A DNA stretch of 64,000 nucleotides from an uncultured Gammaproteobacteria bacterium (GCA_964409875.1 CAYPEN010000002.1:142607-206606); one strand, 5' to 3'. Shown: positions 1 to 64,000, counted from the first letter of the stretch. Notes: generated by a model from the sequence alone, not told the origin. A program made the numbers and translations.

Positions 1-19
1 TGTTCATATAACGATTGCG

Positions 20-829
20 ATGGTTTTCCATTTCACAACAAGCGTTACGAGAATTACTCTTGGAAACGGCAGCGATAACATACTTCTTGGAATAACTATA
101 CTCTTTTCGGCATTGATTCTTCTGGTCGCTTTCAACGTTTGGATAACGTTTTTTACCCTTGCCGACCAGATGCGGCTTCGAAGAATCCTGACAGCATTTT
201 ATATCCCGGTCGAAAGATTTCTTTTTGGGTGGATGGAGTCAAGACAGCACTATAAAAAAAGCCAGATATCGCCTTTTTTCAGGGTAAACGGGTACCCTCC
301 GAAAACGTCCGAATATGAAAATTTCGCATCACATAATTTTGAGGATTGGAAACTGAAAGTTTATGGACTTGTCGAAAACCCGCAAGAACTCTCTCTAAAA
401 GACCTGCAAGAGCTTCCAAAACACCAGCAGATCACCAAACATAATTGTATTCAGGGTTGGTCGGCTGTTGCCGAGTGGGGAGGGGTAAAAATGTCAGAAA
501 TTTTAAGGCTTTGCAGACCGACAAAGGACGCCAAATATGTCGTTTTCCACTGCCATGACAAGGATGATAAGGGGGCCTACTACTACACCTCTCTTGATAT
601 CCGCGATACACGAGATGACCAGACAATTCTTGCTTATGAAATGAATTATGAAACTCTGCCGATAAAATACGGTGCACCTCTAAGGCTCAGGTGTGAGAAA
701 AAGTTAGGTTTTAAGATGGCAAAATATTTAAAGTCCATTGAATTTGTGAAAGAGCTTGGCCACATTGGCCAAGGACATGGAGGATACCGCGAAGATACGG
801 TATTTTTTGACTGGGAAGCAGTAATCTAG
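20..829 (+). CDS. Molybdopterin-dependent oxidoreductase, sulfite-oxidase fold (MsrP/YedY-like), N-terminal membrane anchor
   Basis: The 'HNCIQGWS' Mo-domain motif of SO-family Moco domains is present. The N-terminus is hydrophobic. The reading frame stays open to the window edge, so the start may lie upstream. A Moco biosynthesis operon follows. Confidence 0.65.
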   Translation: MVFHFTTSVTRITLGNGSDNILLGITILFSALILLVAFNVWITFFTLADQMRLRRILTAFYIPVERFLFGWMESRQHYKKSQISPFFRVNGYPPKTSEYENFASHNFEDWKLKVYGLVENPQELSLKDLQELPKHQQITKHNCIQGWSAVAEWGGVKMSEILRLCRPTKDAKYVVFHCHDKDDKGAYYYTSLDIRDTRDDQTILAYEMNYETLPIKYGAPLRLRCEKKLGFKMAKYLKSIEFVKELGHIGQGHGGYREDTVFFDWEAVI

Positions 830-855
830 TTAACTAATCGGTACAGAAGCGCTAT

Positions 856-1350
856 ATGGAAAAAAAATTTAAGTCTATTTTGACTACCTTTTTGTTCACC
901 GGTTTTCTTCTCTTGACCCTTGGAATTCTTGCATTGATCCTAAAGCATCCGCTTATTTTCCCTTCACTTGGACCCACTGCATTTTTACTGGCTACAAATC
1001 CTAACGCAAAAATAACCTCCGCCAAAAATACCATTTTTGGACATCTTGTAGGAGCCCTCTGCGGATATTTCGCGCTCGTTGTTTTTGGCCTAACTGATAC
1101 TCCAGCAATAATCATTTCTGGAATCTCAATTCAATTCGTATTAGCAGCAACTCTGTCAATTGCAATGACATCTGCTTTGATGAAGCTCTTTTCTGTTGAA
1201 CATCCCCCGGCAGGTGCAACAACGCTTATAATCTCGCTAGGGATATTGCATACAATACCTAATATCATAGTACTTATGATCGCAGTCATCTTGATATATC
1301 TTGAAGCAAGATTCATAAATAACATGGGCATTATCAAAAATCATCGCTAG
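856..1350 (+). CDS. HPP-family integral membrane protein
   Basis: Contains 'EHPPAGATT', the signature HPP motif, and is multi-TM. Confidence 0.6.
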   Translation: MEKKFKSILTTFLFTGFLLLTLGILALILKHPLIFPSLGPTAFLLATNPNAKITSAKNTIFGHLVGALCGYFALVVFGLTDTPAIIISGISIQFVLAATLSIAMTSALMKLFSVEHPPAGATTLIISLGILHTIPNIIVLMIAVILIYLEARFINNMGIIKNHR

Positions 1351-1387
1351 CATCATCTTCTGAGGCTAATGCTATAATGCTTTTCAT

Positions 1388-1630
1388 ATGGTCATTAAAA
1401 TCCTTGCTTTTGGCATCGCAAAAGACATCATCGGCAAAGAAAAAATTAGTTTGGAAGTTGACAGGAATATCACCATCAAACAATTAAAAGCGGCATTATC
1501 CTCAAAATACCATAAACTTTCTTCTCTCCCCTCTTTTTTTCTTGCAGTAAACGCATCGTACGCAAAAGACGGAACAAAACTTAACAAAAATGATGAAATT
1601 GCTATAATTCCCCCAACGAACGGCGGCTGA
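1388..1630 (+). CDS. moaD: Molybdopterin synthase sulfur-carrier subunit MoaD (ThiS/MoaD fold)
   Basis: 80 aa ending in a C-terminal Gly-Gly. It lies immediately upstream of moaE. Confidence 0.75.
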   Translation: MVIKILAFGIAKDIIGKEKISLEVDRNITIKQLKAALSSKYHKLSSLPSFFLAVNASYAKDGTKLNKNDEIAIIPPTNGG

Positions 1631-1635
1631 TACAC

Positions 1636-2052
1636 ATGATAGAGCTTAAAATCAGCAAAAGAAAACTAAACATTGCCCAATGCATAACTTCCGTTGCATC
1701 TCATGAAGCCGGCGGCATAGATGTTTTTGTAGGAACGGTAAGAAACAAAACGAATGAAAAAAAAGTAAAATTCCTTTTTTATGAAACTTACGAAAAAATG
1801 GCACTCAAAGAAATGGAAATGATAGCAAAGTACGCCATAAAAAAATGGGGCCTAAAAAAAGTAGCAATTCACCACCGTATAGGAAAACTGAAGATAGGGG
1901 AAACGGCAGTGGTGATAGCTGTCTCAGCAGAACACCGAAAAGAAACCTTTGATGCATGTTACTACATCATAAATAAGCTAAAAAAAACTGTTCCCATTTG
2001 GAAAAAAGAAGTATATTTTGATGGAGAAGAATGGGTTTCGCCAACTCCTTAA
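1636..2052 (+). CDS. moaE: Molybdopterin synthase catalytic subunit MoaE
   Basis: 138 aa with MoaE-like conserved stretches, in operon context with moaD. Confidence 0.8.
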   Translation: MIELKISKRKLNIAQCITSVASHEAGGIDVFVGTVRNKTNEKKVKFLFYETYEKMALKEMEMIAKYAIKKWGLKKVAIHHRIGKLKIGETAVVIAVSAEHRKETFDACYYIINKLKKTVPIWKKEVYFDGEEWVSPTP

Positions 2053-3101
2053 GATGCTGCCCTCCAGGCGTTTACACCGCCTTCAAGGCTAAAAACTTCG
2101 GCTTTTGGAAACTCACGTAAAACAAGCTTTGCCGCCTCACCGCTTCTTATACCAGACCTGCAGTAAAAAACAACAGGCTTGTCAAATCTAAGAGCTGAAA
2201 TCTTATCTTCAAATTTATGTAACGGAATGTTCTTGCCGCCTATATTAAATTCTTTGTGTTCCTTTTGAGTTCTTACGTCGATTAACTCAAACTCCTTATT
2301 TTTTAATTTTTTCTTGAATTCGAAAACGGATAAAAGCGGTACGTCATCCGCAAACTGAGGGTTTTGCACTGCTTTTGTAACAGCAGGAAGATCTATAATC
2401 GTGCTTTTTAAGTTCCTTGCATCAAAAATAAAAAGTTTTGAAACAAGCATTTCCCCAAAGCGTGTTATGTATTTTATAACCTCATTTGCTTGCACTAATC
2501 CAATTATTCCGGCAATTGTAGGGACTACTCCACCCTCATCACAATTAGGGATTGTTATGTGCTTTTTTTCGGGAAATACATCACGGTAATTTGCCGAATA
2601 CGTACCATTTTTATTCTTGATATTAAAAATGCTAACCTGCCCTTCAAATTGAAAGATCGAACCGTATATAAAAGGCTTTTTCAAGAGGACGCACGCGTCA
2701 TTGAGTAGGTAACGCGTTTTGAAATTATCCGTACAATCAACCACAATATCATACTCTTTTATAAGCAGTAAAACATTTTTGGATGTTATTTTTTGGGAAA
2801 AACAAATGACATCCGTCTGAGAATTTTGCTCTTTTAATCTTCTTGCAGCAACATCAACCTTACTCTTGCCTACATCTTTTTCATCAAAAAGTATCTGCCT
2901 GTGAAGGTTTTTTAGTGAAACTTTATCAAAGTCTGCAATGCCAATTGTCCCAACACCAGTTGAAACTAGATATTGGCTTACGGGGCACCCAAGCCCGCCC
3001 ATCCCAACAATTAATACTTTTGCTTTTGCAAGCTTTCGTTGGGCTCTTTTGCCAAAACCTTTTAGCGGTAGCTGGCAGGTGTAACGTGTCAAATCAACCA
3101 T
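2049..3101 (-). CDS. moeB: Molybdopterin-synthase adenylyltransferase MoeB/ThiF with C-terminal rhodanese domain
   Basis: Carries the 'GMGGLGCP' E1-like nucleotide-binding motif. The C-terminal 'CRSGIRS' is a rhodanese active-site Cys loop. Confidence 0.85.
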   Translation of the reverse strand: MVDLTRYTCQLPLKGFGKRAQRKLAKAKVLIVGMGGLGCPVSQYLVSTGVGTIGIADFDKVSLKNLHRQILFDEKDVGKSKVDVAARRLKEQNSQTDVICFSQKITSKNVLLLIKEYDIVVDCTDNFKTRYLLNDACVLLKKPFIYGSIFQFEGQVSIFNIKNKNGTYSANYRDVFPEKKHITIPNCDEGGVVPTIAGIIGLVQANEVIKYITRFGEMLVSKLFIFDARNLKSTIIDLPAVTKAVQNPQFADDVPLLSVFEFKKKLKNKEFELIDVRTQKEHKEFNIGGKNIPLHKFEDKISALRFDKPVVFYCRSGIRSGEAAKLVLREFPKAEVFSLEGGVNAWRAAS

Positions 3102-3718
3102 GTTGCCCTACCCCTCTTTTTGATGATTTCCTCTGCTTTTCTTGCCTCATCCGGTGTGTTGGCATTCATTGTTAGCTCGACGATGGCAGGTTTTATAAGG
3201 TTTACATTATCAGAACTTCTTATAAGCGCTTTTCTGGGGCAGGTTATGCCCTCATCTAAAAGTTCTAAAAGCCTTAATTTGCTTTTTGCTTCCCAAATGG
3301 CGGCCAACGGTTCGGGTAGATTATCAATGTCGCTTTTATATGCAGTTGCAATCTTTTCCTGATTGCGGTTTGTCAGAAGGAATTCAACCGCTTTCTTATC
3401 AAACAACGGCAAGTCGCAAGCGACGACCAAAAAAGCTTTTCCCGGAAATTTTTCAAGGGCAGACAAAATTGCACCGTATTGCCCTAAGTCTTGAAACGTA
3501 TCTTCAATCGTTTTGTATCCTACCTTTATCAGGCTTTTCTGCTCAGGCCGTATCGAAATAAAAACCTTATCGCAGTATTTCGACAATAAGTCCGCCAGAT
3601 AATACCGTTGTTCAACTCCATGCCATTTTATTGCACCCTTGTCGTGTCCCATGCGTATACTTTTCCCCCCTGCCAAAACCAACCCGTATAAAGAATTTGA
3701 AGATATTTTCTGTGTCAT
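3089..3718 (-). CDS. mobA: Molybdenum cofactor guanylyltransferase MobA
   Basis: N-terminal 'LVLAGGKSIRMG' nucleotidyltransferase motif. Size and context also fit. Confidence 0.8.
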   Translation of the reverse strand: MTQKISSNSLYGLVLAGGKSIRMGHDKGAIKWHGVEQRYYLADLLSKYCDKVFISIRPEQKSLIKVGYKTIEDTFQDLGQYGAILSALEKFPGKAFLVVACDLPLFDKKAVEFLLTNRNQEKIATAYKSDIDNLPEPLAAIWEAKSKLRLLELLDEGITCPRKALIRSSDNVNLIKPAIVELTMNANTPDEARKAEEIIKKRGRATWLI

Positions 3719-3726
3719 ACTTTAAA

Positions 3727-4932
3727 TTATAGACCTTTAATCGGCCATATATTGCAAACATCTCCTTTTGCGTAATTTCCTTTTTTTGCAGGAAGTTCAA
3801 TAAAAACATCGGCCCCGATAGCTCCGATAAAATCACCCGAACCGTGATGCGGAAGGGGTGCTGCCAAGAGTATTCCCTTTTTATTTATATCCAAACGTGC
3901 CTGAGTAAAAAGGGTAAGGGATTCGTTTGCAGGTGTATCAGTAGCTAATACAGCAGTTTGGAACACGTTATTTTTTATAATCCCCAAACTCTTTTTAAGA
4001 TACGGAATAATGTAACGGTTGACGCATAAAAACGAGGAGACAGGATTGCCTGGCAAAGCAAAAACTATAACTCCATTTTTACTTTTCCCAAACCACATAG
4101 GCTTTCCGGGTTTTTGCGCTATTCCATGAAAAATTTTTTCAACTTTTAATTCTTCGAGAACCCGATAGACATAATCAAACTCTCCTTTTGAAACACCGCC
4201 GGAAATGATAACGACATCAAATTTTTGAAGATTTTTTTTAAGTGTATCTTTTATCTTATTTTTGTCATCTTCAACATGGAATAGCCGAGCATGGATTTTA
4301 TAAAGCAACAAGCAAGCATCAATTGCCAAATCGTTTGAACGCCTTATTTGATACTCATGTGGTTTTTTATCAATATCTACAAGCTCATTACCCGTTGTAA
4401 TTACAGCAACTTTGGGAAGTTTTGAAACTGCAACATAGGACTGTCCTACACTGGCCAATACTGGAACTATTTCAGGCTTGATAATTACGCCCGATTTCAA
4501 AACCACCGAACCCTTTTTTTTATCTACACCTTTTACATGGATAAATTGTCCTTCATTGACTGTTTTTGCAGTAATAAAAACAATATCTCCGTCGATATTT
4601 ATATCTTCAACCGGTATAACCGTATCGCAGGAAAGAGGTACTGCAGCGCCTGTCATAATCCTTATACATTCAGAAGGATTTTTTATCTCTTTTGGTTTTT
4701 CTCCTGCTGAAACGGTTGCCGAAATTTTGAATTCCCTGATTCCTCTTTTAAAACCCTCAAACCGTATAGCAATTCCATCCATCGTCGAACGGTTAAAAGG
4801 AGGATATGGCCGGTCTGCCAAAACATCTTTTGCCAAAACCCTTTGATGCGAATCGGAAAGTTTTACTTTTTCAGTGCCAAAACTTTTTGCCTGAGAAAGA
4901 ACAAGCGCCTCTGCTTTTTTGACTGTTATCAC
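3727..4932 (-). CDS. moeA: Molybdopterin molybdotransferase MoeA
   Basis: 401 aa with MoeA-like N-terminal and central MoCF-biosynthesis domain motifs ('MDGIAI', 'GGVSKGEFD'). Confidence 0.85.
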   Translation of the reverse strand: MITVKKAEALVLSQAKSFGTEKVKLSDSHQRVLAKDVLADRPYPPFNRSTMDGIAIRFEGFKRGIREFKISATVSAGEKPKEIKNPSECIRIMTGAAVPLSCDTVIPVEDINIDGDIVFITAKTVNEGQFIHVKGVDKKKGSVVLKSGVIIKPEIVPVLASVGQSYVAVSKLPKVAVITTGNELVDIDKKPHEYQIRRSNDLAIDACLLLYKIHARLFHVEDDKNKIKDTLKKNLQKFDVVIISGGVSKGEFDYVYRVLEELKVEKIFHGIAQKPGKPMWFGKSKNGVIVFALPGNPVSSFLCVNRYIIPYLKKSLGIIKNNVFQTAVLATDTPANESLTLFTQARLDINKKGILLAAPLPHHGSGDFIGAIGADVFIELPAKKGNYAKGDVCNIWPIKGL

Positions 4933-5022
4933 CTCCCCATAATATACGAGAGGATTATGAAATGGAAGTGCCCTACATCACAAATTAACTCGACCGTCAT
5001 TGCGAACACGGGGAAACAATCT

Positions 5023-5538
5023 TTATCGTTTCTGCTGTGAAGACACACCCTCAAGATAATTATTAATCGCGTTTGAAATATTTGGCATGAGATGCTTTTT
5101 CTCCCATATTTCTTTTCCCTCATCCTCTTCTGCCCATTTTTTGATCGTTTCCATTTCGACCCATTCTGGAATGGTTTTTTCATCTTCTTTTAATTCGCCT
5201 TCGTGCGCTTTACAATGGTAAACCCGCATCTGTCCATGCCTTAGCTCTCCTGTTTTTGTCCTTACCAAATCCGCACCGAAAAAATTATTTTCAAACTGTT
5301 CCAGGCTATTCTCATCAGTAACCAAACCTGTTTCTTCAAATAACTCCCGTTTTGCGGCCTCTTTTGGAGATTCACCCAGCTCAATTTTACCTGCCGGTAT
5401 TCCATATATCCCTTCTTCATTTTGGGCGGCACCGGTGTGTTTGACCATTAAGACTTTGTCGTTTTTTTCGTTAAATATTAAAACCCCGACAGTCTGCATC
5501 GTGCCGGGAATTTCTTGTGAGGTTATCTCTTCAGGCAT
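5023..5538 (-). CDS. NUDIX hydrolase
   Basis: Nudix box 'GESPKEAAKRELFEETGL'. Confidence 0.8.
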   Translation of the reverse strand: MPEEITSQEIPGTMQTVGVLIFNEKNDKVLMVKHTGAAQNEEGIYGIPAGKIELGESPKEAAKRELFEETGLVTDENSLEQFENNFFGADLVRTKTGELRHGQMRVYHCKAHEGELKEDEKTIPEWVEMETIKKWAEEDEGKEIWEKKHLMPNISNAINNYLEGVSSQQKR

Positions 5539-5959
5539 ATTTTAATTTTAATCCTTCATTGACAGCATTTTCAGTATTTGGAAGCAGATTTCCAAGTTCA
5601 TTTATTCTTTTGACCTGAATCCACTGTGGCATCGTCTCATCTGACCCGGCTAACTCACCTGAAAAAATTTTGACAAGAAATACGTTCCAATATGTTCGGA
5701 GTATTTCTCCACTCTTTCTCTTGATATCTCCTTCATAAATGGTGGGTAATTGCACCATTGATTCCTTGTCAGGCACGAGCCCTGTTTCTTCTTCAAATTC
5801 ACGAGCGGCAGCATCAATAAGACCTTCTCGTTCATCAAGCCTACCACCGGGAAGACCCCACACTCCGGTTAAGTGATGTGCTTTTTCTCCATGTTCAACC
5901 AACAGCACTGCGTTATTTTGGAAAGCAACGCAACCAACAGTATGCAATCTTTCATTCAT
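5531..5959 (-). CDS. NUDIX hydrolase (tandem paralog)
   Basis: Nudix box 'REGLIDAAAREFEEETGL'. It overlaps the downstream NUDIX gene by 8 nt. Confidence 0.8.
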   Translation of the reverse strand: MNERLHTVGCVAFQNNAVLLVEHGEKAHHLTGVWGLPGGRLDEREGLIDAAAREFEEETGLVPDKESMVQLPTIYEGDIKRKSGEILRTYWNVFLVKIFSGELAGSDETMPQWIQVKRINELGNLLPNTENAVNEGLKLKYA

Positions 5960-6011
5960 ATACGGAAATTATAACGCACCATGACAAACATCGCTTATAA
6001 CAAAGGGGGTT

Positions 6012-7028
6012 CTATTTCGCCATCTTGCCGGTCTTTTTGTCGTAAAGCCCACCGGCAACGGTCAACTCTGCTTTGAGCATTGGGTATGGGTCGTAGTCGA
6101 CAAGCTCTACAAATTCGGGGCGGAACTCGTCGATACTTTTAAACTTTTTTGTGAATTTTATTGTCGGGAATTTTCGGGGTTTTCTTTTTAATTGCTCTTT
6201 CACTTGTGGGATGTGGTTTTCGTATATATGAACGTCCCCAAAAGTATGGACAAATTCCCCCGGTTCAAGTCCTAAAATATGCGCCAAGATCATGGTCAAA
6301 AGCGCGTATGAGGCAATGTTGAATGGCACACCTAAAAATACATCGGCGCTTCGCTGGTAGAGCTGTAACGATAACTTGTTTCCCCGTCGCGAAACTTGGT
6401 ACATATTGTGGCAAATCGGGAACCGCGACGCATCCTCATTGGTCGCCATCGTATATAGATATTCGGGATTCCAGGAGTTAACGATAAGGTTTTTTGCATC
6501 CGGGTCGTCCTTTACCTCCTGCATAACCCATTTCAGCTGATCAATCGTGCGCCCCTTTGTCCGTGTCGGCCAGTGCCTCCACATCTCCCCATAAATCCGT
6601 GGCAACTCTCCCCATTTTTTGGCAAATGAAGGGCTTGATTTAATTTTCTCGATGAACTCCTCCTTACTTAATATCTTTTTCTCCCCCGCCTCGACTCGCT
6701 GTCGCTTGTCGACGCGAGGCGGGTTTTCCATTTTTCCTTGATAAATTTTATAAGGGTAATCTGTCCAAATATTAACGTTTCTGTCTACCAGATACTTAAT
6801 GTTGGTTTGTCCTGACATGAACCAATAAAGCTCTTCCAAAACCCCTTTCCAGTAGACTTTTTTTGTGGTGAGTAATGGGAAACCTTTTGACAAATCATAT
6901 CTTGTCTGTCGGCCAAAAACGGAATACAAGACAATGTCGGTTCCACGATCAACTTTTTTCTCACCTTTTTTGAGGATTTCTTCTAATAAATCGAGGTATT
7001 GATATTCCGGATGTCTTTGCGCTGCCAT
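6012..7028 (-). CDS. thyA: Thymidylate synthase ThyA (long form with internal insertion)
   Basis: Carries 'FPLLTTKK', the active-site 'PICHNMYQ' and 'QRSADVFLGVPFNIASYALL'. An insertion of about 60-70 aa follows the 'NIWTD' region. Confidence 0.9.
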   Translation of the reverse strand: MAAQRHPEYQYLDLLEEILKKGEKKVDRGTDIVLYSVFGRQTRYDLSKGFPLLTTKKVYWKGVLEELYWFMSGQTNIKYLVDRNVNIWTDYPYKIYQGKMENPPRVDKRQRVEAGEKKILSKEEFIEKIKSSPSFAKKWGELPRIYGEMWRHWPTRTKGRTIDQLKWVMQEVKDDPDAKNLIVNSWNPEYLYTMATNEDASRFPICHNMYQVSRRGNKLSLQLYQRSADVFLGVPFNIASYALLTMILAHILGLEPGEFVHTFGDVHIYENHIPQVKEQLKRKPRKFPTIKFTKKFKSIDEFRPEFVELVDYDPYPMLKAELTVAGGLYDKKTGKMAK

Positions 7029-7070
7029 TTTGATTTAATATAAAACCACTCTTAGTGCTTGTCAATAAGA

Positions 7071-7610
7071 CTAAACCTGTCTTTCTTTTTTCGTTGCGGC
7101 GACACGTCCGCCCTGCCATTGACCACGATACTGACTTCCTTTACCCTTCACTTCCATAAACATAGCAAAAATATACCGGGCTCCCAACTCGATTGTGACC
7201 GTTGCCGGACCCGCATTGTAGAGTAATGGGTGAACCGTGCCTGAATATCCGGGGTCGACTATAGCCATTCTGGCAATTATCCCCGAGCGCTGCAGTGTTG
7301 TTCTTGGCTTTAGAATTCCTACCAAATCAAGGGGCATATTAAATTTTTCATATGTTTCAGTAAGATAGATTTCTCCAGGTTTGATGATGATAGAGCTCTT
7401 TTTCTTCGGATCAAATTCCTTAACCAAAACCACATCGGGCGTTTTTCTTTCCTCAATTCCCAAATATGAGTTACCTTTAAGCTTAAAAACTTTCCCAAGA
7501 CGTAAATCAAACCCCGCTCCTTCGGGATTATTAAGCTCCCTATCAGCGAGATTTTCTACTAGCTTTTTCTTCTTAACAAGTTCTAATAAATTTTTTGGTC
7601 CTAGAATCAT
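7071..7610 (-). CDS. dcd: dCTP deaminase
   Basis: Has 'AGFDLRLG' and a dUTPase-like fold signature. It is adjacent to thyA and tmk. Confidence 0.8.
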   Translation of the reverse strand: MILGPKNLLELVKKKKLVENLADRELNNPEGAGFDLRLGKVFKLKGNSYLGIEERKTPDVVLVKEFDPKKKSSIIIKPGEIYLTETYEKFNMPLDLVGILKPRTTLQRSGIIARMAIVDPGYSGTVHPLLYNAGPATVTIELGARYIFAMFMEVKGKGSQYRGQWQGGRVAATKKERQV

Positions 7611-7612
7611 AA

Positions 7613-8293
7613 TTATTTTTTCGGCAACAAACGCACAATGTCCTCCGTCACTTTTTCAACCGGTTGATTACCATTAATTTTTGTAATCACATCGGCAAAG
7701 CGCTCATTGATGTATTCGTAACCCGTCAACACTTTTGCAATTTTATCCTTGTCCTCATAAATTTCCTTGACATCATCTTTTGCGCTCAACCTTTTCCACG
7801 ACGCCTCCAGAGGAATAGCAAGGTAAAAAGTAAAATCAGGGACGGTAAACTGGTGGTACATCGACAAAATTGACTGTGTCATAAGGAGAAGATCGGCGTC
7901 CTTTTTGTCATATGTTCCACCCGTCCTATCCAAAATGCCGTACACAATTGCTGACCAAAAACACCGGTCTGTTAACACTACTTTTCCCTCAGAGAGTGCC
8001 GGAAGCACAACATCATGGTGATTTGCAGCTCTATCGGCAGAAAAAAGGTACTGTAAGGACACAGAAGGAAGTTTCACTTCTCCCAACAACACCTTGTGCA
8101 CAATATCTCCGATAACCCCACTTTTTCTTGGCTCACGAGTCACAACAACTTCCCGTCCATTATCTTTAAAATACTGGGTAAGTCTTTCAAGTTGGGTTGT
8201 TTTTCCGCACCCATCAATTCCTTCAAGCGCAATGTAGAGTCCGGGAGAAGTGTTTTTCTTAAGTGTTATCTCAAAATTAACGGGGTATTTCAT
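7613..8293 (-). CDS. tmk: Thymidylate kinase
   Basis: P-loop 'LEGIDGCGKTTQ' and a DR(C/Y) motif. Confidence 0.9.
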   Translation of the reverse strand: MKYPVNFEITLKKNTSPGLYIALEGIDGCGKTTQLERLTQYFKDNGREVVVTREPRKSGVIGDIVHKVLLGEVKLPSVSLQYLFSADRAANHHDVVLPALSEGKVVLTDRCFWSAIVYGILDRTGGTYDKKDADLLLMTQSILSMYHQFTVPDFTFYLAIPLEASWKRLSAKDDVKEIYEDKDKIAKVLTGYEYINERFADVITKINGNQPVEKVTEDIVRLLPKK

Positions 8294-8343
8294 AGAAATT
8301 ACGCTTCATAGTACCATATTGTCTGCTACAATAAAACAGCAAA

Positions 8344-8625
8344 ATGGACCAGATTGCAGACATTCTTAAGAAATTTAACCCAACCGAGGACAAGTATATT
8401 TCCCGTGAATTCCAAAGTTATGGAATATACCTTGCAGAGGAATTAAATGACTACAAACATAAAGCTCTCTACATAAAACTTGCCAAAACTACTCACCGCT
8501 CTATTCTTGAAAAAGCACTTTCCTACTGCAAAGATGCAAAGGTCGATAGAAAAGGAGCATTGTTCATGTGGAAATTGAAACAGTTAAAAGAGGCAGGAAA
8601 AGACTCCACAACAAAAAAAGCTTGA
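8344..8625 (+). CDS. Hypothetical protein
   Basis: 93-aa ORF with coding-like composition. No recognisable motif. Confidence 0.3.
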   Translation: MDQIADILKKFNPTEDKYISREFQSYGIYLAEELNDYKHKALYIKLAKTTHRSILEKALSYCKDAKVDRKGALFMWKLKQLKEAGKDSTTKKA

Positions 8626-8626
8626 T

Positions 8627-9190
8627 ATGAAACCTATCCTTGCCCGCCTCAGACGCTCTCAAAAACACCATAGAAAACTCTATTTTTTGCTCCTTATACT
8701 TCTTTCTGCCGTGCTCTTTTTCCCTGTTTTCTATCAAATCCGTCATTCCGAATTCCGCTCTTTTGGGTTGGTGGGAGTTTTTTTACTCAACCTTTTAGGA
8801 AGCGCGACGATTTTTTTCCCGACCCCGGCGTTTCTTTCAGTCGGGATATCTGCAACAAAAATAAACCCGCTTCTGGTAGCACTTGTCGCATCTGCCGGTG
8901 GGGCATTGGGCGAGGGGACAACATTTCTTTTTGGATATACATCTAACAAAGCGTTCAATTTGGAAAAACGCAAAATGCTGAAGAAATTTAAAAAGAATAT
9001 ATTTGACCGGTATGGATGGGCGGCTATTTTTGTTCTTGCTTTAGTTCCCAATCCCATGTTTGACGGCATAGGAATGGTTGCCGGTATATCAAAATACCCT
9101 ATTAAGAAATTCCTGTTTCTTACTTTTGTGGGAAGATTTGTTAGATATCTTGTTTTAGGGTATGTAACGCAGTATATTGCACTTAGATGA
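8627..9190 (+). CDS. DedA/YqaA-like small membrane protein (VTT-domain)
   Basis: Multi-TM. The glycine-rich 'SAGGALGEGTTF' stretch and its topology resemble YqaA/DedA. Confidence 0.45.
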   Translation: MKPILARLRRSQKHHRKLYFLLLILLSAVLFFPVFYQIRHSEFRSFGLVGVFLLNLLGSATIFFPTPAFLSVGISATKINPLLVALVASAGGALGEGTTFLFGYTSNKAFNLEKRKMLKKFKKNIFDRYGWAAIFVLALVPNPMFDGIGMVAGISKYPIKKFLFLTFVGRFVRYLVLGYVTQYIALR

Positions 9191-9489
9191 AATCATACCG
9201 TGAAAAAGTATACGCACTTGTCAGAAAAATTCCGCGCGGAAAGGTGACAACTTATGGACAAATCGCACATAAGCTCCACATGTCACCGCGTACTGTTGGA
9301 ACAGCACTCCACCTCAACCCCTACGAAGGAGACGTTCCCTGCCATAGAGTAGTCAACCGTGACGGACGAATTGCTCCGGGATTTGCTTTTGGAGGAATTG
9401 GAGCTCAAAGAAAACTTCTTGAAAATGAAGGGGTAAAGTTTGAAGACGAAACTCATGTAGCCTTATCTAATCATTTTTACCAAATCTAA
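9187..9489 (+). CDS. Methylated-DNA-protein-cysteine methyltransferase family protein (DNA-binding/active-site domain only)
   Basis: Has the 'PCHRVV' active-site cysteine motif and an MGMT C-terminal domain signature. Confidence 0.75.
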   Translation: MKSYREKVYALVRKIPRGKVTTYGQIAHKLHMSPRTVGTALHLNPYEGDVPCHRVVNRDGRIAPGFAFGGIGAQRKLLENEGVKFEDETHVALSNHFYQI

Positions 9490-9504
9490 CCCAATAGTAC
9501 ACCT

Positions 9505-9765
9505 ATGACCGAACTCATCTCTCTTGCCGTGCCAGAAACCCAGGAAGCTATTTTAAGAATGGCCGCATGCCCCACCTCACTAGACCAACTCAATTCGCGG
9601 TTAGCTGAAGAAGGATTTCAGATAGATCATTTGCTCGAGGTAAATATACACTGGCTTCTTCAGAGTGGGGAGTTGACAATGGGAAAAGATTATTTCCTTG
9701 CTTCAGGTCAAAATCCGCACCAACTTTCACTTCCCCTTTTTGACGACCTGCCGGAAAGCGCCTAA
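9505..9765 (+). CDS. Hypothetical protein
   Basis: 86-aa ORF with no motif. Confidence 0.3.
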   Translation: MTELISLAVPETQEAILRMAACPTSLDQLNSRLAEEGFQIDHLLEVNIHWLLQSGELTMGKDYFLASGQNPHQLSLPLFDDLPESA

Positions 9766-9771
9766 CTTCAG

Positions 9772-11523
9772 TTGCTAATAGGTTCATTTTTTTCGTACAA
9801 TCCAAGTATGAAGAAGTTCTTCCTTGTGCCAATCCTCCTTTTGCTCTTTACAAAGCAAACTTTTGCCTCAACCCTCAACCCCCAAACAGAACTTGAAACC
9901 CAAACCATGACAACAGTTAACAACAGTGTTGTCGGTGAAAGAGTAGAAGACTTCGATTCGAATATTCACATCAATAAAGACGGCTCAATTGCGGTTGTTG
10001 AGACTATTCGATACTTCTTCGACACCCCAAGACACGGAATATTCCGAAATATTCCGTTTACTAAATATGATAAGGGGAAACGGTACGATATCGACTTCAA
10101 ATTTGAGCCGGTCACGGACGAAACAGGGAAAAGGTACGAAGTATCACGGACCAAACAAGGAGAGCAATGGGTTTTGAAAATTGGTGATCCCGACGCAACT
10201 GTCTCAGGAAGACACACTTATATCATCTCTTACATTGCAAAAGGCGAATTGGGGTATTTTCCAGACCATGATGAGCTCTACTGGAATGTCACAGGAACTG
10301 CATGGGATGTTCCAATAAAAAAGGTTTATACCACGATAACTCTTCCAGAGAAATTAACCAGTGACAAGATACGGCTTGATTGCTTCACGGGAACATATGG
10401 GTCTACAAAAAAGAATTGCACAGGAACAAGCGACGGGTCTACAACAACAATTGAAACGACGTTATTTCTCAATTCAAACGAGGGTCTAACGATAGTTGAA
10501 GGGTTTCCTAAAGGAATTGTTGCAGTTTTAAAACCAACCGAATATATACCCTTTTTTGAGCGGTGGTACGGAAAAGTAACTCTTATGGCAATTGTCCTTC
10601 TTGCAATAGGCTGGTATATCATCTTGCCAATTTGGCTCATTATTCATTGGTATAAAAACGGACGCGACCCTTTTGTTGGAATTCCACTCACTGCCGGCTA
10701 CGAGGCACCAAAGGCCGGGAAAAGGAGTCTTACTCCTGCAGAAACGGGTACGCTTATCGATGAAACGGTACAAAATCGAGATATTTTTGCCTCAATTGTT
10801 GACCTTGCAAGACGCGGATATCTTCGTATTAATGAACCGGAGAAGAAGGATTTTTTTCTGGAACAACTGTCTCCATTAAAAACAAACGACATACTTCAGC
10901 CTTTCGAGAAGAAGCTTCTTGACGGAATTTTTGATGAAAGAAAACTCATCCGCCTCAAAGATACAAAACTCTACACAACAATCGGGGACGTCAAAAAACT
11001 TCTCTACCAGGACATGGTTGACTCCGAATACTTCAAAACAAACCCAAACACAACCAGAACTAAATATTATGCACTGGGAGGGTTAGCGCTTTTTACCATG
11101 AATTTTGTTCTTGCCTTTGCGGCATTCCTTTTTGGGAAAAATATGCCTAAGAAAACCGTAACCGGAGCACAGCAGGCACAAGTGGCCAGAAGCCTCAAGA
11201 ACTTTTTAACTAGCCAGGAAAGACAACTTGAGTTTCAGGCTGACAAACAGATGTTTTTTGAGAAGCTACTCCCCTTTGCGGTAGCATTTGGTGTCGAGAA
11301 AATCTGGGCAAAGAGGTTTGAGCAATTTAACCTAAAACAACCCGATTGGTATCAAGGGTATAATAATGGAACTTTTAATGCTGCGTTGTTTGCTTCAAGT
11401 CTTTCAAACTCATACAATAGTTTTTCTGTCTCATCAACCCCCCCCTCTTCATCTTCTTCATCGGGTTTTGGAGGAGGATTTTCCGGTGGCGGTGGAGGTG
11501 GAGGAGGCGGCGGCAGCTGGTAA
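9772..11523 (+). CDS. DUF2207-like membrane protein with Gly/Ser-rich C-terminal tail
   Basis: Signal peptide, then a large extracytoplasmic domain ('YIISYIAKGELGYF...LYWNVTG'), then TM helices. The C-terminal poly-Ser/poly-Gly run is read at 11440-11520. Confidence 0.55.
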   Translation: MLIGSFFSYNPSMKKFFLVPILLLLFTKQTFASTLNPQTELETQTMTTVNNSVVGERVEDFDSNIHINKDGSIAVVETIRYFFDTPRHGIFRNIPFTKYDKGKRYDIDFKFEPVTDETGKRYEVSRTKQGEQWVLKIGDPDATVSGRHTYIISYIAKGELGYFPDHDELYWNVTGTAWDVPIKKVYTTITLPEKLTSDKIRLDCFTGTYGSTKKNCTGTSDGSTTTIETTLFLNSNEGLTIVEGFPKGIVAVLKPTEYIPFFERWYGKVTLMAIVLLAIGWYIILPIWLIIHWYKNGRDPFVGIPLTAGYEAPKAGKRSLTPAETGTLIDETVQNRDIFASIVDLARRGYLRINEPEKKDFFLEQLSPLKTNDILQPFEKKLLDGIFDERKLIRLKDTKLYTTIGDVKKLLYQDMVDSEYFKTNPNTTRTKYYALGGLALFTMNFVLAFAAFLFGKNMPKKTVTGAQQAQVARSLKNFLTSQERQLEFQADKQMFFEKLLPFAVAFGVEKIWAKRFEQFNLKQPDWYQGYNNGTFNAALFASSLSNSYNSFSVSSTPPSSSSSSGFGGGFSGGGGGGGGGGSW

Positions 11524-11575
11524 ATTACTTCTTCTGCAGTCTAGCGTAGCCAAGATGCAAAAAACTTATCCAAAT

Positions 11576-13339
11576 TTACTTTTTTTGTAGCTTATATATT
11601 TCTTCCACCTCTTTTAAAGTCGTTGCATCGGTAGGCTTCTTGTCATCACGAAAACGCTCGAGCCTTGGAAAGCGCAATGCATATCCAGGAACGTCTACAT
11701 CAAAGGAAGAGCCACTTTTTGAAGGCTTTAACGTGCGCCCTGCAGTATGTACGGGGGAACGAGTCAATTCATCGGCTTTTATCTCAACCACAATTGACGG
11801 ATCAACCCATACATCAGGCTCGAGCCACTTGTCAACTTCGTAAAGAGCGGACATGTGTTTTGACTTAATCCCCTCTGCTCTCTTATGAAGCTCGCGCCAC
11901 TCATCATCCGTTAGCCCTGTCCCAATTTTAGCAATTGTCACGAATTTGTCTTGAGCCTCATCATATACCCCGATCAGAAACGCCCCCAATCCAAAAGATG
12001 TTCTCTTTCCTCTTCCCGCATAATATCCCATAACAACACAGTCAACCGTGTCATTCAATTTGGATTGGTAACTTCTCTTGAGCTTTATCCATGACCACCC
12101 TCTGGCTCCCGCTTGATATACTCCATCAAGCTTTTTTGCCAAAATCCCTTCAAGTCCTTCTGCTATGCATTTATCAAAGTAATTCTCGATCTCACGGCCG
12201 CTATCAAAAATCTTTTCTTCGGCAGGATAAAGAACAGTCCCCTCTTTTAGGAGGTTTGAAAATTCCTTTCTTCGCTCAACGTACGGCTTGGGAATCATAT
12301 TTTCCTCACTTAAATACAACACATCAAACACCATGTATTTGAGAGGGATTTTCCTGGCCATTTCTTCAATGTCATATTTTCTTTTCCTTTGAGACGTTAG
12401 CTGAAACGGGAGATACTCGTTTGTTTCCGGATTATATGCAATTGCTTCCCCCTCAAATATTGCGCTTTTTGCTTTTACCTGCTCCTTTATTCCCCTCTCA
12501 ACATCTGGATACATAAAAGTCACTTCTTCCAAATTGCGGGTGAACAGTTTCACATTTCCATTCTCATAGTGTGCCTGAAGTCTAAATCCGTCAAACTTCG
12601 GCTCGACTGCACACTTTCCGATTTTGTCAATTATTTCCTGTCCGGACGAAAGCCGTTCTGCGCGGGCCATAAGTATGGGGGTTCCAAATGCGGGTTTTGC
12701 CTTCTCAATTCCTTTTATCCCCTCCTCTTTTATGACTTTCCCGATGTATCCTAAGTCAGGCCTGATGTTATATGCCCTTTCGATTATAGGACGAAGACTT
12801 TTATCTTTTTGCAGCATCCAGGAAAGGCTGTCAAGAACGGTCATATCGGAAAATCCAAGCCTTAATTTTGCAACAGGAATTCTTGCGATATATCGGCATG
12901 AAAGAGGATCTGCCGATTTAAGCAAATTTGATAGTGTTACAATTTTTTTATCAACACTACCGACTCCACTTATGTTTGCAATCTTTTCCAATTCGTCAAA
13001 TGCATCAGAAATTGTCACATTACTGTGCCCTTTGCCAGCCTTCCCTGCCATTGCCTCTGCAATTTCTCCAATATCCCCGACTTTTTTAAACTCCGCTAAA
13101 ACTTCTTTTTCGTCTATCTCATATGCAAAAGCAAGCGCCTTCACGATCATCTTATCGGCCATTCCAAATTCTAGGGGAACATAAAGGGGCGCTACTCTTC
13201 CCTGCAGCAAATACATAACTTTATCAAAAACCTCAGCATGTACTTTTTCAAAAAGTTCTGACAGAATTAGCACCATATCGTTTCTGGATGTGGTAGTTTC
13301 TAATTTCAGCAAATAAATGGAAAGTTCTTTAAATGTCAT
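11576..13339 (-). CDS. ATP-dependent DNA ligase (archaeal/eukaryotic Lig I-like)
   Basis: Motif I 'EPKFDGFRLQ' (KxDG). The adenylation and OB domain motifs include 'ILAKKLDGVYQAG..RGWSWIKLK'. Confidence 0.85.
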   Translation of the reverse strand: MTFKELSIYLLKLETTTSRNDMVLILSELFEKVHAEVFDKVMYLLQGRVAPLYVPLEFGMADKMIVKALAFAYEIDEKEVLAEFKKVGDIGEIAEAMAGKAGKGHSNVTISDAFDELEKIANISGVGSVDKKIVTLSNLLKSADPLSCRYIARIPVAKLRLGFSDMTVLDSLSWMLQKDKSLRPIIERAYNIRPDLGYIGKVIKEEGIKGIEKAKPAFGTPILMARAERLSSGQEIIDKIGKCAVEPKFDGFRLQAHYENGNVKLFTRNLEEVTFMYPDVERGIKEQVKAKSAIFEGEAIAYNPETNEYLPFQLTSQRKRKYDIEEMARKIPLKYMVFDVLYLSEENMIPKPYVERRKEFSNLLKEGTVLYPAEEKIFDSGREIENYFDKCIAEGLEGILAKKLDGVYQAGARGWSWIKLKRSYQSKLNDTVDCVVMGYYAGRGKRTSFGLGAFLIGVYDEAQDKFVTIAKIGTGLTDDEWRELHKRAEGIKSKHMSALYEVDKWLEPDVWVDPSIVVEIKADELTRSPVHTAGRTLKPSKSGSSFDVDVPGYALRFPRLERFRDDKKPTDATTLKEVEEIYKLQKK

Positions 13340-13848
13340 GCCTTTTGCGGTTTTTCATTGAAAGCTGCTTTCAATTGATTATGTTCTTTATCTATGTCTA
13401 CTGATAAATACGGGTCCGTTGAAACAATTTCTTCAGTCGCGCTTAGATCCACTCTTCCACCCTGAGCATTATATACATCAACAGGCCATTCGCCGGCAGT
13501 TCCTTTTTGGTCTGGGTTGTAAGAAGGAAGACCGATTTTCATTTTAAAATTCACAAATTCTCTCCATCGCTCTTGTGGGATAAATAAAGGGAATTGTGGC
13601 ACCAAGCCTTGTGATCTTCTTCTGTTCAATGCGGTTATTTGCTCTTCGGTTGGAGTCCCATTAATCCCCATCGGAGTAAGAAAATATGTCAAAAATTTTG
13701 GGTCCTCAATCAATTGGGGAAGCGAATCGGTATTCACAACCGTACCTTTGTAGTCAGTCGAACTACCCAAAAAGAAGTGATGCTCCGCCGGAGTTAAATC
13801 TCTCCCCATGTTTAAAACTTCTTTCTGCTCAATATCCAATTGCTCCAT
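13336..13848 (-). CDS. Hypothetical protein, translationally coupled to the ligase gene
   Basis: 170-aa ORF whose stop overlaps the ligase start (ATGA). No known motif. Confidence 0.4.
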   Translation of the reverse strand: MEQLDIEQKEVLNMGRDLTPAEHHFFLGSSTDYKGTVVNTDSLPQLIEDPKFLTYFLTPMGINGTPTEEQITALNRRRSQGLVPQFPLFIPQERWREFVNFKMKIGLPSYNPDQKGTAGEWPVDVYNAQGGRVDLSATEEIVSTDPYLSVDIDKEHNQLKAAFNEKPQKA

Positions 13849-13861
13849 ATGTTTGTAGTAA

Positions 13862-14896
13862 TTATGCCATTAAGTATTTAACGCCCTTTGTCTTACCGCG
13901 TTTTACGATTATACCTTTTTTTACCAAATCCTGTACCTCACGAAGCGCAGTATCTTCTGAAACATCAGGAAAAAGGGAGGCAAACACTTTGTTCTCTAAA
14001 TATCCAACTTCTTGTATGTATTCTATAACCTTAAGTTGCCGTTCCGTCAACATGACCGGCGCTCCCCCTAACTTTTCCTTCAACTTATTGTCAATTGAAA
14101 TGTGCTCGATTTTTTCTTTAATTTTTGAAAGTTCTATGGCAAGACAAGATGTAAAATATTCAAGCCAATTCGTTACGTCTCCGTTATTGATGGCAACACT
14201 TTGCAGCGCTTTGTAGTATTCCTCTGCATTCCTGTCAAAATGCTCCTCAAGGGAGAAAAATTCCCGGATATCATACCCCTCAGCAAAAAGCACGAGCATT
14301 GACAGCGCTCTTCCTACCCTTCCGTTCCCATCCAAAAAAGGATGAATTCTGACAAATTCGTAGTGCACAATACCTGATTTAAGAACCGGATGCAATTCTT
14401 TCTCATCATGAATAAAATCGATAAGATCTTTCATCTGCCATTCGACCTCAACAGAACGCGGAGGACGGAAAGAGACTTCTCCCGTAATACTATTTCTTAT
14501 TACGACCTCTTTCTGCCGGTATTTGCCCGCAGAATCATCATCCAATATTTTCTCGACGGTCAATTTATGAAGATTTAATATCGTATCCTCATCAATTGCC
14601 ACATCCTTCTTCTTGCCAATAAACTCAATAACTTTTCTGTAGTTGATGATTTCCTGGACATCACGGTCGCGCGCAACAATCCTCTCGCCATCAAGCACTT
14701 TTTGGACTTGAATAAGCGACAATTCATTTCCTTCAATGTGAGTTCCATAATGGGTAGTACGAAGTATTGCCTCATCTTGGAATTTTTTCTCCCAATAAGG
14801 TAGAAGTGGTGCGTGCTCTATCACTTCTTTTGCCGCTTCAATTTCTCCGATATTTTTAAGAATTTTGTTGGTGATAATAAAATCGGGTCTATACAT
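13862..14896 (-). CDS. Fic-family protein (class II, self-inhibited) with C-terminal winged-helix
   Basis: Canonical Fic motif 'HPFLDGNGRVGR'. The N-terminal 'THYGTHIEGNELS' matches the (S/T)xxxE(G/N) inhibitory helix. Confidence 0.85.
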   Translation of the reverse strand: MYRPDFIITNKILKNIGEIEAAKEVIEHAPLLPYWEKKFQDEAILRTTHYGTHIEGNELSLIQVQKVLDGERIVARDRDVQEIINYRKVIEFIGKKKDVAIDEDTILNLHKLTVEKILDDDSAGKYRQKEVVIRNSITGEVSFRPPRSVEVEWQMKDLIDFIHDEKELHPVLKSGIVHYEFVRIHPFLDGNGRVGRALSMLVLFAEGYDIREFFSLEEHFDRNAEEYYKALQSVAINNGDVTNWLEYFTSCLAIELSKIKEKIEHISIDNKLKEKLGGAPVMLTERQLKVIEYIQEVGYLENKVFASLFPDVSEDTALREVQDLVKKGIIVKRGKTKGVKYLMA

Positions 14897-14986
14897 ACGT
14901 GTCTAAATGAAACAGCGGTAATAGTGCGTTAATTATGCGGTAATCAGATTCATTTGTCAATTGCTTTAGCGTGATATAATAGCTTA

Positions 14987-15268
14987 ATGGCAAAACTTGA
15001 TACCAAAGAGAATTTACGTCTCTCAATTGAAATTATCCGGCAGATGCTAACTCTTGCCACAGCCGGCTTTGGTCTCGTTGCCGCCCTAGCCTGGAATAGC
15101 CTCATCCAGACAATAGTTGATGACTACATCAAAAAATGGCTTCCGACAGGCGGGAAATTGTCATCTCTTATTATTTATGCCGTAGTAGTAACCGTCTTGG
15201 CTGTTTTTGTCACCTACCAGCTCTCAAAAATTCTTCGTCGACTGGAAGCCAGAAACGAAAAGAAATAA
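14987..15268 (+). CDS. Small membrane protein, hypothetical
   Basis: 93 aa with one or two TM helices, upstream of recF. Confidence 0.35.
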   Translation: MAKLDTKENLRLSIEIIRQMLTLATAGFGLVAALAWNSLIQTIVDDYIKKWLPTGGKLSSLIIYAVVVTVLAVFVTYQLSKILRRLEARNEKK

Positions 15269-15304
15269 ACTCACGACTCCACTTGTGATATATTAGCTCA
15301 CATA

Positions 15305-16360
15305 ATGTCTCTTGTTTCATTGCGTCTTAAACATTTTAGAAATCATAAAAACTCTCAGTTTGATTTTCCTCTTACCACAGTTATTATCGGAAAAAACACC
15401 GTTGGTAAAACTTCCATTCTTGAAGCCATTCAATTTCTTTCTCATGGTAAGAGCTTCAAAGCAGAGCGTGATTTTGATGCAATATCAGAAGAGGCAGATT
15501 TTGCCAGAATTGAGGCTGAAATTGAAGGAGGTGAAGGCAAAGATCACCTTACCGTTATTTTAGGTAAAACTGAAAACCGCTTCTCGAAAAAATTTCTGGT
15601 CAACAATGTCGCCCGCCGCCAAGTGGATTTTACTTCCCGCTTTTTATCGGTGCTTTTTACCCCTGAAGACTTGGAAATAATCACCGACTCCCCTTCTTTA
15701 CGGAGAAACTACGTCAACTCTGTCCTTTGCCAAACTGACAAAAAATACAGAATTTCCCTTGGTATTTATGAGAAGGCGCTCAAACACCGGAACCGGATGC
15801 TCTACCTTTTGCGTGAGGGGAAAAAGTACTTTAACGACGGTGATTTTGAGTACTGGGACAATATTTTAATTCAAAACGGAGGTATTTTGACAGAGGAAAG
15901 AGAAAAGTTTGTGGAGTTTATAAACAACTCAAATAAGGAAGTTTTTGATTTTGATATTTTTTATGACAAAAGCACGATAACGCGTGAGCGGTTAGATAAG
16001 TATTATGAGGCAGAACGCGCCTCTGCTACCACGCTCGTTGGCCCGAACCGGGATGACTTTTTCTTCCGTTTTCCCAATACCGAAAAACCCATCGCCGAAT
16101 TCGGTTCTCGCGGTGAACAACGGCTCACTATATTCCAAATGAAAATTTTGGAGACTTTTTTTATAAAAGAACTGACCGGACAGACTCCCACACTTTTACT
16201 GGATGACATTTTCTCAGAGCTTGATAACACAAATATTCACCGGGTCCTAGACCTTTTGCCTCAACAGCAAACAATTTTGACAACCACCCACAAAGAATTC
16301 GTCCCGGAAAAGATATTGAAAAAAGAAAATGTTGCAATTATCGAACTACAACTTCCTTAA
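15305..16360 (+). CDS. recF: DNA replication and repair protein RecF
   Basis: Walker A 'GKNTVGKTSILEAI'. ABC-ATPase signature region and 'LLLDDIFSELD' Walker B. Confidence 0.8.
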   Translation: MSLVSLRLKHFRNHKNSQFDFPLTTVIIGKNTVGKTSILEAIQFLSHGKSFKAERDFDAISEEADFARIEAEIEGGEGKDHLTVILGKTENRFSKKFLVNNVARRQVDFTSRFLSVLFTPEDLEIITDSPSLRRNYVNSVLCQTDKKYRISLGIYEKALKHRNRMLYLLREGKKYFNDGDFEYWDNILIQNGGILTEEREKFVEFINNSNKEVFDFDIFYDKSTITRERLDKYYEAERASATTLVGPNRDDFFFRFPNTEKPIAEFGSRGEQRLTIFQMKILETFFIKELTGQTPTLLLDDIFSELDNTNIHRVLDLLPQQQTILTTTHKEFVPEKILKKENVAIIELQLP

Positions 16361-17159
16361 GAGCCTTCGGTATCTCATCGGCCAGATCCGAAGCATTAAA
16401 ATAGTAACCCACTTTTCCAAACAACGAATCTCCTGCTTTTTTATTGATATAAGATGCTGCACAAGCCGACAAAAAAGCGTCGTTTTTGGCATACAAAGCA
16501 GCCGTTAACCCTGCAAGTACGTCCCCTGTTCCGCCTTTGGTCATGCCACTATTTCCTCCCCGTATGACAACCGTTTCAGTTGGAGAACTTATGATATCTT
16601 GTTCTCCTTTTGAGAGGATTACGACATTATATTTTCGAGCCATTTCACTCACCGTCTCTTCATTGGCCTCTACCCCAAAGAGTTTTTGGAATTCACCTTT
16701 GTGGGGGGTGATTACTGCAGTCGATGGAAGCATTTCAGGTGAGATTGTTTGCAAGCTACCACCGTCAACCACCCATTTCTTATCACTGTATTTCCTGATT
16801 AAACTTTCAGTCAGAACTTTTGTGTCGTCGTCCCCCTCACGTATCCCTTCTTCGCGGGGCATTCCAGGCCCGATAAGAATACAATCCGCCTCAGAAATAT
16901 AACTATCGATATTCTCTCTGGGTATAACTATTCCATTCAGGAACTGTTCTTTCATTTTAAGAACTAGCTCATTGTTCTCGACAACTGATGCGTAAAATAC
17001 CATATCAACCATACGCGAAATAACAGTTAGCGGCCAGATGCTTGCAGCATGAAAAAGTTTTGAACCTGCAATTAGCATTACCTTGCCATTTTGGCCTTTA
17101 TGGGAGGATGCGGAGGGAATATACAAAGATGAAAGACGTGAGGGGTCAAATTCATGCAT
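16338..17159 (-). CDS. nnrD: ADP-dependent NAD(P)H-hydrate dehydratase (YjeF C-terminal domain)
   Basis: Carries 'MLIAGSKLFHAASIW' and 'GGNSGMTKGGTGDVLAGL'. Confidence 0.75.
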   Translation of the reverse strand: MHEFDPSRLSSLYIPSASSHKGQNGKVMLIAGSKLFHAASIWPLTVISRMVDMVFYASVVENNELVLKMKEQFLNGIVIPRENIDSYISEADCILIGPGMPREEGIREGDDDTKVLTESLIRKYSDKKWVVDGGSLQTISPEMLPSTAVITPHKGEFQKLFGVEANEETVSEMARKYNVVILSKGEQDIISSPTETVVIRGGNSGMTKGGTGDVLAGLTAALYAKNDAFLSACAASYINKKAGDSLFGKVGYYFNASDLADEIPKALKEVVVR

Positions 17160-17188
17160 ACAGCTAGTGTACTACAAATATGGCTAAT

Positions 17189-17899
17189 TTACGCGCCTTC
17201 GATTACCGTACCCACGAATTCTTTGCCGTCAAGATAATTCTGAAGATTATCCAAATTCTTACCATTTAGAATAACCGTCGTAAGACCTAATTCCTGGGAA
17301 TTCTTAGCTGCAATTGGGTCAAAAGGGGCATTCATGCCCGGAACCCATTTATCTCCCACGAGTTCACGAAATTCTGGCCACGTTGCTTTTTCAATCGGTT
17401 TTGCATCAGGAAATTCTTTCGGGTCTTTTTCATACACTTTATCAATGTTACTCATATTAATGATTTTGGTAACACTATAATCATCACAAACAAGAGTCGC
17501 GCAAAAGTCTGTTGACCATCCCGGCTTCCAGCCAGCTGCAACTACAACCGGTTCATCGACTTTTCTGATGATTTCGTAGTGCTTCAAAATATGAGGATGA
17601 GCAATATCGCGAAAAATGGTTCTGATAAGCTGGGCATTAAGCCTAGTCGCATGGATACCGAGCCAATCCAAATCTTCTGGAGTAAGCTCATGACCCAATA
17701 CTTTCTCTCCTGCATCCCGATAGTGTCTCGCAATGGTACCTCCACCAACAACGATAAAGAACTGTCTCTCAGGATTATCTTTTATGCTTTGTCTAATGAA
17801 TTTATTGAAGTTGGAGAGGAAGTCAACGTTGATACCACCTTCCGGAACAACAAGTGAGCCGCCGAGGGAAAGAACGATTTTGTCTTTATTGCTGCTCAT
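17189..17899 (-). CDS. pyrH: Amino-acid-kinase-fold protein, probable archaeal-type UMP kinase
   Basis: 'KIVLSLGGS' N-terminal kinase motif. ~235 aa, the size of archaeal-type PyrH. The start is taken at the internal Met 'MSSNKDK'. Confidence 0.55.
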   Translation of the reverse strand: MSSNKDKIVLSLGGSLVVPEGGINVDFLSNFNKFIRQSIKDNPERQFFIVVGGGTIARHYRDAGEKVLGHELTPEDLDWLGIHATRLNAQLIRTIFRDIAHPHILKHYEIIRKVDEPVVVAAGWKPGWSTDFCATLVCDDYSVTKIINMSNIDKVYEKDPKEFPDAKPIEKATWPEFRELVGDKWVPGMNAPFDPIAAKNSQELGLTTVILNGKNLDNLQNYLDGKEFVGTVIEGA

Positions 17900-18051
17900 A
17901 TCAACCCGCAAAAAAACAGGTCATAAAACCTGTTGTGGCATTTTACTTTTTGTTACTATACCAAAAAATTAGCTTAATAACAACAATATTTTGTAAGTTA
18001 CCCACAAGAAACGGCTTGACATATAAATTAAAATCTGGCATATTTGGTCAT

Positions 18052-18831
18052 ATGCCAACAAGAAAGACTTCTCAAAAAGCAACTATTGGAAGCATTATAA
18101 TGAATACTCCACTTCAAACAATAGGAACAAAGGTTGTGTATGTACTACTTCTTGTCGCATTTCTTGTTATCGGATATCTTTTTGGCAAGGTTGAAGCACT
18201 CCAAAAAGGTCTTGGCACAACTGCTGCAGTTCCGACTACAGCTCCGGCCCAGCAACCTCAAGCTCCTACCGCTCCAAATCCTGACGATGCCAAGAAAAAA
18301 TTATCAACCGCTCGGCTTCCAATCAAAGGGAATGCAAATGCAAAAGTAAAAATTGTTGAATTTGCCGATTTTCGATGTCCCTTCTGCGAAAAAGTATTTA
18401 CCGACAGTGAACAACAATTATTTAAGGATTACGTAGATACGGGCAAAGCAAGTTTTGAATTCAGACATTATGCTTTCCTTGGTCCAGCGTCAACGGTTGC
18501 GGCAAATGCGGCAGAATGCGCCAATGAACAGGGTAAATTCTGGGATTACTATGAATGGCTCTACAAAAATCAACCACCGGAAACCGATACTTCAATGTAT
18601 GTTACCGATAAATTAGCTCAGGCTGCAGGCACATTAGGCATGGATACTACACAATTTACCTCATGCCTTGACAGCAAAAAGTATGACAAGAACGTCAATG
18701 ACGATTTGGCTTTAGGCCAAGCCGTGGGAGTTTCAGGCACACCAACCTTTTATATAAACGGGACCCAACTCGTCGGTGCCCAACCATATGAGTCTATAAA
18801 GGCAGTTATCGAACAGGAACTCAAAAAATAA
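18052..18831 (+). CDS. DsbA-like thiol:disulfide oxidoreductase with N-terminal TM anchor
   Basis: CxxC motif 'FRCPFCEK' in a thioredoxin fold, with a TM segment near the N-terminus. Start chosen at the Met at 18052 (alternative 18100). The ORF-track start at 17854 would overlap pyrH. Confidence 0.7.
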   Translation: MPTRKTSQKATIGSIIMNTPLQTIGTKVVYVLLLVAFLVIGYLFGKVEALQKGLGTTAAVPTTAPAQQPQAPTAPNPDDAKKKLSTARLPIKGNANAKVKIVEFADFRCPFCEKVFTDSEQQLFKDYVDTGKASFEFRHYAFLGPASTVAANAAECANEQGKFWDYYEWLYKNQPPETDTSMYVTDKLAQAAGTLGMDTTQFTSCLDSKKYDKNVNDDLALGQAVGVSGTPTFYINGTQLVGAQPYESIKAVIEQELKK

Positions 18832-18839
18832 AACCCTCT

Positions 18840-19370
18840 GTGAGCCATCCACTGTTCCTCTTAAGAATTCTCCTTCAGGAAGCAAGAGAAAGGCAATTTT
18901 TAGTAAAATCAATTTTATTCGGCGTATTTTATCTTGTTGTAGCGCTCATATTTTTTAACTTCAAAACTTACGAAAGTGTACTATCGCAAACATATCCATT
19001 TAATTCAAAATTATGGATTTCATATCTTCTTTTTATTGGAACATTTGGCATATTAGGAGTACGCGATTCCATTTTTATCCTCGTTATATCACTTCTTTTC
19101 GGCCTCAACCTGGAACTTGTATTGAGAAAATTAAAGTTTTTGAGGAATCAGGGTAATCTGCATATTACTATCGGCGCTGGAATTGTTTCCTTAATCTCTG
19201 CCGGTTGCGCAGCCTGCGGACTCTCATTTGCCTCGGTTATTGGAGTAGCAAGCATCGTTACACTGCTCCCCTTTCACGGGCTGCTTCTCTACCTTCTTTC
19301 AATTCTTATTCTATTTCTCTCTCTTCTCTATAATCTCCAAACGTTGGTGAAAGTATGTAAAATTAAATAA
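18840..19370 (+). CDS. Polytopic membrane protein with intramembrane CxxC ('AGCAACG')
   Basis: 176 aa with four or five predicted TM segments and a Cys-Ala-Ala-Cys in a hydrophobic helix. It lies 9 nt downstream of the DsbA-like gene. Confidence 0.4.
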   Translation: MSHPLFLLRILLQEARERQFLVKSILFGVFYLVVALIFFNFKTYESVLSQTYPFNSKLWISYLLFIGTFGILGVRDSIFILVISLLFGLNLELVLRKLKFLRNQGNLHITIGAGIVSLISAGCAACGLSFASVIGVASIVTLLPFHGLLLYLLSILILFLSLLYNLQTLVKVCKIK

Positions 19371-20237
19371 CTATTTTTGGCAAATTGGGCAAAAAAAGGT
19401 TCCGCGTCCGCCTAAATACACTTTTTGCACTACTCCACCGTCCTCTCTTACACATGCCTTGTTCTTCCTTCCATACACCAGAAAATGATTCTGGTATTCC
19501 CCTTTTTGTCCCATGACATCAACAAAATTGAGCTCGGACGAACCCCTATATTTCATTCCCTTTTCCAATACCTTTAATAATGCGTCAAATAGTGTTGATA
19601 TTTCATCTGTATTTAAACTTTTTGCTCTCCGTCGTGGATCCATTCTTGCTTCAAAACATGCATCGTTTGCGTAAATATTCCCCACTCCTCCAATTTTTGT
19701 TTGCTCCATCAAAAGCACTTTTATCGGGAGGTTTGAGCCGGACACTATCCGTTCAAAAAGAGGAAGCGTTAATTTTGGAGTATCTGAGCCGGGAGATGGA
19801 AATGGTTCTGGCCCCAAAGTTTTAAAAAATGGCAGTGTTTTAAGATCTTTGAGAGGCATTATTTTCATCCAGGCAAAACCCCTTACTTCTTGAAAATACA
19901 AATTCGAATTTGAACTCAGAGCAATATCCACCCGGGTAAATTTATTGGGAACCTTTGAAGGGGTGGGTTTTAAAACCTCCAAATCTTTTGTCTTCTCATT
20001 CCTGAAAATCAATTGTCCGGTAAGTTTTATATGGAATGCTATGCAATATGAATTATCCAGTTCAACCACTATGCCTTTCGCGTACCGTTTAACGTCTAAA
20101 ATCTTTGCCCCAATAATGTTCTTTGGGTCACCTGTCAGAAGCTTTGAGTCAATAACCACAACATCCTCTATCTTTTTTCCAACAACGTACTTTTGAAGGC
20201 CTACTTTTAACGTTTCGACTTCAGGCAACTCAGGCAT
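19371..20237 (-). CDS. mutM: Formamidopyrimidine-DNA glycosylase (Fpg/Nei family)
   Basis: N-terminal 'MPELPEVE' with catalytic Pro2. C-terminal zinc finger 'CPICQ'. The start is trimmed to this Met. Confidence 0.85.
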   Translation of the reverse strand: MPELPEVETLKVGLQKYVVGKKIEDVVVIDSKLLTGDPKNIIGAKILDVKRYAKGIVVELDNSYCIAFHIKLTGQLIFRNEKTKDLEVLKPTPSKVPNKFTRVDIALSSNSNLYFQEVRGFAWMKIMPLKDLKTLPFFKTLGPEPFPSPGSDTPKLTLPLFERIVSGSNLPIKVLLMEQTKIGGVGNIYANDACFEARMDPRRRAKSLNTDEISTLFDALLKVLEKGMKYRGSSELNFVDVMGQKGEYQNHFLVYGRKNKACVREDGGVVQKVYLGGRGTFFCPICQK

Positions 20238-21366
20238 TTTCCACAATCTCCTTAATTTTCCTATCAAATTCTTTTTCCGAGAACTTTTCAGCTTGAATAA
20301 CACAGTCGTTTGGATTTAACTGCAAATTTTCAAGCTTTTCTATTGATTCATTCATACTCTCGGGAGAATTTTGGTCATAAAACACTCCGGTTTTGCCATC
20401 AATAACCGTTTCTTTTACTCCACCGCTTCTAAATGCTACTACCGGTGTTCCAACACCCATGCTTTCAACAGGAGTTATGCCAAAATCCTCATCAAATGAG
20501 GCAAAAATATACGCTTTAGCCCCTGCCATCAACTCAAACTTCTTCTCATCGTCTACTTCACCCACAAATTCAATGTTTTTACCCGCCATTTTCTTTAATT
20601 CTTCTTCAAACCCCGCAAACCCCTTCCCAAATATTTTTAAAGGTTTTCCATTCCTATTAAACGCTTTGACAATTACATCCATCCCTTTTGCCCTGGCAAG
20701 TCTACCGCCAGCTAAATAGTAGCTAGTAGTTGGTAGTTGGTAGTTGGTAGAAATTACATTTGGAATTTTAACCGGAGGATATACCACTAATGCCTCCCTT
20801 CTGTAAAATTTCTTAATTCTTCCTGCAACTTCCCTAGAATTAGCAATAAAAATATCGACATTTTTTGAAGCATTAAAATCAACAATTCGCAAGAAATGAT
20901 TGGCAATTGAAGCTGCAGCATAAAAAAATTTGTTTTTCTTCCATTCCCGTGCAGTTGCATACCCATACAAATACCGAGGCGGGGTATGGGTATAACAAAT
21001 GAGTTTGGTTCTATGCCCTGAGCCTGTCGAACCGGCTTTTCTGACTAAATTTGGAAAGTATGCCCCCGTTTGGGAAACAATTATAATGTCGTACTTTGAA
21101 AGCTCCAAACTTTTAAAAGCAAAAGGGGAAAGAAGTCTTAAGGGGGAAATGAGCTTATGCCTCATTGGAAACCTATCTATCCAAGTTGAAGTTATGCTGT
21201 AATCCGTAAACCGCTTTTTGTGTGGCCCTAAAAATTCAGGCGCAAATAAAGAAGTATATACATCTGCGTTTGGAAAAATTTTTATAAGTTCTTCTAAAAC
21301 CCGCTCTGCCCCACCGTATTCTTTAATGTAGTCGTGAACAATCGCAATCTTAATTCTTTTTTCCAT
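20230..21366 (-). CDS. Glycosyltransferase family 1 (GT4-like)
   Basis: GT-B fold with a C-terminal 'E..G....E' signature region and 'FGITPVESMGVGTPVVA'. Confidence 0.8.
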   Translation of the reverse strand: MEKRIKIAIVHDYIKEYGGAERVLEELIKIFPNADVYTSLFAPEFLGPHKKRFTDYSITSTWIDRFPMRHKLISPLRLLSPFAFKSLELSKYDIIIVSQTGAYFPNLVRKAGSTGSGHRTKLICYTHTPPRYLYGYATAREWKKNKFFYAAASIANHFLRIVDFNASKNVDIFIANSREVAGRIKKFYRREALVVYPPVKIPNVISTNYQLPTTSYYLAGGRLARAKGMDVIVKAFNRNGKPLKIFGKGFAGFEEELKKMAGKNIEFVGEVDDEKKFELMAGAKAYIFASFDEDFGITPVESMGVGTPVVAFRSGGVKETVIDGKTGVFYDQNSPESMNESIEKLENLQLNPNDCVIQAEKFSEKEFDRKIKEIVENA

Positions 21367-21425
21367 ACTAACTAAACGCTAAATCCTATCCCTTATACCC
21401 TACCTCTAAAAGGGGCAAGCTATGC

Positions 21426-22367
21426 TTATAGTAGCTTCATCTGCCCTTTTCCATTTGCATTAAACGCTCCGTTTTTATCAAATATTTCATCCACCCTTTT
21501 TGGCAAGGTATGAAATTCGTATTTTTCAAGTTCCTTTTTAAATACCTCAAGTTCAATTTCACTGACCTGACACTCTGAGAACTCAAAAACCAATGGAACA
21601 TCGGTCACAATTTTTGCCAACGTATGAGAAATTCTGCAATTATCATGCCCATCAAGTAGTTTTTGGGCAAGCTTTGGGTTTTTAACTTTTATCTCGTCCA
21701 AATGTTCATAAATTCCATCAATTGTTTTGTAATCATTGATAAGTGTTGCAGCGGTTTTAGGACCAACTCCTGCTACCCCCGGGTAATTATCTGACGCGTC
21801 GCCCATAAGAGCCTTCATTTCAACAATTTGAGGCGGATTAATACCGTATTTTTCCCGCACTTTCTCCGCGTCCATAATGCTTACTTCGGATATTCCTTTT
21901 ATAGGCATGAGCACCTTTGTGTCGCTATCGACCAACTGAAGCATATCTCTATCCCCCGTTACGATGTATGTGAACTCTCCCTCTTTATTTGCACGCTCAG
22001 AAATGGTTCCAATTATGTCATCAGCCTCAAACCCGTCGACAGCGTAAGTTGCGATGTGCGCTTTTTTTAAAATGTCGATAATTGCCTTAAATTGCTCCGA
22101 TAACTCTCCCTCCATTTTCGGCCTTTGCGCCTGATAACCGACATACAGTTGCTGACGAAAAGTAGGCTTTGGCCTATCAAAAGCAACTGCAATTTTTTTT
22201 GGTTCAAGCTGATGCATGACTTTAAGTAACATCGAGAAAAAACCGTAAATTGCACCTGTTGGAGTTCCATCTTTTTTTGAGAAAAAAGGCATTGCGTGAT
22301 ATGCCCGGTGCACAATGGCACTTCCATCGATAAGCAAAAAAATATCTTTTTTGAGGTCTTTTTCCAT
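21426..22367 (-). CDS. 5'-3' exonuclease (Pol I N-terminal/FEN-like, stand-alone)
   Basis: PIN-like N-terminus 'LLIDGSAIVHRAYHA' and an H3TH 'GVAGVGPKTAATL' motif. The start is taken at the internal Met so that it abuts the upstream ATPase gene. Confidence 0.8.
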   Translation of the reverse strand: MEKDLKKDIFLLIDGSAIVHRAYHAMPFFSKKDGTPTGAIYGFFSMLLKVMHQLEPKKIAVAFDRPKPTFRQQLYVGYQAQRPKMEGELSEQFKAIIDILKKAHIATYAVDGFEADDIIGTISERANKEGEFTYIVTGDRDMLQLVDSDTKVLMPIKGISEVSIMDAEKVREKYGINPPQIVEMKALMGDASDNYPGVAGVGPKTAATLINDYKTIDGIYEHLDEIKVKNPKLAQKLLDGHDNCRISHTLAKIVTDVPLVFEFSECQVSEIELEVFKKELEKYEFHTLPKRVDEIFDKNGAFNANGKGQMKLL

Positions 22368-22368
22368 C

Positions 22369-24528
22369 TTAGGCGACTTTTCTGCCGTACCGCTCTTTTG
22401 AAAGCCGGATAATGTCATCCCTATTCTCATTTTTAAGGTTGGGAAGTGGTAGCGTTTTTGCGGCAAATGGCATAGAGGTCATATTGTCAATTGATAGCTT
22501 CATGACAATTTCGTGCTTCCCTAAAGATACAAGGTCGTTTTGCGAATAAATTTGGGCAAATTCATTCGTGAGTAAAGCAGCATCTCCGGCACCTGTCACA
22601 AACGATATAAGCGTTCCAGCATTTCCAAATATAGCCTTTTGAATAGTAACGTCGAGCTGGTCAATGTACTGGTTAGCAAGGGTTATTGCAAGCCTGTATT
22701 TTCTTGCCTCGGACAGAATTTTGATGAAAGACGAGGTTGCGAAGTTCTGGAACTCGTCTACATACAGGAAAAAGTCCTGCCGCTCTTCCTCTTTTTGGAA
22801 AGCACGGTTCATAGCGGCTAATTGAATTTGAGTAATAATCATAGCCCCCAAAAGCGCCGCGTTGTCCTCACCTAATTTCCCTTGCGACAAGTTCAGGAGC
22901 AGTATTTTTTTCCCATTCATTATTTCTTCCAAATCAATTGTCGATTTTGGATTGCCGATAATGTTTCGTATCATTTTGGAGGACACAAACTGTCCGACTT
23001 TGTTTTGTATGGGAGAAATTGCCTCCACCCTCAACTTGTCTGTCATCTTATCAAACTCCTGTTCCCAGAACGCGCGGATAACAGGGTCTTGGATATTTGG
23101 AACGACTTTGTCACGATACGCTTTGTCTGAAAGAATTCTTAATGCATCAATAAGTGTTGAATTGGGTATTTCAAGAAGGGTAAAAATGGTGTTTCTTAGG
23201 ATATACTCAAGCCTTGGACCCCAGGAATCGGCATAAATTTTTGAGAAGATTGAGACGATACCTGATGCGATAAGATCTTTGTGCTGTTTGTTTTTAATCT
23301 CCAAAACATTTAGTGAGAAAGTCCGTTCCGTATCGAAAGGCTCAAGATACACAACGTCATTAAGTCTTCTTTTGGGAATATAGTCCAAAACCGTTTCACA
23401 TAAATCACCATGGGGGTCAATAATTCCGATTCCCCGGCCTTTTCTTATATCATCAATTGCCATATTGGCAATGAGGGTTGATTTTCCCGCACCGGTTTTT
23501 CCCATAATGTACACATGCTTTCGTCTATCAATATCCTTTATGCCAAAAATCGTATTTTGGTTTTTAAATTCCGTTGCCGCAAAGAAATTGACGTTTTGCT
23601 TTTCCTCTTCAGTCATGTTGTTGGCAGCAGGAATATTTTCGGGAGGTTCACCTGCTAATGTTTTACCCCATGAAATGTTTTTTATACCGGACAAAAGCTT
23701 TCCCGCAGGATGCCACATGGTCGCAAGTTCCTGTGCATTTAAAATTTGATGCCTCCGCTCAAGAAGCGTTGTAGAGCGGGTATGTATCCTTTTTAAAAGC
23801 CGCGCCTTGTTGAGAATCGGACGCTTGAATTTCAGTTGGTTTCCTTCCCCACTAGAAAAACTTCCAAATGTACCTGCTACATTTTGAAGATATGGCAAGG
23901 GAGAACCACTGTTTGCTGAGGCAATAAGCCTGATAAGTGTTTTTCCTCCTTGAAATTCCGTCTTTTCTGAAACCGCACTTGCTGATACTACCCCGTCTTT
24001 TGAAGTTGTTCCGTCAGAATTTACTTTTGGCTGGGTTGCGGCAATAGCATGCGATTGCCAAGGAAAGGATGCGGGAGTAACTAAGATCTGGATACCAATA
24101 TCAACCCCTTCCTGCTGTTTTGCAAGAAACCCGATAAGGGACGCAATAGGGTCTACGTTGCTGAATTCTTTATATGTCTTTAATGGATAATGATAGGATG
24201 AATTGAGCTTCAATTCACCTACCTCTTTGTGTTTTGCTGACAAGATTAATTCCATCGGGTCTGTTGTAGGGGAAATTGCACAGCGAGGATATGAGGAAAC
24301 CATAAGACTTGTAATGAAAGTTTCCATAGCTTTTGGGACAACAATATAAAAGTAAATTTTCTGTTTCAAAAGATAAATCTCAAACGACACACAAGGCGGT
24401 GTGTGATAAAGCCTTTTAAATAAACCCACATAACTTGGGAGAAGAGCCGAGAAAATTTGAGTTGCTGACTCGATACTCGTTTCATCGTCCTTTGGCGTTC
24501 TGACGTGTAAATAGATTGGATCTTTCAT
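22369..24528 (-). CDS. P-loop ATPase of the HerA/FtsK/VirB4-TraG superfamily with ~350-aa N-terminal unknown domain
   Basis: 'HVYIMGKTGAGKST' matches the HxxIxGxTGxGKS pattern. Walker B 'LYVDEFQNF' is followed by 'EARKYRLAITLANQ'. Confidence 0.6.
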   Translation of the reverse strand: MKDPIYLHVRTPKDDETSIESATQIFSALLPSYVGLFKRLYHTPPCVSFEIYLLKQKIYFYIVVPKAMETFITSLMVSSYPRCAISPTTDPMELILSAKHKEVGELKLNSSYHYPLKTYKEFSNVDPIASLIGFLAKQQEGVDIGIQILVTPASFPWQSHAIAATQPKVNSDGTTSKDGVVSASAVSEKTEFQGGKTLIRLIASANSGSPLPYLQNVAGTFGSFSSGEGNQLKFKRPILNKARLLKRIHTRSTTLLERRHQILNAQELATMWHPAGKLLSGIKNISWGKTLAGEPPENIPAANNMTEEEKQNVNFFAATEFKNQNTIFGIKDIDRRKHVYIMGKTGAGKSTLIANMAIDDIRKGRGIGIIDPHGDLCETVLDYIPKRRLNDVVYLEPFDTERTFSLNVLEIKNKQHKDLIASGIVSIFSKIYADSWGPRLEYILRNTIFTLLEIPNSTLIDALRILSDKAYRDKVVPNIQDPVIRAFWEQEFDKMTDKLRVEAISPIQNKVGQFVSSKMIRNIIGNPKSTIDLEEIMNGKKILLLNLSQGKLGEDNAALLGAMIITQIQLAAMNRAFQKEEERQDFFLYVDEFQNFATSSFIKILSEARKYRLAITLANQYIDQLDVTIQKAIFGNAGTLISFVTGAGDAALLTNEFAQIYSQNDLVSLGKHEIVMKLSIDNMTSMPFAAKTLPLPNLKNENRDDIIRLSKERYGRKVA

Positions 24529-24623
24529 GATGTTATTATATGTGCTTGCAAATAGTAATACTCTTCGTCTTTGTATTTACATTATACAGGTTTTCAGCCT
24601 GTTGAACATTGAGGGGTAACAAG

Positions 24624-26489
24624 TTATGCTGCTTTTTTTAGTAAGGGAGTCTTTTTTTCTACCGTTTTTGTACCTTTCATTATCTTCTCAAATTCTTCTC
24701 CTTCGAGAGTTTCTTTTTTCACGAGTACCGCCGCTACTTCGTCAAGCTTCTTTCTGTTCTGCCTGAGGGCTTCAACTGCTCTCTTATGCGCTTCTTCGAT
24801 GATGTAGGACACTTCTTTATCAATTGCTGCCTGCATCGACTCGGAAATTTGTTTTCCTTCTCCGCCAAACATAGGATTTTCGCCGGGGACAAGGTTAATT
24901 GGCCCAAGCCTACTCATTCCATACTCAATAACCATCGTCCTTGCAACTTCACTTGCCTTTTCTATGTCATTTGCAGCCCCGGTTGTCACATCGACAAACA
25001 TTAGCTCCTCAGCAACTCTTCCTCCCAGCATGGTTGCAATTTGCTCCAAAAGCCTGGTTTTTGTCTCATGAACCCTATCAAATTGAGGTGGAATAAGGGT
25101 ATGTCCCAAAGACATTCCACGCCCTACAATTGAAATTCTATGCACGGGGTCGGCATGGGGCATTGCGTAACTTACTATTGCATGCCCTGATTCGTGATAC
25201 GCAGTAATCTTTTTATCGTCCTCCGATTGCAGCCTCTTCTTCTCAGGGCCCATCTTCACCTTTGTTGCTGCCTCTTCGAGGTCAGCCATATCAATTGTCT
25301 TTTTATCCCCGCGAGCCGCTAAAATCGCCGCCTCGTTGAGCATATTCTCCAAATCTGCTCCGGAAAACCCGACCGTTCTTTTGGCAACCGACTCCCATGA
25401 CACGCTTTTTGCAAAAGGCTTTCCTTTGGCATGGATTGCCAGAATTGCTTTTCGTCCCTCAATATCGGGATAAGAAATCATAACCCGTCTATCAAATCTG
25501 CCGGGCCTCACAAGTGCTGCATCCAGAATGTCCGGTCTGTTGGTGGCTGCAATTACGACTAGTTGCTCTGTTGGGGTAAACCCGTCCATTTCAACGAGGA
25601 TTTGGTTTAATGTCTGCTCGCGCTCATCATGCCCCCCCATCATGCCAACTCCTCTCTGCCTTCCAATCGCATCAATTTCATCGATGAAAATAATTGCAGG
25701 CTGAGCTTTTTTTGCGTTCATAAATAAATCCCTAACGCGTGCTGCTCCGACTCCAACCAACATTTCCATAAATTCGCTTCCCGCAATTGAGAAAAATGCG
25801 ACTTTTGCCTCACCGGCGACAGCTCGGGCCAAAAGCGTCTTTCCTGTACCTGCAGGCCCTACGAGCAACACACCTTTTGGTGTTCTTGCACCCATAGCGT
25901 GATATTTTTGAGGATTTCTTAAGAAGTCTACGACTTCCGAAAGCTCCTGCTTTGCTTCATCTACTCCCGCAACATCGTTAAATGTCACTTTTGGAAACGC
26001 TTTATTGAATGCTTTTGCCTTATTGGAGCCAAAAGAAAAGATATTCTCTTGTGCTCCTCGTGCTTGCCTGAAGACAAAGTAAAAGAATCCTATGATAAGA
26101 AGAACGGGCAAGAAATTGGCTAAAATTCCAATCCAAGTATTAAGAGCCGATGAATCTTTGACGGTGATTTTTACTTTCGTCGGGTCAACATTGGAGTCCT
26201 TCAAGACACTATAAAGAGATGTTCCCGGTTCCTTTTTTGTTGCTGCTTTCTTGCCATCTTTATAGGCAATATCCATCTTACTGTCTGAAACAATAATTTC
26301 ACTTACTTTGCCTGCCTTTACATCATTTACGGCTTGGGAAAGTGATATGTTTTGTTCGGGAGTACCATATGAAAAGTCGCCTAACCCTATGGTGAGGAAT
26401 ACCAGAAAGAGAAAAAGGAATCCATACAGAAGAATGTCTTTCCAGCCAATACGAAAACCATTTTTCTTACCTTGTCGTTTAATTTTCAT
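24624..26489 (-). CDS. ftsH: ATP-dependent zinc metalloprotease FtsH
   Basis: N-terminal TM helices, AAA Walker A 'GPAGTGKT', the SRH region and the 'HESGHA' zinc-binding motif. Confidence 0.95.
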
Positions 26490-26566
26490 GATACCTGCCT
26501 GAGGAGAATGGGGATACTCCTTAACATGGGAAATTATATCACACCTTGAGCGTGATTGCTAACCTT

Positions 26567-26794
26567 TTACTTTACAGGATCGTAACCACCTTTGGCGTAC
26601 GGATTGCACCTGCCAATTCTTTGAAATCCCATAAGAAGTCCTTTAAAAACACCGTGTTTTTTAATAGCATCTTGCATATAGATGGAACAGGTGGGAGCGT
26701 ATCGGCACGTATTCCCCTTTCCAAAAATCATATCTAAAAATTGAGAAATAATCTTTTGATACAGAGAAATGAGCAATACTACAAAATTTGTCAT
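26567..26794 (-). CDS. yidD: Membrane protein insertion efficiency factor YidD
   Basis: 'CRYAPTCSIY' signature. The start is trimmed to the internal Met 'MTNFVV'. Confidence 0.8.
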   Translation of the reverse strand: MTNFVVLLISLYQKIISQFLDMIFGKGNTCRYAPTCSIYMQDAIKKHGVFKGLLMGFQRIGRCNPYAKGGYDPVK

Positions 26795-27069
26795 ACCGTT
26801 TGCCTCTTTGTGAACTCCAAAAACTGTTCTGATGCTTCCTCCCAATCAACTACAATATTTGTAACGTTTGCAAAAAAAGGTCCGCGTCTGCAATAGAATA
26901 ACACTTTCTCAATATTCTCCTTCTCCCCTTGCAAAACAGCCTCCACTCTGTCATCTGACAGATTCCTCACCCACCCCGTGACGCCTAATTTTCGTGCTTT
27001 CGACCGGACATACGCGCGAAACCCGACACCCTGAACAAATCCTGAGATATAAACATGCGCTTGCTTCAT
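26791..27069 (-). CDS. acyP: Acylphosphatase
   Basis: 'VQGVGFRAYV' and 'GWVRNLSDDRVE' acylphosphatase signatures. Confidence 0.8.
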   Translation of the reverse strand: MKQAHVYISGFVQGVGFRAYVRSKARKLGVTGWVRNLSDDRVEAVLQGEKENIEKVLFYCRRGPFFANVTNIVVDWEEASEQFLEFTKRQTV

Positions 27070-27084
27070 AAAAGAGGCGGGAAA

Positions 27085-28059
27085 TTACTTCAATCCCATT
27101 TTTTCGCGGACTTCATCAATTGTTTCTTGAGCTAAATTTTGTGCTTTTTCGGCACCTTCCGAAATAACTTTATTTACATATTCTGGATTATTCTCAAGCT
27201 CCTGCCTTTTTTCCTGAATAGGACGAAGCTCGGCAAATATAGCCTCAGAAAGTGAGTTTTTAATATCTCCATAACGGACACCTTCATTTCTATACTGAGT
27301 TTCTAAATTCTCTCTTTTCTCTTTCCCTTCAAATAATTCAACGAATTCAAAAAGGCTTTTTACACCGCCGGTAATTTCGTTTCCTTGTCCGCTGTCGGTT
27401 GGAATCTTTGCGATTTTTGACTTTATCATCTCTAAATCATCAGTTAGATTTATATAACTACCCTCAACGGACTTACTCATTTTTCCTTCCCCCGTCAAAG
27501 AAGGCACATATTCGCCATTTGTTGCAAAACGTTTTGGCTCGGGAAAATCGGTTCCATAATCTTGATTGAAACGCCTGGCAATTTCTCTTGAAACTTCTAA
27601 ATGAGGCTCCTGGTCTATTCCAACCGGCACAAGACTTGCCTTATATACCAAAATGTCTGCTGCCATAAGGGCCGGATAATTGAGAAGCGCAAGTGTTGCA
27701 TGTTCGGGGTATTGCTTTACTTTCTCCTTAAACGTTGGCAGATGCTGCATTTTGGCAATGGTTACAACTGAAGAGAAGTAAAACGCCAATTCTAAATGCT
27801 GGGGCACTTCGGATTGCTGAAATATTACCGATTTTTGAGGGTCAAGACCTGCTGCTAAGTAGTCCAAAATTACTTCCCGTCTGTTTTTTCGAAGCTCCTC
27901 GATATCATACGGAGTTGTTATTGTATGAACGTCTGCAACCATGTAAAGCGTTTCATACTCGGGGTTATCTTGCAATTCAAGCATACCCTTCACCGCCCCT
28001 AAATAGTTGCCTAAATGGAGCCTTCCCGTAGCTCTTATACCTGATAAAACTCTCTTCAT
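27085..28059 (-). CDS. trpS: Tryptophan--tRNA ligase
   Basis: Class I 'GNYLG' (HIGH-like) and 'KMSKS' motifs. The start is trimmed to 'MKRVLSGIRATG' to avoid overlapping murD. Confidence 0.9.
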   Translation of the reverse strand: MKRVLSGIRATGRLHLGNYLGAVKGMLELQDNPEYETLYMVADVHTITTPYDIEELRKNRREVILDYLAAGLDPQKSVIFQQSEVPQHLELAFYFSSVVTIAKMQHLPTFKEKVKQYPEHATLALLNYPALMAADILVYKASLVPVGIDQEPHLEVSREIARRFNQDYGTDFPEPKRFATNGEYVPSLTGEGKMSKSVEGSYINLTDDLEMIKSKIAKIPTDSGQGNEITGGVKSLFEFVELFEGKEKRENLETQYRNEGVRYGDIKNSLSEAIFAELRPIQEKRQELENNPEYVNKVISEGAEKAQNLAQETIDEVREKMGLK

Positions 28060-28096
28060 ACTTCCTATTGTACCAAATTTTGAGGCAAATGATGAA

Positions 28097-29461
28097 TTAG
28101 GATGAAAGTGCGGAAACTTCTTTCTTGAACTGTTCTCCTCTATCTTTGTATGAGGTGAACATATCAAAAGAGGCACACGCGGGAGAAAGAAGCACCACAT
28201 CCCCAATTTCCCCTATTTCTGAAGCTTTTTTGACCACTTCTGCCATATTCTTGCAATCTTCATAAATAGGGAATGTAATCTTTGAGCCCACCAGTTTTTC
28301 TTTAATTTTCCTCCACTCTACCCCGATTCCGATAATGGCCTTTATTGAAGGTGTATCTGAGATGATTTGCCCTAGGTCTGAAAAGTCGCTGTTTTTTGAA
28401 GAACCCCCAAGAATGAGAATTTTTGGTTCTTCGAAAGCCTCAATTGCAGCAATTGCGGTTTCTGGAGTTGTTGAAAAAGAATCGTCATAATACGAAACAC
28501 CGCGAACAGTCGCAACTTTCTCAATTCTATGCTCAAGTCCCTTAAATGACTTCAAAATAGGAATAACCGACTTCATCGTCGCCCCACTGCAAAGCGCAGC
28601 AATTGTTGCGGCGCATACATTTTCCAAATTGTGCTTCCCAGGAAGTGCAATTTCTTTTGCATCTAAAATCACTTCCTCCACATCATGCATTTTAAGAAAT
28701 ACCTTCCCGTCCCTCACAAAACACCCTTGTAAAACATCTTGCTCACTACTCACCTTATATACTTTTCCATTCGATACTACGTCTGACTCATTGCTTGCAG
28801 GGTAATCTTTGTTAACAACAGCAAAATCATTCGCATTTTGGTACCGAAAAATATTCCTTTTTGCCTCAACGTATTCATATACATCGGCGTGATAATCCAA
28901 GTGCTCGGAGGTTGTCATAAGCATAACTCCAACGTGTGGACTTTTATGTAGGTCTATCAACTGAAACGAGGACAGTTCCAAGACCACTTTTGAGTTGGCG
29001 TTCAATTTTGAAAGAAATGAAAGCGGTGGTACTCCAATATTTCCTCCTAAATACGCATCAAAACCCTCTTTCTTGAGCATTTCATAAATAAGTGTTGAGG
29101 TTGTTCCTTTCCCTTTTGTGCCTGTTACTCCGGTGATCTCACTGGGACAAAGATCAAAAAAAACTTTTGTGGCAGAAGTTATTTCCGCTCCATTTTTGGA
29201 GGCTTCAACAAGATATGGGGTATTTGGGTGAATTCCCGGTGAACGAAATATGATATCAAATCCGTGAATGGTTTTTATGCTCCCAAACACAAATTCAACA
29301 CCATTCTTTCTATGTGTTTCTAAAAGCTGGGAGTCAAAGTTTTCCTCTCCTTTTTCATCAAAAACCGTGATTTCTGATTCGGGTAAAAAATCGCATACAC
29401 TTTGGCCCTCAATACCAAATCCAACAACTGCTACTTTTTTGTCCTTAAATTTCTCCATCAT
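28097..29461 (-). CDS. murD: UDP-N-acetylmuramoylalanine--D-glutamate ligase
   Basis: 'VVGFGIEGQS' N-terminus and Mur ligase P-loop 'VTGTKGKGTTSTL'. Confidence 0.85.
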   Translation of the reverse strand: MMEKFKDKKVAVVGFGIEGQSVCDFLPESEITVFDEKGEENFDSQLLETHRKNGVEFVFGSIKTIHGFDIIFRSPGIHPNTPYLVEASKNGAEITSATKVFFDLCPSEITGVTGTKGKGTTSTLIYEMLKKEGFDAYLGGNIGVPPLSFLSKLNANSKVVLELSSFQLIDLHKSPHVGVMLMTTSEHLDYHADVYEYVEAKRNIFRYQNANDFAVVNKDYPASNESDVVSNGKVYKVSSEQDVLQGCFVRDGKVFLKMHDVEEVILDAKEIALPGKHNLENVCAATIAALCSGATMKSVIPILKSFKGLEHRIEKVATVRGVSYYDDSFSTTPETAIAAIEAFEEPKILILGGSSKNSDFSDLGQIISDTPSIKAIIGIGVEWRKIKEKLVGSKITFPIYEDCKNMAEVVKKASEIGEIGDVVLLSPACASFDMFTSYKDRGEQFKKEVSALSS

Positions 29462-30243
29462 AAAGAGATGTGCTCTGCCTCAATTGTATCATCCAAAAGT
29501 TTTTTTGCGACCGTTTCAAAATTTATCTTGTCCCCGGTTGTAAAAAACATATCATTTTGCTTTTGCGTTGAAAGCAAGCGCTCGTTTTCCAAAACTTGCT
29601 TAAGCCTTCTTGCCACCGCACCCCCCGAATCGGCAATAAGAACTTCTTTCCCTACTATCGACTGAATCTGGCTTTTTATGAACGGATAATGGGTACACCC
29701 AAGCGCAATTGCATCGACATTTTTTGTGAGTAGAGGTCTTAGCTCATCATTCAGAATATCCATGACCTCTTCCGAATCGGTTTCCCCTTTTTCAACGAGA
29801 TCTTCAAGGTGTGTCTCGCCAATTGTAAACACTGTTCTATCGCTTGCAAACTTTCTAATTAACTCGTTCAAATATTCACTTTTTGAGGTAGCAGGAGTGG
29901 CAAAAACAGCAACTATACCTGTCTTCGTGGCCTCAGAAACAGTTTTTATTACCGGCACAACTCCAAGAATCGGAAAGTCGAATTCTCTCCTCATTTCCTC
30001 AATTGTCATTACCGTTGCAGTATTGCAGGCAATAACAACCGCTTTAATGTTTTTATTCGTAAAAAACTTAATGATTTTTTCCGCTCTTTGAGTCAATTCT
30101 TCTTTTGTTTTAGAACCGTACGGCATAAATGCCTGATCGGCAACATATATGGTGGTTTCATGAGGCAAAATGCGGTGAATTTCTGACAAAACGGAAAGTC
30201 CGCCGACTCCCGAATCAAAAACTCCAATGGGATTATTATTCAT
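29458..30243 (-). CDS. murI: Glutamate racemase
   Basis: 'IGVFDSGVGGLSVL' and 'ACNTATV'. Confidence 0.9.
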   Translation of the reverse strand: MNNNPIGVFDSGVGGLSVLSEIHRILPHETTIYVADQAFMPYGSKTKEELTQRAEKIIKFFTNKNIKAVVIACNTATVMTIEEMRREFDFPILGVVPVIKTVSEATKTGIVAVFATPATSKSEYLNELIRKFASDRTVFTIGETHLEDLVEKGETDSEEVMDILNDELRPLLTKNVDAIALGCTHYPFIKSQIQSIVGKEVLIADSGGAVARRLKQVLENERLLSTQKQNDMFFTTGDKINFETVAKKLLDDTIEAEHISL

Positions 30244-30298
30244 TAACAGAGTGTGGGTAAGATTTGCCTATTCATGAAATGTCATACTACTAAATTTA

Positions 30299-30499
30299 GT
30301 AGCTGGAGTGGGGTTCGAACCCACGACTTTTGCGTTACATTAACAATTTGCAGATTTTGTAGCTGGAGTGGGGTTCGAACCCACGACCTCAGCGTTATGA
30401 ATGCTGTGCTCGAACCAGCCGAGCTCTCCAGCCGTCTACTTACTGCAAATTGTTAATGAGCTCCGAATGCTGTGCTCGAACCAGCCGAGCTCTCCAGCC
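30299..30499 (-). repeat. Nested partial duplications of the tRNA-Met gene with a 16-nt inverted repeat
   Basis: 30465-30499 repeats the 5' 35 nt of the tRNA (30399-30433) exactly. 30301-30327 repeats its 3' 27 nt (30361-30387) exactly. 30338-30353 'cattaacaatttgcag' is the reverse complement of 30443-30458. Confidence 0.8.
30360..30433 (-). tRNA. tRNA-Met (anticodon CAT; could also be a lysidine-modified tRNA-Ile2)
   Basis: Hand-folded cloverleaf. Acceptor GGCTGGA/TCCAGCT, D-stem GCTC/GAGC, anticodon loop TTCATAA, T-arm GTGGG-TTCGAAC-CCCAC. No encoded CCA. There is an A31-C39 mismatch in the anticodon stem. Confidence 0.7.
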
Positions 30500-30579
30500 A
30501 TGAATTTCAATGGTGTTTATTGTACCATTTTGAACTCATAAATTCAAAATGTCGGACTCACTTTGAGGCAAAAAAATTA

Positions 30580-30666
30580 TGGCGGAGGAGGCGGGATTCG
30601 AACCCGCGAGTGCTTGCGCACGCATACTTTCCAAGCATGTGGAATGGACCACTATCCGACTCCTCC
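30580..30666 (-). tRNA. tRNA-Ser (anticodon GGA), type II with long variable arm, CCA encoded
   Basis: Acceptor GGAGGAG/CTCCTCC, anticodon stem CATGC/GTATG with loop TTGGAAA, variable arm CGTGC-GCAA-GCAC, T-arm GCGGG-TTCGAAT-CCCGC, 3' GCCA. Confidence 0.75.
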
Positions 30667-30740
30667 GAGCAAAGCGAGGAGGTGCTGGAGAACAATCTTG
30701 TTTGCAAGATTTTCATCCGACTCCTCCAAATTACGTCTAG

Positions 30741-31172
30741 CTATTTTACCAGGGATTGAATAATTGGCAAAGCTTTCTCAAAAACCGTCTTATCACTTTT
30801 AAATGTCAGCTTCTCTAAAACTTTCTCTACCTCAATCCATTGGACATCTTCCATTTCAAAATCGTGCTTAGTTATATCCCCACTTTTGTATTTCATTACA
30901 AAATAATATACGGTTTTTTTCACTTTTGCGCCCTCAAAATTGTACCAATACGTGATAGGCTCCAATGCTTCCAAAATTTCCCCTACGGCACCCGTTTCCT
31001 CCTCTACCTCGCGAAGCGCCGTTTCCTCTTTTTTTTCACCGTGAATTTTGTCTCCAATAAGTCCCTTTGGAAAACCCCATCCATGGTGGTAGGAATGTTG
31101 ACACAGCAATATTTCAATTCCCTTTTGGGATTTTCTAAAGACAACTCCCCCGGCAGAAAATTCAAATTTCAT
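30741..31172 (-). CDS. NUDIX hydrolase
   Basis: Nudix box 'GEKKEETALREVEEETGA'. The start is trimmed to 'MKFEFSAGG' so it does not overlap tRNA-Arg. Confidence 0.75.
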   Translation of the reverse strand: MKFEFSAGGVVFRKSQKGIEILLCQHSYHHGWGFPKGLIGDKIHGEKKEETALREVEEETGAVGEILEALEPITYWYNFEGAKVKKTVYYFVMKYKSGDITKHDFEMEDVQWIEVEKVLEKLTFKSDKTVFEKALPIIQSLVK

Positions 31173-31181
31173 ACTTTTTTG

Positions 31182-31258
31182 TGGCGCACCCGAGTGGGGT
31201 CGAACCACCAACCGCAAGATCCGGAATCTTGTACTCTATCCATTGAGCTACGGGTGCC
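31182..31258 (-). tRNA. tRNA-Arg (anticodon CCG), CCA encoded
   Basis: Anticodon stem CAAGA/TCTTG with loop TTCCGGA, T-arm GGTGG-TTCGACC-CCACT, 3' end GCGCCA. Confidence 0.8.
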
Positions 31259-31298
31259 TATCTTTCATGCAACCGCAAGATTTACTTGCAGATTCATG

Positions 31299-31383
31299 CG
31301 GAGGGTACAGGATTTGAACCTGTGTAGGGATTGCTCCCTCGGGATTTCGAGTCCCGCGCAATTGGCCACTATGCGAACCCTCC
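31299..31383 (-). tRNA. tRNA-Ser (anticodon CGA), type II
   Basis: Acceptor GGAGGGT/ACCCTCC, 3-bp D-stem, anticodon stem CGGGA/TCCCG with loop CTCGAAA, long variable arm, T-arm ACAGG-TTCAAAT-CCTGT. Confidence 0.75.
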
Positions 31384-31459
31384 GGAACAAACGTGGGGGT
31401 GGATTGCAGAATATTCTTAAAAAGAATTACATGTGAACCCTCCTCCGAACCTGTGTGTG

Positions 31460-31532
31460 CGCGCCCAAGTGGGGTCGAACCACCAACCTCAGGATCCGCA
31501 ATCCTGTGCTCTATCCATTAAGCTATGGGCGC
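31460..31532 (-). tRNA. tRNA-Arg (anticodon read as GCG)
   Basis: Acceptor GCGCCCA/TGGGCGC, anticodon stem CAGGA/TCCTG with loop TTGCGGA, T-arm GGTGG-TTCGACC-CCACT. Closely related to the Arg-CCG gene. Confidence 0.7.
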
Positions 31533-31608
31533 ACGATAAATCAACGAACCCAGTGATTATATCAACTTTGAGGCAAAAAACCTACCATTTGAAAAAGCCA
31601 AGCTCCGC

Positions 31609-32160
31609 TTAACGCTCGAGAGGAAAGTTACGAGCCAACCATTCACCGCTTTTTTCCATAAAGGTTGGTTTGACTACTTCACGAAATGGGATGTATCCTA
31701 TCAACACACGTCTGATGTGATCGACTGGGACATCACCCAACGAGATACGCAACTCTCCAGGAAACATGCTTTTTGCCCTAACAATTAAAACATCCACTCC
31801 GTCTATTTTCTTGAAATAAAAATCATACAACTCGTCCCAGATAAAAAAATGGTCTTCAACTTTGATCCCCTGTGTGCTTATTCGGTAATGAAAATTTTGA
31901 GGTGGGACTACCGCAAGCGCAATTGAGAAGAAATAGAGCGTGCCTACAACAAACATTAAAAGGTACTCTGAAAAAATAAAAAGAATTACCTCTATAAGAA
32001 ATACGATAAGAAGTCCCGTAAAATAGAATTCTTTCCCTTTTTTCCGAAACGGTCTTCCTGGAGCCGACCAAGAAATGAGTGTTTTAACATCGGGATAAGT
32101 GTGTCTGGCAGGATGATGCTCCATAGATACACTATGGCATATATTGAGGGTAAAAATCAA
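31609..32160 (-). CDS. Membrane protein with two TM helices and C-terminal bacterial PH-like domain (YdbS-like)
   Basis: Topology and size fit. No catalytic motif. Confidence 0.4.
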   Translation of the reverse strand: MIFTLNICHSVSMEHHPARHTYPDVKTLISWSAPGRPFRKKGKEFYFTGLLIVFLIEVILFIFSEYLLMFVVGTLYFFSIALAVVPPQNFHYRISTQGIKVEDHFFIWDELYDFYFKKIDGVDVLIVRAKSMFPGELRISLGDVPVDHIRRVLIGYIPFREVVKPTFMEKSGEWLARNFPLER

Positions 32161-32175
32161 GCTGAACTGAAGAAT

Positions 32176-33042
32176 TTAAAGCTCAAGAAGTGAAGTACTT
32201 TCTCCGTTTTTGTGTTCTTTTACGTATTGCAGATAGCGTTCGGTTGATGAAAGTCGTTTGTGTCCCAGTACTTTGGAGAGAAAAACTAAAGATACTCCCT
32301 GCTTAAGGTGATGTGCTACAAATGTATGCCTCAAATCATTTATCTTTACATTTTCAATTCCTGCTTTTTTAAAATATCTTTCGACAGCATCTCGAATGTT
32401 TCTTACAAGAAATGGCCTACCGGTCTTTGTTACAAACACATGGGTGTCCTCCGTATTTGCACGGGTTTCCATATATCGCTTTAACGCTTCCTTTGCACGT
32501 CTATTCAGAGGGACCTCGCGTGATTCATGCCCTTCATATGGCCTTATATGAAGCGAATTTTCAGAAACATCTTCTACGCGAAGGTTGGCAAGTTCTCCGA
32601 TGCGAATACCAGTTTGTAGAAGAACTTCAATAATCGCATAGATTCTGGAATCGACAGATGCTGCATCTCTTAACGCACGGTATTCAAGAGGCGACAGCAT
32701 TCGAGGAGGATTAAGCTCATATTTTGGATGCTCAACAAGCAACGACGGGTCGTCCGTTACATATTCATTTACTTTTAAATAACGATAGAATGTCCGAGTT
32801 GAGTTAAGTTTTCGAGATAAAGATTTGGGGGTATAGCCTTCGTCTTTTAACTTTGTTAAGAACGCTTGAATATCCGTTCCGTTCACTTCATGGATGTTGT
32901 TTTTCTGAAGCGCTTCAAGAAATTCAATTAATTGCTCGACATCCTTGCCATATGCTAATATTGTCGCGGACGCTCTATTTTTAGATTTTAAAAAGTCCTG
33001 GAACTTTCCATGTGCGTCCCTAAGACGTAACTCATTTGCCAT
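32176..33042 (-). CDS. Tyrosine recombinase (XerC/XerD/phage-integrase family)
   Basis: N-terminal SAM-like core-binding domain. Catalytic box 'LRHTFVAHHLKQGVSL...LGHKRLSSTERYLQY' (R..H..R..Y). Confidence 0.85.
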   Translation of the reverse strand: MANELRLRDAHGKFQDFLKSKNRASATILAYGKDVEQLIEFLEALQKNNIHEVNGTDIQAFLTKLKDEGYTPKSLSRKLNSTRTFYRYLKVNEYVTDDPSLLVEHPKYELNPPRMLSPLEYRALRDAASVDSRIYAIIEVLLQTGIRIGELANLRVEDVSENSLHIRPYEGHESREVPLNRRAKEALKRYMETRANTEDTHVFVTKTGRPFLVRNIRDAVERYFKKAGIENVKINDLRHTFVAHHLKQGVSLVFLSKVLGHKRLSSTERYLQYVKEHKNGESTSLLEL

Positions 33043-33110
33043 AAATTTTTAATTAATGAGGTAAGCATGCCTTATCTCTAAATTAATTTGAGCCTATAAT
33101 ATCAGTAAAC

Positions 33111-33458
33111 ATGCGCTTTGTCAACACAAAATCAATCTTACTCCTAGGAATTGTACTCATTTTGCTATGGGTAATTAAAAATATCGCAACCTCAATTATT
33201 ACCTTAAGACAAAATAGCCATATAGTAACAACTCTTAAAGACCAGGAAGAGGAAGCAAAAAGAAAGAAACAGCTACTCCAACAACAACTCCATGTTGTTA
33301 ATACGCCTGAATTTATTGAAAGCCAGGCAAGAGAAAAATTAGGAATGGTAAAACCGGGAGAGCACATAGTACTTGCTCCTCCCCCGTCTCCAGCTCCACA
33401 AAAAACGAATAACGATACAGCCTCTAACTGGGAACGATGGTGGAATCTATTTTTTTAA
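33111..33458 (+). CDS. FtsB/DivIC-like septum formation initiator
   Basis: N-terminal TM, coiled coil, and the conserved 'PEFIESQAREKLGMVKPGE' motif. Confidence 0.6.
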   Translation: MRFVNTKSILLLGIVLILLWVIKNIATSIITLRQNSHIVTTLKDQEEEAKRKKQLLQQQLHVVNTPEFIESQAREKLGMVKPGEHIVLAPPPSPAPQKTNNDTASNWERWWNLFF

Positions 33459-33600
33459 AATTTGGTGCGGAGTAAGCAGGGCTTGCTCACGCAACACCCA
33501 TTTCATTCGTGTTGCGGGGCCTAGAAGAAATACGAACATACTTTCTAACCCGTAACGATTCAGTCATTATACCAAATTTAGCTTAATTATTCTTCTTTAA

Positions 33601-34788
33601 TTGCATTTAAAAAAGTCCTATACTGAGAACATGCCAACTGTAGCAATACTCAAGCAGAATATTGAGGACATTTTAAAACAGCAAGGCTATACTTTAAGCA
33701 CGAATGGTAGTTTTATTCTTCCTTCAAGCGATAGAGAATCTTGGAGACAGGCGCATTATATAGCAAGAACAGAACGCCTGTTAGCAAAAGAGAATTTTAT
33801 TCTAAAAGGTAGCAGAATAGCTCAAAAGTATTTTCTTGATGGGAAAGATTTAAATATTGAAAAAATTGAGCCTAAATTGATTGAAGTTGAAGCAGAAACT
33901 GAATGGGAAGATTTATTTAAGTGGTGGAACTTAACCTGGTGGAGCCTACCTTATGAGAAAGCTTACGGCAGACAAATGAGATTTGTTGTATGGGATAAAT
34001 ACCACAATGCGCCTATTGGTCTCATCGGCTTACAAAGCCCAATACTTAGTTGGAGTGTTAGGGATAAATTTCTAAATATTCCATATGAAACAAGAGATTA
34101 TTGGGTCAATCAATCTTTAAGTGCACAAAGAATTGGAGCACTACCCCCTTATAACGACATTCTCGGAGGCAAGCTTGTTTCACTCCTTATGACATCAGAC
34201 ACAGTCAGAAAAGCCTTTAATAAAAAGTATAAAAACAAGGCCACATTGTTAAAAAATAGAGAACTACCATCAAGGTTGCTGTTTATTACCACAACAGGAG
34301 CATATGGGAAAAGTAGTGTTTATCAACGCTTAAAATTTAACCAAGAGGTAATTGCAAAGTTTATTGGATTTACTCAAGGAAGTGGAACTTTTCACATTCC
34401 AAACGCATTGTTTGAAGACCTGGTAAAGTATATGCAAAAGAGAGGCTATCCTGTAGGAAGAGGCTATGGCAATGGACCGTCTCGCAAGCTTAGAATTATT
34501 GACCAAGCACTTCAGCTTTTAGGATTTGCAAACGGAGCAACTCATGGCATTAAGAGAGCAGTTTATTTATTCCCCATGGTAAGAAATTTAGATAACGTAA
34601 TACAACAAGACAAAAGGCCTCTATGGGCAAAAAGAAGCGAAGAAGATTTAACTGAATTCTGGAAAAATAGATGGGCGTTTCCACGAGCTGAAAGAAATCC
34701 TGCATATAAAACGTATGTTAGCAAGGACTTTTTAAGTGAAATTATGTATAATCTAGAGCAATATAGGGCGTTAAGTCCTACATTGTAA
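33601..34788 (+). CDS. Island protein of unknown function (395 aa), first gene of the HerA/NurA operon
   Basis: Long uninterrupted ORF with a Trp-rich segment 'WEDLFKWWNLTWWSLPYEKAYGRQMRFVVWDK'. No motif I can assign. A 3-nt gap separates it from the next gene. Confidence 0.5.
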   Translation: MHLKKSYTENMPTVAILKQNIEDILKQQGYTLSTNGSFILPSSDRESWRQAHYIARTERLLAKENFILKGSRIAQKYFLDGKDLNIEKIEPKLIEVEAETEWEDLFKWWNLTWWSLPYEKAYGRQMRFVVWDKYHNAPIGLIGLQSPILSWSVRDKFLNIPYETRDYWVNQSLSAQRIGALPPYNDILGGKLVSLLMTSDTVRKAFNKKYKNKATLLKNRELPSRLLFITTTGAYGKSSVYQRLKFNQEVIAKFIGFTQGSGTFHIPNALFEDLVKYMQKRGYPVGRGYGNGPSRKLRIIDQALQLLGFANGATHGIKRAVYLFPMVRNLDNVIQQDKRPLWAKRSEEDLTEFWKNRWAFPRAERNPAYKTYVSKDFLSEIMYNLEQYRALSPTL

Positions 34789-34791
34789 AGG

Positions 34792-35931
34792 ATGAACGAT
34801 TCCTCAAATAATGATACATTCGGGGATTTACCTCAAGCATTAGTAGAAGAACTTCTTGGTAAAAGTCAGGAAGTAGGCAATGCATTGTATTCTTCATTTA
34901 GTAATATTCAAAATCAGAAGAAAAAATTCAGAGAAGACTTGGAAAAGGGAAATATTCTAAAAAGAGAGGCTGACTATAGCGTATCTGTACCGCCTACGAC
35001 TTGTGGAATTGATGGCGCCTATGCAAAGGAGGAGCTTTTATCAGTAGATTTGCTGGCAGCAGCCGCCGTCGCTCTTGAAGGAATAACCCCACCGTCTGAA
35101 ACAAGATTTTGGGAGGGCCCTCATCACCAGGTAATCATACAGGAAGAAAAACACAATCCCGACACTAACACAATCTTACGGGCAATAATGATAGGAATGG
35201 AACAACAGCTTGCGGAAAAAGCACCTCACGATGTTGTATTCATAGACGGTTCTTTAACTACGCCGTTAATTTTTTTCAATCAAGCAATTAATAAAGCTGA
35301 AGAATCAGATGATAATAGAGAACTTTCTATCTCTAAAAAACTTTTTGAGGTTTTACCTGAATCCTTAGCTTCATATCGTAAAGTTTTAGGCAATTCTCGA
35401 ACTGATAAGCTCTGGGTAGGGATGCCAAAATATACCACAAACAGAGAGATTGGGCGAAGTATGAAATGGGACCAGTCCTATGATGATAGAGCCTTGTTAA
35501 CTCTACTGTTAGCACCCGGTGAATTAACGACTCCACTCCCTTTCCAAAAACCATCTCAACCATGGCATTTAACTTACAAGCCGTGCGAGAAAGATATACA
35601 AAGCATTAAGGACTCTCTGGGCGGGTTGCGAGTTATTTATTATAGACCTCATGTGTGGACTCCTGCTCTTAGAATAGAGTTAAACTCTCACACTGCAGCC
35701 AATGAGTATCAGCTTGGCATGGTTCTGCAAGCTGTTAAATTTCAATGTGCTACTGCAGGAATAATTGAACCTTATCCTTTGTATATAGCAGATAGAATGG
35801 TTAAGTCCTTAGGCACTGGTCTACCAGCATTTAGACAGGTGGTTACTCGACAGATGGCAGAAGATTATGATGGCGATATTGGTGAAGTGTTTTTTACTAT
35901 GCATGGATATAGGACAGAACGTTCAAAATAG
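34792..35931 (+). CDS. NurA-like nuclease (RNase H-fold) candidate
   Basis: Two 'DG' catalytic-type motifs, 'CGIDGAYA' and 'VVFIDGSLTTP', with an acidic 'IIQEEKH' stretch between them, spaced as in NurA. It is operonic with a HerA ATPase. Confidence 0.5.
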   Translation: MNDSSNNDTFGDLPQALVEELLGKSQEVGNALYSSFSNIQNQKKKFREDLEKGNILKREADYSVSVPPTTCGIDGAYAKEELLSVDLLAAAAVALEGITPPSETRFWEGPHHQVIIQEEKHNPDTNTILRAIMIGMEQQLAEKAPHDVVFIDGSLTTPLIFFNQAINKAEESDDNRELSISKKLFEVLPESLASYRKVLGNSRTDKLWVGMPKYTTNREIGRSMKWDQSYDDRALLTLLLAPGELTTPLPFQKPSQPWHLTYKPCEKDIQSIKDSLGGLRVIYYRPHVWTPALRIELNSHTAANEYQLGMVLQAVKFQCATAGIIEPYPLYIADRMVKSLGTGLPAFRQVVTRQMAEDYDGDIGEVFFTMHGYRTERSK

Positions 35932-35960
35932 ATGTATAATACAAAAAATAAAGATGAATT

Positions 35961-37736
35961 ATGAAAGATGATAAAAAAAATATAGAAGAAGTCCTTAAGG
36001 ATGCTGAGCGAATTGGAGTTATAGGCTCACCCTCCTCTACAAGTAAGCTTACGCTGGATATTTTAGGAAGTGCTGTAAACAAAAAACTTGTAGGAGAACT
36101 TGGTTTATTTTCATACACACAAGAAGGTAGCAAGAATTATGCAATGGGTCAAATTACTGAAGTTGAGCTTCATAACATTTGGCACCAAGACCCAACAATA
36201 AGAAGCCTTATAAGACAAAAAGGGAGCATTAACCCTGTAAGCGAACGCCAGGATACCCATATTGGACAGATGACAATTAGCGCAGTTTTTCAATCGGCGG
36301 GAGATAGTATTTTTGAACCAAGCATTTTAGGTACAATTCCCGCAACAGGAACTCCAATAAATATCGTGTCTGACGACATACTAAACACCATTCTTTCTGC
36401 ATATAAAGACGAAATCTTTTATTTAGGGAATGTGTATGGCTCTAAACCAAAGCTACCTATGTGGTTTAAGCATTTTGATTCTGGAAAAGGTGGCGCAGGA
36501 GAAGCCTATCATCTTGGTATATTTGGGAAAACTGGCTCTGGTAAGTCTGTTTTGGCAAAGATGACAATAATGGGATACGCAAGACATAAGCAAATGGGAA
36601 TATTCATTCTAGACCCTCAGGGTGAATTTTCAAAAGGACTTAAAGATGGTGTGACCTCAGACACAATGAAAACAATTCTATGCAAAGAGACATTAGAAAA
36701 AATGGAAAGAGAATATGTAGTATATGACCTTAACAACATTGCTCTCAGTAGGTGGTCGCTTTTTGCTCAATTTTTAATAGAATTTAACTTTTTCTTTGAG
36801 CTCGGAATTAAATCCTCAGATTATCAAAAAATAGTTGCTGAAGACATAGAAGATTTTTGTAGAAGCAATTCAGCTTTAAAGCTATCTCAGCTCGATAATA
36901 ATGCATTAGCAAAAGTATTGGAACATTTAGATGCAAATATTCATCGTGTATACGCTGGAAAGCAATCAGATGGTGCAAATAGAGTGAAAGAATACATTGC
37001 AGAATGCCTTGAAGCTATAAAGAATAATACAGATAATAGGTTAGTTAATATTTGGACAAAAGTAGGTAAGCTTTTTGATAATAGTGGAGGCAAGAAAAAT
37101 CCAAAAGACATTGTAAACGAGGCAATAAAAGGAGGTACTAGCACGAGAAAACTTGTCTCGATTGACCTTTCTCAAAAACCATCTGACATTTCACCTTATG
37201 TATGGGACGAAAAAATAAAACCACTTATCATTGATAACTTTCTGAGCGACTTAGTACAAGCAGCAGAATACGCGTACAGAGATGATAAAAGCTTAAATAC
37301 TCTTGTTGTAATTGATGAAGCCCATAGACTTGCTCCAAGAGGAAGTTTAGAAAATGAGAAAAAAGAAAAAATACGCTCTACCCTTGTAGATGCGGTAAGA
37401 ACAACAAGAAAATATGGATTGGGCTGGTTGTTTATCAGCCAAACACTATCTAGTTTAGATAAGGACATAATTGAACAATTAAGAATCAACTTTTTTGGAT
37501 TTGGTTTGTCTATGGGTACAGAATTCCAGTCTTTAAGAGAGCTTGCTGGTGGCGACCCTGCTGCACTAAAATTGTATCAATCTTTTAGAGACCCACATAG
37601 CGCATTCGATAACAATCTACGCGAGTATGCGTTTATGTCATTGGGACCAGTTTCACCCCTCTCTTTTGCAGGCACACCCCTATTCCTATCCGTATTTACA
37701 TCCCCTGAGGTTTTCTTAAAGGAGAATAATCTATAA
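35961..37736 (+). CDS. HerA-family hexameric ATPase/helicase
   Basis: N-terminal HAS-barrel-like region. 'HLGIFGKTGSGKSVL' is the HerA HxxIxGxTGSGKS motif. Walker B 'VVIDEAHRLAP'. 'GLGWLFISQTLSSLD' is sensor-like. Confidence 0.8.
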   Translation: MKDDKKNIEEVLKDAERIGVIGSPSSTSKLTLDILGSAVNKKLVGELGLFSYTQEGSKNYAMGQITEVELHNIWHQDPTIRSLIRQKGSINPVSERQDTHIGQMTISAVFQSAGDSIFEPSILGTIPATGTPINIVSDDILNTILSAYKDEIFYLGNVYGSKPKLPMWFKHFDSGKGGAGEAYHLGIFGKTGSGKSVLAKMTIMGYARHKQMGIFILDPQGEFSKGLKDGVTSDTMKTILCKETLEKMEREYVVYDLNNIALSRWSLFAQFLIEFNFFFELGIKSSDYQKIVAEDIEDFCRSNSALKLSQLDNNALAKVLEHLDANIHRVYAGKQSDGANRVKEYIAECLEAIKNNTDNRLVNIWTKVGKLFDNSGGKKNPKDIVNEAIKGGTSTRKLVSIDLSQKPSDISPYVWDEKIKPLIIDNFLSDLVQAAEYAYRDDKSLNTLVVIDEAHRLAPRGSLENEKKEKIRSTLVDAVRTTRKYGLGWLFISQTLSSLDKDIIEQLRINFFGFGLSMGTEFQSLRELAGGDPAALKLYQSFRDPHSAFDNNLREYAFMSLGPVSPLSFAGTPLFLSVFTSPEVFLKENNL

Positions 37737-37955
37737 TTATTCAATTAAATCACCAATGTTCACGCCTAGTGCAACAGAAATTTTATATATAGTTGACAAT
37801 TTAGGGTCTCGGTGACCCATCTCAATCTCATTAACTGTAGTTAAATCCATTCCAATATCTCCTGCAAGGTCTTCTTGCGACAGTTTATTTTTATTTCTTA
37901 ATTCACGAACCTTATTGCCAAACTCCCTTTTTACAGCCTCATCTGAGATTGTCAT
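37737..37955 (-). CDS. XRE-family helix-turn-helix transcriptional regulator
   Basis: 'LRNKNKLSQEDLAGDIGMDLTTVNEIEMGHRDPKLSTIYKISVALGVNIGDL' is a typical Cro/C1 HTH. Confidence 0.8.
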   Translation of the reverse strand: MTISDEAVKREFGNKVRELRNKNKLSQEDLAGDIGMDLTTVNEIEMGHRDPKLSTIYKISVALGVNIGDLIE

Positions 37956-37965
37956 ATATTGTGTT

Positions 37966-38009
37966 TATGCCAAATTTCCTATAAAATGTCTTTGGCATAC
38001 ATGCCAAAT
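37966..38009. promoter_or_regulatory. Operator-like palindrome TATGCCAAA-N16-TTTGGCATA plus a third half-site ATGCCAAAT
   Basis: Perfect 9-bp inverted repeat at 37966-37974 / 37991-37999 and a third copy at 38001-38009. They sit in the divergent intergenic region between the XRE HTH gene and the zinc-ribbon gene. Confidence 0.5.
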
Positions 38010-38014
38010 AATGA

Positions 38015-38392
38015 ATGATGTTTTGCAATAATTGCGGTAAGGAACTAAGTGCAGAAAGCAGATTTTGTTCGAACTGTGGAACATCTATCCCTATAACAGA
38101 TAACTACAAGAAAAAATCCTCGAATATTACATTTGAAGCAATAAAACTAACTTCTAAAATCACCCTTGCGCCTGTCACCATCCCCTTTAGTATTCTGAAG
38201 TGGAGTCTCGGAATCAGAACTTTAAAGTGTCCTCGCTGCAGCAATAAAAAAATAAATAAAATGAAACCAGGCTGGGCAGAAAGTGCGATACCTGGTTTTG
38301 CACTTTTAGCTTTAGGGCCTTTAGGTCTTTTAGCAGGGCGTCCAAAAACCTTGTTCGTTTGCAAGCAATGCGGTTTCTCATGGGAAAGATAA
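38015..38392 (+). CDS. Double zinc-ribbon membrane protein
   Basis: 'CNNCGKEL...CSNCG' and 'CPRCS...CKQCG' Cys4 pairs flank a hydrophobic segment. Confidence 0.5.
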   Translation: MMFCNNCGKELSAESRFCSNCGTSIPITDNYKKKSSNITFEAIKLTSKITLAPVTIPFSILKWSLGIRTLKCPRCSNKKINKMKPGWAESAIPGFALLALGPLGLLAGRPKTLFVCKQCGFSWER

Positions 38393-38627
38393 GTAAGCTT
38401 GAGTAAGGGTTTTCATTTGTAATTTTTCCTATTTTTTTAGACTGAACTTTTGAAAAACCATTATGTGGCCAAAAACTCATTACGTCTATGCTAAAGCACT
38501 TGCATAATAGATTCTAATTGGAGGGGAATATTTAACCGTCGAATGTATATTTTCTATATAAAATACCATTCATAAACGCGCTTTTTTTAAGTTTTTCCTT
38601 AAAAACTGATATAGTTTATATATAGTA

Positions 38628-38656
38628 TTGACACAAATGTCTAATTGACTTTAAAT
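38628..38656 (+). promoter_or_regulatory. Sigma70-like promoter TTGACA-N17-TTAAAT
   Basis: -35 at 38628-38633 and -10 at 38651-38656, in an ORF-free AT-rich region. Confidence 0.35.
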
Positions 38657-38662
38657 CGATAA

Positions 38663-38766
38663 GATTTAAAATATACTTGTAAGCACGTCTCGGCGCCTAT
38701 CCATTGGAGCTGAGGACTTATCCAAAAGTTCAGAGACTGTGAGCGAAAGCTCGCGGTCTTTTTTTA
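38663..38766 (+). ncRNA. Candidate ~100-nt small RNA or 5' leader ending in an intrinsic terminator
   Basis: No ORF on either strand. A promoter lies upstream. The 3' end carries a GAGAC-...GAGC-GAAA-GCTC...-GTCT stem-loop followed by a T7 run. Confidence 0.3.
38733..38766 (+). terminator. Rho-independent terminator-like hairpin (GNRA tetraloop) + U-tract
   Basis: 'gagactgtgagcgaaagctcgcggtcttttttt'. Confidence 0.5.
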
Positions 38767-38773
38767 TGGCTTT

Positions 38774-39052
38774 ATGAATGATGAATTAGACATATTCGAA
38801 ACAAAGGATAAACAATTTACTCCATATCTGTTTATCCAACCTGACGTTAAGTTTTTAGGAACAAGAATCCAAGATTCCACTGTATTCTTTCGCTTCTCTC
38901 CTTCTCTCAGATGTAAAACCCTCTTAAATCTGTTTATCAGTAAGCAAGCACCACCTGTTCAAGGAAAGAGTTTGTTGGATGCGCTTGAAAGCTACAGAGA
39001 CTTAATTTTTGAGATGAAGATGAAGATGAAGGAAAAACATTATGAACCATGA
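38774..39052 (+). CDS. Hypothetical small protein (island cassette)
   Basis: 92 aa. Its stop overlaps the next ORF's start. Confidence 0.35.
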   Translation: MNDELDIFETKDKQFTPYLFIQPDVKFLGTRIQDSTVFFRFSPSLRCKTLLNLFISKQAPPVQGKSLLDALESYRDLIFEMKMKMKEKHYEP

Positions 39053-39503
39053 TTATTTAACAAAACAGGAACAAATTGAAATAAACCAAAGTCTTGCAGA
39101 ATCTTACAATTACAAAGATTCATATACAAAGGGTGATGACTTTGTCTTAGAAGGTGGAAATGATACTCGTAGATTAAAAGTAAATAGAGAGTTAACCCAA
39201 AGAAAAATAGAAGCTATTAATGCATTAAAAGAGTGTCGTGCCAGTACACCACCAGAAATAGTGTCAGATTTACTTTCACAGCTTTTTGAAAACTCTGATA
39301 CTGAACCAGGCTGGTGGCTTTACGTTGCCCAGCATTGGCCACCTAATCCCATAAATCGAGTAATAAAACTCATGCTCAAACTTCATCAAGGGAAATGGAT
39401 AACTTTCAGAGACCCAGCGAAATACTTCACATCCGAAATAAAACATAGGAAGCAAAGAATGATTTTTCAGAAAAAAAGAAGGGAGAAGCATGAAAAAGCT
39501 TAA
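39042..39503 (+). CDS. Hypothetical protein (island cassette)
   Basis: 153 aa with a basic C-terminus. Overlapping start/stop couples it to its neighbours. Confidence 0.4.
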   Translation: MNHDYLTKQEQIEINQSLAESYNYKDSYTKGDDFVLEGGNDTRRLKVNRELTQRKIEAINALKECRASTPPEIVSDLLSQLFENSDTEPGWWLYVAQHWPPNPINRVIKLMLKLHQGKWITFRDPAKYFTSEIKHRKQRMIFQKKRREKHEKA

Positions 39504-39753
39504 AAACTACACCCTTAAAGTCTACGAAAATGATGAAGTTGGTATGGTAGTGCGTACTCACTCAAAACGCTTAATTCTCACACGTTTACGCTCAATAAAC
39601 TGGACAAACAAGGCAATTAAAACCTACTTCAGAGTGTCTTATGGCAAGAAGAATGATACTCATGGAAAACTCAGCACTTTCTACAACGATGGTGATTTTT
39701 ATAACAAAGAAGACTTGGATTGGGCTTTTGAAGCTTTTGACTATGAAGATTGA
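39490..39753 (+). CDS. Hypothetical small protein (island cassette)
   Basis: 87 aa. Overlaps the upstream gene by 14 nt. Confidence 0.35.
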   Translation: MKKLKNYTLKVYENDEVGMVVRTHSKRLILTRLRSINWTNKAIKTYFRVSYGKKNDTHGKLSTFYNDGDFYNKEDLDWAFEAFDYED

Positions 39754-39928
39754 CGGATTACACCATCTAGATAATAAAGCTATCGATGAGTTTACTCAGC
39801 TCTATTACAAGGAGTATGGAATTAAACTCAATAAACAAGAGGCTACGGAGCTTGGAAACAGATTTATACGTTTTATGAGAGCTATATATGCGGATGCCCT
39901 ACCAAAGTCAAAAAGGGTTGACAAGTAG
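39743..39928 (+). CDS. Hypothetical small protein (island cassette)
   Basis: The start is trimmed to the internal Met 'MKIDGLHHLD' (ATGAAGATTGA overlaps the upstream stop). The longer ORF 39641.. would overlap the upstream gene by 113 nt in another frame. Confidence 0.3.
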   Translation: MKIDGLHHLDNKAIDEFTQLYYKEYGIKLNKQEATELGNRFIRFMRAIYADALPKSKRVDK

Positions 39929-39964
39929 AGTAAGGAAGTCCTACGATGAAGCTATCTTGAGGCT

Positions 39965-41698
39965 ATGAACGAACAAAAAAATATAAAATACTTTGGTTAT
40001 ATACGTAAAAGCTCTGAGGACAATCGCGAACGACAAGCGGCATCCCTTCCTGAGCAGAGGTATGCCTTAGATTTATTAAAAACTAAGCTTAATCTGAAAA
40101 TTGTAGACGTACTTGATGAATCTAGAACAGCTCATGAACCAGGAAGACCCACTTTCAACTCCATGTTAGAGAAGATATCAAACGGTGAAGCCAACGCGAT
40201 TCTCACATGGCACCCTAATAGGTTATCTCGAAACCCTGTTGATACAGGTCACTTGCTTTATCTCATGGACGCAGGAAAACTAGTTGAAATCCGCACTCCT
40301 TCACGTGCCTATCATAATACGCCTGAGGATAAGTTTATGTTGGGACTTGAATTTGGTATTAGCAAGAAAGACTCGGACGACAAATCCATTGTTGTAGAAC
40401 GTGGGCTCGAAGGGAAAGCAAGGAAAGGATGGAGACCTGGAGTTGCTCCTCAAGGCTATCTAAATGATAAGGGAACCGAAAGTGGAGAACGTAAAATATA
40501 CTCTGACAACGACCGCCTACCACATATCAAAAACATATTCTCGCTGTTTTACAATGGAACACCTGTAATTGAAATTCATCGAATTGCCCACGAAGATTGG
40601 CATTACCTTACGCGTCAACATAAAAGAATGGGAGGTAAACCACTTTCAATAAGCATGATATATTCAATACTGACAAACCCATTTTACTGTGGGAAATTCG
40701 AATACCCTCTTGGAAGCGGAAAATGGTATGAAGGAGCTCATGAGAAGGTGGTAAATGAAGAAGTATTCAGTGAAATACAAGTTAAATTAGGACGTAGAAG
40801 CCCTTACAAGGTGAAGCATAACGGTTTTGCCTACAACGGGAGCGCAATTCGTTGTGGAGATTGCGGTTCAAGCATTGTTGCTGAACAAAAAAAGCAGTGC
40901 ATTTGTTCTAACTGTAAAACTAAATTTTCTATATCACATAAAAATCCAGACACCTGTATTAAATGTGGTTCTTTAATCGAGAGCATGTCAAACCCTAAGT
41001 TGCTTCATTACATCTATTATCGATGTGGTAGAAAAAAGAATCCAAAATGCCTACAAAAAGCAGTACAACTAACAGAACTTGAGAGGCAAATTGACAAAAA
41101 ACTAACTCAAATTGAAATTTCTCCAGTGTTTGTAGACTGGGCCATAAAACAAATTCAAAAAATGAATGAGAGTAATAAAGATTTTGAAGAAGCAACATTT
41201 AAAGGATTAAAGGCAGCGCACGATAAGTGCAGAATAAAACTTAATAATTTATTACAACTAAAGATATCACCAGAAAACGTAAATGGTAGTCTACTATCAG
41301 ACTCAGAATACAAAACCCAAAAAGAAACTTTGGAATCTGAGCTTAAGATTATTGAAAAACAACTTGAAGACACTGACAATCAAATGCTTCAATCAAATAG
41401 CGACACAGAAAAGGCTTTTAATTTTGTTTCCAGAGCTAGAGAACGATTTTCTCTGCCAGATATCAAGATTAAGCGTGATATATTCTTGGGATTAGGGTTG
41501 CACCTAACACTTAAGGACAAAATAATCGATTTTGACAGTCCAAAGTATATTAAATCTCTTGAAAAAATGAAGAAAGAAGCTCCAATTATTGCAGAGAGGG
41601 TCGCACCTGAAAAAGAGATTGAATTGAAAGCAAAAATGGAGGAAAAGTTTGCGACAATTCCAAGTGTGTTGCGGAGTAAGGAGTTGAACCTTATCTAG
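39965..41698 (+). CDS. Large serine recombinase (resolvase N-domain + recombinase domain + zinc ribbon + coiled coil)
   Basis: Catalytic N-terminus 'YFGYIRKSSEDNRERQAASLPEQ', a recombinase domain, a Cys-rich zinc-ribbon ('CGDCGSS...CSNCKTKF...CIKCGS') and a long coiled-coil C-terminus. Confidence 0.9.
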   Translation: MNEQKNIKYFGYIRKSSEDNRERQAASLPEQRYALDLLKTKLNLKIVDVLDESRTAHEPGRPTFNSMLEKISNGEANAILTWHPNRLSRNPVDTGHLLYLMDAGKLVEIRTPSRAYHNTPEDKFMLGLEFGISKKDSDDKSIVVERGLEGKARKGWRPGVAPQGYLNDKGTESGERKIYSDNDRLPHIKNIFSLFYNGTPVIEIHRIAHEDWHYLTRQHKRMGGKPLSISMIYSILTNPFYCGKFEYPLGSGKWYEGAHEKVVNEEVFSEIQVKLGRRSPYKVKHNGFAYNGSAIRCGDCGSSIVAEQKKQCICSNCKTKFSISHKNPDTCIKCGSLIESMSNPKLLHYIYYRCGRKKNPKCLQKAVQLTELERQIDKKLTQIEISPVFVDWAIKQIQKMNESNKDFEEATFKGLKAAHDKCRIKLNNLLQLKISPENVNGSLLSDSEYKTQKETLESELKIIEKQLEDTDNQMLQSNSDTEKAFNFVSRARERFSLPDIKIKRDIFLGLGLHLTLKDKIIDFDSPKYIKSLEKMKKEAPIIAERVAPEKEIELKAKMEEKFATIPSVLRSKELNLI

Positions 41699-41825
41699 GA
41701 GATTATGAGCCTCCTGTGCAGCCGTACACTACCCCGCGATACAGACAAATAGTATACTTCAAATTAGCTTCAAATGCAACCACAAGACTTGTTTTTCACA
41801 CGATTTTCTAGTAGAATACAATCTT

Positions 41826-42524
41826 ATGAAGCGTGAAAAGCTTGCAGCAGAAAAAAGAACAATACTTGGTAAAAAAGTGAAACATTTGCGGCGCGAAGGA
41901 ATTCTTCCCGCTAATATGTTCGGCAAGGGCATAAAAAGCACGTCTCTACAGCTCCCACTTAAAGATTTCCAACATGTTTTCAGTATCGTGCATGAGACAG
42001 GACTTGTAGATCTTACGGTTGATGGAGAAACACATCCGGTTCTTATTCAAAATGTTCACATTCAGCCAATCACTCATATTCCCCTTCACGCTGATTTCTT
42101 TAAGGTAAATCTGAAGGAAAAAGTGAAAGCAACTATTCCGATTGTAGCAGTTGGCGAACCTAAGGCAGTAAGTGACAAAATCGGTGTTCTTCTCCAACCA
42201 CTTTCTGAAGTAGAGGTTGAAGCATTACCGGCAGATCTTCCAGAACATATTGAAGTAAACGTTGAGAAGCTCGCAAATATTGATGACAGCATATCGTTGG
42301 GCGATGTGAAAATTCCTGCAGGCATTGAACTCATGGCAGAGCCTGGCGAAATGGTTTTCCGAATTGCGGAACTTGTATCTGAGGCTGCAGAAGAATTGGC
42401 AGCTGAGGAAGAAGCTGCTGCTGAAGCGGCAAGCGCTGAAGGAGAAACGCAACCTTCAGAAGGAGAATCGGAAGCTGAAACACCCGCCGCATCTGATGAG
42501 CCTTCCGAGAACAAAACGGAATAA
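41826..42524 (+). CDS. rplY: 50S ribosomal protein L25 / general stress protein Ctc, with acidic Ala/Glu-rich C-terminal tail
   Basis: 'KRTILGKKVKHLRREGILPANMFGKG' L25 N-terminal motif. Confidence 0.85.
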   Translation: MKREKLAAEKRTILGKKVKHLRREGILPANMFGKGIKSTSLQLPLKDFQHVFSIVHETGLVDLTVDGETHPVLIQNVHIQPITHIPLHADFFKVNLKEKVKATIPIVAVGEPKAVSDKIGVLLQPLSEVEVEALPADLPEHIEVNVEKLANIDDSISLGDVKIPAGIELMAEPGEMVFRIAELVSEAAEELAAEEEAAAEAASAEGETQPSEGESEAETPAASDEPSENKTE

Positions 42525-42528
42525 TTTT

Positions 42529-43026
42529 TTAACCTCTCACTATCAAGTGTTTTAATTCCCTAGCATCTTTAAAAAGCGGATCTATTTGGATTGCCTGGTC
42601 GATATAATGCAATGCGTCAGTAGTCTTTCCTACATTCAAAGCGCTAACTGATGCGTTATACAAAATGTCAGGAATATTTGGAAACTGCGATGCAACCCCG
42701 CTCCAATAATGAAATTGCCTGAGATTTGCCTCATATTCCCTCTTCGCGTGCAATGCCTTCTGATCAAGGAACACCAAGATTTGTAGCAATACGCCAGCAC
42801 AAATGACAAGTGCTATAAAAAGAAGCGCACGAAGCTGAGAAGCAACTTGTCTATTAATTATGTTTCCTTTTATTTGTGGAGATAAACCGCTAATTCTACG
42901 GATAAAATTATGCATGTACTGCATTTTAGTAGTATTTGTAATTATCCGCAAGAACAATAGGCTACCAAGGAAGGAGCAGAACAATAAGTGAAATCGTAAG
43001 AAAAACAAATTCCAGAACAAGCTCAA
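42529..43026 (-). CDS. Hypothetical membrane-anchored protein with TPR-like C-terminus
   Basis: ORF with hydrophobic helices. 'ALHYIDQAIQIDPLF' is TPR-like. The start is uncertain. Confidence 0.3.
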   Translation of the reverse strand: MSLFWNLFFLRFHLLFCSFLGSLLFLRIITNTTKMQYMHNFIRRISGLSPQIKGNIINRQVASQLRALLFIALVICAGVLLQILVFLDQKALHAKREYEANLRQFHYWSGVASQFPNIPDILYNASVSALNVGKTTDALHYIDQAIQIDPLFKDARELKHLIVRG

Positions 43027-43181
43027 TTGTTATTGCAGTATGCACACCAACAGGAAGAAAAATTTGAAGCTTATTCTCCATTTTCTCTGTTTCTTTCGCA
43101 TAAAAAAGGTGGGCCACAATGATAAGTACGGCCAAAACAACAAACAGTATTTTAATTCCCCAAACAATACTCCGGATAGTT

Positions 43182-43847
43182 TCAGTTGAAAGTATTTCCA
43201 TAATTTGAGTCTCCCAAAAAACGATACTTATTTTTTTTCAATTCTTTAATCCATAATAGCTGTTGGGGTTGCGTTATTTGTTTTTGGAAGTTAGGTAACG
43301 CCTGATGAATTTGTGCAGAGAGCATATTTGCAATTGCCCTGGGGGAGCGTATGCCGCGAATTACGAATTCTTCCTTATGCGTTGGCCTATCAAAAGTTAT
43401 CGCAACATTTCCAATGCCAATAAGTTCAGGAATTATTCCATACATTTCGACATCAATTTCAGTGCACCGTATTTGATCAAGTAAAACAGAATTTATTGCA
43501 TGAGAGAGAAGCGGACTATAGTGTACTTCGATAAGTTGCTTATTGGTTGCAATATAGAGATGGTAACACCAATGAATTAATTCTCTTACAGCTATAATAT
43601 TGGTAAGAACAACAATCAATAGAAAACCGTTTATTGCAAGAGGGATGCTTTTCAAAAAAATAGTAAATATAAAACTTAGAGCTATTGCTATTACGAGCCC
43701 ACTTATTGCTTGTCTTACCAATCTAAGAGTCAATGGGAGCCAATGTTCACGGCATGCAAATATCAACTCTTCGTCATCGAACAATTTGAACTTTGCTATT
43801 TGAACATCTGTAAGCCTATCATGAAGGAAGAATTCTTTAGATCTCAT
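43182..43847 (-). CDS. Membrane protein with bacterial PH-like domain (YdbT/YdbS-like)
   Basis: N-terminal soluble segment, two TM helices and a C-terminal bPH-like region. Confidence 0.4.
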   Translation of the reverse strand: MRSKEFFLHDRLTDVQIAKFKLFDDEELIFACREHWLPLTLRLVRQAISGLVIAIALSFIFTIFLKSIPLAINGFLLIVVLTNIIAVRELIHWCYHLYIATNKQLIEVHYSPLLSHAINSVLLDQIRCTEIDVEMYGIIPELIGIGNVAITFDRPTHKEEFVIRGIRSPRAIANMLSAQIHQALPNFQKQITQPQQLLWIKELKKNKYRFLGDSNYGNTFN

Positions 43848-43959
43848 CCAAAAAAATAATATCAGTATCTTATTCCCTAGTCCGTAATTTCTCTTACACT
43901 TTTAATGTGAAGTTGCTTACACTTTTCTTACCTGGTATACTTCAGAAAAGGGCAGCATA

Positions 43960-44613
43960 ATGATTTCTACCTCAAACGAACTCTTAAAAGAGTTTTTTGC
44001 AAGCGCCAAGCCCTCCTACTTTAGAAAGGGCGATGTTGTACTTCGGATAGGAGATGTAAGGGGAGGGGCGTATTATCTCAAAAAAGGCTATATTAAAGAT
44101 TCCAGTGTTTCTGCCGACGGAAGAGAATTTATACTCTTCATATTCCAGCCGACTGACGTTTTTTCCTATAACTGGATATTCAACCAAACTCCAAACGAGC
44201 ATTCTTTTAGAGCTATCTCGGACTGTGTAGTATATGAAAAGAGCAGGGAAGGTTTTTTGCTGTTTCTAGAACAGCATCCAGATGTATTTCTTATGATAAC
44301 TCAACGCATAGTGCGGCGGCTGAATGGTCTTATGCAACGGATGGAAAATTTAGCATTTGATAATGCATTAAAAAAAGTGGGTTCAATATTATGCATCCTT
44401 GGAGAAAGGTTTGGAAAAAAAACAGAGAAAGGAATTGTTATACCTATTCCTCTCACCCAACAGGACATTGCCAATTTAATTGGACTGAGCCGGGAAACAA
44501 CAAGCATTGAAATAAAAAAAATTATGGAAATGAATATCTTAACCCGCTCTTCAGGCCTCTATGTTATAACGAAACTTAAGGAGCTTCAAAAAATTTCTTC
44601 TCTTGTAAGGTAA
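43960..44613 (+). CDS. Crp/Fnr-family transcriptional regulator
   Basis: cNMP-binding beta-roll followed by the C-terminal HTH 'QQDIANLIGLSRETTSIEIKK'. Confidence 0.8.
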   Translation: MISTSNELLKEFFASAKPSYFRKGDVVLRIGDVRGGAYYLKKGYIKDSSVSADGREFILFIFQPTDVFSYNWIFNQTPNEHSFRAISDCVVYEKSREGFLLFLEQHPDVFLMITQRIVRRLNGLMQRMENLAFDNALKKVGSILCILGERFGKKTEKGIVIPIPLTQQDIANLIGLSRETTSIEIKKIMEMNILTRSSGLYVITKLKELQKISSLVR

Positions 44614-44622
44614 AATAACAGC

Positions 44623-46386
44623 ATGTGTGGAATTTTCGGATTTATCAGTAAGGATACTCACAATGCCTCTGAAATTCTTACCGGACTCAAAACTCTTGAG
44701 TACAGGGGGTATGATTCGTGGGGAGTTGCAATCAAAAGTGGTAATTCTGTTGAAACAGAAAAACACACAGGAGCTATTGGAAATGCACAAACAACTCTAA
44801 AAAAAACTTCCGCTGGAATAGGGCACACAAGGTGGGCTACTCATGGAGGCGTGACCACTACTAATGCACATCCCCATTTAGACTGCACAAAAGAACTTGC
44901 CATTGTTCACAATGGAATCGTTGAAAATTACGAACAACTAAAAAGACAGCTTCGAAAAAAGGGTCATAAATTTACTTCCGAAACTGACACCGAAGCAATA
45001 GTCCATCTTATCGAAGAGTTCCAGAAAAAAGAGGACTTTATTAAGGCTGTTGGCGATGCATTTGAAAGTCTTCATGGATTAAATGCCTTTGTTGTTATTA
45101 ATGCCAATGAAAATAGAATAATAGCCGCCAAAAACGGTTCTCCACTTATTGTCGGATATGACAATACCACTTATTACGTTACTTCAGACATCTCTGCCCT
45201 TCCGCAAAATGTTACTAATATCTCAATTCTTGATGACAATCAAATGGCAGTTCTGGATGACAACGTAAGATTTTTTGATCCGAAAACGAAACAAACCCTC
45301 GTTTTCAAGATGGAGAATGTCAAGCGAACATCAAGTCATAATTCTAAAGGGAACTATAAACACTTTCTTTTAAAAGAAATTTACGAACAACCACTTATTC
45401 TTAAAAATTTATACTCATTGGAGAAGAACTCCATAAAACGCATTGCGATAGATGTTCACAATGCTTTTGGAACATTCATGCTTGGGTGTGGAACCGCATC
45501 CTATGCTGCTATGACAGGCGAGTACTTTCTCTCAACGATTGCTAAAAAGCATGTCAATTTTTCTGTTGGGTCGGAGTTTAAATATCTTCAGCATTTCATT
45601 TCAAAAAAAAGCCTCATAATTCCTGTTTCTCAAAGCGGAGAAACTATAGACATCGTCGAACCGGTAAGAAGTGCAAAAAATAAAGGAGCAAAAATTATCT
45701 CAATTGTAAATGTTCCTACTTCAACCCTTTCTCGCATTTCAGACTACTCCCTTCTTCTTCATGCCGGTGTTGAAAAAGCGGTAGTCGGAACAAAAAGTTT
45801 TACATCAATGGTAGGACTACTCCTTCTTACTTCCTACACCATCGCCGGCAAAACGAGTGAGGGAGAAAAGTTGCTTGCCGATACGTCAAATGACGTTAAG
45901 AGAATTCTTTCAAAAGAAAATACTGCTATCATTAAAAAACTTGCAAAACAACTTAAAAATGTAAACCACGTATTTACCATCGGACGAGGGATATCCTATG
46001 TTGCTGCTCTTGAAGCAGCATTAAAACTTAAAGAGACTTCGCTTATTCATGCCGAGGGTTTTGCAGGTGGCGAATTAAAACACGGAGTAATTGCACTTAT
46101 TGAAAAAAAGACCCCATGTATAGTATTTGCACCCAATGACGAAACATATCCAGAGATAATTTCAAACGCAGCTGAAATTAAAGCCAGAGGAGGGTTTATC
46201 ATTGGTGTAGGACCAAAGAACAGTACTGTCTTTGATTTCTTTTTAAAGACCACAGACTTAAAAGAAGCGACGCTTATTTCTCAGACATTATATATGCAAT
46301 TGCTTGCGTATTACTTAGCTCTTGAAAGGGGAATTGAAGACCCTGATAAGCCCCGCAATTTAGCTAAGTCTGTTACCGTAAAGTGA
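44623..46386 (+). CDS. glmS: Glutamine--fructose-6-phosphate aminotransferase
   Basis: N-terminal 'MCGIFGF' Ntn amidotransferase domain and two SIS domains. Confidence 0.95.
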   Translation: MCGIFGFISKDTHNASEILTGLKTLEYRGYDSWGVAIKSGNSVETEKHTGAIGNAQTTLKKTSAGIGHTRWATHGGVTTTNAHPHLDCTKELAIVHNGIVENYEQLKRQLRKKGHKFTSETDTEAIVHLIEEFQKKEDFIKAVGDAFESLHGLNAFVVINANENRIIAAKNGSPLIVGYDNTTYYVTSDISALPQNVTNISILDDNQMAVLDDNVRFFDPKTKQTLVFKMENVKRTSSHNSKGNYKHFLLKEIYEQPLILKNLYSLEKNSIKRIAIDVHNAFGTFMLGCGTASYAAMTGEYFLSTIAKKHVNFSVGSEFKYLQHFISKKSLIIPVSQSGETIDIVEPVRSAKNKGAKIISIVNVPTSTLSRISDYSLLLHAGVEKAVVGTKSFTSMVGLLLLTSYTIAGKTSEGEKLLADTSNDVKRILSKENTAIIKKLAKQLKNVNHVFTIGRGISYVAALEAALKLKETSLIHAEGFAGGELKHGVIALIEKKTPCIVFAPNDETYPEIISNAAEIKARGGFIIGVGPKNSTVFDFFLKTTDLKEATLISQTLYMQLLAYYLALERGIEDPDKPRNLAKSVTVK

Positions 46387-46525
46387 ACATTTCCTATTAA
46401 TAAAGAACTATTAGATCAGTTTAGCTTCTAAGAAACAAAGCCATAATGTAGCAAGGCTTTGCGACATTCGCTTTGCTCATTTGCATAAACAAAGAAACCT
46501 TGCAAATAGCGTAACGGTAAAATAG

Positions 46526-47335
46526 CTATGGCAATTTCTTGAGCCGGGCAAGCCCACCATATAGTCCTCCTTTTTCATCAAGTGATGCCTTCACTACTTT
46601 CGGAAGCACAGGGTAAATCTTGCAGTATTTCTTTAAATACAAATTTACTTTATCAAAATTAATCTTTTGCGGAACAGAGCCTCCAAGTACAAGGATGTTA
46701 GGTGACCACATAACCACGACATTATTCAGTCCAATTGCAACTTGTTCTGCAATTTCCTCCCAGGCATTTTCACTGTCAAGTTCGAAAGGGTTTTTTCCAT
46801 AGTATTGTTCAATTGCACTTCCTGAAACTATTTGTTCTAAAACAACCGGAGTACCGTTTCGACCGGAAACGAGCATATTCCCCGGCTCGAAGGAAAATTC
46901 CGTGTCATCAATTTTTCCCCCAGTTATTCTACACCCCCCCACTCCGGTTGAAAGTGTGATGTAGGAAACAATGTCAAATCCTTTTCCCGCTCCATACACA
47001 GCTTCGCCAAGCCCTACCATAGCAGCATCGTTTTCTAGGAAAACATCCTGCCCCCACATTTCTCGCATTCTTGCAAGTAATGGCTCGCCAACCCAAAGCG
47101 GAAAATTTGGTTGATGAAAAAGTGTTCCTGTCTTCTTGTCGTATGCTCTTACACCACCCACTACGACATGGTATCTTTCACCATTTGAAAGCTCGTCACC
47201 AACTTGGCGCATTTGCTCCATAGCTTCTGAAAAATTGTGGTTTGTTGGAAACAGTTTTGTCTCATCTAATTTGTCTCCAGTATGAGAAATTGCCATTCGG
47301 GTTGTAGTGCCACCGATATCAAAAAGAAGGAACAT
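46526..47335 (-). CDS. ROK-family sugar kinase (glucokinase-like)
   Basis: 'LLFDIGGTTTR' and 'GVGGCRI' ROK/ASKHA motifs. The start is trimmed to an internal Met. Confidence 0.65.
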   Translation of the reverse strand: MFLLFDIGGTTTRMAISHTGDKLDETKLFPTNHNFSEAMEQMRQVGDELSNGERYHVVVGGVRAYDKKTGTLFHQPNFPLWVGEPLLARMREMWGQDVFLENDAAMVGLGEAVYGAGKGFDIVSYITLSTGVGGCRITGGKIDDTEFSFEPGNMLVSGRNGTPVVLEQIVSGSAIEQYYGKNPFELDSENAWEEIAEQVAIGLNNVVVMWSPNILVLGGSVPQKINFDKVNLYLKKYCKIYPVLPKVVKASLDEKGGLYGGLARLKKLP

Positions 47336-47375
47336 ATAATTTAGTGTAACAAAAAGGGAGAGACAGAAACAAACA

Positions 47376-49460
47376 TTAAGCCTGCGGCCAGCTTTCAATC
47401 ATAAGAGATTTTTCTACACCCACAAGCTTTCGATATATTTCATCCGTAACAAACGGCATGATTGGGTGTAGAAGTTTTAAAATTGTCGAATATACATACT
47501 CAAGAGTCGGCTGCGCCTCAGCCCTTCTTTCCTTTGTCGACTCGATATATTTGTCAGCAAATTCGTGCCAGGTAAATTCATACAATAATTCAGAAATATC
47601 ATTGAATCGATAAGAGGAAAATGCCTTTTCGACGGCTTTAGTTACTTCATCCAATCTTTTTAAAATTTGCTTGTCAACTTTATTGTCTGAAAGTTTCTTC
47701 TGTGAATCATCCGGCTTAAACTCGATAATGAAACGGCCCATATTCCACAACTTATTAGTAAAGCGTCGGGCAGCTTCCAACTTTGGGTAAGAAAGCGCCT
47801 GGTCATTTCCAAGCGCAGTACCATATACAAGAGCAAAGCGAACAGCATCCGCGCCATATTGATCGACAAGCTCTAACGGATTGACTACATTCCCTTTTGA
47901 TTTGCTCATCTTTTTCCCATAAGGGTCATTAACAAGCCCATGCAATACTACATTTTTGAATGGTACTTTCCCTGTTGCATACAACCCCATCATGACCATT
48001 CTTGCAACCCACCACCGCAAAATATCGTACCCTGTCTCCATAACACTCGTTGGATAAAAAGTTTCATAATCAGCCTCTTTTGTGGTCATGAGAGTAGCAA
48101 AAGGCCACTGAGAGGAAGAGAACCAGGTGTCAAATGTGTCACCATCCTGTTCCCACTCCTTGCCTTCCGGCATTTCTCCATCTGTTATTTTCCATTCTCC
48201 TGTTTTTTTATTTTTCCATGCAGGGATTTGAATTCCCCATACAACTTGCCGCGAAATATTCCAATCCCGTATGTTTTCTAAAAATTGAAAATACAATTTC
48301 TCAAAACTTTTTGGATGAATTTTTATGTCTCCTTTTTTAACTGCATCAACCGCCGGACGAGCAAGTGGTTCCATTTTTACAAACCATTGCTCCTTTGGAA
48401 GCGGTTCTAAAACGTTTTTACACTTGTAGCAAAGCCCTACTCTATTTGTGTAATCTTCATCAATTTTCTCGATAAGCCCTTTTGCAAGCATTTCCTCAAC
48501 AATCGCTTTTCTAGCCTGCTTGACATAAAGCCCGGCAAACTTTCCTGCATGCTCATTCATTTTTCCATCAAACCCAATCACTTGCTTGAGAGGTAAATCA
48601 TGCCTCTTTGCTACCTCAAAATCATTAAAGTCATGTGCTGGTGTAATTTTTACGACCCCGGTACCAAACTCAGGGTCTACCATCTCATCTGCAACCACTT
48701 TAATTTTTGCTTTACCTAAAACTGTTTCTATATCCAATTCCTTTCCCACGTATTCGCTATACCGTTTATCGTCAGGGTGGACAGCTACGGCCGTATCACC
48801 AAATTTGGTTTCTGGCCTTGTAGTTGCCAAGATAAGCGGGCCGTATTTAATATAATATAAAGGACTTTTGCGCTCTTCATGCACCACCTCTAAATCCGAG
48901 AATGAAGTCCCATCAAACGTACAGTAATTAACAAGTCTCTCTGCTCTATACACAAGTCCTTCCTCGTACAATTTCTTAAAATTTGTGTATACAATTGTAA
49001 CGATCTCAGGATCTATGGTCATTTTTTTTCTTGACCAGTCTAGAGAAAACCCAAGCTTCTTAAGCTGGCTTTCCATCACAGGTCTGTTGCCTTGGACAAA
49101 CTCAAGAATCATCTTATAAAGAGTTGTCCTATCGTAATCAAATCTACTCTTTCCCTCAGACGCTAGCTTTTTTTCGAAAACAAATTGTGTTTCAAATCCT
49201 GCATGATCAGCTCCCGGCTCCCAAAGTGTTTTAAATCCCTTCATCCGGTGGTAACGAATTAAAATATCTTCAACAACGTACATTGCATGACCAAAATGCA
49301 GCGGAGCATTTGCATTAGGAGGTGGCAAAATGATTGAGTAAGGCTTGCCTTTCGGATTTACTTCCGGCTTAAAATATCCTTTTTCCTCCCACTCTTTGTA
49401 CAATGGTTCCTCAACTTTTTTGTGGTCGTATGTTTTCTCCATTGAGGTCAATTGTATCAT
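47376..49460 (-). CDS. valS: Valine--tRNA ligase (short form lacking C-terminal coiled coil)
   Basis: 'PPPNANAPLHFGHAMYVVEDILIRYHRMKGF...W.PGADHAGFETQ' and 'KMSKSKGN'. The 694-aa length is short for ValRS. Confidence 0.7.
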   Translation of the reverse strand: MIQLTSMEKTYDHKKVEEPLYKEWEEKGYFKPEVNPKGKPYSIILPPPNANAPLHFGHAMYVVEDILIRYHRMKGFKTLWEPGADHAGFETQFVFEKKLASEGKSRFDYDRTTLYKMILEFVQGNRPVMESQLKKLGFSLDWSRKKMTIDPEIVTIVYTNFKKLYEEGLVYRAERLVNYCTFDGTSFSDLEVVHEERKSPLYYIKYGPLILATTRPETKFGDTAVAVHPDDKRYSEYVGKELDIETVLGKAKIKVVADEMVDPEFGTGVVKITPAHDFNDFEVAKRHDLPLKQVIGFDGKMNEHAGKFAGLYVKQARKAIVEEMLAKGLIEKIDEDYTNRVGLCYKCKNVLEPLPKEQWFVKMEPLARPAVDAVKKGDIKIHPKSFEKLYFQFLENIRDWNISRQVVWGIQIPAWKNKKTGEWKITDGEMPEGKEWEQDGDTFDTWFSSSQWPFATLMTTKEADYETFYPTSVMETGYDILRWWVARMVMMGLYATGKVPFKNVVLHGLVNDPYGKKMSKSKGNVVNPLELVDQYGADAVRFALVYGTALGNDQALSYPKLEAARRFTNKLWNMGRFIIEFKPDDSQKKLSDNKVDKQILKRLDEVTKAVEKAFSSYRFNDISELLYEFTWHEFADKYIESTKERRAEAQPTLEYVYSTILKLLHPIMPFVTDEIYRKLVGVEKSLMIESWPQA

Positions 49461-49527
49461 GAGCTCGATTTGTGTTCAACGAAGTGAGAATTATTACCCT
49501 TCCAAAATTTCCTGTTATACTTTTCAT

Positions 49528-50784
49528 ATGCAACACTTCTCTGGCATTCAGTTAAAGAAGATTTCAGTCAACACAATTGTCCAATTTACACTTCGCATAA
49601 TAAATAGCATTCCTTCTCTTATCGCAACCCTTCTTATTGGATATTTTTCCGGCTACGAGACTCTGGGAAGTTACACAAAAATTGTCGCTTTTGTTTCTAT
49701 TTTTTATCTTATTGTCGAGTTCGGTATGAATTCGGTTTTCCTAAGAGAATACTTTGACAAATTTGAAAAGTACTTTGGTAATCTCGTACTGTTTCGTCTT
49801 TTGTTCTCAATTGCTCTTATTCCACTTATTCTTGCTTTGGCGTACTTACTCCCAGAAAATAAAATGGCAGGTACGGGTTTTACTGAATTTGAGAAATATG
49901 GTATCTATATATTCTCACTTACACTCATAACGGTAGGGCTTGCAACATCTCTACAAGCGATACTTCAAAAAAAGCTTTCTTATCACTTGTCATTAATTCC
50001 AAATTTTATCTCCTCCTCCCTACTTCTTATTCTCGTTCTTATCTCTGTTATTCGACACGACCTATATCTTTTGCTTTTCTCGTATGTTTTCTCCGGTGGA
50101 GTTCTCGTAACACTCCTCTATATTTTCATACGGAAAACGTATCACATTAGACTTACCAAAACTGCAACATTTATTTCCTTCTCCAAAAAGCTCTTTATTG
50201 CATCTCTTCCATTGGGGGCAATGCTCTCATTCAATCTACTGTATTCCAAAGCCGACACTTTTTTGCTGGCCATTTTTCGTCCCACATTTGACGTTGGGGT
50301 GTATGGCATCTCTTATAAATTCTTCGAAATACTTTTAACTATTCCTGCTTTTCTTGCAAATAGTGTATACCCGCTTCTACTCGTGGAAGCAGGTGATCAA
50401 AAAAAATATTTGTCGCTTTTTAAAAAATACTCTTCTCTTTTTATTTTTGTTGCAATTGCAATAACGGTTGTCGCATTTTTTGGGGCACCCTTCATTACAA
50501 TATTCAAAACCGATTTTTCAAAGTCTGTTCTTCCGTTGCAACTTCTTACACTTTCTCTTCCATTCTTTTTTATGACAAGTCTTTTGCAATGGCATTTTCT
50601 GATACGAAAGCGGATGAAATTTTTGGTGCCTTTGTATGGAGGAGCACTCCTTCTAAACGTTGGGTTAAACATTCTCTTTATTCCTCATTATTCTTATTAT
50701 GCAGCCGCCCTTACAACAAGCGTTTGTGAGGCGCTGGTTTTTGTTATCATGCTATGGTATTTTAGGAAAACAAGATTTGCTTGA
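49528..50784 (+). CDS. MOP-superfamily polysaccharide/lipid-II flippase (Wzx/MurJ-like)
   Basis: 12-14 TM helices with a MOP-like arrangement. The start is trimmed to 'MQHFSG' so it does not overlap valS. Confidence 0.55.
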   Translation: MQHFSGIQLKKISVNTIVQFTLRIINSIPSLIATLLIGYFSGYETLGSYTKIVAFVSIFYLIVEFGMNSVFLREYFDKFEKYFGNLVLFRLLFSIALIPLILALAYLLPENKMAGTGFTEFEKYGIYIFSLTLITVGLATSLQAILQKKLSYHLSLIPNFISSSLLLILVLISVIRHDLYLLLFSYVFSGGVLVTLLYIFIRKTYHIRLTKTATFISFSKKLFIASLPLGAMLSFNLLYSKADTFLLAIFRPTFDVGVYGISYKFFEILLTIPAFLANSVYPLLLVEAGDQKKYLSLFKKYSSLFIFVAIAITVVAFFGAPFITIFKTDFSKSVLPLQLLTLSLPFFFMTSLLQWHFLIRKRMKFLVPLYGGALLLNVGLNILFIPHYSYYAAALTTSVCEALVFVIMLWYFRKTRFA

Positions 50785-50833
50785 TATAACAAGCTTTAGC
50801 ATTACGACCGTCGAAAAATACTAAAAACAAAAC

Positions 50834-51256
50834 ATGAAAAACATTCAGAGTCTTACAATATTTGGAGATGGCGGTTCACGCGGAAACCCGGGACAAGCCG
50901 CATATGGGTTTGTAATACTTGATGAAACTGGAAAACTCCTTTACTCGGAAGGGGGGCGTCTTGGAATAACTACTAACAACGTTGCCGAGTACTCTGCGGT
51001 TATCAATGCCCTCCGCTATGTCATTGAACATTATCCAAATATTCAAAAGCTTCATTTCAAACTTGATTCTCTGCTTATTGCCTCACAGATGTCCGGAAAA
51101 TATAAGGTAAAACACCCGGACATGAAGGGGCTTTTTATTACCGCAAAAGGTCTTGAATCAAAACTTCCAGCTCAAATTATCTATTCTCAGATTCCACGTG
51201 CTTTCAATAAAGAAGCTGACAAGCTGGTTAACGACGCGCTTGACTTTAAAATTTAA
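50834..51256 (+). CDS. rnhA: Ribonuclease H
   Basis: 'IFGDGGSRGNPGQAAYGFVI...NNVAEY...KEADKL' RNase H catalytic D-E-D-D context. Confidence 0.85.
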   Translation: MKNIQSLTIFGDGGSRGNPGQAAYGFVILDETGKLLYSEGGRLGITTNNVAEYSAVINALRYVIEHYPNIQKLHFKLDSLLIASQMSGKYKVKHPDMKGLFITAKGLESKLPAQIIYSQIPRAFNKEADKLVNDALDFKI

Positions 51257-51354
51257 CATTCCTTCCTTTTTTGCTCATAAACCCAGTCTAATTTGATTCC
51301 CGCATAGGTTCAAAATACTCGACAAATAGTTATTATTTCTACTACAATATAAAT

Positions 51355-54039
51355 ATGCCAAAACTGCTCGAAATTGAAGAATCCGGAAGCGAGCTACCAC
51401 TACTTGCTATTCTAGGTGAGAATGAGCCTCTGGTGCAGTATTTGCTTCATGAGTTTGCGAATAAATTTCGATTAATCCTTATCTCTGAAAAAAAGCCTTT
51501 ATTCCTCGCTAAGGCTAGCAACGTCTATTTCTTGGACTATAAAAACGCAGCCCTACTGCCTAATCTTAAGGAAACACTCGACTACGCGTTGGTATTAGTG
51601 GATTCGCACGTTAAGGAATTCCATATCGCTCCCCTCTTTTCAAAAGTGATTCTCGACAAAGCAAAGATATTATTTTTACATAGCGCCTTGTCTTTAGAAC
51701 ACACTATAATTGAAACAAAACCATACAAGGATTATCACCATTCATTCTTTGGAATAATCGGAGAAACAATAAGTCAAAAAAAATTAGAAGACACTGGTGA
51801 CCTTTCGAAAATTATTGAGAACGCGATTGCAAAAAGAGAAATACATCTCACAGGAAACGAAGCATTCCCGGTTTTTGGAACCATGCAAGATGATCTGCTC
51901 GTTGCTATTGGAAGATTACTTTTTGGAAATTTTAAAAATGACAAATGCTTTCTTCTCTATTATCAGCATCCGCAAACTGTTCTTGAAACAGCTCATCTTA
52001 TCGGACGGGTCGATTTGGAAATTAAGATTTCTTTTTCTGATGTCCACCGGACAGCACAAGGAATTTCGCATCAAAACGTCGCGGAAATAGTAAAGCAAAC
52101 TCTGCATCTTGAATGTCTATTTGTCGACAATTTTTATCAGGGTTTTGAGAAAGGATACGCATCGCTTTTGGAAAACAAAGAATCACTTCTTGAGAATCAC
52201 AAGATAAATAAAGTTTCATCATCAAGAAAAAAAATACCGGTCAACACATCGTATATATCTTTTATTTCGTTAAGTTTTTTCTGGGGTATATTTCTTTTTA
52301 TATTTCTCAATTTTTTTACTTTTGGGCTTTCAATCCTTTTTTTTAAAAACTCTATTAATGCGTTGCAAAAAAATGATTTCCAACGAGTTATACAGAATGC
52401 TAAAGCCTCCTCTTCTTTTTTATCATTCGTAACGCCTACTGCAAGTCTGCTATTTGACGGTGTTAATTATCTTGATAAGAAAAAAGCTTTAGAGGATAAA
52501 TTCTTTTTGATGCAAAGAGCTGTGAGACTCATGAATATTGCGGGTAATTCTCCTCAATTGCTCACGAAAAAAGAGGTTGATTTACATTCACTTACAAGTG
52601 CTCTCTCCAATCTTTCATACCTCTATCAGGAAGGGCAGAGGCTTATTCTGGAAACAGAGAGCGTGGAGCTTAAGAAGCAGTTGAAACCCACTTACTCCAA
52701 GCTACTAAGCTTCACGAGTATTATTCCATATGTTCTCGGGTTTGATAGCACTCGCAACTATTTACTCTTGTTTCAAAATGATGAAGAATTACGGCCGACG
52801 GGAGGATTTATAGGATCAATAGGGGACCTAAGTATTCAAAAAGGGAAGGTGCAAAGTCTTACAATCCAAGATGTATATGAACTGGATGGCCAGCTCAAGA
52901 ATCATGTGGAACCGCCATTCATAGTGAGACGTTATATTCAACCGCATCTCTATCTTCGTGACAGTAATTTTTTTCTCAACTATCAAGAAGCTGCAAGCAC
53001 CTCAGCATTTATCTATAATCTTGAAAGCGGAAAGCAACCCGATGGAGTTATTGCAATAGACCTGCGTGTTCTTAAAGAGATTTTAAGAGTCTCAGGCCCC
53101 ATCAAACTGCCGAATTATAATGTGACAGTTTCCTCAGACAACGTATCCAATTTTTTGCAAAGCACTATCAAAGATAATTTTTTTCCTGGCTCCACCCAAA
53201 AGAAAGATGTACTCAACAGTGTCTTTACTCAATTAACCATGAAGATTTCAAACGACCAGAAATTTTACATTGCGCTTCTCAAACTTCTCCCAGATCTTTT
53301 TGAACAAAAAGACATTCTCGTTTCCTATAGCAATAATTCCGTCCAGAAGATATTCTCATCCAATAACTACGCGGGAGAGTACTCCTATAAACCTTCATCA
53401 AATGCAAAAACAATAGATGACTTCCTATATATAAACGAAGCTAATATAAGCGTGAACAAAGTGAATGCCCAAATAAAAAGGGAAGCAACCTATGAAACAA
53501 TGTTTGAACAGGGGAGAGTTGTTTCAAAGGCCCGTCTTATTCTTACTAATGCCAGTAAAACCGACGATTACAAAGTGTACGTAAAATTTGTAGTCCCAGC
53601 AGGAAGCGCTCTTCAGCAAGTACTCATAAACGACGTGAAACAAAACCTTACACCCGCGATAACGGATTTTAAAGTCTATGAAGGAAAAAATTTCAAGCCT
53701 CCAATTGGGCTGGAAACGGAACAATATACAATTGGAAATCTTACCTATTTTGCTTTTATTACTACTGCAAAGTTAGGAAAGACAACCAGCATCGGTATCG
53801 ATTACATTAATGGTGCGGGTAAACCCCTTTCAACGATAACCGATTATTCTTTGTCATATGTAAAGCAACCCGGTACTGCACCTTACCAACTTACAACTAC
53901 ATTTGATTATCCAGAAGGGTATATGCCGGTAGATTCTCATGCAGATTCGTATGGAAGGAATTTTATGGAAGAAAAAATTGTGATTAACAATGATTATAAT
54001 CCGAAACTTGAGTTACAGAAGTCGTCCGTGCAAAAATAG
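51355..54039 (+). CDS. Large membrane-anchored protein, DUF4012-like
   Basis: 894 aa with a central TM segment. 'RPTGGFIGSIGDL' matches the motif I recall for DUF4012. Confidence 0.5.
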   Translation: MPKLLEIEESGSELPLLAILGENEPLVQYLLHEFANKFRLILISEKKPLFLAKASNVYFLDYKNAALLPNLKETLDYALVLVDSHVKEFHIAPLFSKVILDKAKILFLHSALSLEHTIIETKPYKDYHHSFFGIIGETISQKKLEDTGDLSKIIENAIAKREIHLTGNEAFPVFGTMQDDLLVAIGRLLFGNFKNDKCFLLYYQHPQTVLETAHLIGRVDLEIKISFSDVHRTAQGISHQNVAEIVKQTLHLECLFVDNFYQGFEKGYASLLENKESLLENHKINKVSSSRKKIPVNTSYISFISLSFFWGIFLFIFLNFFTFGLSILFFKNSINALQKNDFQRVIQNAKASSSFLSFVTPTASLLFDGVNYLDKKKALEDKFFLMQRAVRLMNIAGNSPQLLTKKEVDLHSLTSALSNLSYLYQEGQRLILETESVELKKQLKPTYSKLLSFTSIIPYVLGFDSTRNYLLLFQNDEELRPTGGFIGSIGDLSIQKGKVQSLTIQDVYELDGQLKNHVEPPFIVRRYIQPHLYLRDSNFFLNYQEAASTSAFIYNLESGKQPDGVIAIDLRVLKEILRVSGPIKLPNYNVTVSSDNVSNFLQSTIKDNFFPGSTQKKDVLNSVFTQLTMKISNDQKFYIALLKLLPDLFEQKDILVSYSNNSVQKIFSSNNYAGEYSYKPSSNAKTIDDFLYINEANISVNKVNAQIKREATYETMFEQGRVVSKARLILTNASKTDDYKVYVKFVVPAGSALQQVLINDVKQNLTPAITDFKVYEGKNFKPPIGLETEQYTIGNLTYFAFITTAKLGKTTSIGIDYINGAGKPLSTITDYSLSYVKQPGTAPYQLTTTFDYPEGYMPVDSHADSYGRNFMEEKIVINNDYNPKLELQKSSVQK

Positions 54040-54062
54040 AAAGAGTAGGGTGTGTTACAATC

Positions 54063-56306
54063 ATGTTTACTAAAAAAAAGTATTCAAAAGGTCAGATGAA
54101 AGGGAAAAAGACAAGAAATCCAGTCCGTTTGTTTTTTAGAGGGCTTAAAAAACTTTCTTTTCTTTATCGGAGCAAAATTCTACTTATTGGGTATATACTC
54201 CTCGCCATTCCAATAATTGCTATTGCTGCGGCTGTTATTATTGTTCTGAAAGATGTCCCAAAGGCGACTATCATCGGAAGCAATAATTTCCCTCAATCAA
54301 GCAAGATTTTCGCGAAAGATGGGACGCTTCTATATACGATTTATGCGAGCCGAAATCAAACGTTTGTACCACTCAATAAAGTACCCAAGCAACTACAGGA
54401 AGCAACCATTTCAATTGAGGATAAAAATTTCTACAAGCATGGAGCCATTGATGTGAGAGGAATAATCCGTGCTGCATATGTCACTTTTTTCCATAAATCA
54501 GTTCAAGGTGGCTCAACCATTACCCAGCAGCTGGTCCGAAATTCACTCTTAACTCTGGATCGGACTATCACCCGAAAAATTAAAGAAGTTGTTCTGTCAT
54601 TTATTGTCGAGTCGATTTATTCTAAAGACAGAATATTAGAAATGTACCTGAATCAAGTGTCATACGGTGGCACTGCATGGGGAGTAGAAGCGGCAAGCAA
54701 TATCTATTTCGGAAAAGACGTTTCTCGCTTGAGTCTTGCCGAAAGCGCCTTTCTTGCCGGTCTCCCTCAAGCACCAAGTGTGTATTCACCTTTTGGTTCA
54801 CATCCTGAAGATGGCAAGAAAAGGCAGCTACAAGTTTTATCTGCAATGAGAGAATCGGGCTACATAACTGCAAAGCAGCAAGAAGATGCTAGTAAAGAAG
54901 AGTTAAAGTTTAATGAAATCAAAGATACGATTGTAGCTCCGCACTTTGTATTTTTCATAAAGGACTTGCTCGTGCAGGAATATGGGGAAAAGATGGTGGA
55001 GCAGGGGGGATTATCGGTTACAACATCCCTTGATCTTAAGGCTCAAAAAATAGCTGAAGATGCCATAGCAACCGAAGAAGCGACACTTTCGAGAGGGAAT
55101 TGGTATAACGCCGCTTCAATGGTGACAAGACCAGGTACCGGTGAAATATTGGCAATGGTTGGTAGCCGAAACTATTTTGACACGGAAAAGGATGGGAATG
55201 TGAATGTAGCGATAGCAAAAAGACAACCAGGTTCATCAATCAAACCTATCAATTATGCAACAGGCTTAATAAAAGGGTATACAGCAGCAACACCTTTCGT
55301 AGACCAAAAAACGTGCTTCCCAAATCCCAGTGGGGCTCCTTATTGCCCTCTGAATTATGATTTCAAGTTCCACGGTGTGCAGCAAATGAGATATGCGCTT
55401 GCTAATTCATTCAATATTCCGGCAGTCAAGATGCTCAAGCTGAATGGGCTTGATGCAATGATAGCAACAGCCTCTGCTATGGGAATCAATTCATTTACCG
55501 ATCCTGACAGATATGGTCTTTCTCTTACCCTTGGTGGCGGAGAAGTAACGATGGTTGAAATGGTACAAGCGTATGGTGTATTTGCAAATTCAGGTTACAA
55601 AATAAATCTCCACCCAATCTTAAAAGTGACAGATTCTAAAGGAAAAGTTCTACAACAATACAAACCGGTCGAAAGTCCTCTGCTGGGTAAAAAAATACTT
55701 CCTGATGGAGTCGCATATATTATCTCAAACATATTAGCTGACAATGGAGCTCGAAGTGCAGAATTTGGCAGCAATTCACCTCTTTACATAAAAGGGTTTA
55801 ATGTATCGGTTAAAACCGGGACAACAAATGACTATCGTGACAATTGGACAATCGGATATACACCCTCATTTGTTGTTGCGACCTGGGTAGGAAATAACAA
55901 CAATAAACCCCTTACAGGAGTTACTTCGGGAATAACCGGAGCAGCACCCATTTGGCACCAAATTATGCTTAATTTAATAAAAGATAAACCGCCGGAAACA
56001 ATGAGTAAACCTGACAATGTAGTAGGGGCAACTGTATGCGCAACCTCGGGACTTCTCCCCGAACCGGCCGGCTCTCCCTATGTGTGCCCCACAAGATATG
56101 AGTATTTTATTAAAGGAACCGTACCTCGCATTGCCGAGAAAGGATCGCAAAAAATATTCATCGATAAAGAATCGAACAGGCTTGCAAAGCCCGGTCAAAC
56201 CGAGAACGTAGAAGAAAAAGATGCTGTCATTGTAACCGACCCGACAGGAGATTCGTATTGCGTGACTTGTCCTCAACCACAGGAGCCCACTCCAACCTCC
56301 CACTAA
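54063..56306 (+). CDS. Class A penicillin-binding protein (PBP1A; glycosyltransferase + transpeptidase)
   Basis: GT51 motifs 'EDKNFYKHGAID' and 'GGSTITQQLVRN'. The transpeptidase domain carries the SxxK, SxN and 'KTGT' motifs. Confidence 0.9.
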   Translation: MFTKKKYSKGQMKGKKTRNPVRLFFRGLKKLSFLYRSKILLIGYILLAIPIIAIAAAVIIVLKDVPKATIIGSNNFPQSSKIFAKDGTLLYTIYASRNQTFVPLNKVPKQLQEATISIEDKNFYKHGAIDVRGIIRAAYVTFFHKSVQGGSTITQQLVRNSLLTLDRTITRKIKEVVLSFIVESIYSKDRILEMYLNQVSYGGTAWGVEAASNIYFGKDVSRLSLAESAFLAGLPQAPSVYSPFGSHPEDGKKRQLQVLSAMRESGYITAKQQEDASKEELKFNEIKDTIVAPHFVFFIKDLLVQEYGEKMVEQGGLSVTTSLDLKAQKIAEDAIATEEATLSRGNWYNAASMVTRPGTGEILAMVGSRNYFDTEKDGNVNVAIAKRQPGSSIKPINYATGLIKGYTAATPFVDQKTCFPNPSGAPYCPLNYDFKFHGVQQMRYALANSFNIPAVKMLKLNGLDAMIATASAMGINSFTDPDRYGLSLTLGGGEVTMVEMVQAYGVFANSGYKINLHPILKVTDSKGKVLQQYKPVESPLLGKKILPDGVAYIISNILADNGARSAEFGSNSPLYIKGFNVSVKTGTTNDYRDNWTIGYTPSFVVATWVGNNNNKPLTGVTSGITGAAPIWHQIMLNLIKDKPPETMSKPDNVVGATVCATSGLLPEPAGSPYVCPTRYEYFIKGTVPRIAEKGSQKIFIDKESNRLAKPGQTENVEEKDAVIVTDPTGDSYCVTCPQPQEPTPTSH

Positions 56307-57565
56307 CGTTTTTCATTCGAAAAAAAGAGTCCCAGGATAACGGCAGACAATAATTGCCCTTGATGGAGCGTTAAGAAATAATGGTCGAACAATCCAATAA
56401 AAAGACCGGAAAGAACAAGCATGCTTGTCGGAAAAAACATACTGTTTTTCTTATAGAAAAGCGTTATCCCTTTTTTCATTCTCTTAAAAAGAATGGAGAT
56501 AAAGAAAATAAACGAAAACAAACCTATCAGACCCGTCTGAACAATCCATAAAACATATATATTGTGAACAGGCTGCAACAAGGTGGGACCTATTGTCTTT
56601 TGAAACGTACTTTCGTAAGAAAAGTAGTTATTAAGACCTACTCCAAAAAGAAAATGAGAGATAAAAATCTGAAAAAAAATAACAAGAAGCTGAACTCGTA
56701 ACAACCAATCTCGTACTATTCCATTGAGAAAACGCGGGAGCAATAAAACACAAATTAAGGCGCAGGTCAAAACAACTCCTACAGCAACAATTGCCTTTTT
56801 GCCTCGCTTTTTCCTGTATGCAATCACCATTCGTATTATTACGAACAAGAGCGAGAGTAAAATTATTATTCTTGAAAATGTAGCAATTATTCCAAGAAAT
56901 ATAAGTGATAAACAAAAAGTTTTAAGAAGTGTTAATCGCGACCCTTTTACCTGAAAATGAAGTAATAAAGCAAAGCTTATGAGCAAATAAAATCCGACAA
57001 CATTTGGATGTGGAAATGTACCATAACCTCGCAAAATCTGCTTGTCATTCAACAAAAATGTGGCAACTCCCGGTGTTGAAGCAGTAAACGTTCTTTCTCC
57101 GAGAAGATATAAGATGCCTCCTATTGAATGTTGTAAGAGAAACTGAAATAAAACGATAAACGATTCAATGAGTGCCCCACAGGTAAATGCAGTAATTAGC
57201 ATCTTCCAATCTTCTTTTTTAACTTTTTGAGAAATGTAAAATCCTACATACCAGAACTCAAAGAACTTAAGAAGTGCGAGACCGGCCAATTGAGTGTTGG
57301 ATGCAAATAAAGAAGACAGAAGAAGCGATGTAAGCAGAAGAAACGTAAACAACCTTTTTCCTGTTAGAAGAATTGGCTTAAAGAGTCCAGGCAATGAAAC
57401 CAAAAGCAACAAAAGGATAAGCACATCGCTTATATATAGGGTTGGCGAGAGATAATCGACTCTGATTCCATTTATGAAAGCGTATGTCGGCCAGAAATGT
57501 TTTCCTAATTGTATGGGAATTGATAAGAGTACTAAGAAGAAAAGAGTTTTTTCGAAGCGTTTCAC
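56303..57565 (-). CDS. O-antigen ligase/polymerase-like polytopic membrane protein
   Basis: About 10-12 TM helices with a larger loop, as in Wzy_C-type proteins. Confidence 0.45.
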   Translation of the reverse strand: MKRFEKTLFFLVLLSIPIQLGKHFWPTYAFINGIRVDYLSPTLYISDVLILLLLLVSLPGLFKPILLTGKRLFTFLLLTSLLLSSLFASNTQLAGLALLKFFEFWYVGFYISQKVKKEDWKMLITAFTCGALIESFIVLFQFLLQHSIGGILYLLGERTFTASTPGVATFLLNDKQILRGYGTFPHPNVVGFYLLISFALLLHFQVKGSRLTLLKTFCLSLIFLGIIATFSRIIILLSLLFVIIRMVIAYRKKRGKKAIVAVGVVLTCALICVLLLPRFLNGIVRDWLLRVQLLVIFFQIFISHFLFGVGLNNYFSYESTFQKTIGPTLLQPVHNIYVLWIVQTGLIGLFSFIFFISILFKRMKKGITLFYKKNSMFFPTSMLVLSGLFIGLFDHYFLTLHQGQLLSAVILGLFFSNEKR

Positions 57566-58032
57566 TTCTTTTTAATAACTAGAGTCCTGTCTCTATCTTC
57601 GCCAACTGATTCTGTCATCACGTCGTTGTCATCCTGAAGATACATATGGACAAAACGGCGTTCCCAAGGCTTCAAGCCCCTCACCGGCTTCTCGTAACCA
57701 GTTTCGGTTACTTCGTTTTTCAATTTATCGACTAACTCCCGGAGATATTGCTCTCGCTCTTCCCGATAGCTTCCGATTTCAATGGTAACCCGTCTAAATT
57801 CTCCCAATTTATTTGTTACTATAAGCGTTACCATTAATTCAAGAGAGGCAAGGGTATTTCCATGCTTACCTATAAGAAGAGCGTTATCCTCTCCGGCATC
57901 AAGGACCGCTGTAAAACCACTCTCATTTTCCTCAATCTCAACAGAGGATGTAACTCCTATGTTTTTGAGAAGTGCTTCAATCTCTTTTTTTACCAATTCA
58001 CTTTGATTTTCCATATTTTTTCGCGAGGGCAA
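57562..58032 (-). CDS. jag: RNA-binding protein Jag/KhpB (KH + R3H domains)
   Basis: 'LLIGKHGNTLASLE' KH-like and R3H-like 'RRFVHMYL' segments. Conserved position after yidC. Confidence 0.75.
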   Translation of the reverse strand: MPSRKNMENQSELVKKEIEALLKNIGVTSSVEIEENESGFTAVLDAGEDNALLIGKHGNTLASLELMVTLIVTNKLGEFRRVTIEIGSYREEREQYLRELVDKLKNEVTETGYEKPVRGLKPWERRFVHMYLQDDNDVMTESVGEDRDRTLVIKKK

Positions 58033-58813
58033 TCCATTGTTTTAATCCACCTAGCCCTACCAAAAAGTACTGCTGAAGTATACCAAAAATTGTGAAGGCA
58101 TTCCAGTACAAAGATAGACCGAAAGGAAGCCTGTAAGAAAAGAATGCTATCATGACCGGGAATATAAACAACGACTGTTTAGCAAATGTCGCTTGAAAGT
58201 CGTCTTGCTTGCCTGACGAAGGTGCATTTTCTGGTGCCATCATTTTTGAAAAAATAAGCTGCAAAACTCCTGTCAATATTGGCACAATAATAATAGCCGG
58301 ATTATGCCCCATTAATTGGGCCGGGGATTGGGAAAGTGGAATCCCAAAAAAAGTAGTCTGCCACAGTGAATGCAGCCTTAAACCATCAGAATACAGGAGG
58401 TGGTTAATCTCTTTTAATTTGGCTGAAGAATTAATATTTACGGCAATATTAAGTACGTGGTACAAACTCCAAATGATAGGGATTTGGATAATAACAGGCA
58501 AACACCCTGCCGCAGGATTTACCCCGAATTCAGAATAAAGCTTCATCATTTCTTCTTGTTGCTTCTTTTTGTCATTTTTATGCTTTTCCTTCAGCTTTGA
58601 AATATGCGGTGCCATATCCTGCATCTTTTTACTCGTTTTAATTTGTGAGGCAGTAAACGGATAGAGAATAAGGCGGATGATAAATGTTAACGCTATAATA
58701 GAAAAACCGAGCGCAAAAGGAACGTGAAGAAATTGTAGCACCTGAAAACAGGCAACTAAAAGATTTGCAATGGGTTGTGTCAAAAGGATAGTAAAAATTG
58801 TTCCGATATTCAT
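57998..58813 (-). CDS. yidC: Membrane protein insertase YidC (short Gram-positive-like form)
   Basis: 60-kDa inner-membrane protein core with 5 TM helices and a basic C-terminal tail. Confidence 0.85.
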   Translation of the reverse strand: MNIGTIFTILLTQPIANLLVACFQVLQFLHVPFALGFSIIALTFIIRLILYPFTASQIKTSKKMQDMAPHISKLKEKHKNDKKKQQEEMMKLYSEFGVNPAAGCLPVIIQIPIIWSLYHVLNIAVNINSSAKLKEINHLLYSDGLRLHSLWQTTFFGIPLSQSPAQLMGHNPAIIIVPILTGVLQLIFSKMMAPENAPSSGKQDDFQATFAKQSLFIFPVMIAFFSYRLPFGLSLYWNAFTIFGILQQYFLVGLGGLKQWIALAKKYGKSK

Positions 58814-59133
58814 GAAAGTAAATGGATATTCTGAAATGCTTTCTTCAATTCTTCGTATAAATCCTCTCTTTGAACTTGTACTATCTGCTTTTTTGCAAAT
58901 ATTACAACATTAATGTTCTGCTCCTTACGCAGTAATGTCTTTGTCGCCTCAACAATCTGTCTCTTGTATCGGTTGCGAAACACTGCTCTTTTATCTACCT
59001 TTTTTCCTACCACTACTGCTACGTGCAAACCGTACCCATCCGAACCGTCATAACGGATGACAAAAAATGGAGTAGAGTATATGCGGCGCGGAACGCCTCT
59101 TTTAAAAGAAAATCTATGTTTTCTGGGCAACAT
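58810..59133 (-). CDS. rnpA: Ribonuclease P protein component
   Basis: 'LPRKHRFSFKRGV...VVVGKKVDKRAVFRNRYKRQI' RnpA motif. Confidence 0.85.
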   Translation of the reverse strand: MLPRKHRFSFKRGVPRRIYSTPFFVIRYDGSDGYGLHVAVVVGKKVDKRAVFRNRYKRQIVEATKTLLRKEQNINVVIFAKKQIVQVQREDLYEELKKAFQNIHLLS

Positions 59134-59264
59134 TAGACCTTTTTTCTACCTTTTTGTCGTCGTCTCTTAATGACCTTTTTCCCTCCCAATGTTTTAAGAC
59201 GTCCCAAAAATCCGTGCTTTTTTGCCCCTTTCTTTTTATTGTTCTTTGTCAAAAGCTCTGTCAT
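59133..59264 (-). CDS. rpmH: 50S ribosomal protein L34
   Basis: Hand-translated 43-aa ORF MTELLTKNNKKKGAKKHGFLGRLKTLGGKKVIKRRRQKGRKKV. It is not in the supplied ORF track (under 60 aa). Its stop overlaps the rnpA start. Confidence 0.8.
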   Translation of the reverse strand: MTELLTKNNKKKGAKKHGFLGRLKTLGGKKVIKRRRQKGRKKV

Positions 59265-59351
59265 AAGTTCCAATTATATCCGAAACTGAGCACAAACTCA
59301 ATAAGAGCTTACACACTTGAAATATATCAATAATTCTTCTATGCTTTATAT

Positions 59352-60437
59352 ATGGTACGAGTAGCTATTAACGGATACGGGCGCATAGGCCGGGTCGCAC
59401 ATCGAATCATCATTGAGAAATTTTCCGACCAAATAGAGGTTGTTGCAATAAATGCTGGATCGTCAACGGATATGAAGGGATGGATGTATCTTCTCAAATA
59501 TGATACCAACTATGGACAGCTCGTGCATCATTCTATCTTCCTTCAAAAACCAGAAGAAGTACAAAATCAAACATCCCTTCCGACAATTGGCGCACTGGTT
59601 ATTGATGACAAGGTAATTCCTTTTTATTCAGAAAAGGACCCGACGAAGCTTCCCTGGCGTGAGTTAAATGTGGACGTCGTCATTGAGTCAACCGGCGCAT
59701 TCACTACACAGGAAAAAATTCAACCCCATCTTGATAGTGGTGCTAAATCCGTCATCCTATCAGCACCATTTAAAGACGAAGCTAGTGGCTCAACGTATGT
59801 TTTGGGAGTAAACCTTAATGACCAAGAAGGACACAAATTGGAGAATGTAGTAAGTAATGCCTCCTGTACAACAAATTGTATTGCACCGGTTGCGGCAATT
59901 ATGGAAGAAGCATTCGGTATTGAAAAAGTAATGATGACAACTATCCACTCCTACACCTCAGACCAGGAAATACAGGACGGGGGGCATAAAGACTACCGGC
60001 GTGCGCGCTCAGCTGCCCAAAATATTATTCCCACCTCAACCGGTGCAACACTTGCTGCTGCCAAAACCATTCCCTCACTTGAGGGAATATTCACAGGACT
60101 TTCCATTCGCGTCCCTACCTCCGTCGGTTCTTTATCAGATTTTACTTTTTTGCTCAAAAGAGAAACATCCATTGAAGAAGTAAATAATGTATTGAAGCAA
60201 GCAGCTGAAAATCCCAGATGGAAAGGTATCTTTACTACAACGAACGATCCGATCGTTTCAAGCGACATTATTGGCGATTCCCATTCATCAATAGCAGACT
60301 TATCACTCACTCAAGTAGTTGGAGGAAATATGGTAAAAGTTATTGCATGGTATGACAATGAATATGGCTATTCCAACCGACTCGTTGAGGAAACGCTTAT
60401 TCTAGGTAAAAAAGTTCAATCTGCCCCCCAACAATAA
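59352..60437 (+). CDS. gap: Glyceraldehyde-3-phosphate dehydrogenase
   Basis: 'VAINGYGRIGR' and the active site 'SNASCTTNCIAP'. Confidence 0.95.
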   Translation: MVRVAINGYGRIGRVAHRIIIEKFSDQIEVVAINAGSSTDMKGWMYLLKYDTNYGQLVHHSIFLQKPEEVQNQTSLPTIGALVIDDKVIPFYSEKDPTKLPWRELNVDVVIESTGAFTTQEKIQPHLDSGAKSVILSAPFKDEASGSTYVLGVNLNDQEGHKLENVVSNASCTTNCIAPVAAIMEEAFGIEKVMMTTIHSYTSDQEIQDGGHKDYRRARSAAQNIIPTSTGATLAAAKTIPSLEGIFTGLSIRVPTSVGSLSDFTFLLKRETSIEEVNNVLKQAAENPRWKGIFTTTNDPIVSSDIIGDSHSSIADLSLTQVVGGNMVKVIAWYDNEYGYSNRLVEETLILGKKVQSAPQQ

Positions 60438-60445
60438 AGAAAGGT

Positions 60446-61012
60446 ATGAATCCCGTAGATTTAGGAGACATTCGAAATATTACCGTTTCTGGAAGAATCG
60501 GGAGCGGTGCAACAACACTTGCAACGCACCTTGCTAAAACTCTTGGGTGGGAAATTCTTGATGGAGGGAAATTATTCCGCTCCCTAACTCACGACCATGG
60601 TTTTGCTGCTGACCGTTCAGATTCTTTTGACCTAGAATATGAAGCAAACATACAGAAAATACTGCGGGAAGAGAAGCATCACATTATCCAAAGCCATTTA
60701 GCAGGCTTTGACGCACAAGGGATTGAGGGTATTTTTAAGATATTTGTCGTATGTGAAGATGATGAGGGTAATGATAAAGCTGACGTACGCATAGACAGAC
60801 TGGTTAACAGAGACGGCATGGCAGTTGAGGAGGCAAAATTTGAGCTGAAAGAGCGTGACAAACAGAACCTTTCCAAGTGGCGGCGGCTCTATGCAAATAA
60901 CGACCCAGCGTGGGTATATTGGGACAAAAAGTACTATGACCTTATTGTCAACACTTTTAAATTAAACCAGCACGATGCACTTCAAATGGTCCTTGATAGG
61001 CTTGAAGTTTAA
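60446..61012 (+). CDS. Cytidylate kinase-like P-loop nucleotide kinase
   Basis: 'ITVSGRIGSGATTLA' P-loop and the ~188-aa (d)CMP kinase-family size. Confidence 0.5.
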   Translation: MNPVDLGDIRNITVSGRIGSGATTLATHLAKTLGWEILDGGKLFRSLTHDHGFAADRSDSFDLEYEANIQKILREEKHHIIQSHLAGFDAQGIEGIFKIFVVCEDDEGNDKADVRIDRLVNRDGMAVEEAKFELKERDKQNLSKWRRLYANNDPAWVYWDKKYYDLIVNTFKLNQHDALQMVLDRLEV

Positions 61013-61383
61013 AATCCTGAAACATTCTCTCTGTGTTCAAGAGAAATAACCCTACCGTCTTTTACTATCACCCCAATTGCGTCAATTCGTAAGTTATCTG
61101 GCAAATCAGGATGAAGTATATATACATAATATTTGGCTCCTTTTATGATTTGCTGAAGTTTATGAGGGGCAATCGCATCAAAAGGAGTACCAAAGGAGTT
61201 GTTTGTCCGTGTCTTAACCTCAACAAACACAACAACATCGCCTTTTCGCGCAATAATATCAATTTCACCATAACTTTTACGAAAATTTCTTTCCAAGATT
61301 TGGTATCCCTGTTTTTTAAGATATTCGCAGGCCATTTCCTCCCCCAAAACAGCAACGGGATTAACTATCCTCATAGCTTTCAT
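61009..61383 (-). CDS. YraN-family (UPF0102) endonuclease-like protein
   Basis: 'GEIDIIARKGDVVVFVEVKTR' PD-(D/E)xK-like core. The start is trimmed to 'MKAMRIV'. Confidence 0.7.
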   Translation of the reverse strand: MKAMRIVNPVAVLGEEMACEYLKKQGYQILERNFRKSYGEIDIIARKGDVVVFVEVKTRTNNSFGTPFDAIAPHKLQQIIKGAKYYVYILHPDLPDNLRIDAIGVIVKDGRVISLEHRENVSGF

Positions 61384-61443
61384 TGTACGTATATTACTAA
61401 GGCAGAACAAGAATACCATTCCCTCAAAAGTTAACAGGAAAGA

Positions 61444-63846
61444 TTACTGTTGTTGTGGGGTAGGAGTAGGAACAAAAACCCTGCAAGGAGTTTTTGAGTC
61501 GGTCCCGCGAATGAAGTATGCGGTATATCCAAAACACTGTTTGGAGGTTATTTCTTCTGGTGTTTGAATCTGAGCCGTATCTCTCCCCTGCAACATATTC
61601 GTCATAATCCTGTTCCACATTGGGGCTGCTCCGGTAATCCCTGACGCGAGCGCTTGGGAAAGAGGAGTGTTATCATTATTCCCTACCCACGTTGCAACCA
61701 AAACATCCGGAGTATATCCAATTGTCCAGTTGTCGCGCTTGTTGTCTGTCGTTCCTGTTTTGACAGAAACCCGCTGATTGGGAATTGATAACGGAGAGTT
61801 AGAACCAAACTCAATTGAACGAGCTTTGTTGTCGGCTAAAATATCGGACACAATAAAGGCGACTCCCGGGCTTACGACCGGTTCCGGCGCGACTTCTTTT
61901 TGCTCCAATACCTTCCCCTCTGAATCCGTTATTTGAACAATCGGATTAAGACTCACCTTCGAACCATTATTCGCAATCACTCCATATGCAGTAGCCAAAT
62001 CTACCATAGAAACTTCTGCAGCCCCAAGCGTTATTGAAAGGCCATAATTTTCAGGAGAACCCCACGAGGAGATTCCCATTTTCTTTCCAAAAGACACTAA
62101 CTCATCAACCCCAAGTTTTTGGGCAACTCTTACGGCAGGAATGTTGAAGGAATTTGCGAATGCAATCCGTAATGGTACCCTTCCATGGAATTTTCCATCA
62201 TAATTTACCGGCGTATAAGAAGGGCCACCCGGAGATGAGATAGTAAGCGGCGTGTCATCTAGAATTGTGGCCTCTGTCATGCCCTTTGAAAGCGCCAATG
62301 TATATGTAATAAGTTTTATCGTCGAGCCGGGTTGCCGCAATGAAGTGGTAATATTTACATTTCCATCATGGTCCGAATCGAAATAATCATGGCTTCCTAC
62401 CATTGCCAATATGTCACCATTTTTTGGATTGGTAACTAGAGCCGCACCGTTTCCAATTCCCAAATATCCGTCTTTATCAATTTCGTCCGAAACAATTCTT
62501 TCGGCCATTTTTTGTGTATCGATATCAAGTGAGGTCGTAACTTTAAGGCCGCCTCTCTCTACTTCGAATAATCCATACTTCCTGACTAAAAGATCTTTTA
62601 CATACATTACAAAGTGTGGCGCTTGAATAGGCACTTGCGAGGACTTGAACACCAACTTTTCTGAATACGCTTGCTGCGCCTGTGCTTTGGTGATATATCC
62701 ATTTTCAACCATAGCATTCAAAACCTCTTTCTGTCGCCTTTTTCCTTGGCTTCCATCCCCCGCAAATGGAGAGTATTGGCTTGGAGCCTGGGGAAGTCCT
62801 GCAAGGTATGCACTTTCCGAAAGTGAAAGACTTGACACGTCCTTTCCGAAATAAATGTTGCTGGCCGCTTCCACCCCCCATGCTGTTCCCCCATAAGGAA
62901 CGTAATTAAAATACAATTCCAAAATCTGGTCTTTCGTGTATTTTCTCTCTGCCCAAAAAGCAAGAACTAACTCCCTTACCTTGCGGGTAATTGTGGGCTC
63001 CGGCGTGAGAAGCGCTGATTTTATCAGCTGCTGGGTAATGGTTGAGCCCCCTTGTAAATCTTTTTTTGTAATATCGACATAAATTGCGCGTGCTATTCCT
63101 TTTACATCAAAACCTCCGTGTTTGTAAAAATCTTTGTCTTCTATCGCAATGGTCGCCTCCTGTAGCTTTTTTGGGATTACTTTTAGAGGAACAATCGTCC
63201 TATTTTGATTGGCATAAATTTCAAACAATAAATTCCCATTCCTATCAAGAATTTTTGTTGACTTAGGAATGTAATTCACAGAAAGGTTAGATAATTTCGG
63301 CAAGTCTGAAATGAAGATGAAAAATGATGCGGGAAGAAAAAAGAAAATAAAGGCAAACAAAGCTCCAACCGCAATATATTTTGTTTTGTATATAAATGAA
63401 GTCTTTTCTGTCACCACAACTTCCCTCGCCTCGCGTCTCCTCCCTTTTTTCCGCTTCCTCCCAAAAAATATCCTCAAAGGAAAAATAATAATACTTATTA
63501 AAAAAGTGAAAAAAACCAACAATTCTTTTACTGTTCCCACCAGTATCAGCCTCAAAAAAGCAATAATAGAATGCATAAAGTGCATTTCTTTATACAGCTG
63601 TTTCGAAATAAATTCGAAAGCTATTCTAATTTTATGGCTTATAGTATTTTGGTTTTTCTTCTTATGATGCTTTACATATACCAGCCGTTTTTGTGATGTT
63701 TTGAAAACTATATAAAAAACTGCAGCGAACTTTTTGAAAGGATATAAAAATGATTGAGAAAGCGTTGAAAGAACAGAGTAAACCGCATCTCCGATTTTGA
63801 TAAGGATATACAGAAGGACGTAAAACAAAAACTTAAAGAATGCCAT
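61444..63846 (-). CDS. Class A penicillin-binding protein (second PBP1A paralog) with extended hydrophobic N-terminus
   Basis: GT51 'EDKDFYKHGGFD' and 'GGSTITQQLIKS'. The transpeptidase domain carries 'KTGTT'. The N-terminal ~150 aa are hydrophobic and basic, and the true start is uncertain. Confidence 0.85.
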   Translation of the reverse strand: MAFFKFLFYVLLYILIKIGDAVYSVLSTLSQSFLYPFKKFAAVFYIVFKTSQKRLVYVKHHKKKNQNTISHKIRIAFEFISKQLYKEMHFMHSIIAFLRLILVGTVKELLVFFTFLISIIIFPLRIFFGRKRKKGRRREAREVVVTEKTSFIYKTKYIAVGALFAFIFFFLPASFFIFISDLPKLSNLSVNYIPKSTKILDRNGNLLFEIYANQNRTIVPLKVIPKKLQEATIAIEDKDFYKHGGFDVKGIARAIYVDITKKDLQGGSTITQQLIKSALLTPEPTITRKVRELVLAFWAERKYTKDQILELYFNYVPYGGTAWGVEAASNIYFGKDVSSLSLSESAYLAGLPQAPSQYSPFAGDGSQGKRRQKEVLNAMVENGYITKAQAQQAYSEKLVFKSSQVPIQAPHFVMYVKDLLVRKYGLFEVERGGLKVTTSLDIDTQKMAERIVSDEIDKDGYLGIGNGAALVTNPKNGDILAMVGSHDYFDSDHDGNVNITTSLRQPGSTIKLITYTLALSKGMTEATILDDTPLTISSPGGPSYTPVNYDGKFHGRVPLRIAFANSFNIPAVRVAQKLGVDELVSFGKKMGISSWGSPENYGLSITLGAAEVSMVDLATAYGVIANNGSKVSLNPIVQITDSEGKVLEQKEVAPEPVVSPGVAFIVSDILADNKARSIEFGSNSPLSIPNQRVSVKTGTTDNKRDNWTIGYTPDVLVATWVGNNDNTPLSQALASGITGAAPMWNRIMTNMLQGRDTAQIQTPEEITSKQCFGYTAYFIRGTDSKTPCRVFVPTPTPQQQ

Positions 63847-64000
63847 AGGGCCCCCGATTGCTTAAAATAAATTCCAACCTTGGGCAGCAGTTTTTGTTCT
63901 TTCGAACAATGGTTGCACTAGTATAATATTCTCCGTAAATTTATAAGATACAGAGTGGAGTATAAATACTAATATGGAATATTAGTATTATAGTAAATTA

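Follow-up and report, generated by a model that had tools for sequence, protein, structure and literature searches.

The window analysed here, a 64,000-nucleotide stretch of DNA from an uncultured Gammaproteobacteria bacterium, carries three intact, closely spaced genes on the plus strand: druA (33631..34788, DruA/DUF4338, 385 aa), nurA (34792..35931, a NurA-family nuclease of RNase H/PIWI-like type, 379 aa) and herA (35961..37736, a HerA/FtsK-superfamily ATPase, 591 aa). The initial annotation had described a same-strand trio, and the ORFs (33601/33631-34788, 34792-35931 and 35961-37736, separated by gaps of 3 nt and 29 nt) confirm this. Its first ORF also stands, but the 395 aa assigned to it, counted from an alternative TTG start at 33601, are probably too many. 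The ATG at 33631 is the more likely start, because all close homologues are 380-390 aa long and begin at the equivalent residue.

The first gene, previously said to match nothing nameable, encodes a full-length DruA/DUF4338 protein, recognised both by Pfam (PF14236, 226 bits, E 7e-67; cutoff 27) and by the PADLOC DruA1 model, which matches over the full length with 315.6 bits. Its predicted core adopts the GNAT (acyl-CoA N-acyltransferase) alpha/beta fold, and DUF4338 is likewise classed as GNAT by the Aravind lab (PMC10853773). The top matches of this predicted fold include Mom, a DNA-adenine-modifying enzyme. The core motif PPYN..LGGK is invariant in the window DruA, type I DruA and a phage homologue; this P-P-Y-N-x-x-L-G-G-K sits at the expected site of the GNAT pyrophosphate motif, Q/R-x-x-G-x-G/A, which it does not match exactly. 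DruA shows 51-64% identity across phyla, is the most conserved member of the trio in clade-B loci and has no obvious variable target-recognition region. Solo DruA-like genes are carried by lytic phages; such genes are found in cyanophages, pelagiphages and giant viruses. No orphan DruA of the window clade was seen among the loci scanned. DUF4338 also serves as the variable N-terminal domain of DndF, one of several that are interchangeable (PMC10853773), and we found no proposed or demonstrated function of DruA in the searchable literature.

The product of the second gene, earlier proposed to be NurA-like from its 'DG' acidic pairs, is predicted to have the NurA fold, which is RNase H/PIWI-like. 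Confidence in the model is moderate (pLDDT 72), with two segments that contain conserved residues poorly modelled. Both acidic pairs (D74-G75 and D152-G153) are kept in 40 homologues, as is E137, and D74, E137 and D152 are each at least 90% conserved in this set. The three residues occur in the same order and with similar spacing as in Pfu NurA, where the catalytic residues are Asp51, Glu105, Asp126 and His411 (PMC3300031). Further conserved residues are H259, D334 and K338, and D334, H259 and H371 are candidates for the fourth ligand in a poorly modelled region. PADLOC holds no model for the window's NurA, and NCBI names the homologues 'DNA double-strand break repair nuclease NurA'.

The third gene matches DUF87 in Pfam (60.8 bits) and the PADLOC HerA models (best 55.8 bits). 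The motifs on which it was first assigned to HerA, HLGIFGKTGSGKS (Walker A) and VIDEAHRL (Walker B), are indeed present and invariant in 20-38 homologues. Walker A corresponds to G186-K195 (GIFGKTGSGKS) and Walker B to D452-E453, with conserved arginines at R456, R480 and R483; GKTGSGKS, DEAH and R480/R483 are invariant among homologues. A 20-homologue profile matches the solved HerA-type ATPases TdpA (8wet_A, E 8e-9) and Sso HerA (4d2i, E 2e-7), as well as defence HerAs of solved structure. The protein scores far below the NCBIfam equivalogs, both that for repair (helicase_HerA, 33 bits vs a cutoff of 970) and those for anti-phage HerAs (19-22 bits vs cutoffs of 800-850). The N-terminal HAS-barrel domain of HerA is known to dock NurA (PMC9960219). 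Residues 1-180, for which the initial annotation had suggested a HAS-barrel-like N-terminus, gave no Pfam match to a HAS-barrel, even at E<=10; the N-terminus is conserved among homologues, and the alignment to the HerA-type ATPase 9c1m starts at residue 94. Weak PHROG matches to terminase and FtsK were also seen.

In the window, an 8.2-kb element with a serine integrase carries the trio as its main cargo and sits at a tRNA-Met gene, probably that of the initiator. This element is delimited by an 11-nt direct repeat, TGCGGAGTAAG, whose left copy (putative attL, 33466..33476, from repeat search and direct reading) is followed on the minus strand by CCA, as in a displaced tRNA 3' end, and whose right copy (putative attR, 41670-41680) lies inside the tRNA-Met 3' end. 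In 12.5 kb a repeated 11-mer can arise by chance, and this one gains its credibility from lying at the 3' end of a tRNA gene and at the edge of the island. The tRNA-Met gene (CAT anticodon; 41668..41738, minus strand; ARAGORN, Rfam tRNA 42.4 bits), whose 5' end CGCGGGG... we take to resemble that of an initiator tRNA, overlaps by 31 nt with the end of an ORF for a large serine recombinase (integrase) of 577 aa (39965..41698, plus strand; Pfam Resolvase, Recombinase and Zn_ribbon_recom; PHROG integrase 171 bits). Between herA and this recombinase lie an Xre-type HTH regulator (37737..37955, minus strand; Pfam HTH_3, 55.8 bits), convergent with herA and abutting it, and plus-strand cargo (38015..39928; Pfam, PHROGs) made up of a gene for a zinc-ribbon protein (38015-38392) and four small ORFs that matched no family in Pfam or PHROGs. 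The regulator is a member of the island and is absent from the families conserved across other trio loci. The earlier description of the island as recombinase-bounded holds for its right end, where the serine recombinase lies; the tyrosine recombinase (32176-33042) is outside the 8.2-kb element, with a DivIC gene between.

Other genomes, which the initial annotation had named as a check, show strict three-way linkage: 83 loci carry all three genes at full length, and their hosts span over a dozen phyla of bacteria as well as some archaea. In a DruA-anchored genome scan, NurA and HerA accompanied DruA in all 36 loci where 3.3 kb or more of downstream sequence was available, and a NurA-anchored metagenome scan found DruA in 17/17 loci with enough upstream DNA and HerA downstream in 17/17. 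Hosts include Patescibacteria, Omnitrophota, Nitrospirales, Gamma- and Alphaproteobacteria, Brocadiales, Zixibacteria, Ignavibacteriales, Thermodesulfobacteriota, Eubacteriaceae and Archaeoglobaceae. Gene junctions are tight or overlapping across trio loci, and no fourth conserved gene family surrounds the trio in the loci compared (~50 besides the window). The trio is a self-contained cassette that has spread horizontally. Within this cassette, the DruA tree conflicts with the NurA-HerA tree: pairwise identities of DruA correlate with those of NurA and HerA at Spearman values of 0.54 and 0.46, compared with 0.85 for NurA vs HerA, and in the window a DruA of the 'B-lineage' stands beside NurA-HerA of the 'A-lineage'. 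Parts that communicate via a DNA mark rather than through a co-evolved interface would be expected to shuffle in this way.

The genomic surroundings of the trio suggest a role in defence. DNA methyltransferase and restriction genes are over-represented directly beside it, with restriction-modification methyltransferases the commonest family among its 136 nearest neighbours. Other genes are inserted between druA and nurA in 11/80 loci and between nurA and herA in 9/80, and operon insertions, with recognised defence genes among them, are seen in about a fifth of loci. The inserted genes include LmuB of Lamassu (171 bits), TmtA of Tiamat (313 bits), GmrSD, a GajB-like UvrD-PD(D/E)XK protein, DndB-GIY-YIG, a kinase/CARF pair, a type II restriction-modification pair of ThaI and a methyltransferase, and a fragment of DruE1 (359 bits). 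A ~370-aa family without assignment also recurs among the genes nested in the operon. Neither PADLOC v2 nor the literature that could be searched describes the DruA-NurA-HerA combination, and the comparative evidence agrees with the original proposal of an undescribed defence module that joins HerA, NurA and a third component on a mobile island.

The analysis shows the gene identities, the predicted folds, intact Walker motifs in HerA and conserved acidic residues in NurA, the obligate linkage, the horizontal spread and the defence-type context. We consider it likely that the trio is a defence module, and NurA-HerA is probably its DNA-degrading effector. With moderate confidence, we favour a Druantia-related module in which NurA-HerA would degrade foreign DNA while DruA discriminates self, most plausibly by marking host DNA. 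The DruB-E partners, including the DruE helicase, would here be replaced by a NurA-HerA translocase-nuclease. Following the mechanisms described for archaeal and Deinococcus NurA-HerA (PMC3300031, PMC9960219), the hexameric, ATP-driven HerA ring may thread onto free DNA ends, such as those of injected phage DNA and linear replication intermediates, and pass the DNA to a NurA dimer for degradation; a circular chromosome would offer no such ends. DruA, as a GNAT-fold enzyme, would provide the discrimination between self and non-self, most plausibly through a covalent mark that holds NurA-HerA off host DNA, and phage and plasmid DNA would be the targets. Complex formation, end-threading and the DruA substrate are elements that we infer, and the layout resembles that of a restriction-modification system, with further parallels in TdpC plus TdpAB and in type I Druantia.

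That DruA acts by modifying DNA is a tentative part of this model. Type I Druantia was reported to produce new 'm6A' calls in E. coli DNA with no methylase domain (bioRxiv 10.1101/2024.04.14.589459, preprint; cited in 10.64898/2026.05.12.722862), a signal for which the preprint by Ojima et al. assigns no responsible gene and does not specifically implicate DruA (bioRxiv 10.1101/2024.04.14.589459). A modifying role is favoured because of the GNAT fold with its Mom match, the invariant core motif, the Druantia 'm6A' signal, the solo phage DruA genes and the lineage shuffling. Lytic phages also carry orphan modification enzymes, and Mom of phage Mu makes N6-methylcarbamoyl-adenine. A more specific and rather doubtful extension is that DruA represents a novel class of enzymes, GNAT in fold and comparable to Mom, that modify DNA bases and would write a non-methyl epigenetic mark on host DNA, making the trio a minimal 'acyl-type' restriction-modification system with an end-threading NurA-HerA machine as its restriction arm. 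If so, type I Druantia would owe its 'm6A' signal to this enzyme, and viruses with solo DruA-like genes would use them for self-marking as a counter-defence. Several observations count against a modifier: the high conservation without an obvious variable target-recognition region speaks against a sequence-specific one, the canonical GNAT pyrophosphate motif is matched inexactly, and no orphan DruA of the clade was seen, though orphan methyltransferases are common. The occurrence of DUF4338 as a DndF N-terminal domain is just as compatible with a role as effector or sensor.

DruA could instead be a sensor or switch attached to a NurA-HerA complex within a defence module, with no DNA modification, a reading that we regard as unlikely while giving it real weight. 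Here DruA would respond to a cue of infection, be it a protein of the phage, a DNA structure or a metabolite (e.g. acyl-CoA), by licensing the nuclease, perhaps through acylation of NurA, HerA or a phage protein. The strict 1:1:1 linkage and tight or overlapping junctions suggest one complex, DUF4338 is among the interchangeable N-terminal sensor/effector domains of DndF (PMC10853773), the non-helicase partner DruH of Druantia III is described as a likely infection sensor, and the lack of orphan DruA genes of the clade among the loci scanned points the same way. Sensors of phage components, however, usually evolve fast, whereas DruA is the most conserved of the trio in clade-B loci; the lineage shuffling runs contrary to a co-evolved interface, and a host sensor hardly explains solo DruA-like genes in lytic phages. 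A further defence reading, abortive infection, would make NurA-HerA the sensor of foreign DNA ends and DruA a GNAT toxin that stops growth by acylating aminoacyl-tRNA or another essential host molecule. It is improbable, since NurA retains its putative catalytic acidic residues, which would be superfluous in a pure sensor. Small TA-type GNAT toxins are also unlike DruA, with its 385 aa and extra N- and C-terminal domains, and a change in DNA modification has been reported for type I Druantia (bioRxiv 10.1101/2024.04.14.589459).

The NurA fold and HerA family are those of archaeal and Deinococcus resection complexes, and the NCBI annotation of the NurA homologues would agree with housekeeping double-strand-break repair in which NurA-HerA resects ends and DruA is an accessory factor. 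This is very improbable given the patchy, horizontal distribution across distant phyla and the integrative island in the window, the lack of Mre11-Rad50 linkage in any context examined, an obligate partner that is a Druantia protein, the defence genes nested within the operon and the 33 bits vs 970 for the repair HerA equivalog. Least probable of all is the alternative raised in the initial annotation, that the trio serves the mobile element itself in processing its DNA for replication, transfer or packaging. Although the trio is the chief cargo of the serine-integrase element in the window and HerA relatives include conjugation and packaging ATPases, recombinases homologous to that of the window adjoin it in only 7 of the ~50 other loci, most of which lie amid unrelated housekeeping genes. 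No replication, relaxase, capsid or terminase genes were found beside it with Pfam or PHROGs, a search of 2.9 million viral contigs gave only 3 partial matches, and the plasmid matches are to canonical Druantia rather than to the trio.

Type I Druantia has DruA as its signature protein, and mechanistic work on Druantia in the searchable literature concerns the DruH-DruE type. A DruA joined to two well-understood enzymes offers a simpler setting for finding its role than the five-gene, ~12-kb type I operon. Should it write a DNA mark, this would bring new chemistry to restriction-modification-like immunity and explain type I Druantia modification without a methylase. The trio is common in Patescibacteria and other uncultivated lineages, in which, to our knowledge, few known defence systems have been detected, and the defence repertoires of these lineages may be under-counted by current tools. 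Systems nested in the operon ('guilt by embedding') also provide a handle for finding further defence genes, e.g. the ~370-aa family.

With archaeal and Deinococcus NurA-HerA the trio shares the NurA fold, the putative D-E-D metal-binding residues, the HerA P-loop ATPase and genes that lie side by side in one orientation; the way in which ends are threaded is probably common to both. It differs in having no link to Mre11-Rad50 in the contexts examined, in always including DruA, in its horizontal mobility and in its defence contexts. Sir2-HerA and DUF4297-HerA are small defence operons that pair a HerA-family hexameric ATPase with an effector enzyme; the trio has NurA as its effector in place of Sir2 or the DUF4297 nuclease, and a third gene is obligate. 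TdpC is a phosphorothioate modification gene that accompanies TdpA and TdpB, and the trio appears to parallel this layout of a modification gene (TdpC) with a motor and nuclease (TdpAB). Membership in TdpABC is ruled out because the component beside motor and nuclease is the GNAT-fold DruA instead of TdpC, and any modification would be chemically different; NurA-TdpB and HerA-TdpA sequence similarity is remote, and no Dnd/Ssp/Tdp-type family matched the trio in Pfam, PADLOC or NCBIfam.

All Druantia subtypes are defined by DruE, a ~2,000-aa YprA/MrfA-family SF2 helicase with an MZB/DUF1998 domain (10.64898/2026.05.12.722862), and in type I (DruA-DruB-DruC-DruD-DruE) the genes for DruB, DruC and DruD lie between those for DruA and DruE (PMC7251935). 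Canonical Druantia is ruled out for the window trio by the missing DruE: ORFs in the 64-kb window reach 894 aa at most, and its nine other large ORFs (at least 450 aa; MurD, HerA and the serine recombinase, scanned earlier, are not counted among these) carry neither a helicase nor an MZB domain. PADLOC likewise gave no DruB/C/D match in the window, where genes 2 and 3 are NurA and HerA. In place of these partners, NurA and HerA form the motor-nuclease pair, directly after DruA in 40 or more other loci as well. The window DruA is 35-37% identical to canonical DruA, e.g. that of Nitrosococcus pNWAT01, over 95% of its length; in both systems DruA/DUF4338 is the first gene, an ATP-dependent DNA motor follows, and invariant core residues are shared. 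Because gene 1 is DruA, a variant related to Druantia is preferred over a wholly new system, and the constant pairing of DruA with NurA and HerA points to a widespread defence module that has not been described before.

The trio occupies three tightly packed open reading frames on the forward strand (33601-34788, 34792-35931 and 35961-37736) that are separated, as initially annotated, by gaps of 3 and 29 nt. A promoter and terminator scan of 30-42.5 kb found no terminator-like site between them, which makes an operon plausible, and an Rfam scan of the same interval returned tRNAs only. The first gene had been thought to match nothing, yet it belongs to the DruA/DUF4338 family, scoring 226 bits (E 7e-67) against the Pfam model and 316 bits against the PADLOC DruA1 model, with its whole length covered. 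Because close DruA homologues are 380-390 aa long and begin at the position that corresponds to the ATG at 33631, a product of 385 aa is a better gene model than the 395 aa originally assigned. In the product of the third gene, the central domain matches DUF87/HerA (60.8 bits), and its Walker A (GKTGSGKS), Walker B (DEAH) and arginine residues are invariant, in agreement with the HerA motifs recognised earlier; the HAS-barrel suggested for the same protein was not confirmed. A HerA profile built from 20 homologues matches HerA-type ATPases of solved structure, among them TdpA and S. solfataricus HerA. The DruA and NurA profiles retrieved nothing usable from Protein Data Bank sequences, and structural relatives of these two proteins were therefore sought by fold searches. 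In NCBIfam there was no match above any curated cutoff.

A DruA-anchored scan of one genome per species identified 42 loci with DruA relatives, at 51-64% identity except for one archaeal relative at 39%. The hosts of the 42 loci span Patescibacteria, Omnitrophota, Nitrospirales, Gamma- and Alphaproteobacteria, Brocadiales, Zixibacteria, Ignavibacteriales, Phycisphaerae, Thermodesulfobacteriota, Eubacteriaceae, Archaeoglobaceae and Pacearchaeota. NurA and then HerA follow DruA wherever at least 3.3 kb of downstream sequence is present (36/36), and the five DruA loci that appear without NurA-HerA are cut off by contig ends. The converse holds in a NurA-anchored metagenome scan, from which 80 loci were kept out of at least 391 matches: among those kept, DruA is found in every one of the 17 that extend 4.6 kb or more upstream, and HerA in all 17 with enough downstream DNA. 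Altogether, druA, nurA and herA are all full length in 83 loci. Versions of the operon also come from cultured strains, Thermodesulfovibrio sp. 3462-1 and Rosettibacter firmus. Clustering of all open reading frames in the first 54 loci shows that druA, nurA and herA are the only conserved families; the remaining recurrent clusters are antisense shadow frames over the three genes, a serine-recombinase family (eight loci, including the window), a DNA-methyltransferase family (seven loci) and a few families confined to closely related Nitrospirales loci. Gene order departs from the norm in two loci, one with NurA-HerA convergent (L021) and an archaeal one arranged NurA-HerA-DruA (L041). DruA and HerA are each split into two frames in the locus of Ca. 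Zeuxoniibacter abyssi (L044), and HerA alone is split, with DruA intact, in another (L023); in this small sample we saw no locus with a broken DruA beside an intact NurA-HerA.

The surroundings of the trio point to defence. The Pfam families seen most often among the nearest flanking genes (n = 136) are those of DNA methyltransferases and restriction-modification components, and PADLOC concurs. Extra genes also lie within the operon itself, between druA and nurA in 11 of 80 loci and between nurA and herA in 9 of 80. Judged by sequence, these inserted genes are recognised defence genes and are more telling of a defence role than the flanking genes. They comprise a Lamassu LmuB-like SMC ATPase with a 177-aa partner (eight loci), Tiamat TmtA (three loci), a GmrSD type IV restriction enzyme, a GajB-like UvrD-PD(D/E)XK protein, a DndB-GIY-YIG protein, a kinase/ORC-CDC6 protein with a CARF-like partner, the ThaI restriction enzyme with its methyltransferase, and the C-terminal half of a DruE1 helicase. 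In the last case (L080), the DruE1 portion (50-2911; PADLOC 359 bits) lies directly upstream of NurA (2939-4063) and HerA on a contig cut inside DruE1, suggesting that there may be a locus uniting Druantia's DruE with NurA-HerA.

Two further associations were observed. In an acidobacterial locus (L051), a 743-aa protein and a helicase exceeding 1,300 aa with DEAD/YjiV_N/Helicase_C/MZB domains, which together resemble DruH and DruE (1-6141, reverse strand), stand back-to-back with an HTH_17-DruA-NurA-HerA array whose trio spans 6861-10922. A family of about 370 aa without a Pfam or PADLOC match recurs in the operon (L074:2572-3690, L049:9554-10669 and seven other loci), in the nurA-herA interval in seven loci and in the druA-nurA interval in two, preceded in four loci by a YunG-domain protein; we regard it as a candidate accessory or nested defence gene.

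The initial annotation had weighed an undescribed defence system against the element's own DNA-processing machinery. The trio's conservation as a unit, its restriction-modification neighbours and the defence genes nested in its operon support the former. Replication, relaxase and virion genes are lacking around the trio, Mre11-Rad50 is absent from all contexts examined, and viral contigs yielded only three partial DruA matches, none with NurA-HerA and one of them on an inovirus-like contig. These observations disfavour both the element-machinery reading and a housekeeping role in repair, and the viral result also led us to reject a phage-borne origin of the trio. A plasmid search recovered only canonical Druantia or short DUF4338 proteins.

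The trio appears to reside on an 8.2-kb integrative element delimited by an 11-nt direct repeat, TGCGGAGTAAG. The left copy (33466-33476) lies just past the stop of the DivIC gene and, on the tRNA strand, has CCA directly after it, as a displaced tRNA 3' end would; the right copy (41670-41680) falls within the 3' end of a tRNA-Met gene that looks like an initiator tRNA by sequence. Between the copies are the trio, an Xre-type regulator, a zinc-ribbon protein, four small unknown frames and a 577-aa large serine recombinase. Since an 11-mer repeat by itself is within chance expectation, this boundary is probable rather than proven. The earlier description of the island as recombinase-bounded thus stands in part: the serine recombinase is inside the repeats, whereas the tyrosine recombinase at 32176-33042 lies outside, was rejected as a boundary because the DivIC cell-division gene intervenes and the repeat begins only beyond that gene, and is probably a housekeeping Xer-type enzyme. 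G+C is slightly lower in the island (0.35-0.41) than in the flanks (about 0.40). A Logan contig from an independent assembly of the same genome (L001) corresponds to approximately 33488-39694, breaking 12 nt past the left copy of the repeat and a second time within the island, at about 39694; the left break is compatible with the island being present in some strains and missing from others. We rejected the idea that the island is a prophage or satellite because a PHROGs scan found no phage structural or replication genes in it. Half-tRNA fragments flank another tRNA-Met gene (30359-30433) on both sides within 30294-30499 (one copy of 44 nt, 91% identical, and one of 35 nt, 100% identical) and look like scars of another integration at a tRNA-Met gene. 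Elsewhere, the window encodes a second DUF87/TrwB-type ATPase (22369-24528, reverse strand; 719 aa), type IV coupling-protein-like and unrelated to the trio, and, in a bacterial setting, an ATP-dependent DNA ligase with N, M and C domains (11576-13339, reverse strand).

DruA belongs to a small family: in a set of 1.84 billion proteins clustered at 50%, it has 1,817 representatives. The window's DruA, canonical type I DruA and a phage homologue have about 20 invariant residues in common, including G-R, D122, R-D and P-Y, as well as G-G-K where GNAT proteins have their cofactor loop; such a pattern is typical of enzymes. Solo DruA-like genes occur in lytic pelagiphages and cyanophages; in the lytic T4-like Pelagibacter phage Mosig, a 432-aa DUF4338 protein (L055:4551-5849) is encoded between peptide deformylase and MazG genes, near several 2OG-Fe(II) oxygenase genes. 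An IMG/VR contig of 4613 nt (L136) carries a DruA homologue (49% identity) that is truncated where the contig begins and is followed by unknown frames and an inovirus Zot-like assembly ATPase, without NurA-HerA; either a filamentous phage carries this DruA or a phage has integrated beside it. The DruA fold is also found in giant-virus BFVD proteins of Faunusvirus (A0A3G4ZXG3), Yasminevirus (A0A5K0UAJ3) and Dasosvirus (A0A3G4ZRA1), with Foldseek E values of 6e-12 to 4e-8 and about 17-20% identity, two of them within proteins of more than 1,100 aa.

In described NurA-HerA complexes, hexameric HerA threads DNA ends into a dimer of NurA (PMC3300031, PMC9960219). The intact catalytic motifs suggest that the trio's NurA-HerA would likewise thread and degrade DNA ends. 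For DruA we favour self-marking of host DNA, on points that are suggestive, not decisive. Type I Druantia is reported to give rise to new 'm6A' calls in E. coli DNA with no gene bearing a methylase domain (preprint 10.1101/2024.04.14.589459; taken up in 10.64898/2026.05.12.722862). TdpABC has one modification gene, tdpC, and its TdpA and TdpB match the trio's HerA profile and the NurA fold, respectively. DruA and NurA-HerA have also been shuffled between lineages: the window's DruA is nearest the 'B' lineage, at 51-63% identity, but the NurA and HerA beside it fall in the 'A' lineage (about 50-55%, vs 22-26% and 29-35% to 'B'), and identities correlate at 0.85 between NurA and HerA, as against only 0.54 and 0.46 between DruA and either. 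Phages carry orphan modification enzymes, and the solo DruA-like genes of lytic phages conform to this habit. The self-marking role is weakened by the high conservation of DruA, its lack of a visible target-recognition region and its non-canonical cofactor motif, and DruA may instead be a sensor or switch, or a toxin.

Full-text searches of openly accessible literature for DUF4338 or DruA with HerA, NurA or GNAT found no description of the trio, consistent with the view of the module as undescribed. PADLOC v2 has no model for the trio's NurA, and the locus would go uncalled. The trio is of interest as a minimal context for working out DruA function. It differs from repair-type NurA-HerA because it lacks Mre11-Rad50 and scores far below equivalog cutoffs. 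It shares the signature protein DruA with type I Druantia, in whose canonical operons, such as that of the Nitrosococcus plasmid pNWAT01, DruA is followed by 955-aa and 360-aa proteins and a 1,849-aa DEAD-box helicase; it falls outside Druantia, defined by DruE, because it has no DruE, and a helicase of the 1,849-aa type is absent from the 64-kb window. The trio is likewise distinct from TdpABC because it has no tdpC-type gene; its proposed working would nonetheless be closest to that of TdpABC.
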